Positions 1 through 64,000 of a stretch of 64,000 bases of DNA are shown one piece after another; position 1 is the first letter of the stretch; each line of letters opens with the position of its first letter. Source of the DNA: Candidatus Latescibacterota bacterium (lineage in GTDB: Bacteria; Latescibacterota; UBA2968; GCA-2709665); NCBI GenBank assembly GCA_965116875.1, contig OZ220733.1, positions 3,840,001 to 3,904,000 of the forward strand, read 5' to 3'. The notes beneath the pieces were generated by a model that searched no databases, had not been told where the DNA came from, and saw nothing but the letters and a program-made list of their open reading frames with translations. A program made the position numbers and the translations under genes.

Positions 1-299
1 CTTACGCGTTCCTGAATGTCTTCAGGGGAGAGCACATACCCCCTGCTGTCCTTCGGCGGCACGTAGAAGGAGCAGAATCTGCAGAGCTTGTTGCAGATGT
101 TGGTGTAGTTGATGTGCTGGTTGCGCACGTACCAGGCCACGTTTCCGCAAAGACGTTCGCGGACGATATTGGCCATATATCCCACCGCATTGAGATTCAC
201 CGTATCGTAAAGGCGCATGCCGTCGGCGGCGGAAAGGCGTTCGCCAGCGATGACTTTCTCGTAGATATCGTAGAGTTCGCCAGGAATTTTCGGCTTCAC
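1..299 (-). CDS. mqnE: Aminofutalosine synthase MqnE / CofH-family radical SAM protein (5' part; runs off window start)
   Basis: Manual translation from GTG at 299 (AAGGAG upstream): MKPKIPGELYDIYEKVIAGERLSAADGMRLY...YVRNQHINYTNICNKLCRFCSFY. Contains CxxxCxxC and the INYTNIC motif of MqnE/MqnC/CofH. Not in the ORF track because it is truncated. Confidence 0.75.
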   Translation of the reverse strand, partial: MKPKIPGELYDIYEKVIAGERLSAADGMRLYDTVNLNAVGYMANIVRERLCGNVAWYVRNQHINYTNICNKLCRFCSFYVPPKDSRGYVLSPEDIQERV

Positions 300-357
300 C
301 GGGCACTCCTTCCGGCTCTGGCAGCGACCCGACGGGGGCGGGTCCGCCGGCGGGCCT

Positions 358-2058
358 TCAATTTTGACTGAGCAGTTCGCGGGCGTGTTCCATGGTAACG
401 GCAGATATTTTTTCTCCGCCCAGCAGCTTCGCGAGTTCCCTGGCGCGGTCTTCGTCGCCCAGGTGGATCACACGCGTGACGGTGCGGCCGTCCGAATCGT
501 CCTTGTGCACGGCCAGATGGGTGTCCGCCATTCGGGCGATCTGCGGCAGATGGGTAATACAGATGGTCTGGCGCGCGCGTGACAGGCTCTTGAGTTTCCG
601 TCCGACCACGTCCGCGATGCGGCCGGAAATACCGATATCGATCTCGTCGAAGATGAGAATCTGAACCGGATCCGATTTGGAAAGTACGGATTTCAGGGCA
701 AGCATGATCCGGGACACTTCGCCGCCGGAAGCCACCTTGACCAGCGGCCTGAGGGCTTCGCCGGGATTCGTGGAGATATGGAATTCAACGCGTTCGATGC
801 CCTTCGGGCCGGCCCGATACCGACGCTTGTCCAGGTTTATCCAACCGTCGGGCGACTCTTCCCGCGTAAGCGCAACGTGAAATTCGGCCCTCGGAATCCC
901 GAGGTCGCCGAGCGCCTCCGTCGTTTCACCGGAGAGTTCGCGTGCGGCGCCTTCACGCGCTCCCGAGAGCCGTGCGCACAGCTCCGTGAGGTCCGCGCGG
1001 GCGGCGTCGATTTCGCCTTCGATCTCCGTAAGCGAACGGTCCAGACGCTCTGACTGCGCCAGTTCCGCTTCCGCGTTCTCCCGGTGCTCGATCACCGCCT
1101 GAAGGCTGCCTCCGTATTTCTTCTTCAGATTCGCCAGGAGGTCCAGGCGACCGGTGACCTCCGCCAGGCGTTCGGGGTTATGTTCGACGCCCCGTGCGTA
1201 ATCCGCGAAAAAGCGGGCAAGTTCCTCTATCGCGTAGCGCTGCCCGGTCAATTCATCAGCCTGGGTTCCGAGCGATTCGTCCATCTGGACGGCGTCTTTC
1301 AGGAACTGCTCGGCCGCGCCCAGACGATCCACGATGGAGTCGTCGCCCTGGTAGAGCAGGGCTTCGAGGTGCATGGCGGTTTCGATCAGCCGTTCGGCAT
1401 GGGTAAGCAGCGAACGTTCCTGAAGGAGACGCTCGTCCTCGTCCGGTTCCGGGTCTGCCGCGGCGATTTCCTCAACCTGGAACTCCAGAAGCTCCCTCCT
1501 GTCACGCGACCGGAGGGCTTCGGCGCCGGCGTTCTCCCGCTTTTCCAGGAGGTCCGCCAGACGACCGTGGGCGACGCCGACCGAGTCTCTGAGTTCTCCC
1601 AGGCCGGCGAAGCCGTCCAGGAAATCGATATGACGTTCGGCATAAAGGAGGGACTGGTGATCGTGCTGTCCGTGCAGGTCAACCAGCGCTCCGGCCAGAT
1701 CGAGCAGGCTGCGGAGAGGCACGGCGAGGCCGTTGATGAAACTGCGGCTTCGACCATTCGCCACGACCTCCCTGCGAAGGATCAGTTCATCCTGATCGGC
1801 GTCGATGCCCATGGCGTCCAGGAGGCGCAGACACCGGTGATCCGGCCGCAACCGGATGATTGCCTCCACGAGACACCGTTTCTCGCGGCTCCGGACCACT
1901 TCCGGGCTGGCACGCATTCCGAGAACCAGGCCCAGCGCGCCGATGAGGATGGATTTACCCGCGCCGGTCTCGCCGGTGATGATGTTCAGCCCGGGTCCGA
2001 ATTCGATTTCAACCCTGTCGATCAACGCGTAGTTGACCACCAGCAGTCGGCAAAGCAC
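358..2058 (-). CDS. recN: DNA repair protein RecN
   Basis: Walker A TGETGAGKS, coiled coil, ASGGE signature, IFDEID and ITHLPQIA. Start trimmed to GTG 2058, just after the nadK stop. Confidence 0.95.
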   Translation of the reverse strand: MLCRLLVVNYALIDRVEIEFGPGLNIITGETGAGKSILIGALGLVLGMRASPEVVRSREKRCLVEAIIRLRPDHRCLRLLDAMGIDADQDELILRREVVANGRSRSFINGLAVPLRSLLDLAGALVDLHGQHDHQSLLYAERHIDFLDGFAGLGELRDSVGVAHGRLADLLEKRENAGAEALRSRDRRELLEFQVEEIAAADPEPDEDERLLQERSLLTHAERLIETAMHLEALLYQGDDSIVDRLGAAEQFLKDAVQMDESLGTQADELTGQRYAIEELARFFADYARGVEHNPERLAEVTGRLDLLANLKKKYGGSLQAVIEHRENAEAELAQSERLDRSLTEIEGEIDAARADLTELCARLSGAREGAARELSGETTEALGDLGIPRAEFHVALTREESPDGWINLDKRRYRAGPKGIERVEFHISTNPGEALRPLVKVASGGEVSRIMLALKSVLSKSDPVQILIFDEIDIGISGRIADVVGRKLKSLSRARQTICITHLPQIARMADTHLAVHKDDSDGRTVTRVIHLGDEDRARELAKLLGGEKISAVTMEHARELLSQN

Positions 2059-2060
2059 GG

Positions 2061-2927
2061 TCAGGACTCCTGCGGTTCCCGCCGGTCCAGGCTCCAGTCC
2101 AGCTTGCGCCTGAGCAACTGGTAAAAGGAGAGCCCCTGCAGGTTGATCAGACGCGTGGTATGGTCGGCCTGTCGGATGTGAATGCGTTCCTCGGACTGAA
2201 TGGGGGATACGATCGTGCCGTCGGCGGTGACCATGATATCGGTGTGTTCGGCGATGACCTGCACGGTGATCGACTGACGGCCCGGGATTACCGCGGGGCG
2301 CAACGAGAGCGAGTGTGCGCAAATGGGCGTGACAACGAACGCGCGCAGATCCGGATGGAGTATGGGTCCTCCCGCGGAAAGGTTGTAGCTGGTTGAACCG
2401 GTAGGGGTAGATACGATCATGCCGTTCCCGAAAAAGGAACTGAACGGCGTGTCGGAGACCCAGGACTTCACCTGGACGAGGCGGGCGAGTACTCCCTTTT
2501 CGATGACGAACTCGTTGAGCGCGAAGAAGGTCCTGTTTCCGATTTCCGCTTCCAGGACCATGCGTTCTTCGAGCTGGTATTCTCCCCGCTTCAATCTGCC
2601 CAGACTCTCCCTCAATTCTTCGGGCGCGGCTCCGGCCAGAAATCCCAGGCGGCCAAGATTGACGCCGAGAATGGGTTTCTGCGCGGTCTCGACGAGCCTG
2701 GCCGCCCTGAGTATTGTGCCGTCCCCACCCAGCGCAACGACAATATCCGAATAGCGGGCGAGGTCGGCGGCCGGTCGATAGGTGACCCGGTTGAACGCGC
2801 AGATTTTCTTTAACGGTTCCTCCAGAATGAGTTCGATGGCCTGATCGTGCGCGAGCTGAACGAAATTCTGGATGATGGGACCAATGCCGTCCCGTTCGAT
2901 ATATGCAAGAATGCCAATGCGTTTCAT
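2061..2927 (-). CDS. nadK: NAD(+)/NADH kinase
   Basis: GGDGT, GVNLGRLGFL, ALNE and STPTGSTSYNLSAGGP motifs. Confidence 0.95.
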   Translation of the reverse strand: MKRIGILAYIERDGIGPIIQNFVQLAHDQAIELILEEPLKKICAFNRVTYRPAADLARYSDIVVALGGDGTILRAARLVETAQKPILGVNLGRLGFLAGAAPEELRESLGRLKRGEYQLEERMVLEAEIGNRTFFALNEFVIEKGVLARLVQVKSWVSDTPFSSFFGNGMIVSTPTGSTSYNLSAGGPILHPDLRAFVVTPICAHSLSLRPAVIPGRQSITVQVIAEHTDIMVTADGTIVSPIQSEERIHIRQADHTTRLINLQGLSFYQLLRRKLDWSLDRREPQES

Positions 2928-3006
2928 AGGGTCCGGATGCCAGTGGAAAAGTACACTGATTCTACGCTATAAATGTACCCTGATTTCCCGGATCTCGCAA
3001 CCGGTG

Positions 3007-3255
3007 TTACTCTGCCCGTTGTTCTTCACCGGCATCCAGGTCGGTGAGACTGAAGTCGTTCCCGCTCTCGGCGGCCAGGACTTCAACGCGCTGCTTCGCC
3101 TCTTCCAGCCGGGCGCGGCAGAGATTTGACGCTCTCAGTCCCTCTTCGAAGAGACGGAGCGCTTCCGCCAGGGGCAGGTTTCCGGATTCCAGGGTTTCGA
3201 CCGCGGTTTCCAACTGCTTGAGCGCATCTTCAAACGTGGGTTCACCTTCGGCCAT
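3007..3255 (-). CDS. xseB: Exodeoxyribonuclease VII small subunit
   Basis: TFEDALKQLETAVETLESGNLPLAEALRLFEEG; follows xseA. Start trimmed to ATG 3255. Confidence 0.93.
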   Translation of the reverse strand: MAEGEPTFEDALKQLETAVETLESGNLPLAEALRLFEEGLRASNLCRARLEEAKQRVEVLAAESGNDFSLTDLDAGEEQRAE

Positions 3256-3292
3256 CTGACTCCTCATGGGGTTGCGTTGAAAAAGAGCTTCT

Positions 3293-4504
3293 TCAACAAT
3301 CCGCGGGGTTCCTGGCCAGAATGCCGTCGACCGTGCAGGTGATTTCGCCTTCCGACAGGCGAACCCGGACCCGATCGTCTTCGGCGAGGGATCCGGCGCG
3401 TGTAACCAGTTCATCGTTGTCTGCACGGTGCGTGAGGCTGTACCCACGGCTCAGGACGGAGAGGGGGCTCAGCGCCCCCAGTTCGCCGGTGTGGCGGAGG
3501 TACGACTCCAGACTCCTGTCGAATGTGCGCCGCACGCCGTTCTGAAGGCCTTTCTGAAGTTCGTCGACTGCCTGAATGCTCTGATGGATGTTGTCTTCAA
3601 CCTTTCGTAATCCGTACCGTCCCAGATAACTGTCGAGCAGATCCTGGTTTTCTTTCAGGTATCGATTGAGTGCGGCGTACGACCTCCCTGCGAGGTTCTG
3701 AATCCGTGCGCGCAACTCGCCTGCGTCGCGAACGGCCAGTTCGGCCGCCGCGGACGGCGTGGGCGCCCTGCAGTCCGCGGCGAGGTCCGCAAGTGTGACG
3801 TCGACTTCATGGCCTACGGCCGAAATCACCGGGATCCCGGAACCGCGGATGGCCCGCACGACGACTTCCGTGTTGAAAGCGGCCAGGTCTTCCGCGGAAC
3901 CCCCGCCGCGTCCCACAATCAGCACGTCGACCCTGCCGAAGGCATTCAGTTCGTCGATGGCCAGCGCGATGTCTTCCGGGGCTCCGGCGCCCTGAACCAG
4001 GGTGGGTCTGACCACGACGTTGACCCCGCGGAACCGCCTTTCCAGCACGTGCAGAATGTCTCTGATCGCCGCTCCCGTGCGCGAGGTAACCACGCCGATT
4101 GAAAGCGGGAACGCCGGTAGCGGACGCTTCCGCGCCTCGTCGAACAGTCCTTCCTCCTGAAGTTTGAGCTTCAACGCTTCCAGGGCGAGTTGCTGCTGCC
4201 CGCTGCCGGCCGGAAAGAGCTGGCTGACGTTCAACTGATACTCCCCGCTGCGTTCGTAGACCGTAATCCGTCCCCGGGCGAGCACCTTTACGCCGGCTTC
4301 GGGCCTGAAGGCAGGCGTGGCGGACCGCCACATGACACAGCGAAGCTGACAGTTCTGATCCACAAGCGTGAAATACCGATGCCCTGAAGCCGCCTGGTTG
4401 TATTGCGAGATTTCACCCACGATCCAGAGGACGGGGAACTCCGCTTCCAGGTTCCGTCGGATGGCCTGTGTTATTTCTGTAACGGTGTATGGTCGCGCCG
4501 CCAC
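3293..4504 (-). CDS. xseA: Exodeoxyribonuclease VII large subunit
   Basis: OB-fold GEIS..SGHRYFTL, GRGGGS.EDL, SAVGHEVD and APTPSAAAE motifs. Confidence 0.95.
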   Translation of the reverse strand: MAARPYTVTEITQAIRRNLEAEFPVLWIVGEISQYNQAASGHRYFTLVDQNCQLRCVMWRSATPAFRPEAGVKVLARGRITVYERSGEYQLNVSQLFPAGSGQQQLALEALKLKLQEEGLFDEARKRPLPAFPLSIGVVTSRTGAAIRDILHVLERRFRGVNVVVRPTLVQGAGAPEDIALAIDELNAFGRVDVLIVGRGGGSAEDLAAFNTEVVVRAIRGSGIPVISAVGHEVDVTLADLAADCRAPTPSAAAELAVRDAGELRARIQNLAGRSYAALNRYLKENQDLLDSYLGRYGLRKVEDNIHQSIQAVDELQKGLQNGVRRTFDRSLESYLRHTGELGALSPLSVLSRGYSLTHRADNDELVTRAGSLAEDDRVRVRLSEGEITCTVDGILARNPADC

Positions 4505-4506
4505 GT

Positions 4507-5307
4507 TCAGGCCTCCCGCCAGTCGACGCGCAATCTTTCAATACGCGTGGCTTTCCCGGTTTCGTCTTCGACTTCCACAATGACGCCGCAAAGCTTGACG
4601 TCGTTTTCAGCCGGTTCAAACCGCACAGGCATCCGGTCCAGAAACCGCTGGATAACGGCCTCCTTCCGGGCGCCGATCACGGAGTCGTGGGGGCCGGTCA
4701 TGCCGGCGTCCGACACGTAGGCCGTGCCGCCCGGAAGAATGCGCTCATCGGCGGTCTGTACGTGGGTGTGCGTGCCAAGTACGGCGCTGGCACGGCCGTC
4801 CATAAACCATCCATATGCGATTTTTTCGGAACTCGCTTCCGCATGAAAATCCACGACGATCACCGGAGTGCGTTGTCTCAGGCGGTCCACGATATCCCGT
4901 CCGACGCGGAAGGGGCAATCCAGGTCGAGCATATTGACCCGACCCTGCATGCAGACGACGCCGACCGGGGCGCCATTCGAGGCGTTGAAAATGCCGAAGC
5001 CGGCGCCGCCGACACTCTCCGGGAAGTTGGCAGGGCGCAGAACCCGGTCGGCGGCGAAAATGTACGGGATGTCGTCCTTCCGATCCCAGACATGGTTTCC
5101 GGTGGTGATTACGTCCGCCCCGTAGGCGAAGAGTTTCTTCGCGATGTTCTCGGTGATGCCGAAGCCGCCCGCGGCGTTTTCGCCGTTGGCAATGCAAAAG
5201 TCGATCCGGTGGCTTTCTTTGAGCCGGGGTATCAGTTCCGCGGCCGCCTTTCTGCCCGGCTTCCCGTAAATATCGCCCACAAACAGGATATTCAAAAGGA
5301 CACCCAC
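4507..5307 (-). CDS. ymdB: YmdB/TIGR00282-family metallophosphoesterase
   Basis: GDIYG, NGENAAGG, TGNH, DFHAEA.SEK and GTHTHVQT motifs; usual position downstream of rny. The true start may be a few codons later. Confidence 0.92.
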   Translation of the reverse strand: MGVLLNILFVGDIYGKPGRKAAAELIPRLKESHRIDFCIANGENAAGGFGITENIAKKLFAYGADVITTGNHVWDRKDDIPYIFAADRVLRPANFPESVGGAGFGIFNASNGAPVGVVCMQGRVNMLDLDCPFRVGRDIVDRLRQRTPVIVVDFHAEASSEKIAYGWFMDGRASAVLGTHTHVQTADERILPGGTAYVSDAGMTGPHDSVIGARKEAVIQRFLDRMPVRFEPAENDVKLCGVIVEVEDETGKATRIERLRVDWREA

Positions 5308-5458
5308 AATGAGCAGTCAAGGATTGACCGTGCGCAAGACGCACGACGGCGTATTGCTTTTCGTCCCGAGGGAGAGCCTGTAATGGCCCTGCGGACGCAA
5401 GGGATGCGGATGCCGCAGGAGAGTACACCCGGCAGCTGACCGGAGTCTCGCCGGCCGG

Positions 5459-7045
5459 TCAGCGTGCGAAATCCACCGAGCGCGTTTCTCTGATGACGGT
5501 GACCTTGACGGGACCGGGGCAGGTGGCGTCCTCGGTGAGGCGTGAAACGATCTGCGTCGCCAGGCGTTCCGTGTCTGCGTCGCTCATCATATCGGAGTCC
5601 GCAACCACACGGACTTCCTGTCCTGCCTTGATGGCGAAGACCGATTCCACGCCCTGCACCATCTTGGCGATGGACTCCAGGCGTTCCAGCCGCCGGACGT
5701 AATTCTCGATCTGTTCGCGCTGCGCGCCCGGCCGGGACCGGGATATGGAATCGGCGGCGTCCACAAGTACGGCGACCGGGGAAACGGGGTCCGAATCTCC
5801 ATGATGGGCTTCGATCGCGTTGATAACGATCGCGTCTTCGCCGTATTTGCGCGCCAGGTCAGCGCCGTTCTCACCGTACGTGCCCTCGGCCTCGTGCGCC
5901 AGCCCTTTTCCGATATCGTGGAGCAATCCCGCACGTTTTGCCAACTGGGCGTCCAGGCCGAGCGACGTGGCCATCATGCCGGTAAGGAAGGCCACCTCCT
6001 TGCTGTGATTCAACACGTTCTGACCGTAACTCGTCCGGTATTTGAGCCGGCCCAGGCAGGCGACGAGGCGATCGTGCAGGCCCGGTACGCCAGCGTCGAA
6101 TGCCGCCTGAACGCCGGCATCGTGCATGACCTCCTGAATGGACTCTCGCGATTTCTGAACAATTTCCTCGATCCGGCCCGGGTGGATGCGTCCATCCAGA
6201 ATCAGTTGCTCCATGGCAATCTGAGCAATCGCGCGGCGTATGGGATCGAACCCCGACAGGATGACTGCTTCCGGGGTGTCATCGATCGTGACATCCACGC
6301 CGGTTGCCATTTCAAAGGCGCGGATGTTTCGCCCCTCACGGCCGATGATTCGCCCCTTCATCTCGTCGGAAGGAAGCCGAACGACCGCAACGGTGGATTC
6401 AATGGTGTGATCGGCGGCCAGTCGCTGAATCGCTCCCGCGATAATCTCCCGGGCTTCGTCGTTGGCACGGACGAGCGCGTCGTCGCGGATTTCCTTGAGA
6501 CGCCATTCCGCATCCCGTTCCGCCGCCGCCTCCATATTGGCCATCAGGACGCGTTTCGCCTCGTCCTTCGTGAGTCCGGCGATTTGTTCCAGACGCCTGT
6601 TCTGCAACAGACGGCTCTGTTCGAGATCCCGTTCCCGGCCGGTGAGTTGCTCCTCCAGCTGCCGGAGTTGTTCATTCTTCTCCGTCGCCAGCTTCTCCTT
6701 GTCGTTCAGCAGATCCGCACGTTTGTCAAGCTGCCTTCTGAGACTGCTCAGCTTGATCTCCTCCCGCGCGGACCGATTGCGTTTTTCATCGAGTTCCTGT
6801 TCAAACCGGAGCTGCTCCTGCTGGATCCTGTCCTTGGCCTCCAGGACTGCGGTCCGCTTCATCGCGTCCGCCTCGTTCTGGGCATCTTCAAGAATCTTTT
6901 CCGCGGACAGTTCGGCGCGATGGATCTTGCTTTGCCCGATCTTGCCGCTGATCAGCCATCCCAGGATAAATCCCAGTACAAGCAGACCGGCCGACAGCAT
7001 GATGACCGTCACGACTCCCATGGTCGTATCTATCGGCAGGTTCAT
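5459..7045 (-). CDS. rny: Ribonuclease Y
   Basis: N-terminal TM anchor, coiled coil, KH domain (KGRIIGREGRNIR) and HD domain (LLHDIGK). Confidence 0.95.
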   Translation of the reverse strand: MNLPIDTTMGVVTVIMLSAGLLVLGFILGWLISGKIGQSKIHRAELSAEKILEDAQNEADAMKRTAVLEAKDRIQQEQLRFEQELDEKRNRSAREEIKLSSLRRQLDKRADLLNDKEKLATEKNEQLRQLEEQLTGRERDLEQSRLLQNRRLEQIAGLTKDEAKRVLMANMEAAAERDAEWRLKEIRDDALVRANDEAREIIAGAIQRLAADHTIESTVAVVRLPSDEMKGRIIGREGRNIRAFEMATGVDVTIDDTPEAVILSGFDPIRRAIAQIAMEQLILDGRIHPGRIEEIVQKSRESIQEVMHDAGVQAAFDAGVPGLHDRLVACLGRLKYRTSYGQNVLNHSKEVAFLTGMMATSLGLDAQLAKRAGLLHDIGKGLAHEAEGTYGENGADLARKYGEDAIVINAIEAHHGDSDPVSPVAVLVDAADSISRSRPGAQREQIENYVRRLERLESIAKMVQGVESVFAIKAGQEVRVVADSDMMSDADTERLATQIVSRLTEDATCPGPVKVTVIRETRSVDFAR

Positions 7046-7064
7046 TCAGGTCTCCCCGTATGAT

Positions 7065-7148
7065 CAGCCCGTTGAAAACGTCCATCCGGTCTACCTGCCT
7101 GCCAGGACTTCACTGGCAGGCCCGCAGAGCGACTTTGTCAACGGACTG
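7065..7148. mobile_element. MITE-like repeat family A, short variant
   Basis: Ends CAGCCCGTTGAAAACGTC and GACTTTGTCAACGGACTG match the copies at 15431, 33914 and 56224. Centre is a different hairpin (CCTGCCAG..CTGGCAGG). Confidence 0.75.
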
Positions 7149-7171
7149 TTATGGGAACCACGCAAAAAAAA

Positions 7172-7252
7172 CCCGCTGGCATTCATCCGGTTCCGTACAT
7201 CCCGTCCGGGCGGGAGCGTCCGCTCCGGATGGTTACAGATGAACGCAGCAGG
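7172..7252 (-). ncRNA. Putative compact 6S-like / structured RNA
   Basis: Minus-strand ends pair (CCUGCUGCGUUCAUCUG / CGGAUGAAUGCCAGCGGG) with an internal bubble and inner stem, followed by U8. Lies between zapA and rny, the usual ssrS position, but the core is only about 81 nt. Confidence 0.45.
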
Positions 7253-7322
7253 CAACACCGGAATCGATTATCCGGCAGGGGCGCCCTTGACGGCCGGCAC
7301 GCCCTTTTGTTTGAGGTCGTCT

Positions 7323-7607
7323 CTACGCGATCCGTTTCGTGAAAGATGCCAGATTGTGGGTCTGTTCGGTCAAGGTCTCTCCCATCTTCCGACTGGCTTC
7401 TTCCTCTCTGAGCAGTTCGTGCGCAAGATTCACGGCCGCAACAACTGCGATTTTGGCAACCGAACGTAGTGAAATGTAGTTTGCGACATCACGCATTTTC
7501 CGGTCCACGTGTCGAGCGACGGCCCGGGCATGGTCCGGGTCGCCTTCAGCGTGGATGTTGTATTCGGTGCCGAAGATCTGGACGCGTATTGCCGATTGTT
7601 CAGACAT
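7323..7607 (-). CDS. zapA: Cell division protein ZapA
   Basis: VQIFGTEYNI...VARHVDRKM...IAVVAAVNLAHEL. Start trimmed to ATG 7607. Confidence 0.9.
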   Translation of the reverse strand: MSEQSAIRVQIFGTEYNIHAEGDPDHARAVARHVDRKMRDVANYISLRSVAKIAVVAAVNLAHELLREEEASRKMGETLTEQTHNLASFTKRIA

Positions 7608-7674
7608 GAGTCCTCTAGACATCCGGAGGCGACGTGAAACGACGTGGTTCCATGTGGATGTCGACGTTGCTGTT

Positions 7675-8238
7675 CTACGCTGTGTTCACTGAATCCAGAC
7701 GCGAGATCATGGTTTCGATTTTGCGTTGGATCTCCTCCTTGTTCTCAATCAGGGAAGCATTGCTGTCGTAAATCGACCGGAGACGTTCCCGTTCGGCCTG
7801 CAACCCGTTGATCACCTGGTCCTGCTCTTCCAGCCGCTGCCGGAGTTCCCCGTTTCTCTGCTCGAGCCCGGCGATTTCCTCTCGTAACTGCCCGATAATG
7901 CCGACCGCGCGATCGATCTCGCCAAAAAGCAGATCCAGCTGACTGGAAACGAGATTTTCCGACTCCTGCCGGTCGTCCTCCGTTTGTTCGGCTTCCTGCT
8001 CACCGTCTGCCCGGTCGTCGAGTTCAATCTGTGGATCTTCCCGGCCATCCGGTTCCGACTGTTCGTCTGTCGGGTCGGGGGATTCGAAGGAACCGCTCTG
8101 CTGATCCTGCAGATCGAGTTGCCCGTCTGCCGGGCCGTCCGATTCCAACCGTTCGTCCGGTTCATTGACAGATTCGAAGGGTGCGCTGTCACTGGCTTCC
8201 GAATCCAGCTGTTTGTTTACCGGATCTTGCGCTTCCAT
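7675..8238 (-). CDS. ZapB-like coiled-coil protein with acidic N-terminal extension
   Basis: C-terminal ~85 aa heptad coiled coil ending KIETMISRLD; directly upstream of zapA; AAGGAG RBS. Confidence 0.65.
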   Translation of the reverse strand: MEAQDPVNKQLDSEASDSAPFESVNEPDERLESDGPADGQLDLQDQQSGSFESPDPTDEQSEPDGREDPQIELDDRADGEQEAEQTEDDRQESENLVSSQLDLLFGEIDRAVGIIGQLREEIAGLEQRNGELRQRLEEQDQVINGLQAERERLRSIYDSNASLIENKEEIQRKIETMISRLDSVNTA

Positions 8239-8445
8239 ATTCTCACCCTCTCCTTACTGACGCAATTCTCAGAAAGTCGTGCATTGAGGCGACAATGAAA
8301 CGTCTGTGCAACCCTACTACGCAATGTAACACGTCCAAGGACCAAAGTCAAGGACGGGATACCGGAAGCGAACGGATCGGGAACGGGATCGGAAGCGTTT
8401 CGAGGGGGCGCTGCTGCGGCAAGTTCCGTTGACCTGGCGGGCAAA

Positions 8446-8799
8446 TTACGTGTATTGGCGGGCCTGTTGGGCCAACGCGGAGAACGCCGCCGGATCCGTG
8501 ACGGCGAGGTTGGCCAGCACCTTTCTGTCAACAGAAATATCGGCCTTTTTCAGCCCGTTGATCAGGCTGCTGTACGAGAGCCCGTTCAGCCGGGCGGCGG
8601 CATTGATTCGTACGATCCACAACGATCGGAAATTTCTCTTTTTCTGACGACGGTCCCTGTATGCATAGGAAAGGGCCCGATTGACGGCGTCGTCCGCGGT
8701 GCGATACAGCTTGCTTCGCCCTCCGCGGTATCCGCGGGCGGCCTTCAGTACTTTCTTTCGTCTGCGTCGCGATGCAACGCTGTTCGTCGTTCTTGGCAT
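8446..8799 (-). CDS. rplT: 50S ribosomal protein L20
   Basis: [26 protein letters not shown]...[14 protein letters not shown]. Confidence 0.98.
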
Positions 8800-8929
8800 G
8801 TCGATTGTCTCCTGGTGGCGCCCGGCAGTCGTGCGCGCCGTGTCTGCTTCCGGATCGGTTCGTCCTGAATCTGAAAGCCGCCGAGATTACGATGGAAAGG
8901 CGCTTCCAATCTGAAACCGGTTCCGCCCG

Positions 8930-9124
8930 TCAGTTGGGAAGCAGGCGCTGAACCCGGTCCTGATCGGATTTGTGCACTACGGTGGGTTTGCGCAGGTGCA
9001 TCTTGCGTTTGCTGCTTTTGCTTGTCAGATTATGCGTGACCGTTGACTTCCCACGGCCAATGACGCCGGATTTCCGGCGCTTGAACCGCTTCGCCGCTCC
9101 CCGGTGGGTTTTCATTTTGGGCAC
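8930..9124 (-). CDS. rpmI: 50S ribosomal protein L35
   Basis: [15 protein letters not shown]; GTG start at 9124 with AAGGAG upstream. Confidence 0.97.
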
Positions 9125-9199
9125 GTTCAACTCCTTTGTAAGCTTCGTTGTCGACGTACAACGAATATGGAAACCGGCAGCCGGACCGGTCGGCGCACG

Positions 9200-9736
9200 C
9201 TACTTCGGCGCCATGATGACGACGATGTTTCGTCCCTCGTCCCGGATGGGCATTTCGGCCGCGCCGACCTCCTGAAGGTCCTCTTTGGCCCGTTCCAGCA
9301 GTTCTCTGCCCTGCATTCGGTACATATTCTGACGGCCGCGAAATTCCACGGTGATTCTGACCTTGTGCCGATGTTTCAGGAAATTCTCGGCATGGCGTAT
9401 CTTGAATTCGTAATCGTGATCGCTGATCCTGGGACCAAGGCGGATCTCTTTCAGTTGCGATGCGGTCTTCTTGCCTTTCTTCTGCTTTTTGCTCTGCTCA
9501 TACCGGTACTTGCCGTAGTTCATGATCCGGCAGACCGGCGGGCGGGCGTTAGGAGCGACTTCGACAAGGTCCAGATCGGCCTCCATTGCCATTTCCATCG
9601 CCTTCCTGGTTTCTACAATGCCAACCTGTCCGCCGTCTTTGTCGACAAGCCGGATCTGGGGTATACGGATCTGTTCGTTGACGCGGGGCGCTCTTTCCTG
9701 CTTTCGATCTCTGAAGACTCTTGGACCTCTGTTGAT
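9200..9736 (-). CDS. infC: Translation initiation factor IF-3 (non-canonical ATC start)
   Basis: RVNEQIR, DLVEVAPNARPPVCRIMNYGKY, FRGRQ. GGAGGT at 9749-9744 lies 7 nt before an in-frame ATC at 9736. Confidence 0.93.
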   Translation of the reverse strand: MNRGPRVFRDRKQERAPRVNEQIRIPQIRLVDKDGGQVGIVETRKAMEMAMEADLDLVEVAPNARPPVCRIMNYGKYRYEQSKKQKKGKKTASQLKEIRLGPRISDHDYEFKIRHAENFLKHRHKVRITVEFRGRQNMYRMQGRELLERAKEDLQEVGAAEMPIRDEGRNIVVIMAPK

Positions 9737-9785
9737 ACCGATCACCTCCGAATTCAGTCCTGGCCGCTGGCGGGCCTGATTGGAT

Positions 9786-11723
9786 TTACTGGACGCTTTT
9801 CGTCTGGACTTCCGTGTGCATCCTGGCAATGAGGTCAAGCGTGGACATGCTTCCCAGGTCGCCGGCGCCATGCCTGCGGACCGAGATGGACCGCGCATTG
9901 AGTTCCTGCTTCCCCACGATGACCATATAAGGGATTTTCCGGATTTCAGCCTCGCGGATCTTGAAACCGAGCCTGGCATCCTGCGTGTTCAATTCGGCTC
10001 GGAGACCCGCGTTGTTGAGCTGGCTGGCAACCTCGCCGGCATAGTCGGCAAACGGATCGGATACCGGAAGTACGACGGCCTGCACCGGAGCCAGCCAGAG
10101 CGGGAAGTTACCCGCATAGTGTTCGATCAGCAGGCCGAAGAACCGTTCCATGGCCCCCAGAAGGGCGCGATGGACCATGTACGGCCGGTGGAACTTTCCG
10201 TCTGGCCCGACATAGCTGAGGTCGAAACGTTCCGGTAGGTTGAAATCGAACTGTATGGTCGTGCACTGCCATTCCCTGTTGAGGGCATCATTGATCGTCA
10301 CGTCGATCTTCGGACCGTAGAACGCACCGGCGCCTTCGTCGATCCGGTACGGCAGCTTCCGGGTATCGACGGCGCGCTTGAGGGCGTCTGTGGCTCGTTG
10401 CCAGTCTGCCGGATCTCCAACCGCTTTTTCGGGACGTGTTGAGATGTAGACGTTGAAGTCTTCGAAACCGAACGACTTGAGGATGAACAGCGTAAAGTCG
10501 ATCACCCGGGAGACTTCGTCCTCCACCTGATCCGGACGACAGAAGATGTGTGCGTCGTCCTGGGTGAATCCTCGTACCCGTAACAGGCCATGCAGCGTGC
10601 CGACCATCTCGTAGCGGTAGACTGTACCCAGTTCGGCCCAGCGGAAGGGAAGCTCTCTGTAGCTGCGCCTGCGGGATTTGTAGATGAGGCTGTGGAATGG
10701 ACAATTCATCGGTTTGGCGAAATATTCCTGGCCGTCGATGTCCATTGGGGGGTACATGTTCTCGCGAAAGAAATCCAGATGCCCGCTGGTTTCCCAGAGA
10801 CGGGACCTGCCGATATGGGGCGAGCCCACCAGGTCATAGCCGCCGCCGTAATGCGCTTCGCGCCAGAAATCTTCAATCTGGTTCCTGATTCTCGCCCCGT
10901 TGGGGTGCCAGAGAACCAGACCGGGGCCGGCGGTATCGTTGATTGAGAAAAGATCGAGTTGCCCGCCGAGGGTCCGGTGGTCCCTGTTCTTCGCTTCTTC
11001 CAGGTACTCGAGATAGGCGTTGAGGTCTTTCTGTCCCGGAAAGGAAATGCCGTAGATGCGCTGGAGCATTACGTTGTTTTCGTCGCCCCGCCAGTATGCG
11101 CCCGACGAACTCAGCAATTGAACGGCCTTTATCCGGCCGGTGTGGGGAACATGCGGTCCCCGGCAGAGGTCCAGCCACCGGTCGGCATTCCTGTAGATGC
11201 TGATGGTCTCACCGGGTTCGATCTCCTCCAGGATTTCCAGCTTATAGGTCTCGCCTCGTTCCCGGAACAGATCGATCGCGGCCTCGCGGGTGATTTCCTG
11301 GCGCTGGAAGGTCTGGGCTTCCGCGATGATTTTCCGCATTCTGGCTTCGATTCTGCGCAATTCGTCCGGCGTGAACGGCTTCTCCCGATCGAAGTCGTAA
11401 TAGAAGCCATTCTCGATGGGTGGACCCAACGTGACTTTGACGTCCGGAAACAGGTCCTGCACCGCCTGCGCCATAATATGGGCGGTGCTGTGCCAGTACA
11501 CTTCCTTGCCCGCGTCGCTGGAGAAGGTGAGGATTTCCAGTTCGACGTCGTCTTCCAGGGCACAGCTGAGATCCACGGCCCTGCCATTGACCTTGCCCGC
11601 CAGCGCGGCGCGCGCAAGGCCGGAGCCGATGGATTCGGCCACCTGCAGGACGGTGACGCCCACCGGAAAGCCCTTTCGGGAGCCGTCCGGCAGGGTGACG
11701 GTTATGTTGTCTGTTCGGGGCAT
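9786..11723 (-). CDS. thrS: Threonine--tRNA ligase
   Basis: TGS domain (VTLPDGS), HSTAH editing motif, DLCRGPH, KPMNCPFH, GAFYGPK. Start is ATG 11723 or 11750. Confidence 0.97.
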   Translation of the reverse strand: MPRTDNITVTLPDGSRKGFPVGVTVLQVAESIGSGLARAALAGKVNGRAVDLSCALEDDVELEILTFSSDAGKEVYWHSTAHIMAQAVQDLFPDVKVTLGPPIENGFYYDFDREKPFTPDELRRIEARMRKIIAEAQTFQRQEITREAAIDLFRERGETYKLEILEEIEPGETISIYRNADRWLDLCRGPHVPHTGRIKAVQLLSSSGAYWRGDENNVMLQRIYGISFPGQKDLNAYLEYLEEAKNRDHRTLGGQLDLFSINDTAGPGLVLWHPNGARIRNQIEDFWREAHYGGGYDLVGSPHIGRSRLWETSGHLDFFRENMYPPMDIDGQEYFAKPMNCPFHSLIYKSRRRSYRELPFRWAELGTVYRYEMVGTLHGLLRVRGFTQDDAHIFCRPDQVEDEVSRVIDFTLFILKSFGFEDFNVYISTRPEKAVGDPADWQRATDALKRAVDTRKLPYRIDEGAGAFYGPKIDVTINDALNREWQCTTIQFDFNLPERFDLSYVGPDGKFHRPYMVHRALLGAMERFFGLLIEHYAGNFPLWLAPVQAVVLPVSDPFADYAGEVASQLNNAGLRAELNTQDARLGFKIREAEIRKIPYMVIVGKQELNARSISVRRHGAGDLGSMSTLDLIARMHTEVQTKSVQ

Positions 11724-11875
11724 CGGATCTGGCGTTCTCAGGACTGACATGGAGATTCGGCAAAGCAGTGAATCACGACAAACGGATGCCATTCCGGAAT
11801 GGAGAGGCACGGGCGCATCGCGAGTGCCGGCGCGATCCGCGACGTCGGATTTCGTTCCTGTACGAAAATCTGAAT

Positions 11876-11909
11876 AATAAAAAAACGCGCGACTCCTCTA
11901 CTTGCGCGT
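11876..11909 (-). terminator. Intrinsic-terminator-like hairpin in the thrS leader
   Basis: Minus strand ACGCGC-N13-GCGCGT followed by a T run, between the 12030 promoter and thrS. Confidence 0.5.
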
Positions 11910-12001
11910 GGTATTCAGCAAAGCACCTGGTGACAAACGATCCCTTCCGCTGACACTCCTCCGCAAGCAGGTTGATGGGCTTAAACTCAAAACATCAGAC
12001 A

Positions 12002-12030
12002 AATTTATACGATCCTGAAAGGGTTGTCAA
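12002..12030 (-). promoter_or_regulatory. Sigma70-type promoter for the thrS-infC-rpmI-rplT leader
   Basis: TTGACA-N17-TAAATT on the minus strand. Confidence 0.7.
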
Positions 12031-12160
12031 GCGAAAACTCCTGTTTCCGCGGCCCATATCAGCGCGATTTCGTGGCACGCGAACGGCCCGTCCGGTCCGG
12101 TGTTTCCGGTTCCGGCTCCCGCACTTCCACGCCGCCGGGTTCGCGGCGCCCGCGCCGTCG

Positions 12161-12793
12161 TTACGGGAGGTCGAGCATTTTGTGGATCCTGCAGGAAAGC
12201 CGCCATGCGGGGTGCCGTTTGAGGACGTCGATGGCCTTCCTGATGTATTCAGGTTTGCTCGACTCGGGCTGGAGGTAGACATAATCGGCACGTTCTTCCG
12301 CGACCATGTCTTCCTCAAAGTGTTTTCCGACCACGTACTTGAGCTCCGTAATGTAGCGTAGGCCCCCGGCGATGGACTTTCTCTTGGGAGAGACGGTCCA
12401 GTGTTCGATGAGGTTGTAGAGGTCCGGGTGCGGATCGATCGCGCCGTTCGTCTCGATGTGAATACGGTAGTCTCCGGACCGGAGTTCCCGGCAGAGCGGC
12501 CCGATGTTCTGGCCCAGGGGTTCTCCGCCGGTGAGGCAGACCCATGAGGCGGAATAGCGGCCGACTTCCGCCAGGATTTCGCCGATATCGAGTTCGGTGT
12601 ACGTATCGAATTCGGTGTCACAGAAAAAGCAGCGCAGATTGCATCTGGCGAGGCGCACGAAGGTGGTGGGCTGCCCGACGCGCAGGCCTTCTCCTTCTAT
12701 GGAGTAGAAGATCTCGTTCACCTGCAGCGTCCGGCCGTCTTCGCGCCACAGCGGCATCCGGTCGGGGTTCGCAAGCGGGATACCTTCCAGCAT
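12161..12793 (-). CDS. queE: 7-carboxy-7-deazaguanine synthase QueE (radical SAM)
   Basis: EIFYSIEGEG, FVRLARCNLRCFFCDT, TGGEP, IETNG, TVSPK motifs. Confidence 0.9.
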   Translation of the reverse strand: MLEGIPLANPDRMPLWREDGRTLQVNEIFYSIEGEGLRVGQPTTFVRLARCNLRCFFCDTEFDTYTELDIGEILAEVGRYSASWVCLTGGEPLGQNIGPLCRELRSGDYRIHIETNGAIDPHPDLYNLIEHWTVSPKRKSIAGGLRYITELKYVVGKHFEEDMVAEERADYVYLQPESSKPEYIRKAIDVLKRHPAWRLSCRIHKMLDLP

Positions 12794-13053
12794 GTCGGGG
12801 TCTCTGGGGGTCAGGACGGGCTCCGGGTGTCAGGCGAAACGGGAATGATTCGAGCGCATTTGAAATAATGGAAAACCGGGACATGAGACAAGGAAAATCC
12901 TTGACATCGTCCACCGCCGCTCGAATATTGTCGCCCGTACGGAGCATCCAAAAGGGAGCGCGCCGGTTTTTTTTGTGTAAATCACATGGCGCCCGGGTTT
13001 CCGATGGATCCTCTCCACGGTTGCGTTCCACGGCGTTACTGAAGGGTTTTCGT

Positions 13054-13734
13054 GTGACAGATCGAACCTATGATGCCGTAATCTTCGACGTCGATGGCGT
13101 AATCGTGGATTCAGAAACGGTTTACTGCGAGACATTCAACGCGACGCTGGGAGACTACGGCGCCGGGATGAGCCGGGAGGACTATGCGGTCTGCGTGGGC
13201 CATCCCGTGGAGGAAAACAGCGCGTACGCCGTGGAACGATACGGGCTGGACGTGGCGCCCGCCGTGTTCCGCGAGATCTGGATGGATCGATTCGAGCGTG
13301 CGATCTCCAATCCCGACCGGGTGTTGCCGATACCGGGTATTCCGGAGCTTCTGGCGCACGTCCGGGATCGCGGTTATCCGCTGGCGGTGGCGTCGTCCAC
13401 GCAGCGGGAACGGATGATGAAGACGCTGCACAGCGGCCTGCTGTCCAGAATGGACGACGTGCGCGACCTGGCCGAGCTGTTCGACGTGACGTTGTCAGGC
13501 AGCGACGTGGAACGCCTGAAACCGGCGCCTGACATCTATCTGTCAGCGGCCGGGAAGTTGAAGGTCGAACCGGGTCGATGTGCGGTCATCGAAGACAGCG
13601 AGGCGGGCGTCAAAGCCGGAAAGGCCGCGGGGATGACGGTGTTCGCGGTGCCGAATTTCTTCACCGCGCGTCAGCGGCACGAAATGGCCGATTTCATTCT
13701 GGGCGGGTTATCGGAATTGAAGCGATATCTTTAG
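13054..13734 (+). CDS. HAD-family phosphatase (beta-PGM-like)
   Basis: IFDVDGVIVDSE, VASST, KPAPDIY, IEDS motifs. Start trimmed to GTG 13054. Confidence 0.9.
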   Translation: MTDRTYDAVIFDVDGVIVDSETVYCETFNATLGDYGAGMSREDYAVCVGHPVEENSAYAVERYGLDVAPAVFREIWMDRFERAISNPDRVLPIPGIPELLAHVRDRGYPLAVASSTQRERMMKTLHSGLLSRMDDVRDLAELFDVTLSGSDVERLKPAPDIYLSAAGKLKVEPGRCAVIEDSEAGVKAGKAAGMTVFAVPNFFTARQRHEMADFILGGLSELKRYL

Positions 13735-13779
13735 CCCGCGGCGATCCCGCGTCCGGAGCCGGAGTTTCGGTCCGGTCGG

Positions 13780-14502
13780 TCATGCGCAGGTCTCCGCGTT
13801 GTCTTCGGGGGCGTAGCCCAGCTCCTCGCGGGCGTTTCGGAGGTCCCAGTACGCGCGGGTATTGTTCGATATGCCGTAATAGATACCGAAATGGACGTCG
13901 GTCTCGATGCTGCAGCGCACGAGTTGAACGGTATCGCGGTGGCTGAGCCAGGACGCGAGGATCCGGTCGCTCGTGCGGTTGATGACCGAGTCGTCGGGCT
14001 GAAACGACCCGATCCGCAGGCAGATCACAGAAAGCCCGAACGCGTCCGCATAATAACGCCCCAGGTCCTCGCCGTACGCCTTGCTGGCCCCGTAGAAGCT
14101 GTCCGGCCGCGCGTTCACCTCGGTCGTGATACCGATGCCGTTTTTTTCGTAATATCCGGTAACGTGGTTGCTGCTGGCAAACACGACCCGTCCGACGCCC
14201 GTCCTGCGCGCCGCTTCGTAAACGGTGTAGGTTCCACGGATATTCGCTTCGAGGATTTCTTCGAAAGAAGCGCTCCCGTTGGGATTTCCGGCCATGTGGA
14301 CCACGGCATCCACACCCTTCACCGCCGCGATGACCCGGTCCAAATCGGTTATGCTCGAAACATGCACCTCTTCGCCGGGACGGGCCGGGAGGATGGTATT
14401 GTGATACAGCAGTCTGAGGCGGTAGTCGTCCTTCAAACCCTCCCGCAGGACCCGTCCGATTCTGCCGGCGGCGCCGGTGATGAGGATTTTCCTTTTCGGC
14501 AC
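13780..14502 (-). CDS. NAD-dependent epimerase/dehydrogenase (uronate dehydrogenase-like SDR)
   Basis: TGAAGRIG, FASSNH, YGASK and CLRIGSF..WLS motifs. GTG start at 14502. Confidence 0.85.
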   Translation of the reverse strand: MPKRKILITGAAGRIGRVLREGLKDDYRLRLLYHNTILPARPGEEVHVSSITDLDRVIAAVKGVDAVVHMAGNPNGSASFEEILEANIRGTYTVYEAARRTGVGRVVFASSNHVTGYYEKNGIGITTEVNARPDSFYGASKAYGEDLGRYYADAFGLSVICLRIGSFQPDDSVINRTSDRILASWLSHRDTVQLVRCSIETDVHFGIYYGISNNTRAYWDLRNAREELGYAPEDNAETCA

Positions 14503-14589
14503 GTTACACCTTTCGTCTGAACCGTGAGTCGGTACCGGTTGCCTGCGCGGCTTCCACGACAACGGCGGGTGCGCAACCCGGACAGGACG

Positions 14590-15426
14590 TCACAACGGCG
14601 TGACACCGGCCCACTCGGGAAGGAGCCTGGCGGCATTGTTCCAGAGGATGTCCCTTTTGGTCGCATCGGAAAGATCGGCGCCCAGGGTTTTTCCGAGGCA
14701 TTGGCCGAAGAGGCGAACCGGCAGATCCGACGCGAAGACGACGCGACGGCCTCCCAGCGCGCCAACGGCGGCGTCGACGATTCCCGCCTCAGGATCCCCG
14801 CCGCCGGTGTCCACCACCAGATTCGGGCAGTCCGCGACGTGCTCGATTCCCCGGAGCCCGCATCCGTTCAGATGGGCCATGATGATCCTGGCGCCGGGGT
14901 GCCTCCGCGCCAGGCTGGCCACGTCCTGCGGAAACGACTCGCCGGGCAGGTTGCCCGTGGTCTTGTCCCACGCGTGCTGCAGAACGGGTACGTCGAGGTC
15001 GACGGCGCGCTGCATGATCGGGTCCAGGCCGGCATCGGTGGCCCGGCGCGCCACCCACAGCTTGATTCCGCACATGCGCTCTTCAACGATGCACCGGTTG
15101 ATCTCATCGACGGACGCGTCGGGCCAGGCGGGATTGACGTAGCAGAAGGGAAGAAAGGCATCAGGGGCCTCATCGCGCATTCGCAGATTGTAGTCGTTGC
15201 CGTCCCGGCAGTGTCGCATCGCGGGGTCGTGGAGGCGGCTGCCGGCGCCCGATTCCGGATGCAGCAGAAAGATGCACATCTTCGTAATCCCCGCGCGTCC
15301 GGCGGCGTCGAGGATCCTCCTGGCGTCGGCCTTTACGGATGCCGCCCCCGTGCCGAGCGGGTGGACGTGCACGTCCAGCACGTCGCAGGGCGGCTTGAGT
15401 CTCTCTCTCAACGTGGTCAGGTTCAC
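14590..15426 (-). CDS. Amidohydrolase_2-family metallohydrolase
   Basis: DVHVH, GIKLW, LQHAW, IMAH, FASD motifs. The ORF-track extension runs into a MITE, so the start is trimmed to GTG 15426. Confidence 0.85.
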   Translation of the reverse strand: MNLTTLRERLKPPCDVLDVHVHPLGTGAASVKADARRILDAAGRAGITKMCIFLLHPESGAGSRLHDPAMRHCRDGNDYNLRMRDEAPDAFLPFCYVNPAWPDASVDEINRCIVEERMCGIKLWVARRATDAGLDPIMQRAVDLDVPVLQHAWDKTTGNLPGESFPQDVASLARRHPGARIIMAHLNGCGLRGIEHVADCPNLVVDTGGGDPEAGIVDAAVGALGGRRVVFASDLPVRLFGQCLGKTLGADLSDATKRDILWNNAARLLPEWAGVTPL

Positions 15427-15430
15427 TCTA

Positions 15431-15592
15431 ACAGTCCCTTGATAAAGCCCATCCGGGCTACGGCCGGCCCTTGCGGTCGAAATACTGCGTTGCGCTCCCT
15501 CGCCGAATCGCAAGATGGGACTCGGTTGCGCGCCTTGTCTTCGCCCGCAATGGCTCGGCCTCGCCTGCAGAGCGACTTTATCAACGGACTGC
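15431..15592. mobile_element. MITE-like repeat family A, full length (162 bp)
   Basis: Imperfect ~19-bp terminal inverted repeats flanked by TA on both sides; nearly identical to 33914-34075. Confidence 0.85.
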
Positions 15593-15602
15593 TAAAACCC
15601 CG

Positions 15603-16355
15603 TTACCAGTTGACGATTCGCCCGGCGTTGCCCCCCAGGATGGCGGCCGCGTCGTCGTCTGAGAGATCGGTGACGACCCGCGAAATCGCGGAATAGGGGA
15701 TGAAGAGCGGCGCATGAGAGCCGAACAGCAATTTGTCTCTCAGCCCGTCTTCCACCAGCACCTTTACGGCATCCATCCCGTCCGACTGGGAGACGTCCGC
15801 GTAGAGGTTGGGGAGCTCCAGGATCCTGTCTTTCAGCGCTCTGACTTCACCCGTGCGCGGCCCTCCCATGATGATGAGAAGGCCGGGATGGCGCTTTGCG
15901 GCGTCCGCGATTTCGGCCGCGGGCACATCGGGTACCCGTGCGAGTGGATGCTGCCTTCGCGGGTCTTCGAGCCGCGTCTGCACGATAACGCCGAGACCGG
16001 CCTGGGCGAGGGACCCGAACAGGTCGGACGCGAAATCCAGATCGTACCCGCAATAGGCGGGAAGGAGTTTGACCAGGCGGACCCGGGGCTGCTCCTTCGC
16101 CCGCTCGAGTTCGTCGCGCCAGGTGGCGATGGTCGGATCCAGAACGGGCACGGGCCAGACGTCGCCGGTCGCGCTGGAAGCGTCGTAGAGACCGGCATTG
16201 AATCGATGCGGATTGCGGCACCACGCGGCGTCGAGGGGCGAAACGCACATGCGTTCCACGCCGAATTCCCCGAGGGAGGCGCGAACGGAATCCAGGGCGC
16301 CGTCCACGGGATGGGTGGGCCAGTGTCCGGTGTAGGCGTTGACGTCGATGATCAT
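15603..16355 (-). CDS. Amidohydrolase-family protein, divergent metal site
   Basis: MIIDVNAYTGHWP (NxY in place of HxH), EDPRRQHP, LLFGSHAP. ATG at 16355 with GGAG RBS. Confidence 0.8.
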   Translation of the reverse strand: MIIDVNAYTGHWPTHPVDGALDSVRASLGEFGVERMCVSPLDAAWCRNPHRFNAGLYDASSATGDVWPVPVLDPTIATWRDELERAKEQPRVRLVKLLPAYCGYDLDFASDLFGSLAQAGLGVIVQTRLEDPRRQHPLARVPDVPAAEIADAAKRHPGLLIIMGGPRTGEVRALKDRILELPNLYADVSQSDGMDAVKVLVEDGLRDKLLFGSHAPLFIPYSAISRVVTDLSDDDAAAILGGNAGRIVNW

Positions 16356-16417
16356 GTCGTTCTCTCCGTCGCAGATCGATTTCATTTTGTACGACTCAGG
16401 CCCGCCGCAACGATCGA

Positions 16418-17251
16418 TCAGAGGGTCCGGACGCCGGACCACGCCGGCAGAAGGCGGGCGGTGTTGTTCCAGAGGATCTCCTTCCTTACGGTCTCCGGAA
16501 GGTCGGTTCCGAGCGTCTTGCCGAGTTGCACGCCGAAGTGGCGGATGGGAGCGTCGGACCCGAAGACGATGCGTTCGGGACCGATGGTTGACGCAGCCGC
16601 TTCGACGATGCCGCTGTCCGGGTCCCCTCCCGAGGTATCGACGTAGATGTTCGGGCAGTCCGCCACGTCTTCCATGCCCGCAAGCCCGCAGCCATTCATG
16701 TGGGCCATGATGAGTTTGGCCTCCGGGTGGCGCCGCGCCAGGTGAGCCACGTCGGCCGGAAAGGATTCGCCCACAAGATTGCCGTCCGTCTTGATCCACG
16801 CGTGCTGAAGCACCGGAACGCCGAATTGTACCGCGCGTTCCAGAATGGGGTCCAGGCCCGGATCGGTGGCGCGGCGCGCGACCCACAGCTTGATTCCGCA
16901 CATGCGCTCGTTTTCGATGCAGCGGTCGATTTCCGCAACGGATTCGGCGGGGTACATCGGGTTCACGTAACAGAAGGGAATGAAGACATCCGGCGCGAGA
17001 TCACGCATCGCCAGAGCATAATCGTTCGCCAGCCTGAATTCTTCAACCGACGGTTCTCTCGGGCAGGTCGTGTACAGTGAGAACAGGCACATCTTTTCCA
17101 CCCCCGCGCGCGCGGCGGAATCGATTATGAGGCGCGCGTCCTGCCGGGCGTCGGCGATCCTGTAAAGACCGAAACAGTCCAGCGGATGCACGTGGACGTC
17201 CAGGGCGGGGCAGGCCGGCTTCAGGCGGTCCATCAGTACGGAAGGCGTCAT
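16418..17251 (-). CDS. Amidohydrolase_2-family metallohydrolase (paralogue of 14590..15426)
   Basis: DVHVH, ERMCGIKLWVARRATD, GESFP, FGSD. ATG at 17251 after AGGAG. Confidence 0.85.
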   Translation of the reverse strand: MTPSVLMDRLKPACPALDVHVHPLDCFGLYRIADARQDARLIIDSAARAGVEKMCLFSLYTTCPREPSVEEFRLANDYALAMRDLAPDVFIPFCYVNPMYPAESVAEIDRCIENERMCGIKLWVARRATDPGLDPILERAVQFGVPVLQHAWIKTDGNLVGESFPADVAHLARRHPEAKLIMAHMNGCGLAGMEDVADCPNIYVDTSGGDPDSGIVEAAASTIGPERIVFGSDAPIRHFGVQLGKTLGTDLPETVRKEILWNNTARLLPAWSGVRTL

Positions 17252-17445
17252 CGCACGTCTCCTGGATAAGGGGATTCGCACATGCAGGAACCCATCGGCA
17301 CGGGTGTTTTTCAGGATAACTCCTTGCCCCTGCAACCCATCCTATATATAATTAACCCTGGACTGAATGTCAGCAGATTTCGGCCAGGCCGGTGAAGCAA
17401 CCGGAGGGGATGTCCGGTGATCCGGACCCCGTCCCGGGGAGGAAG

Positions 17446-18198
17446 ATGAAAGCGATCGTTATTGCGGCGGGTTACGCCACGCGGCTCTACCCCCTTACGC
17501 TGAATTTTCCGAAGGGGCTCCTCGAGGTGGGCGGGCGCGCGATCGTGGACTATCTGATGGACCAGATCGAGTCCGTACCCGACGTTGACGGGGTGTATCT
17601 GGTAACCAACAGCCGGTTCGCAGGCCATTACGGCCGGTGGGCGGCCGGGCGGAACGGTCGCCTGGACATCGACGTGATCGACGACGGGACCACGTCCAAC
17701 GAGAACCGTCTGGGTGCGGTGGGGGACATCCGGTTCGCCATTCGGACGCGGGACATTTCAGATGATGTCCTGGTATGCGGCTCCGACAATCTGTTTCAGT
17801 TTCGCCTTACGGACCTGGTGGCGGACTTCCGCGCGAATCCGGCAGCCCACATCTGTGTATGTCACGTGGACGACCCGGAGGACCGCCGCCGGCGCGGCAT
17901 TGCAGTTCTGAATGCGGAAAACCGGGTGGTCAGGTTCGACGAAAAGCCCGAAGTCCCGGAGTCGTCCTGGGGTTCGGCCGCTTTCTACGTCTACCCGGCG
18001 TCCACGTTGAAGCGGTTCGACGAATACATCGAGAGCGGCCGGACGCCGGATGCGCCCGGCCACTTCGTGGAATGGCTCTGTCACGCGGAACCCGTGTATG
18101 CGCACAGGCTTCGCGGAACGGCAATCGATATCGGAAATCCCGAGACCCTGGAGCGGGCGAGACGTGAGTACGAGAAAAAGGTCGACGGTAGACGGTAG
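17446..18198 (+). CDS. Sugar-phosphate nucleotidyltransferase family protein
   Basis: MKAIVIAAGYATRLYPLT..PK, DEKP, DIG motifs; GGAGG RBS. Confidence 0.9.
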   Translation: MKAIVIAAGYATRLYPLTLNFPKGLLEVGGRAIVDYLMDQIESVPDVDGVYLVTNSRFAGHYGRWAAGRNGRLDIDVIDDGTTSNENRLGAVGDIRFAIRTRDISDDVLVCGSDNLFQFRLTDLVADFRANPAAHICVCHVDDPEDRRRRGIAVLNAENRVVRFDEKPEVPESSWGSAAFYVYPASTLKRFDEYIESGRTPDAPGHFVEWLCHAEPVYAHRLRGTAIDIGNPETLERARREYEKKVDGRR

Positions 18199-18280
18199 AG
18201 GCGAGAGGTCCATACCACACCCAACCGGTCTCGCGCTCCCGTTCGCGATGAATTCCCTTTCTTAATCAATAGGTTCAAGG

Positions 18281-19735
18281 ATGAATGTGCGCTGCTGCTT
18301 CGTACTGGGCTCGTTGATTGTGCTGCTGATTCCCGGTGCGGTCCTGTCCCACAGTCTCGGGGCGGATTTCGACGGGAACGGCGAAGTGGGGTTCACGGAT
18401 TTCCTGCTGTTCGCCGAAGCGTACGGGTCCACGAACGTCCGGTTCGATCTGAACGACGACGGACAGGTGGACTTCGACGACTTCCTGCTGTTTGCCGGTG
18501 ACTTCGGCAAGGTAACCCACGAGGAGGGAGAGACCGGCGTCGGCGGCGTCCGCTCCACGTTCGAGGCGATACAGGACCATATCTTCAACGAGAGCTGCAT
18601 CAGCAGTTCCTGCCACAGCTCAGCGTGGGCCGCCGCCGGGCTTTCGCTCGAGCCCGACGTGGCATACGAGCAACTTGTGGGGCGGGTGCCGCAGAACGCG
18701 AAGGCGCGGGAAGAGGGGATGCTGCTGGTCAGGGCGGGGGAACTCGAAACGAGTTTCCTGATGACGAAGCTGACCGGTTCCGGTGTGGGGTACGGCGATC
18801 GGATGCCCAGGTCGTATTCCAGCCTGAGCGGGGTCGCGATCGATGCGATCCGGTCGTGGATCGCGGCCGGGGCGCCCCGAGACAGCGTCGTGCCGGATGC
18901 GCCGGACCTGGACCGGGTCCTGCACAATACGGAGTTCTATTTTCAGCCGCCCGCGCCGCCCGCGCGGGGCATACAGCTTCACCTGAAACCCTTTGCGATC
19001 GCGCCACGGTCGGAGCGGGAGATTTTCTCGACGACGCGGCTGAGGGTTACGGAAGACCTGATGGTGAACAAAATCGAAGTGTTCCAACCGGAAGGCAGCC
19101 ATCACTTCATCCTCTATCAGTCGACCAACGATAACCCGCCCCCTCCCGGAATTCGCGATCTGGATCCGGTCGAGGCGCTCGGTATCTTCCGGAAACGGTT
19201 CGTCGTGGGCAGCCAGTCGCCCGAGGCGGTTTTCGATTTCCCGGAGGGCATCGCGATCCCGATGCCTGCCGACGCGGTCTACGAACTGAACTCCCATTTC
19301 GTGAACACGTCGGGAGAGAACACGCTCATCGGCGAAGTGTACGTCAATCTGCACACGATTCCCGCGGACAGCGTCAAGGTGGCGGCAAAGCCCATCTTTA
19401 TCAGCAATTTCGGCATATCGGTTCCTCCGGGTCGAACGGAGACGACCGCACGGGACTGGACGCTGGAGCGCGACGTCAACGTGATCATGCTGTCGTCGCA
19501 CATGCATCGTCACGGGCGGCGTTTCGATATTTTTCTGGGGGACGAACGGATATATCGGAACGAGGAGTGGGACGAACCGGTGACGCTCGTGTTCAATCCG
19601 GCGCTTCAGGTCAAGGCCGGAGAAAGGGTGAGTTTCGAGTGCACCCACGAAAACGACGACAAGGACTTCACCATCCGGTTCGGATTTACGGCTGAAAACG
19701 ACGAGATGTGCATCATGCTGGGATATTACTACTGA
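18281..19735 (+). CDS. Secreted copper type II (PHM/DBH-like) monooxygenase with EF-hand/dockerin-like and cytochrome-c-like domains
   Basis: Signal peptide; DFDGNGEVGFTDF and DLNDDGQVDFDDF repeats; CISSSCH...RMP; Cu ligands SHHF, NSHF, SHMH, EMC. Confidence 0.8.
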   Translation: MNVRCCFVLGSLIVLLIPGAVLSHSLGADFDGNGEVGFTDFLLFAEAYGSTNVRFDLNDDGQVDFDDFLLFAGDFGKVTHEEGETGVGGVRSTFEAIQDHIFNESCISSSCHSSAWAAAGLSLEPDVAYEQLVGRVPQNAKAREEGMLLVRAGELETSFLMTKLTGSGVGYGDRMPRSYSSLSGVAIDAIRSWIAAGAPRDSVVPDAPDLDRVLHNTEFYFQPPAPPARGIQLHLKPFAIAPRSEREIFSTTRLRVTEDLMVNKIEVFQPEGSHHFILYQSTNDNPPPPGIRDLDPVEALGIFRKRFVVGSQSPEAVFDFPEGIAIPMPADAVYELNSHFVNTSGENTLIGEVYVNLHTIPADSVKVAAKPIFISNFGISVPPGRTETTARDWTLERDVNVIMLSSHMHRHGRRFDIFLGDERIYRNEEWDEPVTLVFNPALQVKAGERVSFECTHENDDKDFTIRFGFTAENDEMCIMLGYYY

Positions 19736-19804
19736 AGAAACCGGCAGACGTTCGTCGCCGATTGAGGGAAGCGTCCGTCGGCCTTCGCACGACGTTGATC
19801 TCCG

Positions 19805-20572
19805 TCAGATACTCCGCATCACGTCGTCGAACAGGACCCCGTTTGTGGAAATCGCCTCGTCGCCCCGGATGGTCGGGTTTCCGCTCCAGTCCGTAAACGT
19901 GCCGCCCGCTTCTTCCAGTATCGGCTGCAACGCGGCGCAGTCCCACACGGCCATAATGGGGTCCAGCATGATTTCCGCACGGCCCGTGGCGACGAGGATG
20001 TGCCCGTAACAGTCCCCCCATCCCCGGCAGTAAGCGACCCTTCCCGCCAGTTTTCTGTACGCGCCGTCCCTTCCGAACTCGGCGAACGATTCGACGTCGG
20101 TGGCGCAGAGGAGGGCGTCTTCCAGGCGCGAGACCGTGGAGACGCTGGCCGGGCGGCCGTTCCACGTACAGCCCGATCCCCTGGCGGCGCAGACCATCTC
20201 GTTCATTGCGGGAAGGTGGACCACGCCGACGGAGGGGACGCCATCGATTTCCACGCAGATCATCACGCCGTAGAGCGGAACGCCGTGGACGAAGGACTTC
20301 GTTCCGTCGATCGGGTCGATAATCCAGCGACGCCCGGTCCGGCCGTCCCGGTCGCCGAATTCTTCTCCCACGATGGCGTCGTCCGGAAAACGGTCCTGTA
20401 TCAGTCCGGCGATCCTGCGTTCCGCGGCCCGGTCGGCTTCGGTAACGGGGCTGTCGTCCGATTTTCTGTCAACCTGGACGCCGGTCTGAAAGTAGCGCAG
20501 GGTAATGCGCCCGGCCTGCCAGGCCGCGTGGGTGCTGAAGGCCAGAAGATCCTGGAGTGATGGCTGGGCCAC
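19805..20572 (-). CDS. hisN: Histidinol-phosphatase, inositol monophosphatase family
   Basis: SPVTEAD, GEE, WIIDPIDGTKSF, GWGDCYG, WD motifs. Confidence 0.85.
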   Translation of the reverse strand: MAQPSLQDLLAFSTHAAWQAGRITLRYFQTGVQVDRKSDDSPVTEADRAAERRIAGLIQDRFPDDAIVGEEFGDRDGRTGRRWIIDPIDGTKSFVHGVPLYGVMICVEIDGVPSVGVVHLPAMNEMVCAARGSGCTWNGRPASVSTVSRLEDALLCATDVESFAEFGRDGAYRKLAGRVAYCRGWGDCYGHILVATGRAEIMLDPIMAVWDCAALQPILEEAGGTFTDWSGNPTIRGDEAISTNGVLFDDVMRSI

Positions 20573-20588
20573 GGGCGTTCCTTTCTCG

Positions 20589-20661
20589 GAAGTTGTTTTA
20601 AGATTACCGGCGAGTTCCGGGGCGCGAGCGGAAAAGTGGCGGTCAAGGCGGGAAAATCCGC
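20589..20661. mobile_element. MITE-like repeat family B, left half only
   Basis: GAAGTTGTTTTAAGATTACCGG...CAAGGCGGGAAAATCCGC matches the first ~73 bp of 54884-55045. Confidence 0.8.
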
Positions 20662-20743
20662 GAATATTTAACGTATCATGGCAGGAATGTATGCAGGCGG
20701 CGGAAGGAAGTCAAGTCAGCCGCGGTAATTCTCGGAGTTCCGC

Positions 20744-20772
20744 TTGCGTTTTCGCACGGGAATGCTTATATT
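20744..20772 (+). promoter_or_regulatory. Sigma70-type promoter
   Basis: TTGCGT-N17-TATATT in an AT-rich intergenic patch. Confidence 0.55.
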
Positions 20773-20890
20773 TTTACATGGACGTTGTATCCTCACGGAT
20801 TCAACCTCTAAAAGTGCCTTGAATCTACGGAAGGGTGACCCAACCGGAAGTTATTCCACAGGTTACTGTGGAACTTCGTCAATAATTTTC

Positions 20891-20918
20891 GGCGCCTGGT
20901 AGGTTAGGCGCTTTTTTT
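20891..20918 (+). terminator. Intrinsic terminator
   Basis: GGCGCCT(GG)..(TT)AGGCGC hairpin followed by T7. Confidence 0.7.
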
Positions 20919-20992
20919 ATCGCCATACTCCGTTTGCGGGACGTGCGGCGGCCCGTCGGCGTACGGGACCTCTCCCCCCGGCCCATCAGAAG

Positions 20993-21137
20993 CGGGTAGA
21001 CGGTAGAGGGGAGAGATCGGATGCCGAAACGGGATTCCTTTTATGCGTCAGGCAATTCGGAAGAATAGACGGGCAAGGGCTTCTTCTCCCGTCTCCCGTC
21101 TTGCGTCTACCCGATTTTTCACCTCTACCGTCTCCCC
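20993..21137. repeat. Degenerate heptamer repeats (GTAGACG / CGTCT(A/C)C) in inverted arrangement
   Basis: GGTAGACGGTAGAGGGGAGAG on the left; CTCCCGTCTCCCGTCTTGCGTCTACC and CTCTACCGTCTCCCC on the right. A related tract lies at 18184-18206. Confidence 0.55.
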
Positions 21138-21198
21138 GCATTCTGGCTTTTTGTGGCCAATTTTTTTTCGAAATAAGGCTGATCGAAGGGGCGAACAG

Positions 21199-21972
21199 AT
21201 GCTGGACGTCGAGTTTGTGGAACCGTCGGAAGTGGAGAAGGCGGCGCGAATTTTCCATCGGGACGGGCTTGTCGTGATGCGAAACGCACTGACAGCAGAA
21301 CAGCTTTCCTTTGCGCGGTCGGGGGCGGATCGCGTGATCGCCCAGCAGACGGCCGCCATTCCGTTGGAGGATGCGAACCGGGGGTACGCCCGCTACTCCT
21401 TCGGACAGCAGATCCACCACCCGGAGTGGGCCCAACTGATTGATTTACAAACGGTTCTACCAGTCCTGGAAGCGATCTGGACGAGCAGTGATTTCCACTG
21501 CTGGGGCGCCGGAGGAGATTATTCGCTGCCCGGCGCAAGGATACAGAAGCTGCACGCGGATATCACGGATATGCTCCGCGACCCCCAGGGGCGGGTGAAT
21601 GTATTCGACCTGCCAACGCCGGTAATTGTCGTGAATTTCCCCATGGTGGATTTCAGGGAGATCAACGGCGCGACGCGGTTTGTGCCCGGCACCCACCGCA
21701 ATCGCGAGCCGGCGCCCGGGCTGGAGGATGAGCCCGACTGGATGAAGCGGTCGATTGTATGCGGACCGGCCGGCGGGGCGGTTATTCGCGACATCCGATG
21801 CTGGCACGGGGGCACGGCCAACCGGTCGGATGAGATTCGCGCGATGACCAGCGTGGGTTATTCGGCGCCGTGGTTCGTGTGGCTCAGAAAGGAACACCCC
21901 TTGCCCCGGTCCATGTACGACTCCCTTTCGGATCGGGCGAAGGACCTGACCCGCTTTATCGTGGAAATCTGA
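21199..21972 (+). CDS. Phytanoyl-CoA dioxygenase (PhyH) family Fe/2OG oxygenase
   Basis: FHRDGLVV, LHAD, NGATRFVPGTH, WHGGTANRS..R. Start trimmed to ATG 21199. Confidence 0.88.
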   Translation: MLDVEFVEPSEVEKAARIFHRDGLVVMRNALTAEQLSFARSGADRVIAQQTAAIPLEDANRGYARYSFGQQIHHPEWAQLIDLQTVLPVLEAIWTSSDFHCWGAGGDYSLPGARIQKLHADITDMLRDPQGRVNVFDLPTPVIVVNFPMVDFREINGATRFVPGTHRNREPAPGLEDEPDWMKRSIVCGPAGGAVIRDIRCWHGGTANRSDEIRAMTSVGYSAPWFVWLRKEHPLPRSMYDSLSDRAKDLTRFIVEI

Positions 21973-22080
21973 GCCGCAGGCAACCGGGACGCGGTCCGGT
22001 GATGGAGGGACAGCAGCGAATGGCAAACCGATCGGCCCCGCAACCCGGGGCCCGGACCAGGGCATATTGAGGCGAGCGGC

Positions 22081-22122
22081 ACACGCGGGGCGCAACTGAC
22101 GTTGCGCCCCGCGTGTTTTTTT
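22081..22122 (+). terminator. Intrinsic terminator between convergent genes
   Basis: ACACGCGGGGCGCAAC-TGAC-GTTGCGCCCCGCGTGT perfect 16-bp stem followed by a T run. Confidence 0.85.
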
Positions 22123-23140
22123 ATGGTTCGTGACCGACGTCCTGAAGCGAGATCTGCCTTCCGGCGTTGTGCGCTTTGACCGCCGCGGTGGATACCGCGA
22201 CGCTTTCCAGTATTTCGGCGTAGGGAACCGGGGGCTGGCGGGACTCGACCATCTCCTTCATCAGCTTGATGTTCTCGTACGCGCCGTAGGGGAAGACGTA
22301 GTCGCCAAGGGGGGCCGAATGAATATCGCCCATATTTCCGTACGCGCTGGCGTAGAACGCGCAGTGGTACGTTTCGCCGGTATCGCAACTGAGCATGGCG
22401 CCGCAACGGGGAAAGCGCGGTTCGTCCGGGTAGACCAGGCGCATGAAGCCGCCCGTGTTTTCCCCCATGGATTCCACGGCGCGCACGCCGGGTCCGAAGA
22501 AGTTCTGGGCCAGGCAGATGGCATGGATCTGGCCTGCCAGGGAGGGGCCTCCCCCGCGGATGGAGACGAATTCCAGATTGCCGACTTCCGGAAAGCGGGC
22601 GGCGAATTGCCTGGCCTGAGGCAGCGTATTCAGAATGGAGCGTGAAAGCAAGGGGGCATTGTGTTTCCGGGCCAGGCTGACAATGGCGTTCGCGTTGTCC
22701 AGATTGTTCGCAAGCGGCTTGTCGATGAAGGTGGGCACCCCTCTTTCCAGGCCGGGCCTGGCCAGCTCCAGATGGTCGGCGCCGTCGTAGTTGCAATCGG
22801 CTACAAGAACGAGGTCCACGTCGTCCGAGACTTCGTGAACATGGTCGCACACCAGCGGTCTGGAGTTGAAGACCTGCGCGAAGACGTCGCCGACACCGGG
22901 ATGTTCGTCCCATACGCGGGCGATTTCGAATTCGTGAAGGCACGGAACGGTCATGCGGGTGGGGTCGCTGTAGAATGTATAGAAATAAAAGTGGGCCCCG
23001 CCGCTCATCCAGGTGTATGGCGCGCCGGCGCTGTCATCCATGGGGTTCTGCAGCCGCAGCGGCGCGTGTTCGGCCATCAACGCGCCGTAGTACATGCCGT
23101 GCATGTCGCAGCGGACCAGTCCGATCCGTATTTTTTTCAT
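22121..23140 (-). CDS. Gfo/Idh/MocA-family oxidoreductase
   Basis: MKKIRIGLV, HLELARPGLERGVPTFIDKPLA. Start trimmed to ATG 23140. Confidence 0.8.
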   Translation of the reverse strand: MKKIRIGLVRCDMHGMYYGALMAEHAPLRLQNPMDDSAGAPYTWMSGGAHFYFYTFYSDPTRMTVPCLHEFEIARVWDEHPGVGDVFAQVFNSRPLVCDHVHEVSDDVDLVLVADCNYDGADHLELARPGLERGVPTFIDKPLANNLDNANAIVSLARKHNAPLLSRSILNTLPQARQFAARFPEVGNLEFVSIRGGGPSLAGQIHAICLAQNFFGPGVRAVESMGENTGGFMRLVYPDEPRFPRCGAMLSCDTGETYHCAFYASAYGNMGDIHSAPLGDYVFPYGAYENIKLMKEMVESRQPPVPYAEILESVAVSTAAVKAHNAGRQISLQDVGHEP

Positions 23141-23257
23141 CGCAATTCTCCCGAATAGAACAGGCATACAGACGCTTGACCGGGTATGCAGTGATTGCCC
23201 GGAACTTACGAGTGCGAAAAGTATGAAAAAAAGTGCGCCGGAACAAGAAGTTTCTAC

Positions 23258-23286
23258 TTGAATACTGAACATATGTTCAGTATATT
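23258..23286 (+). promoter_or_regulatory. Sigma70 promoter overlapped by a 22-bp perfect palindrome (LexA/SOS-box-like operator)
   Basis: TTGAAT(23258-63)-N17-TATATT(23281-86); palindrome ATACTGAACATATGTTCAGTAT at 23262-23283. Confidence 0.75.
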
Positions 23287-23373
23287 TCCGTGTGCTGGAG
23301 TACACTGCATGTTTCCAGGGCGCGTCAACAATTCTCAATCGGACGTGTACCTTCAGTTCACGGAGGTTGGGCG

Positions 23374-24228
23374 ATGATTGCCGGAATCCACGAAGGTTGT
23401 GCCACGTTGGAAGACAGGTCGCTGAAATACTACTACAAAGAGGTCGATCGACATCCGCGGATCGATCCGGCCGAAGAACGGGCCCTCACGGCCAGGGTCG
23501 AAGCGGGGGACGAAGCCGCAATCGCGGCGCTCGTAAATGCGAATCTTCGATTTGTCATTCATATCGCCAGAGGATATCAGAACCAGGGCCTGCCGCTGGG
23601 CGATCTCATCAACGAGGGCAATTGCGGGCTGTTTACCGCTGCGCGAAAATTCGATCGGAGCCGGGGATGCAGGTTCATCACGTACGCAGTCTGGTGGATC
23701 CGGCAGCACATTCTGAAGGCGCTGGACGTCCAGACCCGGACCGTCCGTGTGCCGGCCAGTGTCCTGAACGACATCGGCCGGTTGCGAAAAGCCGAGGACC
23801 GTCTGATGCAGCGCCTGGAACGAAATCCGGAGCCGCGGGAAGTCGCCGCCTGCGCCGGTTTGCCGGACAAAAGGCTTGACCGCTGTCTGGACGGGGGCGC
23901 GAACGCCGTCTCGCTCGATTCCGCAGGTTCGGACGACCGACTCAGTATTGCAGAGACGCTTCCGGACCGGCACGTCGCGTCGGCGGAAGAGACGCTCCAC
24001 GAGAAGTGCCGAACACGCGCCGTAAAGGACACGCTCGATGCTCTTTCGGAACGGCACAGGACAGTCATAACGCTCTATTTCGGTATGCACGGGGAGGAGC
24101 CGACCACCTACCAGGAGATCGGACGCCGCCTGGGAATCAGCCGGGAACGGGTGAGGCAGTTGAAGGAGGACGCATTCGGAAAGTTGAGGCAGCCGTCGGT
24201 AAGGAAGCGTCTGGCGGCGCATCTCTAG
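23374..24228 (+). CDS. RpoD/RpoS-like sigma70-family factor lacking region 1.1
   Basis: LVNANLRFV, DLINEGN.GL, FITYAVWWIRQ, region 4 EIGRRLGISRERVRQ. GGAGGT RBS before ATG 23374. Confidence 0.92.
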   Translation: MIAGIHEGCATLEDRSLKYYYKEVDRHPRIDPAEERALTARVEAGDEAAIAALVNANLRFVIHIARGYQNQGLPLGDLINEGNCGLFTAARKFDRSRGCRFITYAVWWIRQHILKALDVQTRTVRVPASVLNDIGRLRKAEDRLMQRLERNPEPREVAACAGLPDKRLDRCLDGGANAVSLDSAGSDDRLSIAETLPDRHVASAEETLHEKCRTRAVKDTLDALSERHRTVITLYFGMHGEEPTTYQEIGRRLGISRERVRQLKEDAFGKLRQPSVRKRLAAHL

Positions 24229-24361
24229 CAGGTTTTGAAATACCCGTTCTTTTCGTCCGGCTCCGCGGATTTACGGACGTTTGCCCTTGACGAAATCGGG
24301 CAAATGCATCAACTTATATCCGTTCACAGCCCTCGATTCGGTTTCTCAAGGCCGTTTGCCC

Positions 24362-25147
24362 GTGCAGATCATCATTATCGCGATTCTTGGCGCCCTGACT
24401 TTGATATGGGCCGGCGTTTTTGCGCTCATCCAATGGGCGAAACCGCTGTCGCCGAAGCACCTGTTGGGCTTTGGCGGTTACGTGAGCGTCGTGTCCGGCC
24501 TGATGGTCTTCCTTGTGATTCAAACGGCCCTCCGGCAGCAGGACGCGGCGATGAAAGACACCCGGGAACGGCTGGACAGGACGGTGGAGACCTTTCGGGA
24601 GAAGCTGGACGAACAGGGCGCGAAACTGCTGGACCGGACGCTGGAAAAGGTGGATCTGACGAAGTCGGAATGGGAAGTGCGGGCGGACCTGCAGGAGGAG
24701 CGGTCGCGCCATGCGCGCACAAAAGCCGATCTCAAGGAATTGCGCGCCCGGCTTGGGCAGACGCAGGCGGAGCTGACGGAAGAAGAAAACGCCCGCGGCG
24801 CCTATTCGGACAGCCTGAATACGGAACGCGCGCTCAGACGGGACTTGCAGGCGCGCCTCGCACGTGAGGAGGCGCGCCACAGGAAAACCGTTGAAAACCT
24901 CGCCCGAACGCGCAGAAACCTGGCGGGTGCGGAAGCGCGCGTCGATCGACAGGAAAATGAAATGGCCCGGTTGCGCACATCCCTGCAACGCACGGAGCAG
25001 CGCGCTCGGCTGGCGCTGAAGAACGCGGCTGCGGCGCAGAATGAACTCATCAACGCGATGATCAGGCAGGGCAGGGCGGCTGACACCCTTCAGGCTGCCG
25101 TGGATTCCATCTACGGCAAGGTCATGAAACGACCGCGGAAGCCATAG
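24362..25147 (+). CDS. Hypothetical membrane protein (2 TM plus long coiled coil)
   Basis: Two hydrophobic segments followed by ~190 aa of heptad pattern. Start uncertain (GTG 24362 or TTG 24281). Confidence 0.7.
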   Translation: MQIIIIAILGALTLIWAGVFALIQWAKPLSPKHLLGFGGYVSVVSGLMVFLVIQTALRQQDAAMKDTRERLDRTVETFREKLDEQGAKLLDRTLEKVDLTKSEWEVRADLQEERSRHARTKADLKELRARLGQTQAELTEEENARGAYSDSLNTERALRRDLQARLAREEARHRKTVENLARTRRNLAGAEARVDRQENEMARLRTSLQRTEQRARLALKNAAAAQNELINAMIRQGRAADTLQAAVDSIYGKVMKRPRKP

Positions 25148-25265
25148 CCTGAACGCGGGCAGGAAACACCCCGATCTGCGTGTTCAGATACCTGTTGCGC
25201 AATATCCAGCCTGACGTCTCACCGCGGTTCACCCGGCGTGAATCCGCATTTTTCGGAGGTGGCTC

Positions 25266-26132
25266 GTGAACAAAGGACCCGATCCATCCGGCGACAGGAA
25301 GCGTATCGTGATCGCCGTCGGCTTTCTGGCGGCATTGATGGTTATTCTGTTGTTGACGGTATGGAAGCCGGATACCGTTCCGGAGGTCGACCCGCAGGTC
25401 GCGCAACTGGAGAGCGATATCGAGCTCTATACGGGCCAGATCGATTCGTTGAACGCGCTGGTGGATGAAATGGACTCGCGAATCGATGCCATGCGCGCCC
25501 ATGTAGACAGCGCGAGAGTGTCCAACCGGAAACTTCTGACGTCGCTGCACAGGGTAACGAGCGAAATGAGGGAGTATCAGGCGCTGTACAGGAAGCAGCA
25601 GGCGATGAACGAGAAGCTGGTAGCGGAACTCAAGCAGCTCCGGGGCGAGAAGGATCAGGCGACCGCGGCCGTCAGGACGTTGAAGATCGAGGTCGACACG
25701 CTGAACAAACTGCTGCACGACAAGACAACCCGCCTGATCAGGCTGGAATCCAGCCTGAAGGAAGCCGTTGAACAGGCGCAGACGATGCAGGAAACCGCAA
25801 CTTCCGTGCTGGTCTACGTTGGAACCGAAGCCACGTTGAAAGAGGCAGGGTATCTGAAAACGTCGCGGGGGATTACGATCCGGAAGAACTACAAACTCGT
25901 CGGCTTTCCGGACGTTACCGATGAACAGAGCCTGGATACCATCAAGAGGGCGTCTATCGGTGCAACCATCGCGATTCCGGGCGAACTGGCGGCGCTGTGC
26001 GACCGTCACGGCAAGTTGAGCAAACGAAAGGAATATCGCGCCAGCAAAGGGCCCGAGGGGCAGACGATGGTCACATTCTGGGACTCAACGCTCATGGGCC
26101 AGCGCGTGCTGGCGGTGTTGAAGAAAAAATAG
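25266..26132 (+). CDS. Membrane-anchored coiled-coil protein with C-terminal globular domain
   Basis: GGAGGT RBS; single TM; coiled coil; C-terminal YVGTEATLKEAGYL...FW domain. Confidence 0.75.
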   Translation: MNKGPDPSGDRKRIVIAVGFLAALMVILLLTVWKPDTVPEVDPQVAQLESDIELYTGQIDSLNALVDEMDSRIDAMRAHVDSARVSNRKLLTSLHRVTSEMREYQALYRKQQAMNEKLVAELKQLRGEKDQATAAVRTLKIEVDTLNKLLHDKTTRLIRLESSLKEAVEQAQTMQETATSVLVYVGTEATLKEAGYLKTSRGITIRKNYKLVGFPDVTDEQSLDTIKRASIGATIAIPGELAALCDRHGKLSKRKEYRASKGPEGQTMVTFWDSTLMGQRVLAVLKKK

Positions 26133-26157
26133 GCAAGACATTCGCTGCAAATCCCAA

Positions 26158-26191
26158 ACCGGCCGTACATGGAGACGGCCGGTTTTTTTTT
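26158..26191 (+). terminator. Intrinsic terminator
   Basis: ACCGGCCGT-N7-ACGGCCGGT followed by a T run. Confidence 0.8.
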
Positions 26192-26222
26192 GCACAGATG
26201 TGGACGATGTGGCGGCTGCCAA

Positions 26223-26645
26223 CTACCACATATGGACGAAGACCGCCGGACGGACCTTCTTCCCGGTGGGGGCCGTGGAGAGCAGCGAGTCGGCGTAGGC
26301 CGCGTGTCTGACCATATAGTCGCGGCTACCGCCGCGCAGGAACAGGTGGAGGTTGCGTTCGGGCTGGGTGATCAGTCCGGCCGTGAGGCGCTCGAATTCC
26401 CCGGGCCCGAGCAGCCGTTCTACGGATTTTCCGTCACTCGACAGGCCGGGTCCCTTTGCCGTGTAGATGAGGACCAGGTCGTCCGATCCGGGGTCGTGGT
26501 GATGCACCCGCCAGACCGGCTGGGCGACGTTCAGGATCATAATGCCCAGGGTGAGCATGAGCATCATGATGCCGAGGAAGAGTTCCTTGCTGACGTCGTG
26601 TTCTTCCGCCTGGGCTGCGGCGCGCTGCAGAAATCGGCTCCTCAA
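26223..26645 (-). CDS. ExbD/TolR/MotB-like single-TM partner protein
   Basis: TTG start overlaps the upstream TGA (TTGA). MRSRFLQRAAAQAEEHDVSKELFLGIMMLMLTLGIMIL, then a small soluble domain. Confidence 0.6.
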   Translation of the reverse strand: MRSRFLQRAAAQAEEHDVSKELFLGIMMLMLTLGIMILNVAQPVWRVHHHDPGSDDLVLIYTAKGPGLSSDGKSVERLLGPGEFERLTAGLITQPERNLHLFLRGGSRDYMVRHAAYADSLLSTAPTGKKVRPAVFVHMW

Positions 26646-27439
26646 TTGGCTTCGCTCCCCGGGTCGTCTCTCATCGCCAGCCATGCCCGTTCCAGGGCGC
26701 CGACCCGTCCCATCAGAATGTCGATGCACTTTCTCAGTGGCAGGTACGCCAGCAGGGCGATCAGGGTGGTCTTGAAGGCCAGTGTCAATCCGTCGGCCAT
26801 ATCGCGGAGCACCTTGAACGTCTCGGTGGCTTCGTCCAGCCGGCTGAGTTCCTGCGCCATGAGCAGGATACCGCATACCGTGCCAAGATAGCCATAGAAG
26901 GGGATGCGTCCCAGGGCGCGATGGCCGGCCAGCAGCTGCTCGCCGATCACCCCGACCAGGTCCGTGATCAGCTCGTCGTCTCTCGTCTTCAGATCCGTGT
27001 ACGAGTCCGTTTCGGTCCTGAGGTCTCCAAGACCGGCCTGCCTCTGGGCAAGCAGGGTGGGCGCCCCTGAAGCGGATGGGATCGAACCCAGGGCCTCCTC
27101 TTCCACGCGAATCCGTTTCCATACGTGGACAATAACGGAAAGGTGCGCGGTGGAAGCGGCCAGGATGAGCGCGTATGCGGAGCGGCCCACCCACTCGATC
27201 CAGCTTTCCGGAAGCGCAATGTAAAGGTAGTAGTAGATGCCCAGCGCGGCGACGCCGAACCCCGCAAGGCCGCCCAGAACGCCGCTGGTCAGTCTCGCCA
27301 GGTTTTCCGGCAGCCCGTACCGCAACTCTTCCCGGCAGATCAAGACGATCTTCTGGATCAGTGTAAGCGCGCCTGCCATGGCGCACGCGGAGGCGAAGAC
27401 AACCACAATCAGGATCTCATACCAGACCAAATGCGACAC
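26642..27439 (-). CDS. MotA/TolQ/ExbB proton-channel family protein
   Basis: IPFYGYLGTVCGI and LAFKTTLIAL match the P..G.LGTV.G and A..TT..G/A channel helices; three additional N-terminal hydrophobic segments. Confidence 0.75.
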   Translation of the reverse strand: MSHLVWYEILIVVVFASACAMAGALTLIQKIVLICREELRYGLPENLARLTSGVLGGLAGFGVAALGIYYYLYIALPESWIEWVGRSAYALILAASTAHLSVIVHVWKRIRVEEEALGSIPSASGAPTLLAQRQAGLGDLRTETDSYTDLKTRDDELITDLVGVIGEQLLAGHRALGRIPFYGYLGTVCGILLMAQELSRLDEATETFKVLRDMADGLTLAFKTTLIALLAYLPLRKCIDILMGRVGALERAWLAMRDDPGSEAN

Positions 27440-27463
27440 GACCTGTCCTCACGTTGGAGTTGT

Positions 27464-28729
27464 TCAGATGCGCAATCCATCCGTGCCTTTGGAAACGACG
27501 TACCAGATATAGGCGGCGAGGACGATGCTGGGAAACAGCAGCCCTGCACGCGACCCGCGCCCGCCGCTCCCCCCAAAACCTCCGCGCTTGCCGGATTCGG
27601 CTGCGTCGGACCGGCCTTCCCTGCCGCGTCTTGCAGAAACCGTTTCTTCACCGGGCGACCGTTCGTCGGGAGGGCGGTAGGCGTCCCGACGATCGCCGCT
27701 TTCTGTCCCGACCGCCGACGGTCTCGCGGCCTCAATGGCGGCGTCTTCTCCCTTCAGCGTCCGTCGCACGGGGTAGACGAGACGCTTCTCCGACTCGGCC
27801 AGCTTCTCCGCCCACAGTTCGACTTCCTTTGCGAAGGTGAGCGACGTCTCTTCCCTGAGCGGACCCGCCTTGCCCAGGGTGAAGCTGACTTCAGGATTCC
27901 GATGGCCCGTATAAGCGGTCTGAAGGTCGGGATCCGTGGTTTCCACAAGCTGGCGCTTGAGTCTGGCGCGTGTTGCCTGCAGGGATACAAGATTCTGCAG
28001 AAATCCGTGGTAGTCCATGCGATTCTTCCGGGTCCCCGGCGCGTGGGCGCGCGGCGGTTTCGACAGGGCCCTTTCGATTTCCCTCCGGGTGAATTCCTTC
28101 GAGAATTCCGCCCTGCCGAAGATCATGGAATGCCAGATGACACGGGCAGACGGGATGTCGGGAACGGGATGCGCATAGGTGATTTCAACCGCCGGGCCTT
28201 TTTCGGTCTGCCAGCTTTCGTCGGAAACCAGAATCGGGTGCAGCGCGCCGTTTGACTGCTTCAGATAGAGACCGAAGAGGAATCCGCTTTCCACGTGGTC
28301 GGTGTCCCAGCACCGGGCGCGGATCCGATTCGTGCCCCTCAGGTAGAGGTGCGGGACCTCGACTTCCACGGGCGTGAGGCGGGTTTCGCCAACGGGAAAG
28401 TCATTGAGCCACACGCGCGCCTCGTCATCGGCCCAGAAGATGCAAACAACCGAGGTCCCTTTCGGAAGACGCAGGACGTCTGCGTTTCCGGGCAGGCGTT
28501 TCTTGTCGATGGCTCCCGGGTCTTCGGCGCTCATCACGCGGATCAGACTGTCGATCTGCGCCGAGACCGCGTTGAACTCCTGACGGATCGAGAACGGGTT
28601 CGGCGCGGATGCGGCAGCCCGGTCATCCGCATTGCCCGAAACGTCAGCCGGCAGCACAGGCGAAACGGACAGCGCGAGCACGGCGAGCCATCTGTTTCGC
28701 GAGCGGTACCTGTGGGTCGTCTCTGGCAT
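27464..28729 (-). CDS. Hypothetical exported protein with beta-sandwich-like domain and C-terminal TM anchor
   Basis: Signal-like N-terminus; WADDEARVWLND...GTNRI...GFLFGL...SDESW jelly-roll-like pattern; Gly-rich linker then hydrophobic C-terminus. Confidence 0.65.
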   Translation of the reverse strand: MPETTHRYRSRNRWLAVLALSVSPVLPADVSGNADDRAAASAPNPFSIRQEFNAVSAQIDSLIRVMSAEDPGAIDKKRLPGNADVLRLPKGTSVVCIFWADDEARVWLNDFPVGETRLTPVEVEVPHLYLRGTNRIRARCWDTDHVESGFLFGLYLKQSNGALHPILVSDESWQTEKGPAVEITYAHPVPDIPSARVIWHSMIFGRAEFSKEFTRREIERALSKPPRAHAPGTRKNRMDYHGFLQNLVSLQATRARLKRQLVETTDPDLQTAYTGHRNPEVSFTLGKAGPLREETSLTFAKEVELWAEKLAESEKRLVYPVRRTLKGEDAAIEAARPSAVGTESGDRRDAYRPPDERSPGEETVSARRGREGRSDAAESGKRGGFGGSGGRGSRAGLLFPSIVLAAYIWYVVSKGTDGLRI

Positions 28730-28770
28730 ATCGGGAGCTGACTGACGCGTGTTTACAGTTGCGTTATCCG

Positions 28771-29895
28771 CTAATAGTCCGCGAAGGATCCGTCTTCTTT
28801 CGAGCGCCACATGCCGCGGAAGCGAAAGCGTTCGTCCCGCGTGGCATCGAGTGCATCGTCGTCGATCTCGAATCCGAGACCCGGCCCTGCGGGAAGTTCG
28901 ATATAACCATCGTTGAACGTAAGCGGCGGCTTCAGAAGACCTTCGCCCCGGGTCGTGCCGCCCTCGCAGATGAGAAAATTGGGGACCGTGGCCATGGTAT
29001 GGATGGACGCGGCAACGCCGATGGGACCGGCCGCGTTGTGCGGCGCAATGGCAATGTCCCTGATTTCCGCCAGCGTGGCGATCTTCTTCATTTCCGAGAT
29101 GCCTCCGACGTGCCGGATATCCGGCTGCAGAACGGCACAGGCCTGTTTTTCCACGATGTCCCGGAAACTCCAGCGGGTGAGGTGGCGTTCGCCGGTTGCG
29201 ATGGGTGTTGGGGTCGAGCGGGAAAGGGTCAGCAGGGCGTCGTTGTTTTCAGGATGGCAGGGTTCTTCCGCAAAGAGCAGATGATAGGGTTCGAGCGCCT
29301 TGACCGTGATGACGGCCATCTGCGGGCTGAGGCGGCGGTGCAGATCGACCGCGATGTCCACGTCGTCGCCCACGGCTTCGCGGACGGCTGCGACACGGGC
29401 GACCATTTCGTCGACCGCGCGTGCCGTATCCACGAAACGGACGGGTTTGACGGCGCCGCCCATCTTGATGGCCGTGAACCCGTCTGCGACCCGCTTGCGC
29501 GCAGATTCCGCACAGGATTCCGGCGTGTCTCCCCCGGCGTGGGCGTAGACCCGCACGCGGTCCCGGACCGAACCTCCCAGAAGTCTCCAGACGGGAACGT
29601 CCAGGACTTTGCCCATGATGTCCCACATGGCCATATCCGTGCCGCTGAGCGCGCCAATGATGATCGGCATGCTGCGGCTGTACGTGGAGCGAAAGAAGGT
29701 CTGCCAGTGGTCTTCGATCTGGAGCGGATCCTTGCCGATGAGGTATTCGGCCAGGTCGTCTATGGCCCGTGCGACGATTCGCCAGTGCGTATAGTCCAGG
29801 GGTTCGCCATAGCCGACGACGCCCTCGTCGGTGTGCATTTTCAACACGAGGAACCGCTGTGCGACAGGGACGGTTTCAAGGCGGGTGATCTTCAT
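28771..29895 (-). CDS. Galactonate dehydratase (DgoD)-like enolase-superfamily enzyme
   Basis: MKITRLET, GYGE, ALSGTDMAMWDI.GK, VDLHRR, FAEEP, ATGER, APHN. Confidence 0.85.
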   Translation of the reverse strand: MKITRLETVPVAQRFLVLKMHTDEGVVGYGEPLDYTHWRIVARAIDDLAEYLIGKDPLQIEDHWQTFFRSTYSRSMPIIIGALSGTDMAMWDIMGKVLDVPVWRLLGGSVRDRVRVYAHAGGDTPESCAESARKRVADGFTAIKMGGAVKPVRFVDTARAVDEMVARVAAVREAVGDDVDIAVDLHRRLSPQMAVITVKALEPYHLLFAEEPCHPENNDALLTLSRSTPTPIATGERHLTRWSFRDIVEKQACAVLQPDIRHVGGISEMKKIATLAEIRDIAIAPHNAAGPIGVAASIHTMATVPNFLICEGGTTRGEGLLKPPLTFNDGYIELPAGPGLGFEIDDDALDATRDERFRFRGMWRSKEDGSFADY

Positions 29896-30019
29896 GAGGT
29901 TGACCTCTCGGAGGAATCTTTCGACACCGCGTTTTCGGTATCCGGAAGTTTGGATCCGTTCCGCGGCCATGCGCGGGGGTTCACCCTGTTACACGGATCT
30001 ACAGGGAGACCCGAGCGGC

Positions 30020-30889
30020 TCACCGGTCTGAGTCTACGCCCCTTTCCTTCTCCCGTTTCGCATCGGCAAGAACCGGTGCGATCCTGTCGACAAACCGGAT
30101 CAGGCTGTTGTCATCCGGGTTGTAGCCGATGAGCTTGCGGGCGTTGGCGATACTCCAGAAATTGTGGCTGTTTCCGCTGATGCCGTAGAAAATCTGAAAG
30201 GGGATGCCATTCTCGTCTTCGATGTTCTCCGTCTCGATGCTCTTGATCAGAAGCTGGGTCTGGTCACGTGCGCTCAGGTACGCCCCGAGGCTGCGGTGCA
30301 TACCATTCAGGTTGTTCGCCCTGAGGTTATCGGCCACGGTGTCTCGGGGACCTCCGATCCGCAACTGGATATTCTGGAGCTTTCTTCCGTTTCCGACCCT
30401 GCCCGCGGCAAAGGCGAACCCCAGAAGTTCGTACGCGGCCTTCGCCCAGCCGTAGAAATTGTCGGAAAGCGGGCGCATATCCGGTGTCACGAATTCCATG
30501 CGGCCGGACCAGATGAGCGTCTCGTAGAAATCGGTGGCGTGGTTGGAACTGATGACGATCACCCTGCGGACGTTCTCTTCCAGGCAGGTCTGGTAGACGT
30601 TGTAGGCCATGGCGATGTTGTCGGATTCAGCCCAGAACTGGTCCCCGGGTGCGTTGGCACGGGTGAAACCGCAGTGTATCACCGCGTCTGTGTCCGTGAA
30701 ATGCCGTCGATATGCGTTCCGGTCCCGATTGAGAAGGTCGGTCTGGACGATACCCTCCACCTCGTTGCCGTTTCGGTCCGTCTTTCGCACGTCCAGCAAG
30801 CCGAGGTCATAGCGCTCCTTGAGGGCCGGCAGACTCCGTCCCGCGATATAACCGGCCGCGCCGGTGATGACAACCCTGCGTTTCGTCAT
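30020..30889 (-). CDS. NAD-dependent epimerase/dehydrogenase (SDR)
   Basis: TGAAGYIA, SSNHA, YGWAK, LRIG. Start trimmed to ATG 30889. Confidence 0.85.
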   Translation of the reverse strand: MTKRRVVITGAAGYIAGRSLPALKERYDLGLLDVRKTDRNGNEVEGIVQTDLLNRDRNAYRRHFTDTDAVIHCGFTRANAPGDQFWAESDNIAMAYNVYQTCLEENVRRVIVISSNHATDFYETLIWSGRMEFVTPDMRPLSDNFYGWAKAAYELLGFAFAAGRVGNGRKLQNIQLRIGGPRDTVADNLRANNLNGMHRSLGAYLSARDQTQLLIKSIETENIEDENGIPFQIFYGISGNSHNFWSIANARKLIGYNPDDNSLIRFVDRIAPVLADAKREKERGVDSDR

Positions 30890-30900
30890 CGCAATTCTCG

Positions 30901-31650
30901 TTATGGGAATGGAAAGGGACTGGTAGAAAGCGGATGGTGCGTACATCGGTTGACGCCGCGCACCAGGATGGGCCGCCAGTCCTGGCCGATCGAGTTGGAT
31001 TCGACCTGCCTGGCTTCGGGCGGGATGAAGCGGACGGTAAGACCGCAACGCCGCCGATTCGAGGTATTGGGCATGCTTGCGTGGAATAGCTGGCCGTGGT
31101 GGACCGAAACCTGGCCCGCGCTGAGTTCCAGGTCGATCGCACGGCTGGTGTCGACGAGTTCGTCCGGGATTTCCTGGTTGATGCTCAGCAGATTTCCGTC
31201 CCGTTCCGATGTGCCGTGAGTGACGATCCCGTTTTTGTGGGACCCCGGGATGACGCGCATGCACCCGTTTTCCGCGTCGCTGTCGTCGATGGCGATCCAG
31301 GCCGTATGCGCCAGCGGCGGTTTGAGACCCCAGTACGTGACATCCTGGTGCCACGCGACAAAGTGCTTTTCGGCCCTGGCGGGGTATTTGCAGAAGAAGT
31401 GCGTGGCCAGCAGAAGGATATCCTTACCCATGGCCTGTTCCATGACGTCCAGAATGCGCGCGTCGGCGGACAGCCGCCAGATAAACTCCTCGTCGAAGTG
31501 CCGGGACTGAAGACCCACCTGGCAGACGTCTCTGCCTTCTCTGCCTTCGAGTTCGTCGAACTGCGCCCTGAATGCGCTGATCTCGGATTCGGAGAAGACG
31601 TCGATTCGAGGCAACACGCCATTGGCTTCGTAGGTTTCGCTCAGGTGCAT
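30901..31650 (-). CDS. PhyH-family Fe/2OG oxygenase
   Basis: WHQDVTYWG, WIAIDD, NGCMRVIPGSH, FHASMPNTS.RR. Confidence 0.9.
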   Translation of the reverse strand: MHLSETYEANGVLPRIDVFSESEISAFRAQFDELEGREGRDVCQVGLQSRHFDEEFIWRLSADARILDVMEQAMGKDILLLATHFFCKYPARAEKHFVAWHQDVTYWGLKPPLAHTAWIAIDDSDAENGCMRVIPGSHKNGIVTHGTSERDGNLLSINQEIPDELVDTSRAIDLELSAGQVSVHHGQLFHASMPNTSNRRRCGLTVRFIPPEARQVESNSIGQDWRPILVRGVNRCTHHPLSTSPFPFP

Positions 31651-31868
31651 AGCGGCATCCCCTCGGGTGCAGTGCAGGACGCGGACAATCTACGGTGAAC
31701 GGTGCGCCGGTGCAACCCGTTTCTGGTGCCCGCGCACAATCCCTGCGTGGGCATTGACATGCCGAACCGGGGAGGGTATCATGCGCAGTCGAAACCTGCT
31801 GTACACCCGGGATTGCGCACGGCAATGCTGCCGTGGCGCGGACCGATTTCGAAATGCGGAGGCTTGAA

Positions 31869-32981
31869 ATGAAGATCACCCACGTTACCGCGATGGTGTT
31901 GCGGCTCCCTCACGTCACGGACAGCTGCGACGGTACGCAGGATACCTGTTTGATCAAGGTCGAAACCGACGCCGGACTCACCGGCTGGGGAGAGGTGGAT
32001 TCCTGTCCGACCGCGGTCAAGGCCGTCGTGGATGCGCCACTTTCGCACCAGATCTGCAACGGTCTGGCCAATGCGCTTTGCCTGGAAGACCCGCTGGCGG
32101 TGGAAGCGTGTATGCAACGCATGACGGACGCGACGAAGTACTACGGCGTCGATGGCGTGGGGCTGCACGCCATGGCGGGCGTTAATCAGGCGCTCTGGGA
32201 TATTGCCGGCAAGGCCCATGACGTGCCGGTCTACCGGCTCATGGGCGGGCCCTTCAGGAAGCGTTTCCGTGCGTATTGTTCGATTCTGTTCGGGGATTCG
32301 CCCGCGCAGACTGAAGAACTCGGGCGGAGATTCGCGGGGGAGGGCTTTACGGCGGTCAAATTCGGCTGGGGGCCGATGGGGGAGGGGGAGGAGACCGATA
32401 TCGCCCTGGTCAGGGAGGCCCGCCGGGGCGTCGGAGAGGGGGTGGACGTGCTGATCGACGCGGGGCAGGTCTGGGACTGGAAGACGGCCCTGAAGCGGGC
32501 GCGCCGGTTCGCGGAGTTCTGCCCGTTCTGGCTCGAGGAACCCCTGCATCCGTCCGACCTGCGCGGATACGCGAAGCTGGCGGCGGAAAGCCCCGTTCCC
32601 ATCGCGGCGGGCGAAGCGGAAGCGCGGCTGGACGCATTCGAGCGTCTGGTGGCGGAAGGCGGGTTGGACTGGGTACAGCCGGACCCGGGCCGGTGCGGGA
32701 TTTCGACCATGGTGGAGGTGGGAAGGATGGCCGATCGCCGCCATGCAAGAGTCGTGAACCACAGTTTCAAGAGCGGGATTACGATCGCCGCGTCGCTTCA
32801 CGCGCTCGCCGCGGTACCGGGCGGGGAGATGTTCGAGTATTGCATGTCGGAGTCGCCGCTCCGCCACGAACTGACGCACGAACGATTCGAAGTCGTCGAC
32901 GGATGCGTGGCTGTGCCGGAGGGCCCCGGCCTTGGCGTGACGATCAACGAGGAGACGCTGGAGAAGTACCGGGTGGCATAG
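31869..32981 (+). CDS. Mandelate racemase/muconate lactonizing enzyme family
   Basis: ETDAGLTGWGE, ALWDIAGK, KFG, IDAG, WLEEP, AAGE, GPGLGV. Confidence 0.9.
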   Translation: MKITHVTAMVLRLPHVTDSCDGTQDTCLIKVETDAGLTGWGEVDSCPTAVKAVVDAPLSHQICNGLANALCLEDPLAVEACMQRMTDATKYYGVDGVGLHAMAGVNQALWDIAGKAHDVPVYRLMGGPFRKRFRAYCSILFGDSPAQTEELGRRFAGEGFTAVKFGWGPMGEGEETDIALVREARRGVGEGVDVLIDAGQVWDWKTALKRARRFAEFCPFWLEEPLHPSDLRGYAKLAAESPVPIAAGEAEARLDAFERLVAEGGLDWVQPDPGRCGISTMVEVGRMADRRHARVVNHSFKSGITIAASLHALAAVPGGEMFEYCMSESPLRHELTHERFEVVDGCVAVPEGPGLGVTINEETLEKYRVA

Positions 32982-32993
32982 CAGGGCTTCCCG

Positions 32994-33890
32994 TCACCTG
33001 CAGGCCGTCGTCCGGTTCCCGTCCTGAAGTTCCCTGACAAAGGCCGGACTCAGCGTGCCCTGAGCGACCTCCGAGACCGGTCCCTTCATCGTCATGCGAA
33101 ACCCGGGGTCGACCGCGACGTGGAGGGCGCCGCCCGGTGCGTTCACGGTAACCGGAGATGCAGCCAGACCCAGGCGGACGGCCGCGCTCGCCGCCGCGCA
33201 GGACGAGGACCCGGATGCCTGCGTCTCGCCGGCGCCGCGTTCCCAGATGAGAATGAAGATCTCGTTCGGACCCGTGGGTACGGCCAATTGGACGTTGATG
33301 CGATTGGGGAAGAATTCGTGATTCTCCAGGGCGGGGCCGAGCTCGAGCAGGTCATCGCGGGTCCAGGACTCGTGCGCGGCTTTGAAGATGACGCAGTGCG
33401 GATTCCCCACGCTGACCCCCGTGAATCTCAGTTCGCGGCCGGCGGCGGCGATCGACCGTTCGATGAGCTCGCCCCCCGTCAACGTACACGGCAGCGCGAC
33501 GGGATCGAAGTCGGCCTGTCCCATCTCGACGGTCGCGAGGCCGGCATCGCCGTGACGGTCCAGGTGTACCTGGATCTCCACGCGGCCGCCGATCGTGTCC
33601 ACCGTGAAGCAGCGTTTTCGCGTCCGACCGGTGGCGTGGAGGAACCGGGCGAAGATGCGCAGGCCGTTGCCCGACTTCTCGGCCTCGCTGCCGTCCGGGT
33701 TCAGGATGCGCAGGCCGAAGTCGGCGCCATTCCCGGGTTCGAGGGTGAGGATGCCATCGCTGCCGATGCCCCGGTTGCGATCGCAGATGGTGCGGATATT
33801 GTCCGGTGTGAGTTCAAATTCCAGTTCGGCCGGATCCATGACGATGTAGTCGTTGCCCAGACCGTGGCCCTTATAGAAACCGTTTTTCAC
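32994..33890 (-). CDS. dapF: Diaminopimelate epimerase-fold protein (Ser/Ser active site)
   Basis: KGHGLGNDY, GIGSDG, NPDGSEAEKSGNG, VGNPH, WERGAGETQASGSS. GTG 33890 after GGAGGT. Confidence 0.85.
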   Translation of the reverse strand: MKNGFYKGHGLGNDYIVMDPAELEFELTPDNIRTICDRNRGIGSDGILTLEPGNGADFGLRILNPDGSEAEKSGNGLRIFARFLHATGRTRKRCFTVDTIGGRVEIQVHLDRHGDAGLATVEMGQADFDPVALPCTLTGGELIERSIAAAGRELRFTGVSVGNPHCVIFKAAHESWTRDDLLELGPALENHEFFPNRINVQLAVPTGPNEIFILIWERGAGETQASGSSSCAAASAAVRLGLAASPVTVNAPGGALHVAVDPGFRMTMKGPVSEVAQGTLSPAFVRELQDGNRTTACR

Positions 33891-33913
33891 AAGACCTCCC
33901 GAACCCGTCCTTA

Positions 33914-34075
33914 GCAGCCCGTTGAAAAAGTCCATCCGGGCTACGGCCGGCCCTTGCGGTCGAAATACTGCGTTGCGCTCCCTCGCCGAATCAAAGGATG
34001 GGACTCGGTCGCGCGCCTTGTCTTCGGCCACAATGGCTCGGCCTCGCCTGCAGAGCGACTTTATCAACGGACTGT
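33914..34075. mobile_element. MITE-like repeat family A, full length (162 bp)
   Basis: TA|GCAGCCCGTTGAAAAAGTC...GACTTTATCAACGGACTGT|TA. Confidence 0.85.
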
Positions 34076-34134
34076 TAGGGGCTGTCCGACGGGAGTCGGA
34101 AGCCGGCATTTCCCCGGACGGGCGTCACCGGTAT

Positions 34135-35103
34135 TCACTTCCATACAAGCAAGACGCCCATCGTCTCGCCCAGACGGGTATACAGCAGGTCGAAGGCCTC
34201 TGCCGCTTCCTGGTAGGGAAAGCGGTGGGAAATCATCTCTTCGGCGCGGATCTTTTCCTGGGCGAGAAGCTGCAGGGCGCGGTCGGAGCCCGAAGAACGT
34301 CTTCCGCCGTCCGAATACCCGCCGACGATCCGCCGGCCCTGGATCTTTCCGGAGTCCAGCGGCAGGGGCTCGTCCTCATACAGGCCGATCACCTGAATCA
34401 GGCCCTTTCGTTTCACCATATCCTGCGCCTGTGCGAATGCCGCCGCCCCCGCGCGCCCGCCCACAGCCTCCACCACGATTTCCACGCCCGCGCCGCCGGT
34501 AAGGTCTTTGACGGCCCTCACGGGATCTTCGCGCGATGCGTCCACCACGTGTTCCGCCCCCAGACGTCCGGCCAGTTCGCACCGGAAGGGCAACGCGTCG
34601 ACCGCGATCACACCGGGGTTCACTTCCGCGTTCAGCGTTTGCATACAGATTGAGCCTACGAGACCCTGACCCAGAATGGCCACCGTGTCTTCCCTGCGTG
34701 CCTCGAGTTCCCGCATCCAGAGAACGGAACTGGTGCTCAGCGGCCAGAACGTCGCGGCTTCCGAGGAGACCGCGTCCGGAAGCTGCACAACGGGGTTCAG
34801 GTGGCGTGAACCCACGATTTCGACGGCCACGTATTCCGCGTGCGGCGCAAGAGCCGCCACACGGTCGCCGATGGAGAAGCCGTCCACGCGCGCGCCGACC
34901 TCGACGATGTCACCCACGAACGAGTACCCCATGCTTTGATGGTCGATGGCTTCGGGACGGATGTAACGGCGCCAGATCTCGGAGCCACGGCTGATCAGGC
35001 TGCATTCCGCACGGATCAGCACCTCCGTGGGCGCGATTTCAGGAATGGGAACGTCTTCAATGACGATATTGTATTCGCCTTCCGGCTTTGCGACGCGTTT
35101 CAT
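34135..35103 (-). CDS. MDR / zinc-binding alcohol dehydrogenase-family oxidoreductase
   Basis: SLISRGSE, MGYSFVG, GQGLVG Rossmann motif, VEAVG; no structural Zn Cys cluster. Confidence 0.85.
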   Translation of the reverse strand: MKRVAKPEGEYNIVIEDVPIPEIAPTEVLIRAECSLISRGSEIWRRYIRPEAIDHQSMGYSFVGDIVEVGARVDGFSIGDRVAALAPHAEYVAVEIVGSRHLNPVVQLPDAVSSEAATFWPLSTSSVLWMRELEARREDTVAILGQGLVGSICMQTLNAEVNPGVIAVDALPFRCELAGRLGAEHVVDASREDPVRAVKDLTGGAGVEIVVEAVGGRAGAAAFAQAQDMVKRKGLIQVIGLYEDEPLPLDSGKIQGRRIVGGYSDGGRRSSGSDRALQLLAQEKIRAEEMISHRFPYQEAAEAFDLLYTRLGETMGVLLVWK

Positions 35104-35215
35104 GACGGGGTTCCCTGAGTTGGAGATTTGAAGACTTCAGGCGCGGGCATATCGAATCACGAGGAAGGGAGCCGCTCAACCCGTCCTCTGCTGGCAGTCG
35201 CTGCGTGACTTCCGC

Positions 35216-35953
35216 TCAGTCAACCCGCTCGAGGTCCTGGATGTCGCGGCGAAACACCCATGTCCCCTCTCTCACATAGTGAATGGCGAATGCAAGCCGG
35301 GGCCTGCCCGAGGAGCGGTTCGCGTAAGAGCCGTGAATGGTTCTGCCGGTAAAGAACACGCCCGAGCCTCGCGGCACCGTAAGGAAGGTGAGTTCATCGC
35401 GGCCTACGCCGTCGACCTCGTGCGAGTGCATGGTTTCGGTCCACTCCGTGCCGTCGGGTCCTCGCATGGCGTACTCCTTCACCCAGGAGGCGTGTTCGCT
35501 GCTGTCCTGAGGGGGACGGGTATTCCGGAGGGGGGCAAGGTGGCTGCCGGCGGCGACGCAGAGACCGCCGTTGCTGCTGTCGGTGTCGCTCAATGCAAGC
35601 CAGCAGGCCATGAGTGTGCCGGGTTCGTTCCGGATATAGTGAGCGTCCTGATGAAGCGCGATACCCGTGCCCCCGCGCGGCGCCTTTTCCATGTACATGG
35701 TCTGGACGATCATTGGAGTCCCGCCCAACAGCCGGGACGCGATGGCGGAGATGCGGGGATGCGACGCCAGGTAACGCCACTGTGGATCCGCCGTGTGCCT
35801 GCGCAGACCGAGTTCCAGGACTTCCGGTGCCGCCGCTTCCGACTGCGCTTCCAGGAAGGCGTTGATTTCAGACGGCGTCAGCAGATCCTGTACCTGTACG
35901 AAACCGTCCGCACGGTAGGATGCCACCTGCTCCGAAGTCAGGGAGAGTCCCAT
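35216..35953 (-). CDS. PhyH-family Fe/2OG oxygenase
   Basis: YRADGFV, LHQD, WLALSD, NGGL...GSH, IHGSYANRS..R. Confidence 0.9.
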   Translation of the reverse strand: MGLSLTSEQVASYRADGFVQVQDLLTPSEINAFLEAQSEAAAPEVLELGLRRHTADPQWRYLASHPRISAIASRLLGGTPMIVQTMYMEKAPRGGTGIALHQDAHYIRNEPGTLMACWLALSDTDSSNGGLCVAAGSHLAPLRNTRPPQDSSEHASWVKEYAMRGPDGTEWTETMHSHEVDGVGRDELTFLTVPRGSGVFFTGRTIHGSYANRSSGRPRLAFAIHYVREGTWVFRRDIQDLERVD

Positions 35954-35966
35954 CGCGGATTCTCAG

Positions 35967-36914
35967 TCAGGTGAGGTCGAACGGGTTGGACCAGGCTTTC
36001 GCGCCGTCCGTTCCGATGACTTCGAAACGGACCCAGCGTGCGCCCGGCCGCAAGGTGAACGTGGCGCTCGTGAAGGGGTTGCCGGAATTCCTGTATTCGG
36101 TCCCGAACGTATCGCAAATGGCCAGGATACGCCTGGCCTCGGAGCATTCTACGGTGGCCTCGACCGGCCGTTTCTCCTCGCCGCTGCTTCTCCGGAGAGT
36201 GATGTTTCGAATCACGGCGCCGGTACTCGAGTAGCTCGCGCCACGTAACATCGCGTCGAGAATGGCCCCGGGAGACCGGTCCTTCACGCGCACCATCGTC
36301 CAGCCCCCGTACGTGTCACGGTTGTCCGATTCGAGGGCGTGGGAATCGTCGTTGGCAAGGGCGGGATAGAGCCTGTTCTCCAGGTCCATCCAGTCGTCCC
36401 AATGAACGCCGGATTCCCCTCTGCCCGCGCATCGGCAGGTTGTGTTGAACACCTCAACGCCGGCAAATCCCGTGAGCGGAACGGCGTCCCGCAGGATATT
36501 GACCGAACTCCAGTACGGGTGGGCCAGCCACGTGCAGCCCCCCTGCTCCTGAACCGCGTCGATCACGTGCTGGGGCGGCATGTTCTCCGAGTCCATGTCT
36601 TCGTGGATGTTCAGGCAGAGAAAATGGTGTTTCTGTCCGCCGAACGGATTGTCCGGATGCAGTTCGGCGCCCTGAATGAGCACAAAGTCGTCCGGACAAT
36701 CCACGGAATCGATCCGTGTGATTCTGTAATGGTCCGAGAGACACAGAAAGTCGTACCCCTGGCCCACGTAGCCGTCCAGGCGTTCTTGCGGCGACGCCTT
36801 GCCGTCGGAGTTCGTTGTGTGGGAGTGGAGGTTGCCTTTCAGCCAGACATAGCCGTCGTCGGCATCCAGGTTGAACGGGTCCGCGAGGTTCTGCCGGGGC
36901 GCGTTGCCAGCCAT
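35967..36914 (-). CDS. CehA/McbA-like PHP-fold metallohydrolase
   Basis: KGNLHSHTTNSDG, LSDH, GAE, AHPYWS, EVFN, DDSH motifs. Confidence 0.85.
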   Translation of the reverse strand: MAGNAPRQNLADPFNLDADDGYVWLKGNLHSHTTNSDGKASPQERLDGYVGQGYDFLCLSDHYRITRIDSVDCPDDFVLIQGAELHPDNPFGGQKHHFLCLNIHEDMDSENMPPQHVIDAVQEQGGCTWLAHPYWSSVNILRDAVPLTGFAGVEVFNTTCRCAGRGESGVHWDDWMDLENRLYPALANDDSHALESDNRDTYGGWTMVRVKDRSPGAILDAMLRGASYSSTGAVIRNITLRRSSGEEKRPVEATVECSEARRILAICDTFGTEYRNSGNPFTSATFTLRPGARWVRFEVIGTDGAKAWSNPFDLT

Positions 36915-36992
36915 GGACGTTCTCCAAATGAATTTCGAGTGGCGCGATCAGGGCAAGGTTTCGTCTATGCCCGTGCGGATATGCTTCTCGGG

Positions 36993-38162
36993 TCAGGTCT
37001 GGTGCACGATTGGGGACAACTGGGTTGCGGGACACGCCCGCGCTCCCTTGACGTCGTACCCCATGTCTTTGAGGATGCAACTGATCTGGGATTCGAGCTG
37101 GAGGAGGTATTCCCTTTCTTCCCCGCTCATGGTCTGCCGCGGCGGACCGACGTCGAATCCGCGCACGGCCACACCGGTTTTGAATCCCTCGGGAAAGTTC
37201 ACACCCAGCAGCATGAGGTTGATGAGATCCAGGATGCGGTATTGCATGCTGCGTGCGTTCTCGAGGTCGCCGGACAGCGTCTTTTCATAGATATCCACAA
37301 TGACCTCGGGAATGATTCCGGACGTCGCGATCGTGCCTCCGCTGGCGCCCATCATGATGGATGGACACAGGATTTCCTCGCAGCCGACCAGGACCACGTA
37401 ATCGGGGCGCTGTGCGCGCAGTCGATGCATGGTATTGATCAACCGCGGCATATCCCTGCTGGAATCCTTGGTACCCATGATGCGTTCGAACGGCAGCAGA
37501 CGTTCCATAATGTCCAGCGTGAGTTCCTGCGTGAACTGGGGGATATTGTATAAAAGGACGTCGAGAGGGGTCTGTCTCGCAATTTCAGAGAAGTACTCGA
37601 AGAGGCTTGTGTCCGAGATCTCGTAATAGTACGGGGGTACGAGAGAGATGGCGTCGACGTCGATGCCCGCGTAATATTCGCTCATTCTGAGCACGTCGCG
37701 GAGGTTGGCTTCGCTGGCGCCCGCAAGAACCGGAATCCTTCCCTGGTTGACGTTCGTAACCAGGCGCACGACCTCCTTGCGCTCGTCGCTGGAAAGACGC
37801 ACGAATTCGCCGGTGCTGCCGTTGGGATACAGCCCGTGGATGCCGGCCTCGATGAGCCAGTTGACGTAGCGCTCCATTTCCCCGTAGTTGATGCGATCAT
37901 TGCCGTCGAAAATGACGATGTTGGGGCAGAAGATGCCCTTGAATTCCTTCCTCTCTCCGGATTTGCGACGTACGGCCGGCGTTGAAGCTGGCGGTCCGGC
38001 GGCTGTCGCTTCTTTCCTGGATACCTGGACCTGGCGGGCCGCAAGGTAGTCCAGCGCAAGCGGCGTCAGCTTTGCCCGCGGGCAGATTTCGACTTCCCGC
38101 TCAGAGCCCAGTTTTTCCTTGAGCAGTTGTTCGGTAACAACCGCGTCGTCAATACGGATCAT
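36993..38162 (-). CDS. DHDPS/NAL-family class I aldolase/lyase with N-terminal extension
   Basis: NGSTGE, PPYY, LYNIP and Schiff-base GTKDSS; extra N-terminal VVTEQLL...LTPLALDYL segment. Confidence 0.88.
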   Translation of the reverse strand: MIRIDDAVVTEQLLKEKLGSEREVEICPRAKLTPLALDYLAARQVQVSRKEATAAGPPASTPAVRRKSGERKEFKGIFCPNIVIFDGNDRINYGEMERYVNWLIEAGIHGLYPNGSTGEFVRLSSDERKEVVRLVTNVNQGRIPVLAGASEANLRDVLRMSEYYAGIDVDAISLVPPYYYEISDTSLFEYFSEIARQTPLDVLLYNIPQFTQELTLDIMERLLPFERIMGTKDSSRDMPRLINTMHRLRAQRPDYVVLVGCEEILCPSIMMGASGGTIATSGIIPEVIVDIYEKTLSGDLENARSMQYRILDLINLMLLGVNFPEGFKTGVAVRGFDVGPPRQTMSGEEREYLLQLESQISCILKDMGYDVKGARACPATQLSPIVHQT

Positions 38163-38192
38163 CGATCATTCCCAAGAGGGTTCAGCGGCGGA

Positions 38193-39353
38193 TCAGTGGA
38201 TCAGCCGCTCTTCCAGCGCCGGATAGGGATGGGGAATAAGGTGTGCGGACACCAGTTCGCCGTACCTCTCCGCCTCCCCGGCGCCGATTTTCAGGGCGGT
38301 ACGCACCGCGCCGACGTCTCCACGGACGACGCTTGCCGTGAGAAAGTACCCTACCTTGTACCGGCCCTCGTACTCCACGTCCGCGGATTTCAACATCTGA
38401 TCCACGGCTTTCACCAGGGCCACCGTGCTGCGCGTTTCGATCAATCCCATCGCCTGATGCGGGCCCGAGGCGTTCCTGACGGTGTTCCCGCCGAAACATG
38501 CCATGATTTCGGAGGACGGGCGGGAAACGACACAGGATGCATTCAGTTCCCCGGCTTCCCGCGCGCCATCGATTCCCGCTTCCACGGCTGCCTGGACGGC
38601 GTCAAGTGCGCCTTTCACGAGCGCGTCGACCCGGCCGCCGCTGGCGATGACAAGCCGCATGAGGTCCACGTCGGCCGCTTTGACCATCGCATCGGATCCC
38701 CCGACCGCGGACGCATAACCCGTTGTTTCAAGAACACCCAGCGCGCCAGCGTCTTCCTCGTGCCCGTTGGAAACCGGCGCATCGGGAAGCAGCGGTGCGA
38801 TACCCGCTTCCGGTCTGGGAATTGCCAGGGTCCCGTAGACTTCCCCGGCTTCATCCGCACACACTTTTCCGGCCTCAAGCGCCGTCTGGACCGATGAAAT
38901 ATCGCCACGTACCACGAGATGAACCAGCGCGCCGCCAACGGACGTCCAGCCGGCGACGCGGACGGGCGCGCTCTTGACCATTGCGTCCGCGCCGCGTATC
39001 AGGGGTACCATGCCGCGCGTTTCAAGGATTCCCATCGCCTGCGCGCCAACCGGTTTCGCCGTGCCACCGCCCGCCATGTGCGGCATGGACTCGAGGGCGC
39101 CGGGGGCCGGGCCGGCGATCACGTCGGCGCGAATCAGTTCGCCGTGGGTTTCGGCTTCGGATCGCCCGATCCGAATGGCGGCCTCCACGTCCGAAACAAC
39201 GCCTTCGATCACGACGGTCAGCCAGCCGGATCCCACGCCGTGACGTCCCTGAACCCTGACGTCCACGGTCTTGAGCATGGCGTCCAGAGCCGCGACAAGC
39301 GCGGTCATGCCGCGGGTTTCCAGAATTCCCAGGGCGTGATTCCTTGCGGGCAC
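38193..39353 (-). CDS. Bacterial microcompartment shell protein with four tandem BMC domains
   Basis: Four repeats of A(L/M)G(I/V/L)(L/I)ET...D(A/Q)M(L/V)K...G...V..A...G, each about 90 aa. Confidence 0.92.
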   Translation of the reverse strand: MPARNHALGILETRGMTALVAALDAMLKTVDVRVQGRHGVGSGWLTVVIEGVVSDVEAAIRIGRSEAETHGELIRADVIAGPAPGALESMPHMAGGGTAKPVGAQAMGILETRGMVPLIRGADAMVKSAPVRVAGWTSVGGALVHLVVRGDISSVQTALEAGKVCADEAGEVYGTLAIPRPEAGIAPLLPDAPVSNGHEEDAGALGVLETTGYASAVGGSDAMVKAADVDLMRLVIASGGRVDALVKGALDAVQAAVEAGIDGAREAGELNASCVVSRPSSEIMACFGGNTVRNASGPHQAMGLIETRSTVALVKAVDQMLKSADVEYEGRYKVGYFLTASVVRGDVGAVRTALKIGAGEAERYGELVSAHLIPHPYPALEERLIH

Positions 39354-39361
39354 GACGGCGC

Positions 39362-39919
39362 TCAGGGTCCGAACGCCCGCAGGACGTCGGGCAGGGGTTT
39401 GGGGATGAGGGCGTCGCCCAGGAAGTTTTCTCCGCCCTCGACGCTGGCGCGGCCCACGGGCAGGGCCTCGGCCACGGACGCCACGTCGCCAAGAATAAGG
39501 GAGCAGACCACCCGGTTGTGAACGGTGAGCACGTTATAGACCCGGACGTCGGCCGCCTTCACCATGTTGTCGTTGGCGGTGACGTGCGAGCCGTATCCTC
39601 TTGTTTCGATCAGACCCAGCGCGCCGGACGGCGTCTGCCGCTGTGTATCGTTTGCATTGGAAACGTAATCCCGGCAGGCGGGTTCGGGGTGCGTCATCGG
39701 CGCCGCCACGACCTGCCCTGACACTTCCCTGGCCGCTTCTTCGCCGCACTCGAGCGCCGTCGCCACCCTGCTGATCGATCCGCCGAGAAAGACGGTGGTA
39801 AATCCGCCGATGGACTCCCAGCCCAGGAGATCCACGCCGGCAGCCTTGCAGGCGGCGTCGGATGCGAGAATTATCCCCGCGACGCCTTCGACTTCGATCA
39901 TGCCGATCGCGGCTGACAT
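39362..39919 (-). CDS. Bacterial microcompartment shell protein with two tandem BMC domains
   Basis: AIGMIEVEG...DAACKAAGV and ALGLIETRG...DNMVKAADV. Confidence 0.92.
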   Translation of the reverse strand: MSAAIGMIEVEGVAGIILASDAACKAAGVDLLGWESIGGFTTVFLGGSISRVATALECGEEAAREVSGQVVAAPMTHPEPACRDYVSNANDTQRQTPSGALGLIETRGYGSHVTANDNMVKAADVRVYNVLTVHNRVVCSLILGDVASVAEALPVGRASVEGGENFLGDALIPKPLPDVLRAFGP

Positions 39920-40006
39920 GCTGCCGTCCTGGTGTGTTTGACCGAACGATTCGGTACCGAAAATTCAATCGGACATCATCAAAACGGGTGGAACCAAAGC
40001 CAATGC

Positions 40007-42427
40007 TCAGAACAACAATACCGAGACCGCCTTCTGGATCATGGCAATGGAGACGGAGGCCATGCCCACCAGGGACATGCCCACCGAAAAACCGACGTAC
40101 AACACCGCCGCGTAGAGGCGCCATTGCTGTCTGCCGAAGCGCTTCCAGAAATAGTACCGCGCGAGGAGCGCGCCGATGATCTCGGTGATCATCACGTGGG
40201 GAATGCTGGTCAGACTCCGAATATATCCGAAGATGAGCAGGACCGGCAGGCCCAGGACGGACAGAACCACGAACGAGAACAGGCCGACGGCGAGTCCGAT
40301 GGCGATCACGATCGGCTTGATGGCTTCGAACAGGATCGGCTCGTCGTCCGAACTCTGCAGAAAGGAACCGTCGAAGGAGGGCACCTGGTCCACTTCGAAC
40401 TGATAGACAAGGTCCCGCCCCTCCGGATCCCGCGCGGCGAGCACGACCAGGTTGGGGTTGGGGTTGTCCGCGTGGCTTCCGTCATCCGGACCCCGCAATA
40501 CCGGCGCCGAAGGCAGCCCCCTTTCCAGAGCTTCGGATATGTCCGGCGCCGACCGGTCCACCGGAAGCGGCGGCACGAGCGGCTTCTCGGTACTCTTGAA
40601 GTTTGTATAGAAATACCCAACGCGGGACCACGGGCCGTACGTGCGTTGTTCGTGGTCGTCGATGTGCGCGTCGGCCGAGGCGCGGGCACGCCAGTACCAC
40701 CAGTTGCCGTCGGGCAGATTGCTCGGCTGGAAGGATACCGTCCCGGAGGATGCTTCGTGCTCCACCTCGCCCTGCATGGTACCCGTGTACCAGACGCTGC
40801 TCTGGAGCGCCCGCAGCGGCCACATCATCTGGACGTAGGGGTAGGAGGAGGAGGGAATGGGCGCCAGTTTCCAGATATAGGACCAGTACATGAAACTGGT
40901 CAGGAGGATCAGCGGGATCATGAAAACCTCCGCTTTCAGGATCCCGGTGAATTTCGAGCCCGTGAGTTCGATCTGACGGAATGTTTCGGCCTGTGCGCCC
41001 CAGTTGGCCAGGGGGAACGGCACAAACCAGATTTCGATACCCCTGAACCCACTCAGAAAGATCGTGGCTTCCTTGATATAGGGGATATTGACGTTCTGCC
41101 CGACCAGGCCGTCCAGACGGGCGTTGACGAAGGAGATCAGCGGCGTGTAGACAAAGGCGAAGATGAAGAAGAAGGCGAGCAGAAAGGTGCTTACGAGGTC
41201 GGGGAAGAGAATCTTGGCCAGGATTATGGTATACAGGCTCGCAAGACTGAAGAGTACGACGCAGATCCAGATCCGGAAGTCTCCCCGGCCGGGCGGCGGC
41301 GTCCAGCTGCCCTTTTCTTTCTTCTCCACGCGCGCGGTACGGACGCCCGTCCAGACCTGGTAGAATCCGATAATCGCAATGGCGAAGGTGATGCCGATCC
41401 CGAAGCTCATCCAGAAATCGATGCCCGTGACGAAGTGGGTCATGATGGTATCCATGCCCATGTACCAGTTGGGCATGTACCCGTAGGAATACAGGATGGG
41501 GCCCGCCGCGGTGTGGATGACGACGCCGATGAATGCGCCCATGACGGCCCAGAAGGGCGCCAGCAGCCCGGCGAAGATGGGGGCCAGGTGCAGCGTGAAA
41601 CCCAGCGGCGTGGCCGGCAGGAAATATCCCGTGTACTGGGTGAAATCCACCCACGGGATGGGAATGAGCTGAAGCGGGCTCTCCATGAACGCGCCGGTTA
41701 TGGCGGGCACCGCCACGTAGACGGAGCCGAATACCACGCCGATCACGGCGCCGATGCTGAAGACCCGCCATCGCCAGCTGTACTGGCCGCTGCTTTCTTC
41801 CGCGAGCGCCATGGCGCCCTGGGCGTTGATCGGCGCGAAGGGAAAGGGCAGGCGTTCGTAGTCGGAGGTGATGCGGAAGAGGACGTAACTCGCGGTGAAC
41901 CACTGGATGCGCCCCATGATCATTCCCAATACGAGCAGGGAGATGGGCAGGAGCCAGTCCTGATGGAGAAAGGTCCGGTCGATCAACGCCGGAGAATCGG
42001 GCGGGGGCGCCCACCAGCGGGGGATGAGGTGGGAGATGCCGAATTGCTTCGCTGCGGGAGACTGAACGTAGTACTGCTGCCAGAGCAGGCCTTCGAACAT
42101 GCCGGTTTCGCGGGCGACCAGGGCGCTGGTGACGTAGTAGAGCAGGTAGAGTTCCTGCTTCTTCAACACGGTGAACGAGCGCTTTGCCAGTTCCAGAAAC
42201 AGGATGATGGTCACCCACTGGGCGGCGGCGCCGACGGAATGTCCCACCATGAGTTCCAGGTAGATATTGCCCGGAACCATAATGACGGAAACGAAAAGCG
42301 CGCCGAGAATCGTCTTGGAGTTGAAGCCCTCTTCGAACTCCTTGGGGACTTCAAGCAGATCCCGGTACTCTTCGATTTCCTGGTACGGATTGGATTTCCG
42401 CCTGCGAATTCGATCCAGAAAGGCCAT
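40007..42427 (-). CDS. OPT-like (putative peptide transporter) polytopic membrane protein with soluble insertion
   Basis: Many TM segments; EEYRDLLEVP..FEEGF N-terminus; ERLPFPFAP motif; ~145-aa soluble beta-rich insert near the C-terminus. Confidence 0.7.
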   Translation of the reverse strand: MAFLDRIRRRKSNPYQEIEEYRDLLEVPKEFEEGFNSKTILGALFVSVIMVPGNIYLELMVGHSVGAAAQWVTIILFLELAKRSFTVLKKQELYLLYYVTSALVARETGMFEGLLWQQYYVQSPAAKQFGISHLIPRWWAPPPDSPALIDRTFLHQDWLLPISLLVLGMIMGRIQWFTASYVLFRITSDYERLPFPFAPINAQGAMALAEESSGQYSWRWRVFSIGAVIGVVFGSVYVAVPAITGAFMESPLQLIPIPWVDFTQYTGYFLPATPLGFTLHLAPIFAGLLAPFWAVMGAFIGVVIHTAAGPILYSYGYMPNWYMGMDTIMTHFVTGIDFWMSFGIGITFAIAIIGFYQVWTGVRTARVEKKEKGSWTPPPGRGDFRIWICVVLFSLASLYTIILAKILFPDLVSTFLLAFFFIFAFVYTPLISFVNARLDGLVGQNVNIPYIKEATIFLSGFRGIEIWFVPFPLANWGAQAETFRQIELTGSKFTGILKAEVFMIPLILLTSFMYWSYIWKLAPIPSSSYPYVQMMWPLRALQSSVWYTGTMQGEVEHEASSGTVSFQPSNLPDGNWWYWRARASADAHIDDHEQRTYGPWSRVGYFYTNFKSTEKPLVPPLPVDRSAPDISEALERGLPSAPVLRGPDDGSHADNPNPNLVVLAARDPEGRDLVYQFEVDQVPSFDGSFLQSSDDEPILFEAIKPIVIAIGLAVGLFSFVVLSVLGLPVLLIFGYIRSLTSIPHVMITEIIGALLARYYFWKRFGRQQWRLYAAVLYVGFSVGMSLVGMASVSIAMIQKAVSVLLF

Positions 42428-42551
42428 AATAGGTCAACGTGTCATAAAGGGTAAGGGCCTGAAAAATACAAATAAAGCGGCGTTTTGCAAAGCCTATTTC
42501 CGGATTGCAATAACGGGAAAACGCGACTGTTCACCGGCGCCGTGACGATTC

Positions 42552-45500
42552 TCACGCCGGTTCCGCTTCCGGTTCGTCCGATACCAGTATCCGCATGCCT
42601 TTTTTCCGGTATGCCGCTTTCTCGGCGGGGTCGACGGTTCTCCAGATGAGGAACTGCTTGCGGAGGGTATTCATGAAACCCTGGTTGACCCGCCGCCAGG
42701 AAGCGACTTCGCCCGAGCGCCGCCTGAGGGTGAGCTTCAGGGTGTAGATGTCGAACTGGCCGGTGGGTTCGGCCTCGAAGCGAAGCTCCTCGCTGACGCC
42801 CAGATCGAACGGCGCCAGCCATAGGGTCGTACGGATGGCGTATCCGGTCTCACCGGCGCCGCCCTTCCCGTACAGATGGGCGCCGTCCGTGTAGAACGCA
42901 CCCATTGCTTCCCCGCTGTGGGAGTCAAAGTAGTCCGTAAGGAACACGCAGAGCCCGAATACGTCGTTTCCGCCAACCGTAAAGGGGAATTCGAAACGCC
43001 AGTCGTCGCCGTCGGGCTCCGGGATCTTCCACCGGCGGGACACGTCCGGCACGGCCATCAGCGAGGCCTGCCGGGCCGGATAGAGGGTGGACAGGATGAC
43101 GACGGCCATGACCAGGGCGGACGAAACGACGGCCGATTGGGCGGAGTAGTTGACCGTGACGCCGGAGAGCCAGCCCTGCCACAGGAGCAGCTTGGCAACG
43201 CCCTGGCCCAACACGTAGCCGCTCACCGTGCCGAGGACGGCGTAGACGCAGGCTTCCGCGATAAACAGAAAAGCGACGTGGACCGGCGCCAGGCCCACCG
43301 CGGAATAGACGCCGATTTCCCGAAACCGTTCGTACACGGAACCCATCATGGTATTCAGCACGATGAGCGAGGCGATAAGGATTGGAATAAAGAGATCGCT
43401 CATCCCGCGTCTCGATGTATCGCCCAGCGAACTGAAAATGGAGACGCTGACGCGACCGTCCGCGTCCGGAAGACCCGCGAACAGTACGACCGAGAGCCTG
43501 GACAGAAGCTCCTTGACAATGCTCTCCACGTCCGATCGGGCGTCGAACCGGAGGGCGACCGACTGGAGCGGGCTGCCCACCTGGCGCAGGAACGCGTACG
43601 GGACGATCAGGACGTCGTCGGGGTTGATGTGCTCGAAGGGCATGATTTCGACTTCAGGTTGTTCCAGGCCCTGTTTTTCCCTCGTTTCCTGGGTCGTCAT
43701 CTGTTCGATGGCTAACTCGTCGGTCAGCTTGAAGTCGGCAGGACTGAGGGGTTCCTCATCGAGGTCCTTGAGTTCGCTGAACGCCCCGGCGTCGATCAGG
43801 CCGATCACCGGCAGGGATTCCCCGAATACCCGGACGCGGGTCGCCTCCGGGCGGGCGGGGTCCACGCCAAGGAGCTCCGCGATCTTCCCGGGCAGGATGC
43901 ACGCGGATTCACCCGGTCGAAACCAGCGCCCGCTCTTGAGGGTCCTGTGTATGCCGGTCACGTCCGCCTCCTCGGGCGTCATTCCCAGAACGCCGAGTAC
44001 GTGTGTCGACCTGTTTTCGGACTCGACGGGGATGATCTTTTTCTCCCGCGTATAGTACCAGCTTCTTGGGGCCGTAATCGCGGATTCCCGGAAGTGGGTG
44101 ACGGCATAGTCGTAGACGACGTCTTCCAGCGGGCCCCAGAACTTGCTGCGGATGAGCATTCCGGGGTACGGTCCCTCCATGCCCAGGGGAATCCGGCGAA
44201 ATTCGAGAGCCGTTTTGATGGACGTAAACGAGAGTACCGTAAACGTGAGGAGCAGGAGCGTGGTGAACGTAAGCGCCGTGCGCAGTTTGCGGCGTTTCAT
44301 GTTTGCGATGCCGAGTTGAAAGGCCGCCAGGGAGGCGGAGATTCGACCCACGTCGGTTTCATGCAAACGCACGTCCGGGACCCGTAACCGGCGCATGGTT
44401 TCGTTGAACCGGCTGAAAACGAGGGAAATCACGAACACTGCGAGCGCCAGAATGACGAAGGCGAGCAGCACCACCAGGGGATTGGAGATTTCGAACGCCG
44501 GATGCACGTTTGAAAGGAAAACCCAGATGAGCACGAAAATACCGATAAATCCCGCAATCTGTCGCCGGATATCCACGGCTGTAAAGATGAGGCGTTCCGT
44601 GAAGAATGCGCATGGGATGACCAGGGCCATGAAGAAGACGACGCCGCGCACCACGTCGTTCTGCGTGTCTTTGACGTCCGGATAGGCGCGCGATTCGATG
44701 CCGAGGGCCGCGCGGGTGTGTTTCATGAAAACGTCCCAGCGACTTTGGGTCATCGCGGCTTCGGCCATGTCCAGGTGAACACGAGCCCGGCTGTGCAGCA
44801 TGTTCAGGCGCTGGTTTTCGATGGCGTATTTCTGCATCTCCTGCTTCCGGGCTTCGTTCAGGGTCCACATGTCACGTGCGGCCAGAAAGGAGGTGCGCGC
44901 AAACGACCCGTGGGTGAGCGTGGGGTAACCCGTGCCGCGGGCGATTTCTTCGCTTTCGGCGCTCGTCGCATTCAGCAGCAGGAAGCGGATGCCGACTTCG
45001 CCCGAGCCCGCCGCGCCGCCGCCTGCTCTCATCGCGACCTTGATTCTCTCTCCCGGACGCGTGAACAGGGTGCCCACGGGTTCCGTCGGACCGAAGCCGA
45101 TCGCGTACCCGTATTCCTGCGGCGTGACGTTGCCGCTTCCGTAGACGCTGATCTGAGACAGCTTGGTCAGAAATCGCGGATCGACGGTATCGTAGAAGTC
45201 CGTGGCGATACAGGGAAAGAGGATGATATTCCGCTTGGAGATCCACCAGTCCATGTCGAAGTCGCCGCGGTAGATTCTCGCCTGCTGTCCGTAATTTGGC
45301 GCGTAGGTGATCTCACCGGTCTCCGGATCCTGAAAGTAGGCGCTGACGGAGACGCGGCGTTCGGCGATCCCGGGCATATAGAATTCACCGTTTTCGTCGG
45401 CAAGGTCGTAGTAGATGCGCCGGACGCCCTTGACCGATTTGTCGATGCCCATCCGGAGCGCGGCGATGGCGCCCGGCTTGGGCCGGTCGGGTACGATGCT

Positions 45501-47087
45501 GCGCCTGGGAAAGGTACGTACGAACCCCTTCAGGCCGCGCATCCGGTCATCGGGATTGAGCCGGTAATCCGGGATGAGCGACGGGTCGTTCAGGGCAATG
45601 TCGAGTACGCCCGCAATCAGGCGGATCTGTTTTGCGAGATTCTCGAAGTTTACCCCTTCCGGCCGGTCCAGGGGCGTATCGACCCGGAAGCGGGCATCGT
45701 TCAGCGTGACCAGAGACAGGGCGAGCGTGCCGGCTTCGAGAACGACTTCGCCGTCGGTCTTCAGGTTCGCGCCGGGGATGAACATATCCCAGGTCATTCC
45801 GCCCGTGGGATTGATGCCGTCCAGCAGCGCCTGATCGGGGTCGAGGCCGAAAGCGGGCGCGATCGCCTTCGAAACCCGGACGAATTTCTTGCCGAAGGGC
45901 GTGAAGAACCGGTTGTAGTAGAAGTTGCGCGTGCTGTTCCAGACGCCGATTTGAGCGGTCTGGCTCGACAGGTCCAGACCGATGAAGAGACGAATGTCGA
46001 TGGGGTCGGTCATCAGCGCCGCGAAGTGTCTTTCCTTCCTGGCGTGGCGGCCCAGAAAGTCGCAGATGCCGCGGAAGCCGAGATGGTGGGCGGACGTGGC
46101 CAGAAAGAGCACCGTACGCCCGGGGGGGTATCGCTTGAAGTAGTCGACCAGTTCCAGCAGGGCGACCGCGCCGCTGGCCATCTCGGCGCCGGGCGCCAGC
46201 GCCGGGACGACGGACATGGCGTCGTAGTACGCGTTGATCACGACGATCTGTTCCTTCAGGATCGGATCCGAGCCCGGAAGGAAGCCCAGAATATTGTGGG
46301 CGGTGTGTTTCTCCCACTCCATTCTCGCGTGCAGTTCGATCTCCAGTTCGCCGCGTTGTTCAAGAAGTGCCTTCAGAGCCTGCCCCGATGCTTTATCGAT
46401 CCAGAACCGTTCCACGCTGTTGGGCACCTGCAGGAATTTCTGCTCGGCTTCGGTATAGAAAGTTGAATCGGGCTCGATGAAGATGATCTGCCCGGCCCCC
46501 AGGGTGGCCGCATTCAGCCAGCTGTTCCGGGTATTGAATTCCATGAGGACGGCGGCGCCCTCGAGCGCGTGACCGTTGAAGTCGGCGAATTCCCCGGTCG
46601 CGCCGTAGATCAACCGCGTGCGGACCCCTTCGCGCGGCAGCGTGGAGGTCTTGACGAGGTTTGGCCAGATCGCGTGCATGGGAAACGTGATTTTGTCCGG
46701 CAACAGCGTCAGGCTGCCGCCCTTGTCAACGGGCGAGGTGACGTCGAACGGCTCGGCCCGGACGTCCTGGAGACCGGCGCTCTCGAAACGGCGCCGGATG
46801 TACTCCGCGGCCGCGGCGTGTCCGGGGTATCCGGGAACTCGCGACCGGTGCTCCGTAAAGCGGGCAACGTGCGATCTCACGCCGGCGTCCGATACGGTAT
46901 CGAGTACGCGAACCGAAGTGGCGTTCGCTTCCGGAATGGAAGGGGACGGTGGGGAAACCGGCGCTCGGAGTCCCAGGATTGCGGCAAGGTAGGGGTTGAC
47001 GCGTTCCGGTCCCACCGCAAGGCCGGCAAAGGCCCCGGCGGCGAAGAGAAGCGCCAGTACAAGACCGATGCGTGGACGGGTTTTCAT
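42552..47087 (-). CDS. M28-peptidase-like / FtsX-MacB permease fusion protein (1511 aa)
   Basis: Signal/anchor; SRVPGYPGH..AAEYI and PA/M28-like region; TM bundle; NMKRRKLRTALT; NTMMGSVYERFREIGVYSAVGL...FIAEA FtsX signature. Confidence 0.8.
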   Translation of the reverse strand: MKTRPRIGLVLALLFAAGAFAGLAVGPERVNPYLAAILGLRAPVSPPSPSIPEANATSVRVLDTVSDAGVRSHVARFTEHRSRVPGYPGHAAAAEYIRRRFESAGLQDVRAEPFDVTSPVDKGGSLTLLPDKITFPMHAIWPNLVKTSTLPREGVRTRLIYGATGEFADFNGHALEGAAVLMEFNTRNSWLNAATLGAGQIIFIEPDSTFYTEAEQKFLQVPNSVERFWIDKASGQALKALLEQRGELEIELHARMEWEKHTAHNILGFLPGSDPILKEQIVVINAYYDAMSVVPALAPGAEMASGAVALLELVDYFKRYPPGRTVLFLATSAHHLGFRGICDFLGRHARKERHFAALMTDPIDIRLFIGLDLSSQTAQIGVWNSTRNFYYNRFFTPFGKKFVRVSKAIAPAFGLDPDQALLDGINPTGGMTWDMFIPGANLKTDGEVVLEAGTLALSLVTLNDARFRVDTPLDRPEGVNFENLAKQIRLIAGVLDIALNDPSLIPDYRLNPDDRMRGLKGFVRTFPRRSIVPDRPKPGAIAALRMGIDKSVKGVRRIYYDLADENGEFYMPGIAERRVSVSAYFQDPETGEITYAPNYGQQARIYRGDFDMDWWISKRNIILFPCIATDFYDTVDPRFLTKLSQISVYGSGNVTPQEYGYAIGFGPTEPVGTLFTRPGERIKVAMRAGGGAAGSGEVGIRFLLLNATSAESEEIARGTGYPTLTHGSFARTSFLAARDMWTLNEARKQEMQKYAIENQRLNMLHSRARVHLDMAEAAMTQSRWDVFMKHTRAALGIESRAYPDVKDTQNDVVRGVVFFMALVIPCAFFTERLIFTAVDIRRQIAGFIGIFVLIWVFLSNVHPAFEISNPLVVLLAFVILALAVFVISLVFSRFNETMRRLRVPDVRLHETDVGRISASLAAFQLGIANMKRRKLRTALTFTTLLLLTFTVLSFTSIKTALEFRRIPLGMEGPYPGMLIRSKFWGPLEDVVYDYAVTHFRESAITAPRSWYYTREKKIIPVESENRSTHVLGVLGMTPEEADVTGIHRTLKSGRWFRPGESACILPGKIAELLGVDPARPEATRVRVFGESLPVIGLIDAGAFSELKDLDEEPLSPADFKLTDELAIEQMTTQETREKQGLEQPEVEIMPFEHINPDDVLIVPYAFLRQVGSPLQSVALRFDARSDVESIVKELLSRLSVVLFAGLPDADGRVSVSIFSSLGDTSRRGMSDLFIPILIASLIVLNTMMGSVYERFREIGVYSAVGLAPVHVAFLFIAEACVYAVLGTVSGYVLGQGVAKLLLWQGWLSGVTVNYSAQSAVVSSALVMAVVILSTLYPARQASLMAVPDVSRRWKIPEPDGDDWRFEFPFTVGGNDVFGLCVFLTDYFDSHSGEAMGAFYTDGAHLYGKGGAGETGYAIRTTLWLAPFDLGVSEELRFEAEPTGQFDIYTLKLTLRRRSGEVASWRRVNQGFMNTLRKQFLIWRTVDPAEKAAYRKKGMRILVSDEPEAEPA

Positions 47088-47174
47088 TGAGTCATCCAGT
47101 TCAAGGCTTCCGCAGTACCGCTTCCGTTGTGGATACCCGGGTTCCGATCGCGGACATCCGCCGGCGGATGCGTA

Positions 47175-49181
47175 TCAGAAGCGGTGAACGCTGTGGCCCC
47201 GTTCCGGGAACCAGAGGACGTCGATAAAGGCCGAGAGGGCGACGCCGAGTATATAGCCGGCGAGCAGGCCGATGAACAGGGGACGCGATTTCCTGTATAC
47301 GGAAGGCCCGCCCATCTTCAGCATCACCAATTTGACCAGCCAGGCCAGCAATATCGTCAGGCTGGTTCGCCGGGCCAGATACGAACCGGATATGGCCAGT
47401 CCGACGGGATGCAGCGGCCACCAGACGAATCGGTGACGCAGAAAAATGAGCAGGAGCGTGGCCAGGCCGCCCAGGCCGAAGAACACCATATGGTCCGGAT
47501 GTTCCCGGTAGACGGGCGGATCGGGCGGTTTTGTCAGGAAGTTCTTGACGGACGTCGCGGTGCCTTCGAAATGCTTGGGCCCCGCGCGCACGATTTCCCA
47601 GGAGTTGAAGTTGTAGGCGCCGTCCCGGTATCCCAACTGGATCGTGAGCAGCAAACTCGCGATCCAACTGGCCAGAAAAGCCAGTACGACGGCATACGCA
47701 AGACGCCGCCGGCCGCCCCGGACGCCCTCCGCAACGCGTCCCGCGTGTGCGAGGGCGGGCAGGAAGAGTCCCTTGAAGTGGGAGGTGATCCTGGAAGCGA
47801 ACCTGCGAGCGACGCGCGTTCGCTCGTTTATGATCGATCCCTCAAGAAAAGGCGATACGAGACCCCACGGGCCCGCCGGCACGTTGGTGTACGGCATGCC
47901 GGTTTCCGCGAGAATCTTGGCCAGGCCAACGTACGTGAAGATGACCGCCGGAAGGAGCAGGGCCGCCAGAAGCGGGTCGAAGCCGATGCGCCAGAGCCAG
48001 AGCCACATGAACGCGAGCCCCACAAGCAGGGCGACGACGGCCGTACGGCAGGAGAGCGGATCGTCCCGGTCGTCCATCGGATGGTCCCGGTTCCAGGCCT
48101 TGCGGAACACATCCCTGATGTGGCGTCTGCCTACCCAGAAGACGGAGGCGGCCAGCATGGCGAATGCGCCCTTGGTCTGCCAGTAATAGACGCCGCGGTA
48201 ATAATACGGCGATATGGCCGTAAACCCCCGGCGGTGCAGCCAGCCGCCTTCGGAAATGAACAGCAGGTCGAAGAACCAGATGCTGAACAGAACGTCCAGG
48301 CTGGCGAAATAGGAGAAGAAGATGGTAAACAGACCGATGAAGAAATAGCCGGGCGGATGCTGACGGTCGATCCAGAGCCAACGGCCCCGATAGACCGGAA
48401 ACCGTGGAAAGCCGGGCAGGAAATAGTTGATGCAGTTCCAGGCGATCATTCCGAAGGCCAGCCCGAAGCCGATCCAGAACAGGTAGTTCTTCGTGAAATC
48501 AGGGAGTGCGAATCTTCCGCTGCCGGGTTCTTCCGCCATGTGAATCAGGGGCGCCATCGCCGGAAATGCCAGGCGTTCGTTCTGCACCCACTGTCTGCGA
48601 AAGACGACGGCCACGCAGCCGAGGACCACGAATGCCGCGACGATGAACGTGGTCCACCACAACAGCGGAAGCACCCATGCATCCCAGGGGACCTGCGCGC
48701 CTTTGGGTGCGCCTTCGAAGAACCAGGTGACGGCCTTGTTTTCGTCTGAAGGGATCAGCCACGGGTTGATATACGGATGCAGGTAGATATGCCACTCGTT
48801 GACTTCGGTCGCGAAATAGTACGGGGATGCGATGTACCCAAGCAGATAGCCGCTCAGACCGAAACCGGGAACCGCCGCGCCGACGACGCCCATGGCCAGA
48901 ATGACGTGCCATTCCGCCGGCGCAAGCTTCCACCGGAAAATCCGCGCCAGGAGCGCGCATGCCATGATCATCAGCACAAACACGATGAGCATGGCCATCG
49001 GCACGTGGCTGTACGTCATCAGCGAACCGTGTACGACGTACCGGAGATGGATCGCAAGCGCGTCCAGGCCCAGGACAAGCACCAGGCCCGATGCCACGGA
49101 CCGGACCGTGACGCCTCCGGACGATTTCGTGGAGGCCGTGTCCGTTTCGGTAGGGACGGCTGTTCGTTCAGCGCTGGCCAT
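47175..49181 (-). CDS. DUF6785/DUF6784-like polytopic membrane protein
   Basis: VPWDAW..PL..W, RRQWVQNERLAFP and C-terminal WWPLHPVG...AWLVK....GG..YR...PLFIGL..G patterns. Start ATG 49181. Confidence 0.75.
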   Translation of the reverse strand: MASAERTAVPTETDTASTKSSGGVTVRSVASGLVLVLGLDALAIHLRYVVHGSLMTYSHVPMAMLIVFVLMIMACALLARIFRWKLAPAEWHVILAMGVVGAAVPGFGLSGYLLGYIASPYYFATEVNEWHIYLHPYINPWLIPSDENKAVTWFFEGAPKGAQVPWDAWVLPLLWWTTFIVAAFVVLGCVAVVFRRQWVQNERLAFPAMAPLIHMAEEPGSGRFALPDFTKNYLFWIGFGLAFGMIAWNCINYFLPGFPRFPVYRGRWLWIDRQHPPGYFFIGLFTIFFSYFASLDVLFSIWFFDLLFISEGGWLHRRGFTAISPYYYRGVYYWQTKGAFAMLAASVFWVGRRHIRDVFRKAWNRDHPMDDRDDPLSCRTAVVALLVGLAFMWLWLWRIGFDPLLAALLLPAVIFTYVGLAKILAETGMPYTNVPAGPWGLVSPFLEGSIINERTRVARRFASRITSHFKGLFLPALAHAGRVAEGVRGGRRRLAYAVVLAFLASWIASLLLTIQLGYRDGAYNFNSWEIVRAGPKHFEGTATSVKNFLTKPPDPPVYREHPDHMVFFGLGGLATLLLIFLRHRFVWWPLHPVGLAISGSYLARRTSLTILLAWLVKLVMLKMGGPSVYRKSRPLFIGLLAGYILGVALSAFIDVLWFPERGHSVHRF

Positions 49182-49351
49182 CGTTTGGCGTTGGAAGATC
49201 AGTGACGGGTGCGTGACTGAAAAGGCGTCCGGCCCGGTCTCGAAGCTCGATTCGGACGTGAGACCGGACCGGCGGGGGCGAAGACTCAATGATTCCTGAT
49301 TTTCGCAATCGGGCGATCCGGTACTGCCCCTGGTAATTTACAGCAACTGTC

Positions 49352-49380
49352 TTGACATCCTCAAATGGTTTTGTTAGATT
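49352..49380 (+). promoter_or_regulatory. Sigma70 promoter of tRNA-Phe
   Basis: TTGACA-N17-TAGATT. Confidence 0.75.
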
Positions 49381-49428
49381 TCCGCCTTTGTCGTACCACG
49401 GAAACGATGCATTTTCCCGTGGAATGGA

Positions 49429-49504
<76 letters not shown>

Positions 49505-49640
49505 TTTCTTTACTAACCAATACCCGGTCGAATCCGCGTCCATCCGCCCATGCGCCGCGGATCGCGGGAATTTACGGTCGGGTGGGGGGGCGCCGCTTCG
49601 TCATGGGAATCGGCGAACTCCCCGGAGACGGAGAACGTTG

Positions 49641-49832
49641 ATGGCCGTTCCCGAACTCATCGTGAGCCGCGACCGCCTGATCGAACTGGTCAGAGAAGGC
49701 CGGACGCCGCTTGAGATCGCCGATATGTTTCGTGTCGACGAAGCCATCATTCGCGACATGATCCGCCGGCTCGAGCAGAACGGGTACTACGACCTGCTTT
49801 ACGGCCCGGCCGTCGATCGGGGCGTGGAGTGA
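49641..49832 (+). CDS. Small helix-turn-helix protein (63 aa)
   Basis: LIELVREGRTPLEIADMFRVDEAIIRDMIRRL; GGAG RBS. Confidence 0.65.
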   Translation: MAVPELIVSRDRLIELVREGRTPLEIADMFRVDEAIIRDMIRRLEQNGYYDLLYGPAVDRGVE

Positions 49833-49932
49833 CTCCCGGATCGGCTTTTCGAGCCGACGTGGAAACCGGGGTACAGGAAAGGCGTTCGTCGTTCAGACGA
49901 ACGCCTCGTTTCTTGCCGTGCGCCGCTGCGTT

Positions 49933-50721
49933 TCAGTTGCTCAATTCTTCGATATCCAGCCCTTCGATCCGTCCTTCCTGGATGTCGATCTCATCCCGCC
50001 TCCGCACCAGTTCCACCTGTCCGTCCCGCAGGTCCACGACCCGATCTGATGCAACGAGCATTTTGTGGTCGTGTGTGTTCGTGACGATGGTGACGCCGCT
50101 CTCGGACTGGAGTCTCTGCAGCAACTCGATGATTTCCTGGCCGGTTTTGAGGTCCAGGTTGCCGGTGGGTTCATCCGCCAGGACCAGGTCCGGGTCGTTG
50201 GCGATGGCGCGGGCGATGGCCACGCGCTGCTGCTGCCCTCCCGAGAGTTCGTAAGGGTTGTGCTTCAGGCGTTCGCCCAGGCCCACCTGGGTGAGTTTGT
50301 GAGCGGCCCTTTCTTCGTATTCCGACTTTTTCATACCTGAAAAAACCATGGGAAGCGCGACGTTCTCCAGGGCGGTCATCACGGGGATCAGGTTGAAGCT
50401 CTGGAATATGTAACCGATATTGTGACAGCGCAGATAGGCGATCTGCGCCTGGCTGAGCGATCCCATTTCGATCGCATTGACGACGACCGTACCCCTGGAG
50501 GGCCGATCCAGGGCGCCAACCATGTTGAAAAGCGTTGTCTTGCCCGAACCCGATGGACCCATAATGGAGAGGTACTCGCCCCGGATGACGTCCAACGAGA
50601 CGCCGCGCAGCGCGTGGACTTCCTGGTCTCCCATCGAATAGGTTTTCCAGACGTCATGCACCTCGATGATGTGGTCTTCGTTTTCCTGATCCGCGGATCG
50701 GGCGTCGGGCGCCTGCGCCAT
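49933..50721 (-). CDS. MacB/LolD-type ABC transporter ATPase
   Basis: GPSGSGKT, IFQSFNL, LSGGQQQR, LADEPTGNLD, THD. Confidence 0.93.
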   Translation of the reverse strand: MAQAPDARSADQENEDHIIEVHDVWKTYSMGDQEVHALRGVSLDVIRGEYLSIMGPSGSGKTTLFNMVGALDRPSRGTVVVNAIEMGSLSQAQIAYLRCHNIGYIFQSFNLIPVMTALENVALPMVFSGMKKSEYEERAAHKLTQVGLGERLKHNPYELSGGQQQRVAIARAIANDPDLVLADEPTGNLDLKTGQEIIELLQRLQSESGVTIVTNTHDHKMLVASDRVVDLRDGQVELVRRRDEIDIQEGRIEGLDIEELSN

Positions 50722-50883
50722 AACGGCTTCTCCTGAACGTTTTTCTTGGATTTTGTCAATAGCCCGATTATGTTAGAGAAAACAGGGTCTTCTGTCAAGG
50801 ATTTTGTCGGCGCAGAACTGTCGCGGAATCCGGCCAGGCCCTGGCGCCCGGTTTGTGTTCCGGAAAGTCAGGAGGGTTCGGCG

Positions 50884-51711
50884 ATGAAGCTTGCGGTGTG
50901 CAACGAGTTTTTCGAAGGCTGGGAGATCGAGCGGGTGTTCGACTATGCCGCCGGGATCGGATGCGACGGGGTGGAGATTGCGCCGTTCACCCTGGCGGAG
51001 TCCGTACACGACATTTCATCGGCCCGGCGGCGGGACATCAGACAGGCGGCGGAAGCGGCCGGCGTGGAGATCGTTGGTCTGCACTGGCTGCTCGTAAAAC
51101 CCGCCGGTCTGTACATCAACCATCCGGATCGCCAGGTGTGGCAACGTACTCAGGACTACGTGAAGTCGCTGATCGATTTCTGCGGCGACCTCGGGGGAAG
51201 CGTGATGATTCACGGTTCTCCGCAACAGCGGAATATTCAGGAGGGATGGAACGCCGACGACTGCCTTGCCCGCGCCGTGGAGTTGTTCGCCGGGTGCGCG
51301 GATCTGATGGCCCAAAGGGGCGTTACGTATTGCATCGAGCCGCTGACGGTTCAGGAGACCAATTTCGTAACCGGTGTGGCGGAAGCTCTGAAGCTGGTTG
51401 AGGCCGTCGGGCATCCGAATTTTCAGACCATGGTGGACTGCCGCGCGGCGTCCACCGAGGCCATGTCCCATCCCGAAGTCATCGCACGGGCGGGAAGTGC
51501 GATGCGGCACGTACACGTGAACGACCCCAATCTGCGGGGACCCGGATTTGGCGAGCTGCAGTTCGCCCCCATACTGAAGAAGCTTAAGGAATTACGCTTC
51601 GGCGGATACGTGTCGGTTGAAGTCTTCGATTTCGAGCCGGACCCTGAGACGATTGCCGCAAGAAGCATCGGCTACCTGAAGGGCATTCTCGAAGGCCTTG
51701 ACGCAGGTTAA
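50884..51711 (+). CDS. Sugar phosphate isomerase/epimerase (xylose-isomerase-like TIM barrel; ketose 3-epimerase-like)
   Basis: GVEIAP, IEPL...E, MVD, HVHVND, GPG.G, VSVEVF. Start ATG 50884. Confidence 0.88.
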   Translation: MKLAVCNEFFEGWEIERVFDYAAGIGCDGVEIAPFTLAESVHDISSARRRDIRQAAEAAGVEIVGLHWLLVKPAGLYINHPDRQVWQRTQDYVKSLIDFCGDLGGSVMIHGSPQQRNIQEGWNADDCLARAVELFAGCADLMAQRGVTYCIEPLTVQETNFVTGVAEALKLVEAVGHPNFQTMVDCRAASTEAMSHPEVIARAGSAMRHVHVNDPNLRGPGFGELQFAPILKKLKELRFGGYVSVEVFDFEPDPETIAARSIGYLKGILEGLDAG

Positions 51712-51958
51712 CCTTGATTCCTCATTTTTCGAGGACGTTAATTCGAATATGTGTCAGTAAAAAAGGCGATTAAACTGCTGATTACCAGGATACACCAGGA
51801 CACTGTACGTGAACGGAAAAAATGTCCTTCATGACGACCATTTCGGCCCGTTTCGAAAGGTTTCGTCGCGGTGCCGCGTTGCGGCTTTCGCGGAATTGAG
51901 GTTAATGCGCAAGGGGTTTCGCCGGAACGGTGACCGGTTCGTTATGTGTTCGTGGGGA

Positions 51959-53395
51959 TCAGAATTCGCCCGTGTCTTCAGGCGTGATCGGCGTCAGGCG
52001 AAGTACGGTCCCGGGGTTGTTCAGGACGACGTAGATGGCCCCGTCGGGGCCGCTCGCCACGTCGCGCACGCGGCCGGCATTCTTGAGAATGGTCTCCTGG
52101 TAGATCACACGGTCGTTCTCGATGGTGAGGAGGCGGACTTCCTCATACGCAAGAGCGCCCACGAGCAGGCGGTTTTTCCATCTCGGGAAAAGGTCGCCGC
52201 GATAGAAGTCGATGCCGCACACGGCGATGGAGGGCCGCCAGAACAGAACGGGCTGTTCCAGACCCGGTTTGCTCTCGAATTCCGACACAAGCGTCCCGTT
52301 GTAGTTACGCCCGTAGGTGATCGTCGGCCAGCCGTAGTTGACGCCCGCCGTGATCAGGTTGATCTCATCGCCGCCCATCGGCCCGTGCTCGCTCTCCCAT
52401 AGCGCGCCTGTAACCGGATGCACCGCCAGCCCCTGCGGGTTTCGCTGGCCGAAGCTGTATATGCTGGGAAGCGCGCCTTCCCGTTCCAGGAAGGGGTTGT
52501 CATCGGGAATCCGGCCGTCCCGGTGGATGCGGTGGATCTTGCCGCCGGGGTGTCCCAGGTCCTGTGCGTACCTGGGGATTCCCCGGTCTCCGACGGGGAA
52601 ATAGAGATAACCCGCGGGATCGAAGACGATGCGGCAGCCGTAATGGTGCCGGGTTCTGTCGTAGGTCTCGTGCGGCGCTTCGTAGATGACCTGCTGATCG
52701 GTCCAGGCGTTGTCTTTCATTCGCCCCCGCACGAGGCGCGTCATCGCGGGCGGGCGGTCGCTTTCTGCGGTGTCCCTGAGCGCGTGGCTGTAAGACAGGT
52801 AGATCCACCCGTTCTCCCGATAGTCTGGATCTACCGCCGCATCCATAAGGCCGCCCTGCCCCTGGTGCAGAACGGGTGGCGTATTTGAAACGGAATCGGG
52901 TTGAAGTACGCCGTTCTTCACCACGCGAAGCCTTCCGGGCCGCTCGGTGATGAGGGCGGTGGCGGCGTCCGGGAACGCGATCGACCAGGGGAGCCGAAGG
53001 CCTTCAACCCAGCGTTCGACACGGATGCGGTAATCGTAGGTGTCAAGGCTGTCCGGAATGGGCGGTTTTGTGGCGCCCGCGGATCTTTCGGTCTCCCGGA
53101 TGAATGCCGAGATGGCGTTGATCTGGTTCCGCGTGAGCGCTTCTCCGAACGCGGGCATACCCTGCTGGACGATGCCGAACATGATGTTGCGGGCGATGTT
53201 TCCCCGTCCGCCATAGATCCAGACGCCGTCGATCAGACTGGGCGCCGTGACGCCCTCCAGGTTCTGGCCGTGACAGGTCGCGCAGTATTGGACGTAGAGT
53301 GTCCGGCCGTCGGTCGACGGTTCGTCGGCCGCGACCGGGAGTATGCCGTCTGCATACAGGGTGAAAAGCAGAAAGCTGATCGCCGCGCGCAGCAT
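51959..53395 (-). CDS. PQQ-dependent sugar dehydrogenase (YliI/GSDH) with N-terminal cytochrome c
   Basis: Signal peptide; CATCH...GMP; GQGGLMD, GDRG, G.RNPQG, EHGPMGGDE, NYGWP, GRVRDV. Confidence 0.92.
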   Translation of the reverse strand: MLRAAISFLLFTLYADGILPVAADEPSTDGRTLYVQYCATCHGQNLEGVTAPSLIDGVWIYGGRGNIARNIMFGIVQQGMPAFGEALTRNQINAISAFIRETERSAGATKPPIPDSLDTYDYRIRVERWVEGLRLPWSIAFPDAATALITERPGRLRVVKNGVLQPDSVSNTPPVLHQGQGGLMDAAVDPDYRENGWIYLSYSHALRDTAESDRPPAMTRLVRGRMKDNAWTDQQVIYEAPHETYDRTRHHYGCRIVFDPAGYLYFPVGDRGIPRYAQDLGHPGGKIHRIHRDGRIPDDNPFLEREGALPSIYSFGQRNPQGLAVHPVTGALWESEHGPMGGDEINLITAGVNYGWPTITYGRNYNGTLVSEFESKPGLEQPVLFWRPSIAVCGIDFYRGDLFPRWKNRLLVGALAYEEVRLLTIENDRVIYQETILKNAGRVRDVASGPDGAIYVVLNNPGTVLRLTPITPEDTGEF

Positions 53396-53474
53396 AAACC
53401 CTCCTGACGCGTTGTCGAAGAGACCGCGTTCAGCATCCCTCGCGACGTGACTCGAACTCATTTGCGGGAATCCG

Positions 53475-54503
53475 ATGGCAAAACCGGTGGAACCATTGGG
53501 CGTCGCCGTTATCGGCCCCGGAAGGATGGGCGGGCTTTATTCCCGGCTCCTCGATCAGTGCGCACTGACAAGGCTGGTGGCCGTATGCGGTCATGGCGAG
53601 GTCACCGCCCCGAAAGTCGCGATGGAATCGGGCGTACCGTTCTATACCGGCGCCCGTTACCTCGACATGCTCGCCGACCATCCGCAGATCGAGGCCGTCG
53701 TCGTCGCCACGTCCGAATGGGCGCATGCGGATCCGGTTGGCGCCTGCCTGGCGTCCGGGAAACATGTCCTGGTGGAAAAGCCGATGGCGACGTCTCCCTC
53801 AGATGCCGTCCGGATGGTTCGCGAAGCCGGCCGCGCCGGCGTTCATCTCATGGTATGCCACAGCCTGCGTTTCGACCCCCGGTTCGCCGCCATGCGGCAG
53901 GCCGCCGTCCGCGGGGACGTCGGCGAGGTTCTCCATATCTACAGCCGCAGGTCCTCGCACCCCGGAGCGGTGGATCGGGTACTCGGCCGTTTTCCCCTCG
54001 CGTACTGGCTGCTGCCCCACGACGTCGATCTGGCGCTTTGGACGACCGGGAGCGCGGTCGACCGCGTCAGGGCCTACGCCCGGTCCGGCGGGCGAGGCCG
54101 GCAGGATCTGATCGTCGTTGTGCTGACCTTCGAATGCGGCGCCGTTGCCGTCCTGGAAAACGTATGGGGTTCGCCGACAACGGCGGGACGGCCGCAGAAC
54201 CAGTTGTTTACCGTACGCGGCACGGCCGGAGCGGTGGAAGTGCTTCCGTACGAAACGGGAATTGCGGTCTACCGCGGGGGCGACGCCGCGTATCCGGACA
54301 CATCCGCCGCACCGGACGTCCACGGGCAGACAGAGGGTATGTCACGCTCGCTGATACGGCATTTCGCGGGTGTGGTTCGGGACCTCTGGAAGCCGCAGAT
54401 CACGCCGAGGGACGGGCTGGCGGTCGTCCGGGTGGCATCCGCGGTCGATGCTTCGCTTGAAGAGGGCCGCGAAATCACCATGTCTTCGATGGGGGACGTA
54501 TGA
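53475..54503 (+). CDS. Gfo/Idh/MocA-family oxidoreductase
   Basis: GPGRMG, GKHVLVEKPMA, RFDP, PHDVD. Confidence 0.9.
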   Translation: MAKPVEPLGVAVIGPGRMGGLYSRLLDQCALTRLVAVCGHGEVTAPKVAMESGVPFYTGARYLDMLADHPQIEAVVVATSEWAHADPVGACLASGKHVLVEKPMATSPSDAVRMVREAGRAGVHLMVCHSLRFDPRFAAMRQAAVRGDVGEVLHIYSRRSSHPGAVDRVLGRFPLAYWLLPHDVDLALWTTGSAVDRVRAYARSGGRGRQDLIVVVLTFECGAVAVLENVWGSPTTAGRPQNQLFTVRGTAGAVEVLPYETGIAVYRGGDAAYPDTSAAPDVHGQTEGMSRSLIRHFAGVVRDLWKPQITPRDGLAVVRVASAVDASLEEGREITMSSMGDV

Positions 54504-54883
54504 TCCGGTCGATTGAGCATATCGCAATTGTTGCGGCCGACTCCGGAACGCTCGCGCGGTGGTACTGCGACGTCCTCGGTTTTGAGATGATCCTCGAAAA
54601 CGAAGAGAGCCTGACGTATTTCGTGCGCCTGCCGGGTGGAGGTATCCTGGAATTCCTGCCGTCAAACGATCGTGCGCCCGCGGTCTGCGCCGCCGACGAC
54701 GCGGGCATCCGGCACATTGCGCTGAAAGTGGATGACTTCGATTCGGCGTGCAGGATGCTGGAGGATCGCGGCGCCGTATTTGTGGGGCCGTACCGGGAGA
54801 CGTCCGCGGGGACCCGGTTCAACTTCGTGGCGGATCCTGAAGGCAATCTGTTGCAGATTGTCTACCGGCCCGATCCATTATAA
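54500..54883 (+). CDS. VOC/glyoxalase-family protein
   Basis: IEHIAI, WYCDVLGF, RHIALKVDD, DPEGNLLQI; ATGA overlap with the upstream gene. Confidence 0.9.
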   Translation: MIRSIEHIAIVAADSGTLARWYCDVLGFEMILENEESLTYFVRLPGGGILEFLPSNDRAPAVCAADDAGIRHIALKVDDFDSACRMLEDRGAVFVGPYRETSAGTRFNFVADPEGNLLQIVYRPDPL

Positions 54884-55045
54884 GAAGTTGTTTTAAAATT
54901 ACCGGTGAGTTCCCGAGCGCGAGCGAAAAAGTGGCGGTCAAGGCGGGAAAATCCGCCCCTATTTGTCTATACGGGTGGATTTGCCCAACGCCGACCGGCG
55001 CTTTTGCAGCCGCGCGAAGACCGCTGGGAATTTTAAGACAGCTTC
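54884..55045. mobile_element. MITE-like repeat family B, full length (162 bp)
   Basis: TAA|GAAGTTGTTTTAAAATT...AATTTTAAGACAGCTTC|TAA: 17-bp imperfect inverted repeat with TAA direct repeat. The left TAA is the VOC stop codon. Confidence 0.8.
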
Positions 55046-55099
55046 TAATAGCGGTATGTGCCGTATCGGCGAACGCACCGGTTCCGTTATCCGTCCGGC

Positions 55100-56182
55100 T
55101 CATTCCTTGCGTTGATATTTCGGCTCTCGAGGCGGCCGGTCTCTTTGCAGACGGTACCCGCTGCCGCCTATCGGTAACGCCACCCTCGCCCCGCCGCGCA
55201 CGTGCGACTCGACGAACGCGAAGATGAGTTCGGTATTGGCGCGCGCCGTTCTGACGCCCCCGCGCGGCGGATCTCCGGTATCCAGCGACCGGACGAGGTC
55301 TTCGATCAGCCGAACGGTTGAACTGGCCCGCTCGAATGGAGGGAATTCCCCCGGCACAAGCACGGACCGGCCGCGGTGGTCCCGGGCGCCGTGTTCGCGC
55401 AGGCGCCATTCTTTGTCGTTGAGCAGGCCCGTGACCACGCCCGCGTCGCCCACCGCTTCCACTTCCATGCCTCGCCCTGAATTGAGCGCGTACGCGGTGA
55501 CGCCGTTTTCAAACTGCAGGATCCCGTGTCCCACCGGGTCCTCGGTCAGGCGTTCGCCTTCGATCACCCGGTCCCCGTTCGGAAGGTGGGCCTGGACCCA
55601 CGCCACGGGATTGTCGCTGTTGAGCCTCATCAGCAGGTCGAAACTGTGGCTGGCGCCATTGAACAGCGGGCCCGTCTGATGCACGATCAGCGATCTCAAT
55701 CGACCGACGCGTCCGGAGTCGATCACGTCTTTCATCGCATCGAATCCCGGATGCCAGCGCCGGTTCGTGCCCATATTGAACACCGCGCCCGCCCGCTCGA
55801 CCGCTTCCACCATCGTATCGGCTTCGTCGAGCGACGCGGCCATGGCCTTTTCGCCATAGATCGCGCCTGCCCCCCGTTCGGCGGCAAAGACGACGATTTC
55901 CGCGCGATGTTCGGGCTGGGTGGCTACGCTGACGATATCCGGTTTCTCGCGTTCAATCATCTCTCTGTAGTCAAGGTACTGCTTATGTTCAGGGACCCCG
56001 TACCGGATACCGACCTGTCTCATCGCTTCCGCCCGCAAATCCGAACAGGCGATCAATTCCGTTCGCTCGCACGCCTCGTATCCCGCGGCATGCGAATAGG
56101 CGCCATATGAAGGCGGTACTTCGTTGTCGATGAAGGCGCCCATTCTGCTGCATCCGACCAGCGCGGCCTTATAGATTTTCAT
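55100..56182 (-). CDS. Gfo/Idh/MocA-family oxidoreductase
   Basis: VGCSRMG, DIVSVAT, YGEKAMA, NRRW, SHSFD. Start trimmed to ATG 56182. Confidence 0.9.
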   Translation of the reverse strand: MKIYKAALVGCSRMGAFIDNEVPPSYGAYSHAAGYEACERTELIACSDLRAEAMRQVGIRYGVPEHKQYLDYREMIEREKPDIVSVATQPEHRAEIVVFAAERGAGAIYGEKAMAASLDEADTMVEAVERAGAVFNMGTNRRWHPGFDAMKDVIDSGRVGRLRSLIVHQTGPLFNGASHSFDLLMRLNSDNPVAWVQAHLPNGDRVIEGERLTEDPVGHGILQFENGVTAYALNSGRGMEVEAVGDAGVVTGLLNDKEWRLREHGARDHRGRSVLVPGEFPPFERASSTVRLIEDLVRSLDTGDPPRGGVRTARANTELIFAFVESHVRGGARVALPIGGSGYRLQRDRPPREPKYQRKE

Positions 56183-56223
56183 CGAATCCTCTATCTTTCT
56201 GTAATCGGTCTCTCCGAGCCCTG

Positions 56224-56283
56224 ACAGCCCGATGGAAAAGTCCATCCGGCCTCGCTTGCAGAGCGACTTTATCAACGGACTGC
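56224..56283. mobile_element. MITE-like repeat family A, internally deleted (60 bp)
   Basis: ACAGCCCGATGGAAAAGTCCATCCGG joined directly to CCTCGCTTGCAGAGCGACTTTATCAACGGACTGC. Confidence 0.8.
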
Positions 56284-56450
56284 CAGGCGACGATTCCGGG
56301 CGCACACGATTCATGGCTGTGGCGCTCCGGACGTTCTTTTGCGCGTCATCGGGCGCGGGATCGCTAATATTCGTCTATCGATCGGGGATGTCAAGGGCAA
56401 ACGACTGAAACCGGGGTGGTCCGATTGGGCGTTGCGATCCCACATTCCGC

Positions 56451-56479
56451 TTGACTTCGCCCATGGTTTCGTATAGATT
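56451..56479 (+). promoter_or_regulatory. Sigma70 promoter of tRNA-Val
   Basis: TTGACT-N17-TAGATT. Confidence 0.7.
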
Positions 56480-56511
56480 TGCGAATTCGGAATTGAGGGT
56501 TGAAAGCGGAT

Positions 56512-56588
56512 GGGCGATTAGCTCAGGTGGTTAGAGTGCTTGCTTGACATGCAAGAGGTCACTGGTTCGAGTCCAGTATCGCCCACCA
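56512..56588 (+). tRNA. tRNA-Val (GAC)
   Basis: GGGCGAT/ATCGCCC acceptor stem, anticodon arm CTTGC-TTGACAT-GCAAG, GGTTCGAGTCC, encoded CCA; 77 nt. Confidence 0.98.
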
Positions 56589-56609
56589 TTTTAAATTGCT
56601 GATATTAAT

Positions 56610-56642
56610 GGGCCTGTGATGAAACCATCACAGGCCCCTTTT
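56610..56642 (+). terminator. Intrinsic terminator after tRNA-Val
   Basis: GGGCCTGTGATG-AAAC-CATCACAGGCCC followed by TTTT. Confidence 0.8.
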
Positions 56643-56832
56643 GTATGTTCGTCGGTGACGACGCTACATCCGGGTCCGGGTGAATTCGTTGTTGTTCTTG
56701 CATCAGGCGTCACATTTCAGTACCATACCGCCGGTCGGGGCGGCGTCCGGATCCGTCGGCGCCGTCCGCGAGGATCCGTTTCCAGCAACCTCCTAAGGAA
56801 CAGGCCCCGTGCGGGAAACAAGTGAGCAGGGT

Positions 56833-57969
56833 ATGCGATATACCGAAGACCTCACGGCGTCGCCGCTGGGTTACGGGAGCGCGGTTTTCGACAGAGTGAA
56901 GTTCGTCCAGGCGATCGACGACATCTACGGCCAGACGGACGTGGACTCGTTGAGGAAAAAAACGTTGCGCGTCCGAAAGGTTGTTGAATCACCGGAACGC
57001 GGTTCCGGCGGCGCCTCGAAGATGGGCCCGGGCGCCGATACGGTGTCCCTTCGCAGGGACGTGCTTTTATCGGAATTGAATCAGATCCTGGAAGCGCAAA
57101 CGTTCGAACGCGCCAGGTATTACGTCAGGCGGTTGCGTAAGGGCGTACAGAAGGTCAGGAAGACGGAGATCAACGACATCAATCTCCTCAGGTGGAAAGA
57201 GTACGAGAACGTCGTCACGGACAGTCTCTGGATCATCGATCGACGGGACACTTCGGGAGGACATCTCGGGTGGTACTGGGGCAATTTCGTTCCGCAGATT
57301 CCACAGCAGTTGATGCTTCGCTACACGCGGCGGCAGGACTGGGTTGTCGATGCATTCGCGGGCAGCGGAACGACGCTGATCGAATGCAGACGGCTCGGGC
57401 GCAACGGAATCGGTCTGGAACTGAATAGGGAAATCGCCGTGGAGGCGGAGAAGCTCGTGGAGTCATCGCCCAATCAGGAGGATGTGACGACTGGAATCGA
57501 AGTTGGCGACAGCAGGGACCTGGACGTCGGCGGCATCCTGAAGAGGCACCGGGTGGAGAAGGCGCAGCTCCTGATCATGCATCCTCCGTACCACGATATC
57601 ATCCGATTCTCGGAAGACGGTGACGATCTCTCGAATGCGGGGAGTACGGAGGAGTTTCTCCGCATGTTCGGCCAGACCGTGGACAACCTGACACCGTATC
57701 TGGAAACCGATCGATACCTCGCGCTGGTCGTCGGCGACAAATATTCAAGGGGAGAGTGGATCCCGCTGGGTTTCTATTGTATGAACGAAGTACTCAGCAG
57801 ACCATTCGCGCTGAAGAGCATTGTCGTCAAGAATTTCGAGGAGACCCGGTCCAAGCGCAACCAGGCGGAACTCTGGCGATACCGTGCTCTCGCGGGCGGA
57901 TTTTATGTCTTTAAACATGAATACATCTTTCTGTTCAGGAAAACGGGGGACGCGTCAAACGCCGCCTGA
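56833..57969 (+). CDS. Orphan amino (N4/N6) DNA methyltransferase-like protein
   Basis: GNFVPQIP, motif I DAFAGSGTT, motif IV-like HPPY, C-terminal HEYIFLF. Start ATG 56833 or GTG 56809. Confidence 0.82.
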   Translation: MRYTEDLTASPLGYGSAVFDRVKFVQAIDDIYGQTDVDSLRKKTLRVRKVVESPERGSGGASKMGPGADTVSLRRDVLLSELNQILEAQTFERARYYVRRLRKGVQKVRKTEINDINLLRWKEYENVVTDSLWIIDRRDTSGGHLGWYWGNFVPQIPQQLMLRYTRRQDWVVDAFAGSGTTLIECRRLGRNGIGLELNREIAVEAEKLVESSPNQEDVTTGIEVGDSRDLDVGGILKRHRVEKAQLLIMHPPYHDIIRFSEDGDDLSNAGSTEEFLRMFGQTVDNLTPYLETDRYLALVVGDKYSRGEWIPLGFYCMNEVLSRPFALKSIVVKNFEETRSKRNQAELWRYRALAGGFYVFKHEYIFLFRKTGDASNAA

Positions 57970-58084
57970 TCCCTTCATCGGTACCGCGAGGTTCCGGTTC
58001 CGGTCGGTTCGGGAAGGCGGCTTCTGTCGAGCCTGTACGATGAACCGGCCGCAACCCGACTGACCCTGCGAAGGAGCGCCTGCA

Positions 58085-58900
58085 ATGAAAACCACGAACG
58101 GACGACCGGCGGATAGCGAAATCGTCGAATCCGCGTCGATTGAACCCATGACGGAATACGAAAAATTCCTCTTCGACCTCAAGGGCTTTCTCGTCATACC
58201 CGGTGTGCTCACGGGGGATGAAGTGCGAAGCGTCCGCGAGCACCTCGACGTCTACATGAAAGAACCGGAAAGCCTGGAGGATCACCTGAGGGCGCCCATT
58301 GCGGGGCCCGCGGAATTCCTGATCGATCATCCCAGAGTCATGGGGATACTGCAGGAGGTCATTCATCCCGAGCGCGATCGCATCCGGCTGGAAAGCGTCT
58401 TTGTTTCGGCCCGATCGGCCGAGACGACCGCGAATCAGTGGCGGCCCCACGTGGGTGGGACGAATCTCGATCCCTCCCATTCCTACCGTTTTCACAACGG
58501 GCGGATTTATAGCGGGATGACGCGCATCGTATGGGAACTGAACGAAGTCCGGAAAGGCCAGGGCGGTACGTGCCTGGTGCCCGGTTCTCACAAAGCCAAT
58601 CTGGTTTCCGCCCAGGATGGGACCTGGCCGGAAAGGGCAGACGACCCCGGATCGGGTCTCTGGGAGACCTACGGGTGTCCGCCGGGCAGTCTTGTCGTAT
58701 TCTCCGAGGGGGTGCGGCACACCGGTTCGGCCTGGACGAACCCGGACAATCCCCGCCGGGCCATTCTGATCGCTTACAACTACGTGACGGTCCGGTTCCA
58801 CGAACCCAAACCCTGTATGAATCCCTCCGTAATTGGTGGTATGGCGGAAGCGCGTCAGAGGTTTTTCAGGGACGTCTGGATCCTGCCCAACAGGAGATGA
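58085..58900 (+). CDS. PhyH-family Fe/2OG oxygenase with HxG motif
   Basis: FLFDLKGFLVIPGVL, PHVGG, GGTCLVPGSHK, VRHTG....RR. Confidence 0.85.
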   Translation: MKTTNGRPADSEIVESASIEPMTEYEKFLFDLKGFLVIPGVLTGDEVRSVREHLDVYMKEPESLEDHLRAPIAGPAEFLIDHPRVMGILQEVIHPERDRIRLESVFVSARSAETTANQWRPHVGGTNLDPSHSYRFHNGRIYSGMTRIVWELNEVRKGQGGTCLVPGSHKANLVSAQDGTWPERADDPGSGLWETYGCPPGSLVVFSEGVRHTGSAWTNPDNPRRAILIAYNYVTVRFHEPKPCMNPSVIGGMAEARQRFFRDVWILPNRR

Positions 58901-59000
58901 CCGGCAGGTCATCCAGGACACGAAACCCAAAAAGCCCGGCCAGACCATCGGCTTCGGGCTTTTTCGGTCTCTGAAGCTTCAATTCGGATTTCGGCTCCGG

Positions 59001-59873
59001 TCAGCCCTTCCATCGCCCCGGATCGATTGCGGTTGCGTCGGTTTGCATCCCCCTGGGTTTGTGGGGCTGGTTCCAGTCCAGTCCGGTTGTGTTGGGGCTT
59101 TGCAGAAAACGCCTGGTTGCCGCCGGCGCCCCGGACACGAGTTCCGGGTCCCACTCCGGCATGGGTTGTATAGGACCCGCCCACGCCGGCCGGTACCCCA
59201 GCTGAACCAGCGTGCGTTGGGAACGCGACCTGTTCGGATGGGTGCCGTGGAACAGATTGATGGGGATAACCAGCGCCGTACCCGCCTTTACGCAGAGTGT
59301 GACCTCGCCCGGGTGGTACTTGTAGCGCACGTAGGGGTTGGCTTCGGCGTGAAACGAGAGGTGGGATCGCGGTACAAGGCGGAATGGCGCCCGTTCCGGC
59401 GTCAGATCGTCAAGGTAGTACAGAACGCGCAACAGGCGCGGACAACTGCCTTCGTAGCCGAAGATGGAAGATCCGAACGGCTGGCCGTCGGTGTGCAGCG
59501 ATATGGGCGGCGAACCCGAGAGCGTCCTTGTGAAGAGTCCCCGGGTGAACACGATGTCGTCGCCGAGCAGCGTTTCCAGGAACGCGATCATGGGTGGATG
59601 CGCGATCAGTTCGGCCAGGGCCCGGCTGCGCCACTGCGGCTCCAGGCAAAAGGTCTGCGCGTCGCTGTAATCCTTCGTCTGCATCGGCGCATCGGCCATT
59701 TCGCGTTTGATCCGGTCCATGTGTTCCGCATCGAGGATGTCGGGAAGAACGACGTACCCCTCCACCTCGAGGCGGCGGATTCGTTCTCCCGTCGAAAGGC
59801 TGCCGTAGTCGGTTTCGTCCAGGTTCATGAAACCGATTTCTTCATTGGGGTCGATTCGTACGTCGGCTTGCAT
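59001..59873 (-). CDS. PhyH-family Fe/2OG oxygenase
   Basis: EGYVVLPDIL, LHTDG, YYLDDL, VPRSH, FHGTHPNRS..R. Confidence 0.88.
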   Translation of the reverse strand: MQADVRIDPNEEIGFMNLDETDYGSLSTGERIRRLEVEGYVVLPDILDAEHMDRIKREMADAPMQTKDYSDAQTFCLEPQWRSRALAELIAHPPMIAFLETLLGDDIVFTRGLFTRTLSGSPPISLHTDGQPFGSSIFGYEGSCPRLLRVLYYLDDLTPERAPFRLVPRSHLSFHAEANPYVRYKYHPGEVTLCVKAGTALVIPINLFHGTHPNRSRSQRTLVQLGYRPAWAGPIQPMPEWDPELVSGAPAATRRFLQSPNTTGLDWNQPHKPRGMQTDATAIDPGRWKG

Positions 59874-60060
59874 GGTGGTTCTCCTTTTTCCGGCCGCCGC
59901 CGTGGCCGCGGAAACCCTTACGGAAGTCTCCTTTTCCGGATCAGGATCCTTTCAGGGAAGACGTCCGGGAGAAGCCTTCCGGTTTCGGTATCACGAATCT
60001 GGCGAACGTTCTCTTTCCGCGTTCGTCGTTCAAAGATAACCATAGCGATTGGATTGGGCA

Positions 60061-62727
60061 ATGGATGGATTGGGCGTGTTTGTCGGCATTCTGGCCCTTT
60101 TCTGGCTCCGGCCCGGCAGGTGTGCGGCATCGGGGACGCCTCCTCCGGTCTTCGACGCGTCGTCCCCGGACGAATCAACGGAGAACCTGCAACGGGCCGT
60201 CGCTCCCCTGATGGCGATGTCGGAGGACGACCTGGTTGCCCTGGTGCCGGATCGTACGGGTTTCCGGTACGTGGCCTGCGCCGGTTGCAGAAAGGGCGTT
60301 CGAGAACGGCAACTCGACTGGTCGATCGAGGACCCGTTTCGAGTGCGGTGCCGCCATTGCGCAGCGATTTATCCCGGGGGCAGGTTTGCGGAGAACAGGA
60401 TTCTGCGCCTGATGAATCCACTGGGAAACGAAGTCGTCTACCCGTTTTACGAGGACGGGTCCGGCAGGAGATATTTCTTTCGCGCGAGGGCCTGGTGGTG
60501 CGCAAGGTTCTATCTTGCGGACCGTGCGCGGGATCTCGGTCAGCTGTACCAGGTGACCGGCCGGAAACCATACGCCCGGCGGTCGGCGGTGATACTGGAT
60601 ACATTTGCGCGGGTTTATCCGGGGTTTCTCGTCTGGACGGACGTTGCGAATGCAGCAAAGCGGGTGTGTATGAACCCGCCCTTTCCACGCCGCGGGGGGA
60701 AGTGGGGAGAGTGGCGCTACGCCGAGATTCCCACGCAGATGATCTACGCGTACGATTCGATTCGGAATAGCGGTGAACTGGATCGACTCTCGAAAGAACG
60801 AGGCGAGGATGTCTGCCGCCGCATCGAGGACCGGTTTTTCCGGGGAGGAATCCGGCAGGACGCCCACCATGGACTCCTGTTCACCAATGCCAGCCCGGAG
60901 ACCTACGAAGGATACGCGGTTGCAGGCCGCGTCATGGAAGACCCCGCTCTGGTTCACCGCGCGGTTCGGTGCGCACACGGCCTCTTCCGGCGATTCTCGG
61001 CGGACGGATTCTGGTGCCAGGGCAGCCCGGCGTATCATCGGTATACACTGTCAGGCCTCCTGCGCGTCATGGAAGCCCTGGACGGATATTCCGATCCGCC
61101 GGGCTATCTGGATCCGGACGAAGGCAGACGCTTCGACGGTCTGGATCCGGTTCGCGAATTTCCCGACGCGGAACGATGCATGGCGGTTCTCGACCGCTTC
61201 AGGTACCCGGACGGGAGGTTGATACCCGTGCATGATTCCTGGGCGAAGTTTGAGGACCTGAAGCCCCCGGACCGATCGCGCCCGGACCTGTACGCCGGTA
61301 TGGGGCATGCGTGGCTCGGGCTGGGCGAGAAGAACCGCCAGACGCAAATACACCTTCACTTTTCAGAGGGGGGCCACGGACACGACCATGCGGATATGCT
61401 GAACGTGATGCTGTACGCGTTTGGAGAGGAGTTGCTGTCCGACCTGGGTTATACCCATACCCGGTACAGACCGTGGACCGTAAGCACGCTGGCGCACAAT
61501 ACCGTGGTCGTCGACGGGCAGGAACAATACACGAGAGGAAACAGAGGGCCGTCTCGAGGCGGACTCATGGCGTATGAGACGACGAACGATACGGTTCAGT
61601 GGATGGAAGCAAGCGGCGAGCGCGCGTACCCCGGGCTGGCGCGGGAATACCGGAGAATGGTCATGCTTGCCGACGCAGGCGACGGGAATGCGTATTCTCT
61701 GGATATATTCCGTGTGCGGGGAGGGACGCGGCACGACTGGACGCTGCACGGGAGCGCGGACCGGGACGGATGGATCAGCCTTGACGTGCCGCTGGAACCC
61801 GCCGGACGCCACCTGCTGGACGGTGTCGCGGTACGGCTGCCCGAATTTGAAGGGGACCCGGGGGACGCCGAAGGCAGCAACATAGCCTACGGATTCGTAC
61901 AGAATGTATCCCGCGGACGGGTTGACGCCGGTTTGATGCTGCGGCTCGGCCTTGCCGGTCGGCGAACCGGATTGCGGTGTCATCTCCCGGGTCTTTCAGA
62001 TGCCGACGTGCTCCTGGGCGACGCGCCATCGGTACGGCGAACGGACGAGAATGAAGACGAACTGGACCGGTTCAGGATGCCCGTTTTTCTGGCCCGGCGC
62101 CAGGGTCGGACGCCTCATTCAAGCGTGTTCGCCGCGGTTCACGAGCCCTTCGACGGACGTCCGTTCATTGAGTCGGTCCGGCAGGAGTACGCGGATGGTC
62201 GGACAATCGCAGTTGAGGTCAGACATGGAGGGTACACGGACCATATCGTACATCGTTCGACATGGAACCATGAACCGCTGGAGGTGGGGAACCTCAGCCT
62301 GAAAGGCGAGTTCGGTTTCGTTCGTGAGCGGGACGGCGCCCTCGTGTTCGCCGGGCTCTGGGGCGGGGACGAGTTGAGATGGAAAGACACGGTGGTTGCG
62401 GGCGGAGGCACCCGTGACCTGACGGTGGCGGGTGTACTCAGAAAGGCCGACGGAGATCCGCTTGACGGCCTGGTTGTGATCGGGGATATCGTCGACACCA
62501 CGGGCGTTGAGGAAACAACGGCAATCGTAAGATTCGGCGATGGTTCGACGATGGGATGTGCGGTTGAACGCGTCATCCACGATGCACGCGGACTCACGCT
62601 GGCGACAGCGCAGGACCCGGGATTCTCAATTGAGAATGGAGGAATGCGCCACCTTTACTTTCCGCTGCGTTCGATTCCGGGGCCGGTAAGCTGCCGCATC
62701 CGCAGTTCGGCGTTCGTGTCTGTATAG
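60061..62727 (+). CDS. Heparinase II/III-family polysaccharide lyase-like protein
   Basis: Signal-like N-terminus; DGFWCQGSPAYH; GHDHADMLN...GEELLSDLGY...STLAHNTVVVDG. Start ATG 60061 or TTG 60049. Confidence 0.88.
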   Translation: MDGLGVFVGILALFWLRPGRCAASGTPPPVFDASSPDESTENLQRAVAPLMAMSEDDLVALVPDRTGFRYVACAGCRKGVRERQLDWSIEDPFRVRCRHCAAIYPGGRFAENRILRLMNPLGNEVVYPFYEDGSGRRYFFRARAWWCARFYLADRARDLGQLYQVTGRKPYARRSAVILDTFARVYPGFLVWTDVANAAKRVCMNPPFPRRGGKWGEWRYAEIPTQMIYAYDSIRNSGELDRLSKERGEDVCRRIEDRFFRGGIRQDAHHGLLFTNASPETYEGYAVAGRVMEDPALVHRAVRCAHGLFRRFSADGFWCQGSPAYHRYTLSGLLRVMEALDGYSDPPGYLDPDEGRRFDGLDPVREFPDAERCMAVLDRFRYPDGRLIPVHDSWAKFEDLKPPDRSRPDLYAGMGHAWLGLGEKNRQTQIHLHFSEGGHGHDHADMLNVMLYAFGEELLSDLGYTHTRYRPWTVSTLAHNTVVVDGQEQYTRGNRGPSRGGLMAYETTNDTVQWMEASGERAYPGLAREYRRMVMLADAGDGNAYSLDIFRVRGGTRHDWTLHGSADRDGWISLDVPLEPAGRHLLDGVAVRLPEFEGDPGDAEGSNIAYGFVQNVSRGRVDAGLMLRLGLAGRRTGLRCHLPGLSDADVLLGDAPSVRRTDENEDELDRFRMPVFLARRQGRTPHSSVFAAVHEPFDGRPFIESVRQEYADGRTIAVEVRHGGYTDHIVHRSTWNHEPLEVGNLSLKGEFGFVRERDGALVFAGLWGGDELRWKDTVVAGGGTRDLTVAGVLRKADGDPLDGLVVIGDIVDTTGVEETTAIVRFGDGSTMGCAVERVIHDARGLTLATAQDPGFSIENGGMRHLYFPLRSIPGPVSCRIRSSAFVSV

Positions 62728-62743
62728 ATGCGTATTTGAAGGA

Positions 62744-63907
62744 TCAGTCAACGTCAGCGCTCGACGCGGCGCGGTATACATCGAGAATGGGGACCCCCTG
62801 CTCGTTGGCGATTCTGGCGCAGTCTTCGAATTCGGGCGCAAGGCGCGTCCTTCCGCCGTAGCTGGCAACCTTTACGGTCACGGGTCCGAAAGCGGTTTCA
62901 ACGACTTCCGTTCGCCTGGAAACGGTCTGACGTTCAACGCGGCGGATCCGCACGCCAAGCGTCGTGGTTTCACGGAGAATCAGGTCCGTGGCTGACTGCG
63001 TACGTTCCGGATCGGCGAGCACGCTGAGGACCACCCCGGGTCGTCCCTTCTTCATAATGACCGGCGTGAGATACGCGTCTCTGGCGCCTTCACCGAGCAG
63101 GCGATCGATCAGGTAGCCGTAGATTTCAGGCGTCATGTCGTCGATATTGGTTTCTATAAGGTTGAGCGCGTCTGTCTGCGGGGACGACTCGGTGTCACCG
63201 ATTTCCAGGCGGAGCATGTTCGGTACCTGATCCAGATCCCGGGCGCCCGCTCCGTAACCGATCCGGCGCGTCCGAAACGGTGGCGTGCCCGCGCCGATCT
63301 GCCGTGCCAGCGTGGTCAGAACCGCGGCGCCCGTAGGGGTGACCAGCTCAAACGGTATGTCGGTTCGTTCTCCAGGAACGTCCCTGCAGAGCGCGACAAC
63401 CGCGGGAACCGGAACAGGCAGTACGCCGTGGGCGCTTCGCGTCGTTCCCCTGCCGAATCGAAGCGGCGAGGCGAAGACGCGTTCCACGCCAAGCCGCTCC
63501 AGTCCGATGACGGCGCCGGCGATATCCGCAATGGCGTCAGCCGCGCCGACTTCGTGAAAATGGACGCGTTCGACCGAAATGTCGTGTACTTCGGCTTCCG
63601 CCTCGGCGAGGCGGCGGAAGATTGCGCCGGCCTTCCGTTTGGCTCTGCTCGAGATATTCGCAGCGTCGATGATGCCCAGCACGTCCTTCAATCGTCGGTG
63701 ACACTGTCCTTCCGCGGCGACGACGTCGACTTTTGTCGCCGCAATGCCGTGCCGCTGAACCTTCCCGGCCCTGAGACGGATTCCCTCCAGATGGAGTTTG
63801 TCGAGTTCTCTCTGCAACTCCTCGATGCGCAGCCCCGCGTCCACAAGCGCGCCAAGGATCATGTCGCCGCTCACTCCGGCAGTACAGTCGAAGTACGCCA
63901 GTCTCAC
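62744..63907 (-). CDS. larC: Nickel-pincer cofactor nickel insertase LarC
   Basis: YFDCTAGVSGDM, VHFHEVGAADAIADI, PVPVPA, ELVTPTGAA, ETNIDD, MKKGRPG, ETTTLGVR, PEFED. Confidence 0.95.
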   Translation of the reverse strand: MRLAYFDCTAGVSGDMILGALVDAGLRIEELQRELDKLHLEGIRLRAGKVQRHGIAATKVDVVAAEGQCHRRLKDVLGIIDAANISSRAKRKAGAIFRRLAEAEAEVHDISVERVHFHEVGAADAIADIAGAVIGLERLGVERVFASPLRFGRGTTRSAHGVLPVPVPAVVALCRDVPGERTDIPFELVTPTGAAVLTTLARQIGAGTPPFRTRRIGYGAGARDLDQVPNMLRLEIGDTESSPQTDALNLIETNIDDMTPEIYGYLIDRLLGEGARDAYLTPVIMKKGRPGVVLSVLADPERTQSATDLILRETTTLGVRIRRVERQTVSRRTEVVETAFGPVTVKVASYGGRTRLAPEFEDCARIANEQGVPILDVYRAASSADVD

Positions 63908-63942
63908 GGGTTCACCTCAATCCTCTATCCTGCCGCGGGATG

Positions 63943-64000
63943 TCAGGGTGGGGCCTGCAGGTTGGTCGCGAGCAACGTCGCCGGGTCGTCGAACAGCGCC
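63943..64000 (-). CDS. 3' end of an upstream gene (possibly CbiO/NikO-type ECF ATPase)
   Basis: Reads ...ALFDDPATLLATNLQAPP* into a TGA 35 nt before larC. Resembles ECF ATPase C-termini, but only 18 residues are visible. Confidence 0.35.
   Translation of the reverse strand, partial: ALFDDPATLLATNLQAPP

Follow-up and report, generated by a model that had tools for sequence, protein, structure and literature searches.

A conserved pair of four-domain and two-domain microcompartment shell proteins as a candidate asymmetric hexagonal tile

The window analysed here, a 64,000-nucleotide stretch of a Candidatus Latescibacterota genome, carries on its minus strand two adjacent genes for microcompartment (BMC) shell proteins, BMC2 and BMC4, followed by a gene for an aldolase-like enzyme. 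Their features are as follows, in window coordinates.

39362..39919, minus strand: BMC2, 185 aa, ATG start, two canonical (non-permuted) BMC domains, T1 and T2
39704..39910, minus strand: domain T1 of BMC2, PF00936 match, edge motif DAACK (K25), pore loop ESIGGF
39395..39622, minus strand: domain T2 of BMC2, PF00936 match, edge motif DNMVK (K121), glycine-free pore loop LTVHNR
38193..39353, minus strand: BMC4, 386 aa, GTG start, four canonical BMC domains, F1 to F4, and three linkers
39108..39335, minus strand: domain F1 of BMC4, PF00936 match, edge motif DAMLK (K28), pore loop HGVGSGW
38811..39038, minus strand: domain F2 of BMC4, PF00936 match, edge motif DAMVK (K127), pore loop TSVGGA
38517..38744, minus strand: domain F3 of BMC4, PF00936 match, edge motif DAMVK (K225), pore loop VIASGGR
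38226..38453, minus strand: domain F4 of BMC4, PF00936 match, edge motif DQMLK (K322), pore loop YKVGYF
36993..38162, minus strand: DHDPS/NAL-family class I aldolase-like enzyme, 389 aa, 30 nt downstream of BMC4
37998..38162, minus strand: N-terminal module of the aldolase, about 50 aa, conserved in the alignment, with a Pro/Ala/Ser-rich linker to about residue 73

An initial sequence-only reading had reported a 386-aa protein with four BMC domains and, 8 bp upstream, a 185-aa protein with two. Both open reading frames were recovered, with 8 nt (39354-39361) between the BMC2 stop and the BMC4 start, and the six edge motifs and six pore-loop strings quoted in that reading are all present in the translations. 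The predicted domain numbers were obtained in a Pfam search (cut-off 24.5 bits), which gave four PF00936 stretches for BMC4 (247.5 bits) and two for BMC2 (112.2 bits); in a six-frame search of the genome, all six domain places scored above the PF00936 cut-off. The domains are 25-42% identical to one another and match the profile collinearly, at positions 1-75 in five of them and 1-68 in T1. None shows the circular permutation that defines BMC-T(dp) and BMC-T(sp), and the solved chains nearest to the two proteins, BMC-H and PduT, are non-permuted too. The calculated masses are 39.5 kDa for BMC4 and 19.0 kDa for BMC2.

In current descriptions, BMC shells combine hexamers, whose subunits have one domain, with trimers of two-domain subunits and with pentamers. 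Only six shell-protein types are listed in the main text of a 2021 catalog (PMC8217296). BMC-T(s) proteins such as PduT share with the pair the canonical non-permuted PF00936 domains, the linker of about 20 residues, the lysine edges and, in the arrangement proposed here, the hexagon-shaped pseudo-hexamer; PduT chains can be aligned over their full length with BMC2 and with the F3-F4 half of BMC4. They differ in having two domains per chain, three identical chains and a three-fold pore, whereas the arrangement proposed here would combine 4+2 unlike chains asymmetrically. By the rule of exactly two domains, BMC2 falls within BMC-T(s), BMC4 with its four does not, and the pair taken as a unit is not a BMC-T(s). 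The top PDB match of both proteins is a synthetic BMC-H tandem fusion, 6NER (122.8 and 90.4 bits), in which consecutive fused BMC domains occupy neighbouring ring positions, as would be the case here. In contrast to this engineered trimer of chains with two identical domains, BMC4 and BMC2 are natural proteins with six diverged domains distributed 4+2. The three BMC4 linkers have median lengths of 22, 20 and 22 residues (n=112) versus 21 (range 18-27, n=211) for the junctions of two-domain BMC proteins, a match that fits an arrangement of consecutive domains as ring neighbours.

The four-domain gene is found in 82 of the 168 genomes of the window's phylum, as a single copy in each, so that the fusion is not an artefact of assembly, a possibility that the sequence-only reading had set against its own proposal. 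That reading had also asked whether a two-domain gene always adjoins, and it does: among 77 genome loci, a two-domain ORF lies directly upstream of BMC4 in 69/69 with a complete four-domain ORF (the 8 others being left out of the count), and among 65 metagenome loci in all 34 where both genes are complete. The same 4+2 layout is shared by 69 genome loci and 42 metagenome contigs, far beyond chance. In relatives the two genes overlap or nearly abut, compared with the 8 nt between them here. Of the 14 genomes of the window's genus, 13 have both ORFs intact, and identity is 80-92% in the 13 genomes other than the window's own. On two metagenome contigs BMC4 is broken, by an in-frame stop (L108) or a frameshift (L138); we read these as errors or pseudogenes and not as alternative architectures.

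A natural six-domain fusion, which would prove a single tile, was looked for and none was found. The candidates, long open frames of for example 791 aa, proved to extend upstream out of frame, BMC2 being encoded in an ORF of its own. Neither a five- or six-domain form nor a second four-domain family occurs among the best 150 of 4977 matches in 1.84 billion representatives.

The edge lysine of BMC proteins, in a D-x-x-x-K motif, serves tile-tile contacts. It is invariant at all six positions of the pair, K28, K127, K225 and K322 being present in 54/54 alignment rows and K25 and K121 in 64/64. Each position also keeps a conserved pore loop of its own. In BMC4 these are H38, G41 and W44 (F1), G140 (F2), G239, G240 and R241 (F3), and G335 and Y336 (F4), all conserved in 54/54 rows; in BMC2, S36, G38 and G39 (T1) and L131, R136 and V137 (T2) are invariant in 64/64 rows, and H134 of T2 is found in 60/64. 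A tree built from 213 domains of 24 loci groups each domain position into a single clade, with support of 99 for F1, 98 for F2, 98 for F3, 99 for F4, 100 for T1 and 100 for T2. The 4+2 layout therefore arose once and is fixed. The tree gives no resolved relation among the six positions, or between them and the neighbouring BMC-T and BMC-H, and it speaks neither for nor against a simple origin of the domains from three fused BMC-T units.

The central claim of the sequence-only reading, a 1:1 complex completing one hexagonal tile, was supported by complex modelling, judged from the contact list rather than from atomic coordinates. The BMC2-BMC4 model reached an ipSAE of 0.75 (0.72-0.79 over the runs) versus 0.00 for the best of three controls, at a benchmark mark reached by 58/80 solved complexes and 2/110 mismatched pairs, although for BMC proteins, of which solved rings are abundant, such a pass may show only that six BMC domains fit a ring. 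At least 97% of contacts are shared between runs, and the pLDDT of the partners is at least 89. BMC2 is predicted to touch only F1 and F4, via equivalent surfaces, residues 8-92 of F1 with 107-138 of T2 and residues 308-365 of F4 with 7-85 of T1. Contacts limited to the first and last BMC4 domains imply a closed six-domain ring in the model, with F4-T1 and T2-F1 as its closing junctions. Covariation between domains (APC-corrected mutual information on the six aligned domains, concatenated for 104 BMC2/BMC4 pairs, Neff 37) gave no signal; at this depth not even the certain neighbours F1-F2, F3-F4 and T1-T2 stood out from non-neighbours in high scores.

These data bear on another way of arranging the same domains. 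BMC2 could form an ordinary BMC-T trimer and BMC4 a separate trimer of twelve domains, in which F1F2 and F3F4 make two rings, stacked face to face or in tethered neighbouring tiles. The alignments with PduT-type tandem proteins, of BMC2 end to end and of BMC4 residues 204-384 (F3-F4) as one unit, would suit such homo-oligomers; another BMC-T class has double-stacked trimers, as described in the main text of PMC8217296, and a linker of about 20 residues might in principle span to another ring. However, the F2-F3 linker is as long as ordinary intra-ring junctions, the edge lysine, which a stacked outer ring would not need, is invariant in all four BMC4 domains, and the domains are canonical, not of the permuted type known to stack. 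The two genes are moreover adjacent and single-copy in every complete locus, and the 1:1 model is a confident closed ring. We consider separate homo-oligomers unlikely. Most likely, as the model predicts, BMC2 and BMC4 join one-to-one into a single six-domain hexagonal tile.

In such a tile, BMC4 would fold as a four-sixths arc of a BMC pseudo-hexamer and BMC2 would fill its gap, giving a 1:1 heterodimer of about 58.5 kDa with the ring order F1-F2-F3-F4-T1-T2. The domain count itself, 4 + 2 = 6, was counted in favour of one tile. The six lysine-bearing edges would let it pack with ordinary BMC-H and BMC-T neighbours. Since the six domains all differ and would be fixed in position, the central pore would have no rotational symmetry; to our knowledge, every hexagonal BMC tile has a pore of at least three-fold symmetry. 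The predicted lining consists of Ser42, Gly141, Gly240, Tyr336, Gly39 and the His134-Asn135-Arg136 stretch. Glycine-lined positions would alternate with polar, aromatic or cationic ones, F2 and F3 together offering a contiguous glycine-lined stretch. We infer the 1:1 assembly from the modelled contacts; the 4+2 tile is probably real, though structurally unproven, and its incorporation into shells, including uptake by PVM shells, and the function of its pore are presumed from the features described.

The stoichiometry of CcmK3/CcmK4 hetero-hexamers, found in beta-carboxysomes, is variable. Like the tile proposed here, they put more than one gene product into a hexagonal tile and change its pore, according to the account in PMC6788708. 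Unlike it, they are made of single-domain paralogues, whereas the 4+2 arrangement would fix the order by covalent linkage plus one partner. The mixed hexamers of paralogous BMC-H reported there lend some credit to a looser scheme, with BMC4 as an open arc completed promiscuously by two BMC-H, by another BMC-T or by BMC2, which would then not be obligate. Immediately upstream, most relatives do encode an extra BMC-T of 186 aa and a BMC-H of 87 aa. In the window's genus, however, the extra BMC-T is missing, yet BMC2 still adjoins BMC4; T1 and T2 each form a separate clade and keep distinct conserved pore loops, and the co-occurrence of BMC2 with BMC4 has no exception. Promiscuous completion therefore seems to us quite improbable, and we retain the one-to-one tile.

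Literature searches turned up no description of four-domain or three-domain BMC proteins, and the main text of two locus taxonomies, of 2014 and 2021, contains none; the comparison drew on passages of PMC8217296, PMC4207490, PMC9052549, PMC3909097, PMC4454575 and PMC11323493, and the supplements of PMC8217296 might show these genes. To this extent the literature agrees with the earlier claim that a 4+2 shell architecture is undescribed. The further suggestion of a new system holds for the tile architecture and does not extend to the organelle itself, which is of a known kind. Among the database matches listed, we noted 14 representative clusters of three-domain BMC proteins (283-330 aa), with Elusimicrobiota, Dehalococcoidia and Calescamantes MAGs among the names. 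Like BMC4, they occur naturally and carry more than two BMC domains per chain; they reach six domains only as pairs (2 x 3). They differ from BMC4 in belonging to different families and other phyla, and they would need no second gene. Their existence suggests that they follow the same rule of domains summing to six per tile. If this is true of both, tiles obey this sum and not the dichotomy of hexamers and trimers.

If the proposal is correct, the pore-lining and edge positions of the 4+2 heterodimer could all evolve independently of one another, a first among natural tiles. An asymmetric pore could recognise an asymmetric metabolite, which bears on shell permeability, and any attachment site would occur exactly once per tile. 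The tile would be relevant to shell engineering, which seeks single-copy, addressable positions per tile.

The gene downstream of BMC4 points to a possible role for the pair. Residues 74-361 of its product match PF00701 (187.8 bits, Pfam), which places it in the DHDPS/NAL family, and its translation contains the strings GTKDSS, GSTGE and YNIP, which we take to be the motifs around the Schiff-base lysine of these aldolases. It scores under every NCBIfam equivalog cut-off (NanA, PRK04147, 160.9 versus 281; DapA, 141.7 versus 206.15), so that it is neither DapA nor NanA proper; among solved structures, E. coli YagE and KDG aldolases come closest. In 62 of 70 loci the aldolase gene is the next one downstream after BMC4; in 2 of the other 8 the contig ends. 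It is likely the cargo or signature enzyme of the module. Its substrate would be a 2-keto-3-deoxy or 4-hydroxy-2-keto acid, cleaved into pyruvate and an aldehyde, and the tile would most likely be a dedicated gate, possibly a docking site too, for the substrate or product. The 4+2 loci would point to a metabolosome built around a DHDPS-family aldolase, a type that the 2014 and 2021 locus taxonomies do not mention in their main text and that is common in two families of this poorly studied phylum.

The N-terminal module of the aldolase matches no Pfam family at E<=1 and is found nowhere else in the genome. Fifteen of 16 word-based matches to it are on DHDPS proteins, the sixteenth being a 125-aa fragment. 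As a guess, it may be a putative targeting region. A suspected likeness to an N-terminal region of some BMC-associated enzymes was dropped, given the lack of a Pfam family and the restriction of the module to DHDPS-family proteins.

In most relatives the locus reads AldDH, BMC-P, PTAC, BMC-T, BMC-H, a 148-aa unknown, BMC2, BMC4, aldolase and a DAO-family oxidoreductase. The window's genus keeps together only the BMC2-BMC4-aldolase trio. The main BMC locus of this genome, at C1:826-834 kb, is PVM-like and about 3 Mb from the pair. It contains the genes that define PVM loci, namely a class II aldolase (PF00596), an aldehyde dehydrogenase, an acetate kinase, a BMC-P triplet and BMC-H; it has no BMC-T of its own, and the 4+2 pair lies outside it. 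The three BMC-P genes are thus about 3 Mb away from the pair, whereas relatives have one BMC-P inside the same locus. Outside the genus, three of four relatives (G168-G170) have the pair at a distance from a BMC-P triplet and from lone BMC-H genes, and the fourth (G171) has just one BMC-P gene. Within the window's genus, G172 shows the same arrangement as G000. FRAG-type (fragmented) BMCs, as given in the main text of PMC8217296, have a BMC-P triplet and shell genes spread over several sites in the genome.

From this arrangement we propose that the trio may be a satellite module of a PVM-like microcompartment. The same text describes 'EUT modules', satellite EutABC enzymes with an EutL-type tile, which are suggested to give a microcompartment that is already present one further substrate (PMC8217296). 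In that case too, the signature enzyme and a specialised pseudo-hexameric tile are encoded together, apart from the main locus. Here, by contrast, the enzyme is a DHDPS/NAL-family aldolase, the tile would be the 4+2 pair and the host locus is PVM-like. Our main reading is that BMC2 and BMC4 make one 1:1 shell tile, acting as an aldolase-linked gate and, in this genus, as a satellite of a PVM-like BMC; we put its probability at roughly 65%. The fuller account, in which a hard-wired asymmetric heterodimeric tile with six non-equivalent edges evolved once as the aldolase gate, and perhaps dock, of an undescribed metabolosome and serves as a PVM-like plug-in in this genus, we regard as an even bet.

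The distance of about 3 Mb between the pair and the BMC-P genes of this genome could also mean that the pair makes no closed shell, building instead another assembly such as sheets, tubes or an aldolase scaffold, or that it is a decaying remnant in this genus. Against this, both ORFs are intact in nearly all genomes of the genus at the identities given above, the conservation of edge and pore motifs argues for purifying selection, and in relatives the pair sits within a full locus with BMC-P, AldDH and PTAC; the RNA-library contigs described below count weakly in the same direction. We find a non-shell role or decay very hard to credit, and the shell tile remains our reading.

In a close relative, RNA-library contigs cover parts of BMC4 and of the aldolase. 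They come from one run, X1, and consist of three short contigs with real overlap and two pieces of <31 nt, which makes this weak evidence of expression. The closest RNA-library match is a sponge metatranscriptome.

The pair is made of two genes that unquestionably encode BMC-domain shell proteins, BMC2 (domains T1 and T2) and BMC4 (domains F1-F4), and is followed by a gene for a DHDPS-family aldolase:

39362-39919, minus strand: BMC2, ORF of 185 aa with ATG start; two PF00936 stretches, 112.2 bits
38193-39353, minus strand: BMC4, ORF of 386 aa with GTG start; four PF00936 stretches, 247.5 bits
36993-38162, minus strand: DHDPS-family enzyme, 389 aa; PF00701 at residues 74-361
37998-38162, minus strand: conserved N-terminal module (~50 aa) of this enzyme; counterpart at L043:9735-9920, in a full metabolosome locus

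The sequence-only reading had expected four plus two BMC domains, and Pfam returned these numbers. Scanning the complete genome in six frames gave six separate domains for the pair, each above the PF00936 cut-off used (24.5 bits); none is permuted (0/6). The edge motifs and pore-loop strings quoted earlier were all present in the translations. BMC2 and BMC4 are 8 nt apart. The aldolase gene starts 30 nt downstream of BMC4, and a pattern scan of the minus strand detected no terminator-like sites between the three genes. BMC2 alone has the BMC-T(s) architecture, whereas BMC4 falls outside its two-domain definition.

At E<=1e-10, a word-indexed protein search with BMC4 gave 289 matches. All of the top 120 had lengths of 366-424 aa and 53-97% identity, came from MAGs labelled Gemmatimonadota or Latescibacterota and, where named, were called only 'BMC domain-containing protein' or, as miscalls, CcmO or CcmL/EutN. 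Within the GTDB phylum of the window, the four-domain gene was found in 82 of 168 species genomes, in single copy every time (15/21 and 64/76 in two families, 2/31 in a third), a recurrence which rules out the assembly artefact once considered a possible refutation. Exhaustive phmmer against 1.84 billion cluster representatives yielded 4977 matches at E<=0.001; the best 150 held one full-length four-domain cluster (P0121) and fragments of it, and no BMC proteins with five or six domains.

The prediction that a two-domain gene always accompanies the four-domain gene was borne out in 69/69 genome and 34/34 metagenome loci with both complete. The genome scan (one genome per species) gave 77 loci, and in the 69 with a complete four-domain ORF the end of the two-domain ORF and its start are no more than a few nt apart; seven of the other eight were cut by contig ends and one was a Brevibacillus contig with unrelated single-domain BMC genes only. 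In the metagenome scan (65 loci), BMC2 and BMC4 were both complete and adjacent in 34. Eight more carried a complete four-domain ORF at the very contig start, seven of them preceded by a truncated BMC ORF; at L114 the contig starts too near the four-domain ORF to show any upstream ORF. The 23 loci without a complete four-domain ORF reflect contig ends, plus L108 (in-frame stop after the second domain) and L138 (frameshift before the fourth), whose breaks are probably errors or pseudogenes because they stand on single low-coverage contigs. No intact BMC4 lacking BMC2 was seen among genome and metagenome loci where this could be judged.

The domain tree comprised 213 BMC domains from the window plus 23 diverse loci, among them those of the ordinary BMC-T and BMC-H neighbours. 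F1, F2, F3, F4, T1 and T2 each formed one clade (support 99, 98, 98, 99, 100 and 100), with only 25-42% identity between positions; the tree did not resolve relations among the six. Since each position is its own clade, the 4+2 layout is old, arose a single time and has kept its arrangement. Across the aligned sequences (54 of BMC4, 64 of BMC2) the edge lysine was invariant at 6/6 positions, and every position had its own conserved pore loop:

F1 (BMC4 alignment): H-G-[IV]-G-S-G-W
F2 (BMC4 alignment): I-G-G-A-L
F3 (BMC4 alignment): S-G-G-R
F4 (BMC4 alignment): Y-K-V-G-Y
T1 (BMC2 alignment): S-I-G-G
T2 (BMC2 alignment): L-T-V-H-[ND]-R-V

Median lengths of the successive BMC4 linkers are 22, 20 and 22 residues (n=112), and that of ordinary two-domain BMC proteins in the same loci is 21 (range 18-27, n=211), as expected if F2 and F3 were ring neighbours like a BMC-T domain pair. 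The earlier observation is thereby confirmed: two always-adjacent, single-copy genes carry six diverged, position-fixed BMC domains, all with tiling edges. Such conservation disfavours a non-shell or decaying pair.

The 1:1 complex prediction suggested by the sequence-only reading was run three times with BMC4 (alignment A3) and BMC2 (alignment A2), along with 3 controls. The model reached an ipSAE of 0.75 (runs 0.72, 0.75 and 0.79) vs 0.00 for the best control; in the calibration set this mark was met by 58/80 solved complexes and 2/110 mismatched pairs. At least 97% of contacts agreed between runs, with partner pLDDT of at least 89. The contacts of BMC2 are confined to the two ends of BMC4 (F2 and F3 have 0 contacts), through F1 residues 8-92 against T2 residues 107-138 and F4 residues 308-365 against T1 residues 7-85. 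The two junctions are formed by equivalent surfaces, the preceding domain contributing its first helix and pore loop and the following domain its beta-1, pore/beta-3 and beta-4 regions, and by this pattern the model closes a ring that runs F1-F2-F3-F4-T1-T2. A family whose complexes are already solved can pass on likeness to them, and this applies to BMC hexamers and trimers; the model therefore shows that 4+2 fits the standard BMC ring with confident, specific junctions, which falls short of showing binding or of dismissing homo-oligomers.

In the main rival, the two proteins would form separate homo-oligomers, BMC2 a trimer and BMC4 trimers arranged as stacked or bridging double rings. Several points make this less likely: the edge lysine is invariant in each BMC4 domain, the F2-F3 linker resembles that of BMC-T, the domains are canonical rather than permuted, the pairing has no exception, and the 1:1 model closes a single ring. 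Domain count, pairing and modelled ring speak for the proposed hexagonal tile of one BMC2 and one BMC4. All computational tests run support this interpretation, a structural prediction whose probability we put at roughly 0.65.

The main text of the 2021 catalog (PMC8217296) distinguishes six types of shell protein, with five hexagonal building blocks, and the same types appear in the taxonomy of 2014 and in the paper on BMC Caller. The tile architecture, unfamiliar to the sequence-only reading, is absent from that main text, and full-text searching found no description of four-domain BMC proteins or heterodimeric pseudo-hexamers, which may stand unremarked in supplementary locus diagrams. Nor was any description found of three-domain BMC proteins, of which 14 representatives outside the window (283-330 aa; P0131, P0133-P0136, P0138-P0140, P0142, P0148, P0156, P0161, P0163 and P0171) were among the best 150 phmmer matches, named only 'BMC domain-containing protein' or CcmO, from MAGs labelled Elusimicrobiota, Dehalococcoidia and Calescamantes. 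A pair of such chains would bring six domains together, making a homodimeric pseudo-hexamer possible.

The 5.45-Mb genome forms a single contig. Its remaining shell genes (two single-domain BMC and three BMC-P) lie only at 826-834 kb, together with aldehyde dehydrogenase, class II aldolase and acetate kinase genes, in a PVM-like locus without BMC-T; the window pair is thus a satellite, ~3 Mb away. The order in this main locus (L089, G000:C1:818001-838000) is BMC-H, BMC-P, AldDH, two BMC-P, class II aldolase, acetate kinase and a 149-aa BMC-H; two large ORFs there (475 and 253 aa) have no Pfam family. The satellite arrangement is common to the genus (loci L012-L024; genome G172). In a larger, more distant group the pair sits inside a full metabolosome locus: aldehyde dehydrogenase, BMC-P, PTAC, 186-aa BMC-T, 87-aa BMC-H, a 148-aa protein of no known family, BMC2, BMC4, the DHDPS-family enzyme, a DAO-family FAD oxidoreductase and a second, shorter DHDPS-like protein. 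Homologues of the flanking genes occur in 48-55 of 78 loci. Promiscuous completion of a BMC4 arc by BMC-H or the other, 186-aa BMC-T is disfavoured, the window's genus lacking that BMC-T yet keeping BMC2. The 148-aa ORF (L043:7545-7991, plus strand; no Pfam family; median identity 60%) lies between BMC-H and BMC2 in 55/78 loci, is absent from the window and might encode an additional shell-associated protein or a cargo.

A BMC-P triplet and lone BMC-H genes lie elsewhere in 3/4 checked genomes with the full locus, which is reminiscent of the fragmented BMCs (FRAG type) known from Gemmatimonadetes and candidate phyla through the 2021 catalog (PMC8217296). The pair plus aldolase, as a proposed plug-in module, would parallel the 'EUT modules' (enzymes plus an EutL-type tile) described there as satellite extensions.

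Of the pair's neighbours only the DHDPS-family gene is constant, lying directly downstream of BMC4 in 62/70 loci (gaps of 0-85 nt); two of the other eight are contig ends. The window enzyme scores below every NCBIfam equivalog cut-off, so it is neither DapA nor NanA proper; among solved structures it is closest to E. coli YagE, which is a 2-keto-3-deoxy sugar-acid aldolase, and to KDG aldolases, with DapA and NanA ranking behind. Its translation contains GSTGE, YNIP and GTKDSS, which correspond to the family's catalytic threonine/tyrosine and Schiff-base lysine motifs. Metabolosomes combine an aldehyde-generating signature enzyme with an acylating AldDH and PTAC, and a pyruvate-dependent aldolase releasing an aldehyde would fit this logic. 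Given the DAO-family gene next to it, a hydroxyproline-type route is also conceivable, with a DHDPS-family deaminase giving a semialdehyde. About 73 residues precede the PF00701 domain, the first 50 well conserved and followed by a variable Pro/Ala/Ser-rich linker. No Pfam family matched the module at E<=1, and the searches located it on the DHDPS-family enzyme only; from its layout, which is that of encapsulation signals, we infer a putative encapsulation role.

The proposed mechanism is as follows. BMC2 and BMC4 chains (19.0 + 39.5 kDa) would join 1:1 in a single pseudo-hexamer, which would take its place in the shell tiling as BMC-T does. By alignment to the BMC-H G-S-G pore motif, its pore would be lined, in ring order, by Ser42 (F1), Gly141 (F2), Gly240 (F3), Tyr336 (F4), Gly39 (T1) and His134-Asn135-Arg136 (T2). 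F2 and F3 would form a single contiguous glycine-lined stretch; the rest (Tyr336, the His-Asn-Arg stretch, Ser42) would be aromatic, cationic or polar, interrupted by Gly39. Such an asymmetric pore could be selective for an anionic keto acid that the co-inherited aldolase uses or produces, and in the window's genus the three genes would be a plug-in module of the PVM-like organelle. We see about even odds that the tile gates the aldolase module.

In X1, a metatranscriptome run labelled 'sponge metagenome', short contigs were 95-99% identical to parts of window 36993-40006, within BMC4 (38366-38577) and the aldolase (37406-37637 and 36993-37048). They may come from DNA carry-over; they also hint at a close relative living in sponge, with these genes transcribed there.

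Three large genes upstream are kept beside the pair in only 12-15/77 loci, those of close relatives, and the genes of the downstream run are common to only 12-16/77:

40007-42427, minus strand: 806-aa hydrophobic, membrane-like protein, no Pfam family
42552-47087, minus strand: 1511-aa protein combining an FtsX-like permease domain with M28 peptidase
47175-49289, minus strand: DUF6785/DUF6784 protein
28771-36914, minus strand: catabolic-looking run downstream, with an enolase-superfamily (MR_MLE) dehydratase, an NAD-dependent epimerase/dehydratase-family protein, two PhyH dioxygenases, a DAP-epimerase-fold protein, a zinc alcohol dehydrogenase and a 315-aa protein with a faint PHP match

A sugar-acid dehydratase from this run would fit a pathway with a 2-keto-3-deoxy-acid aldolase.
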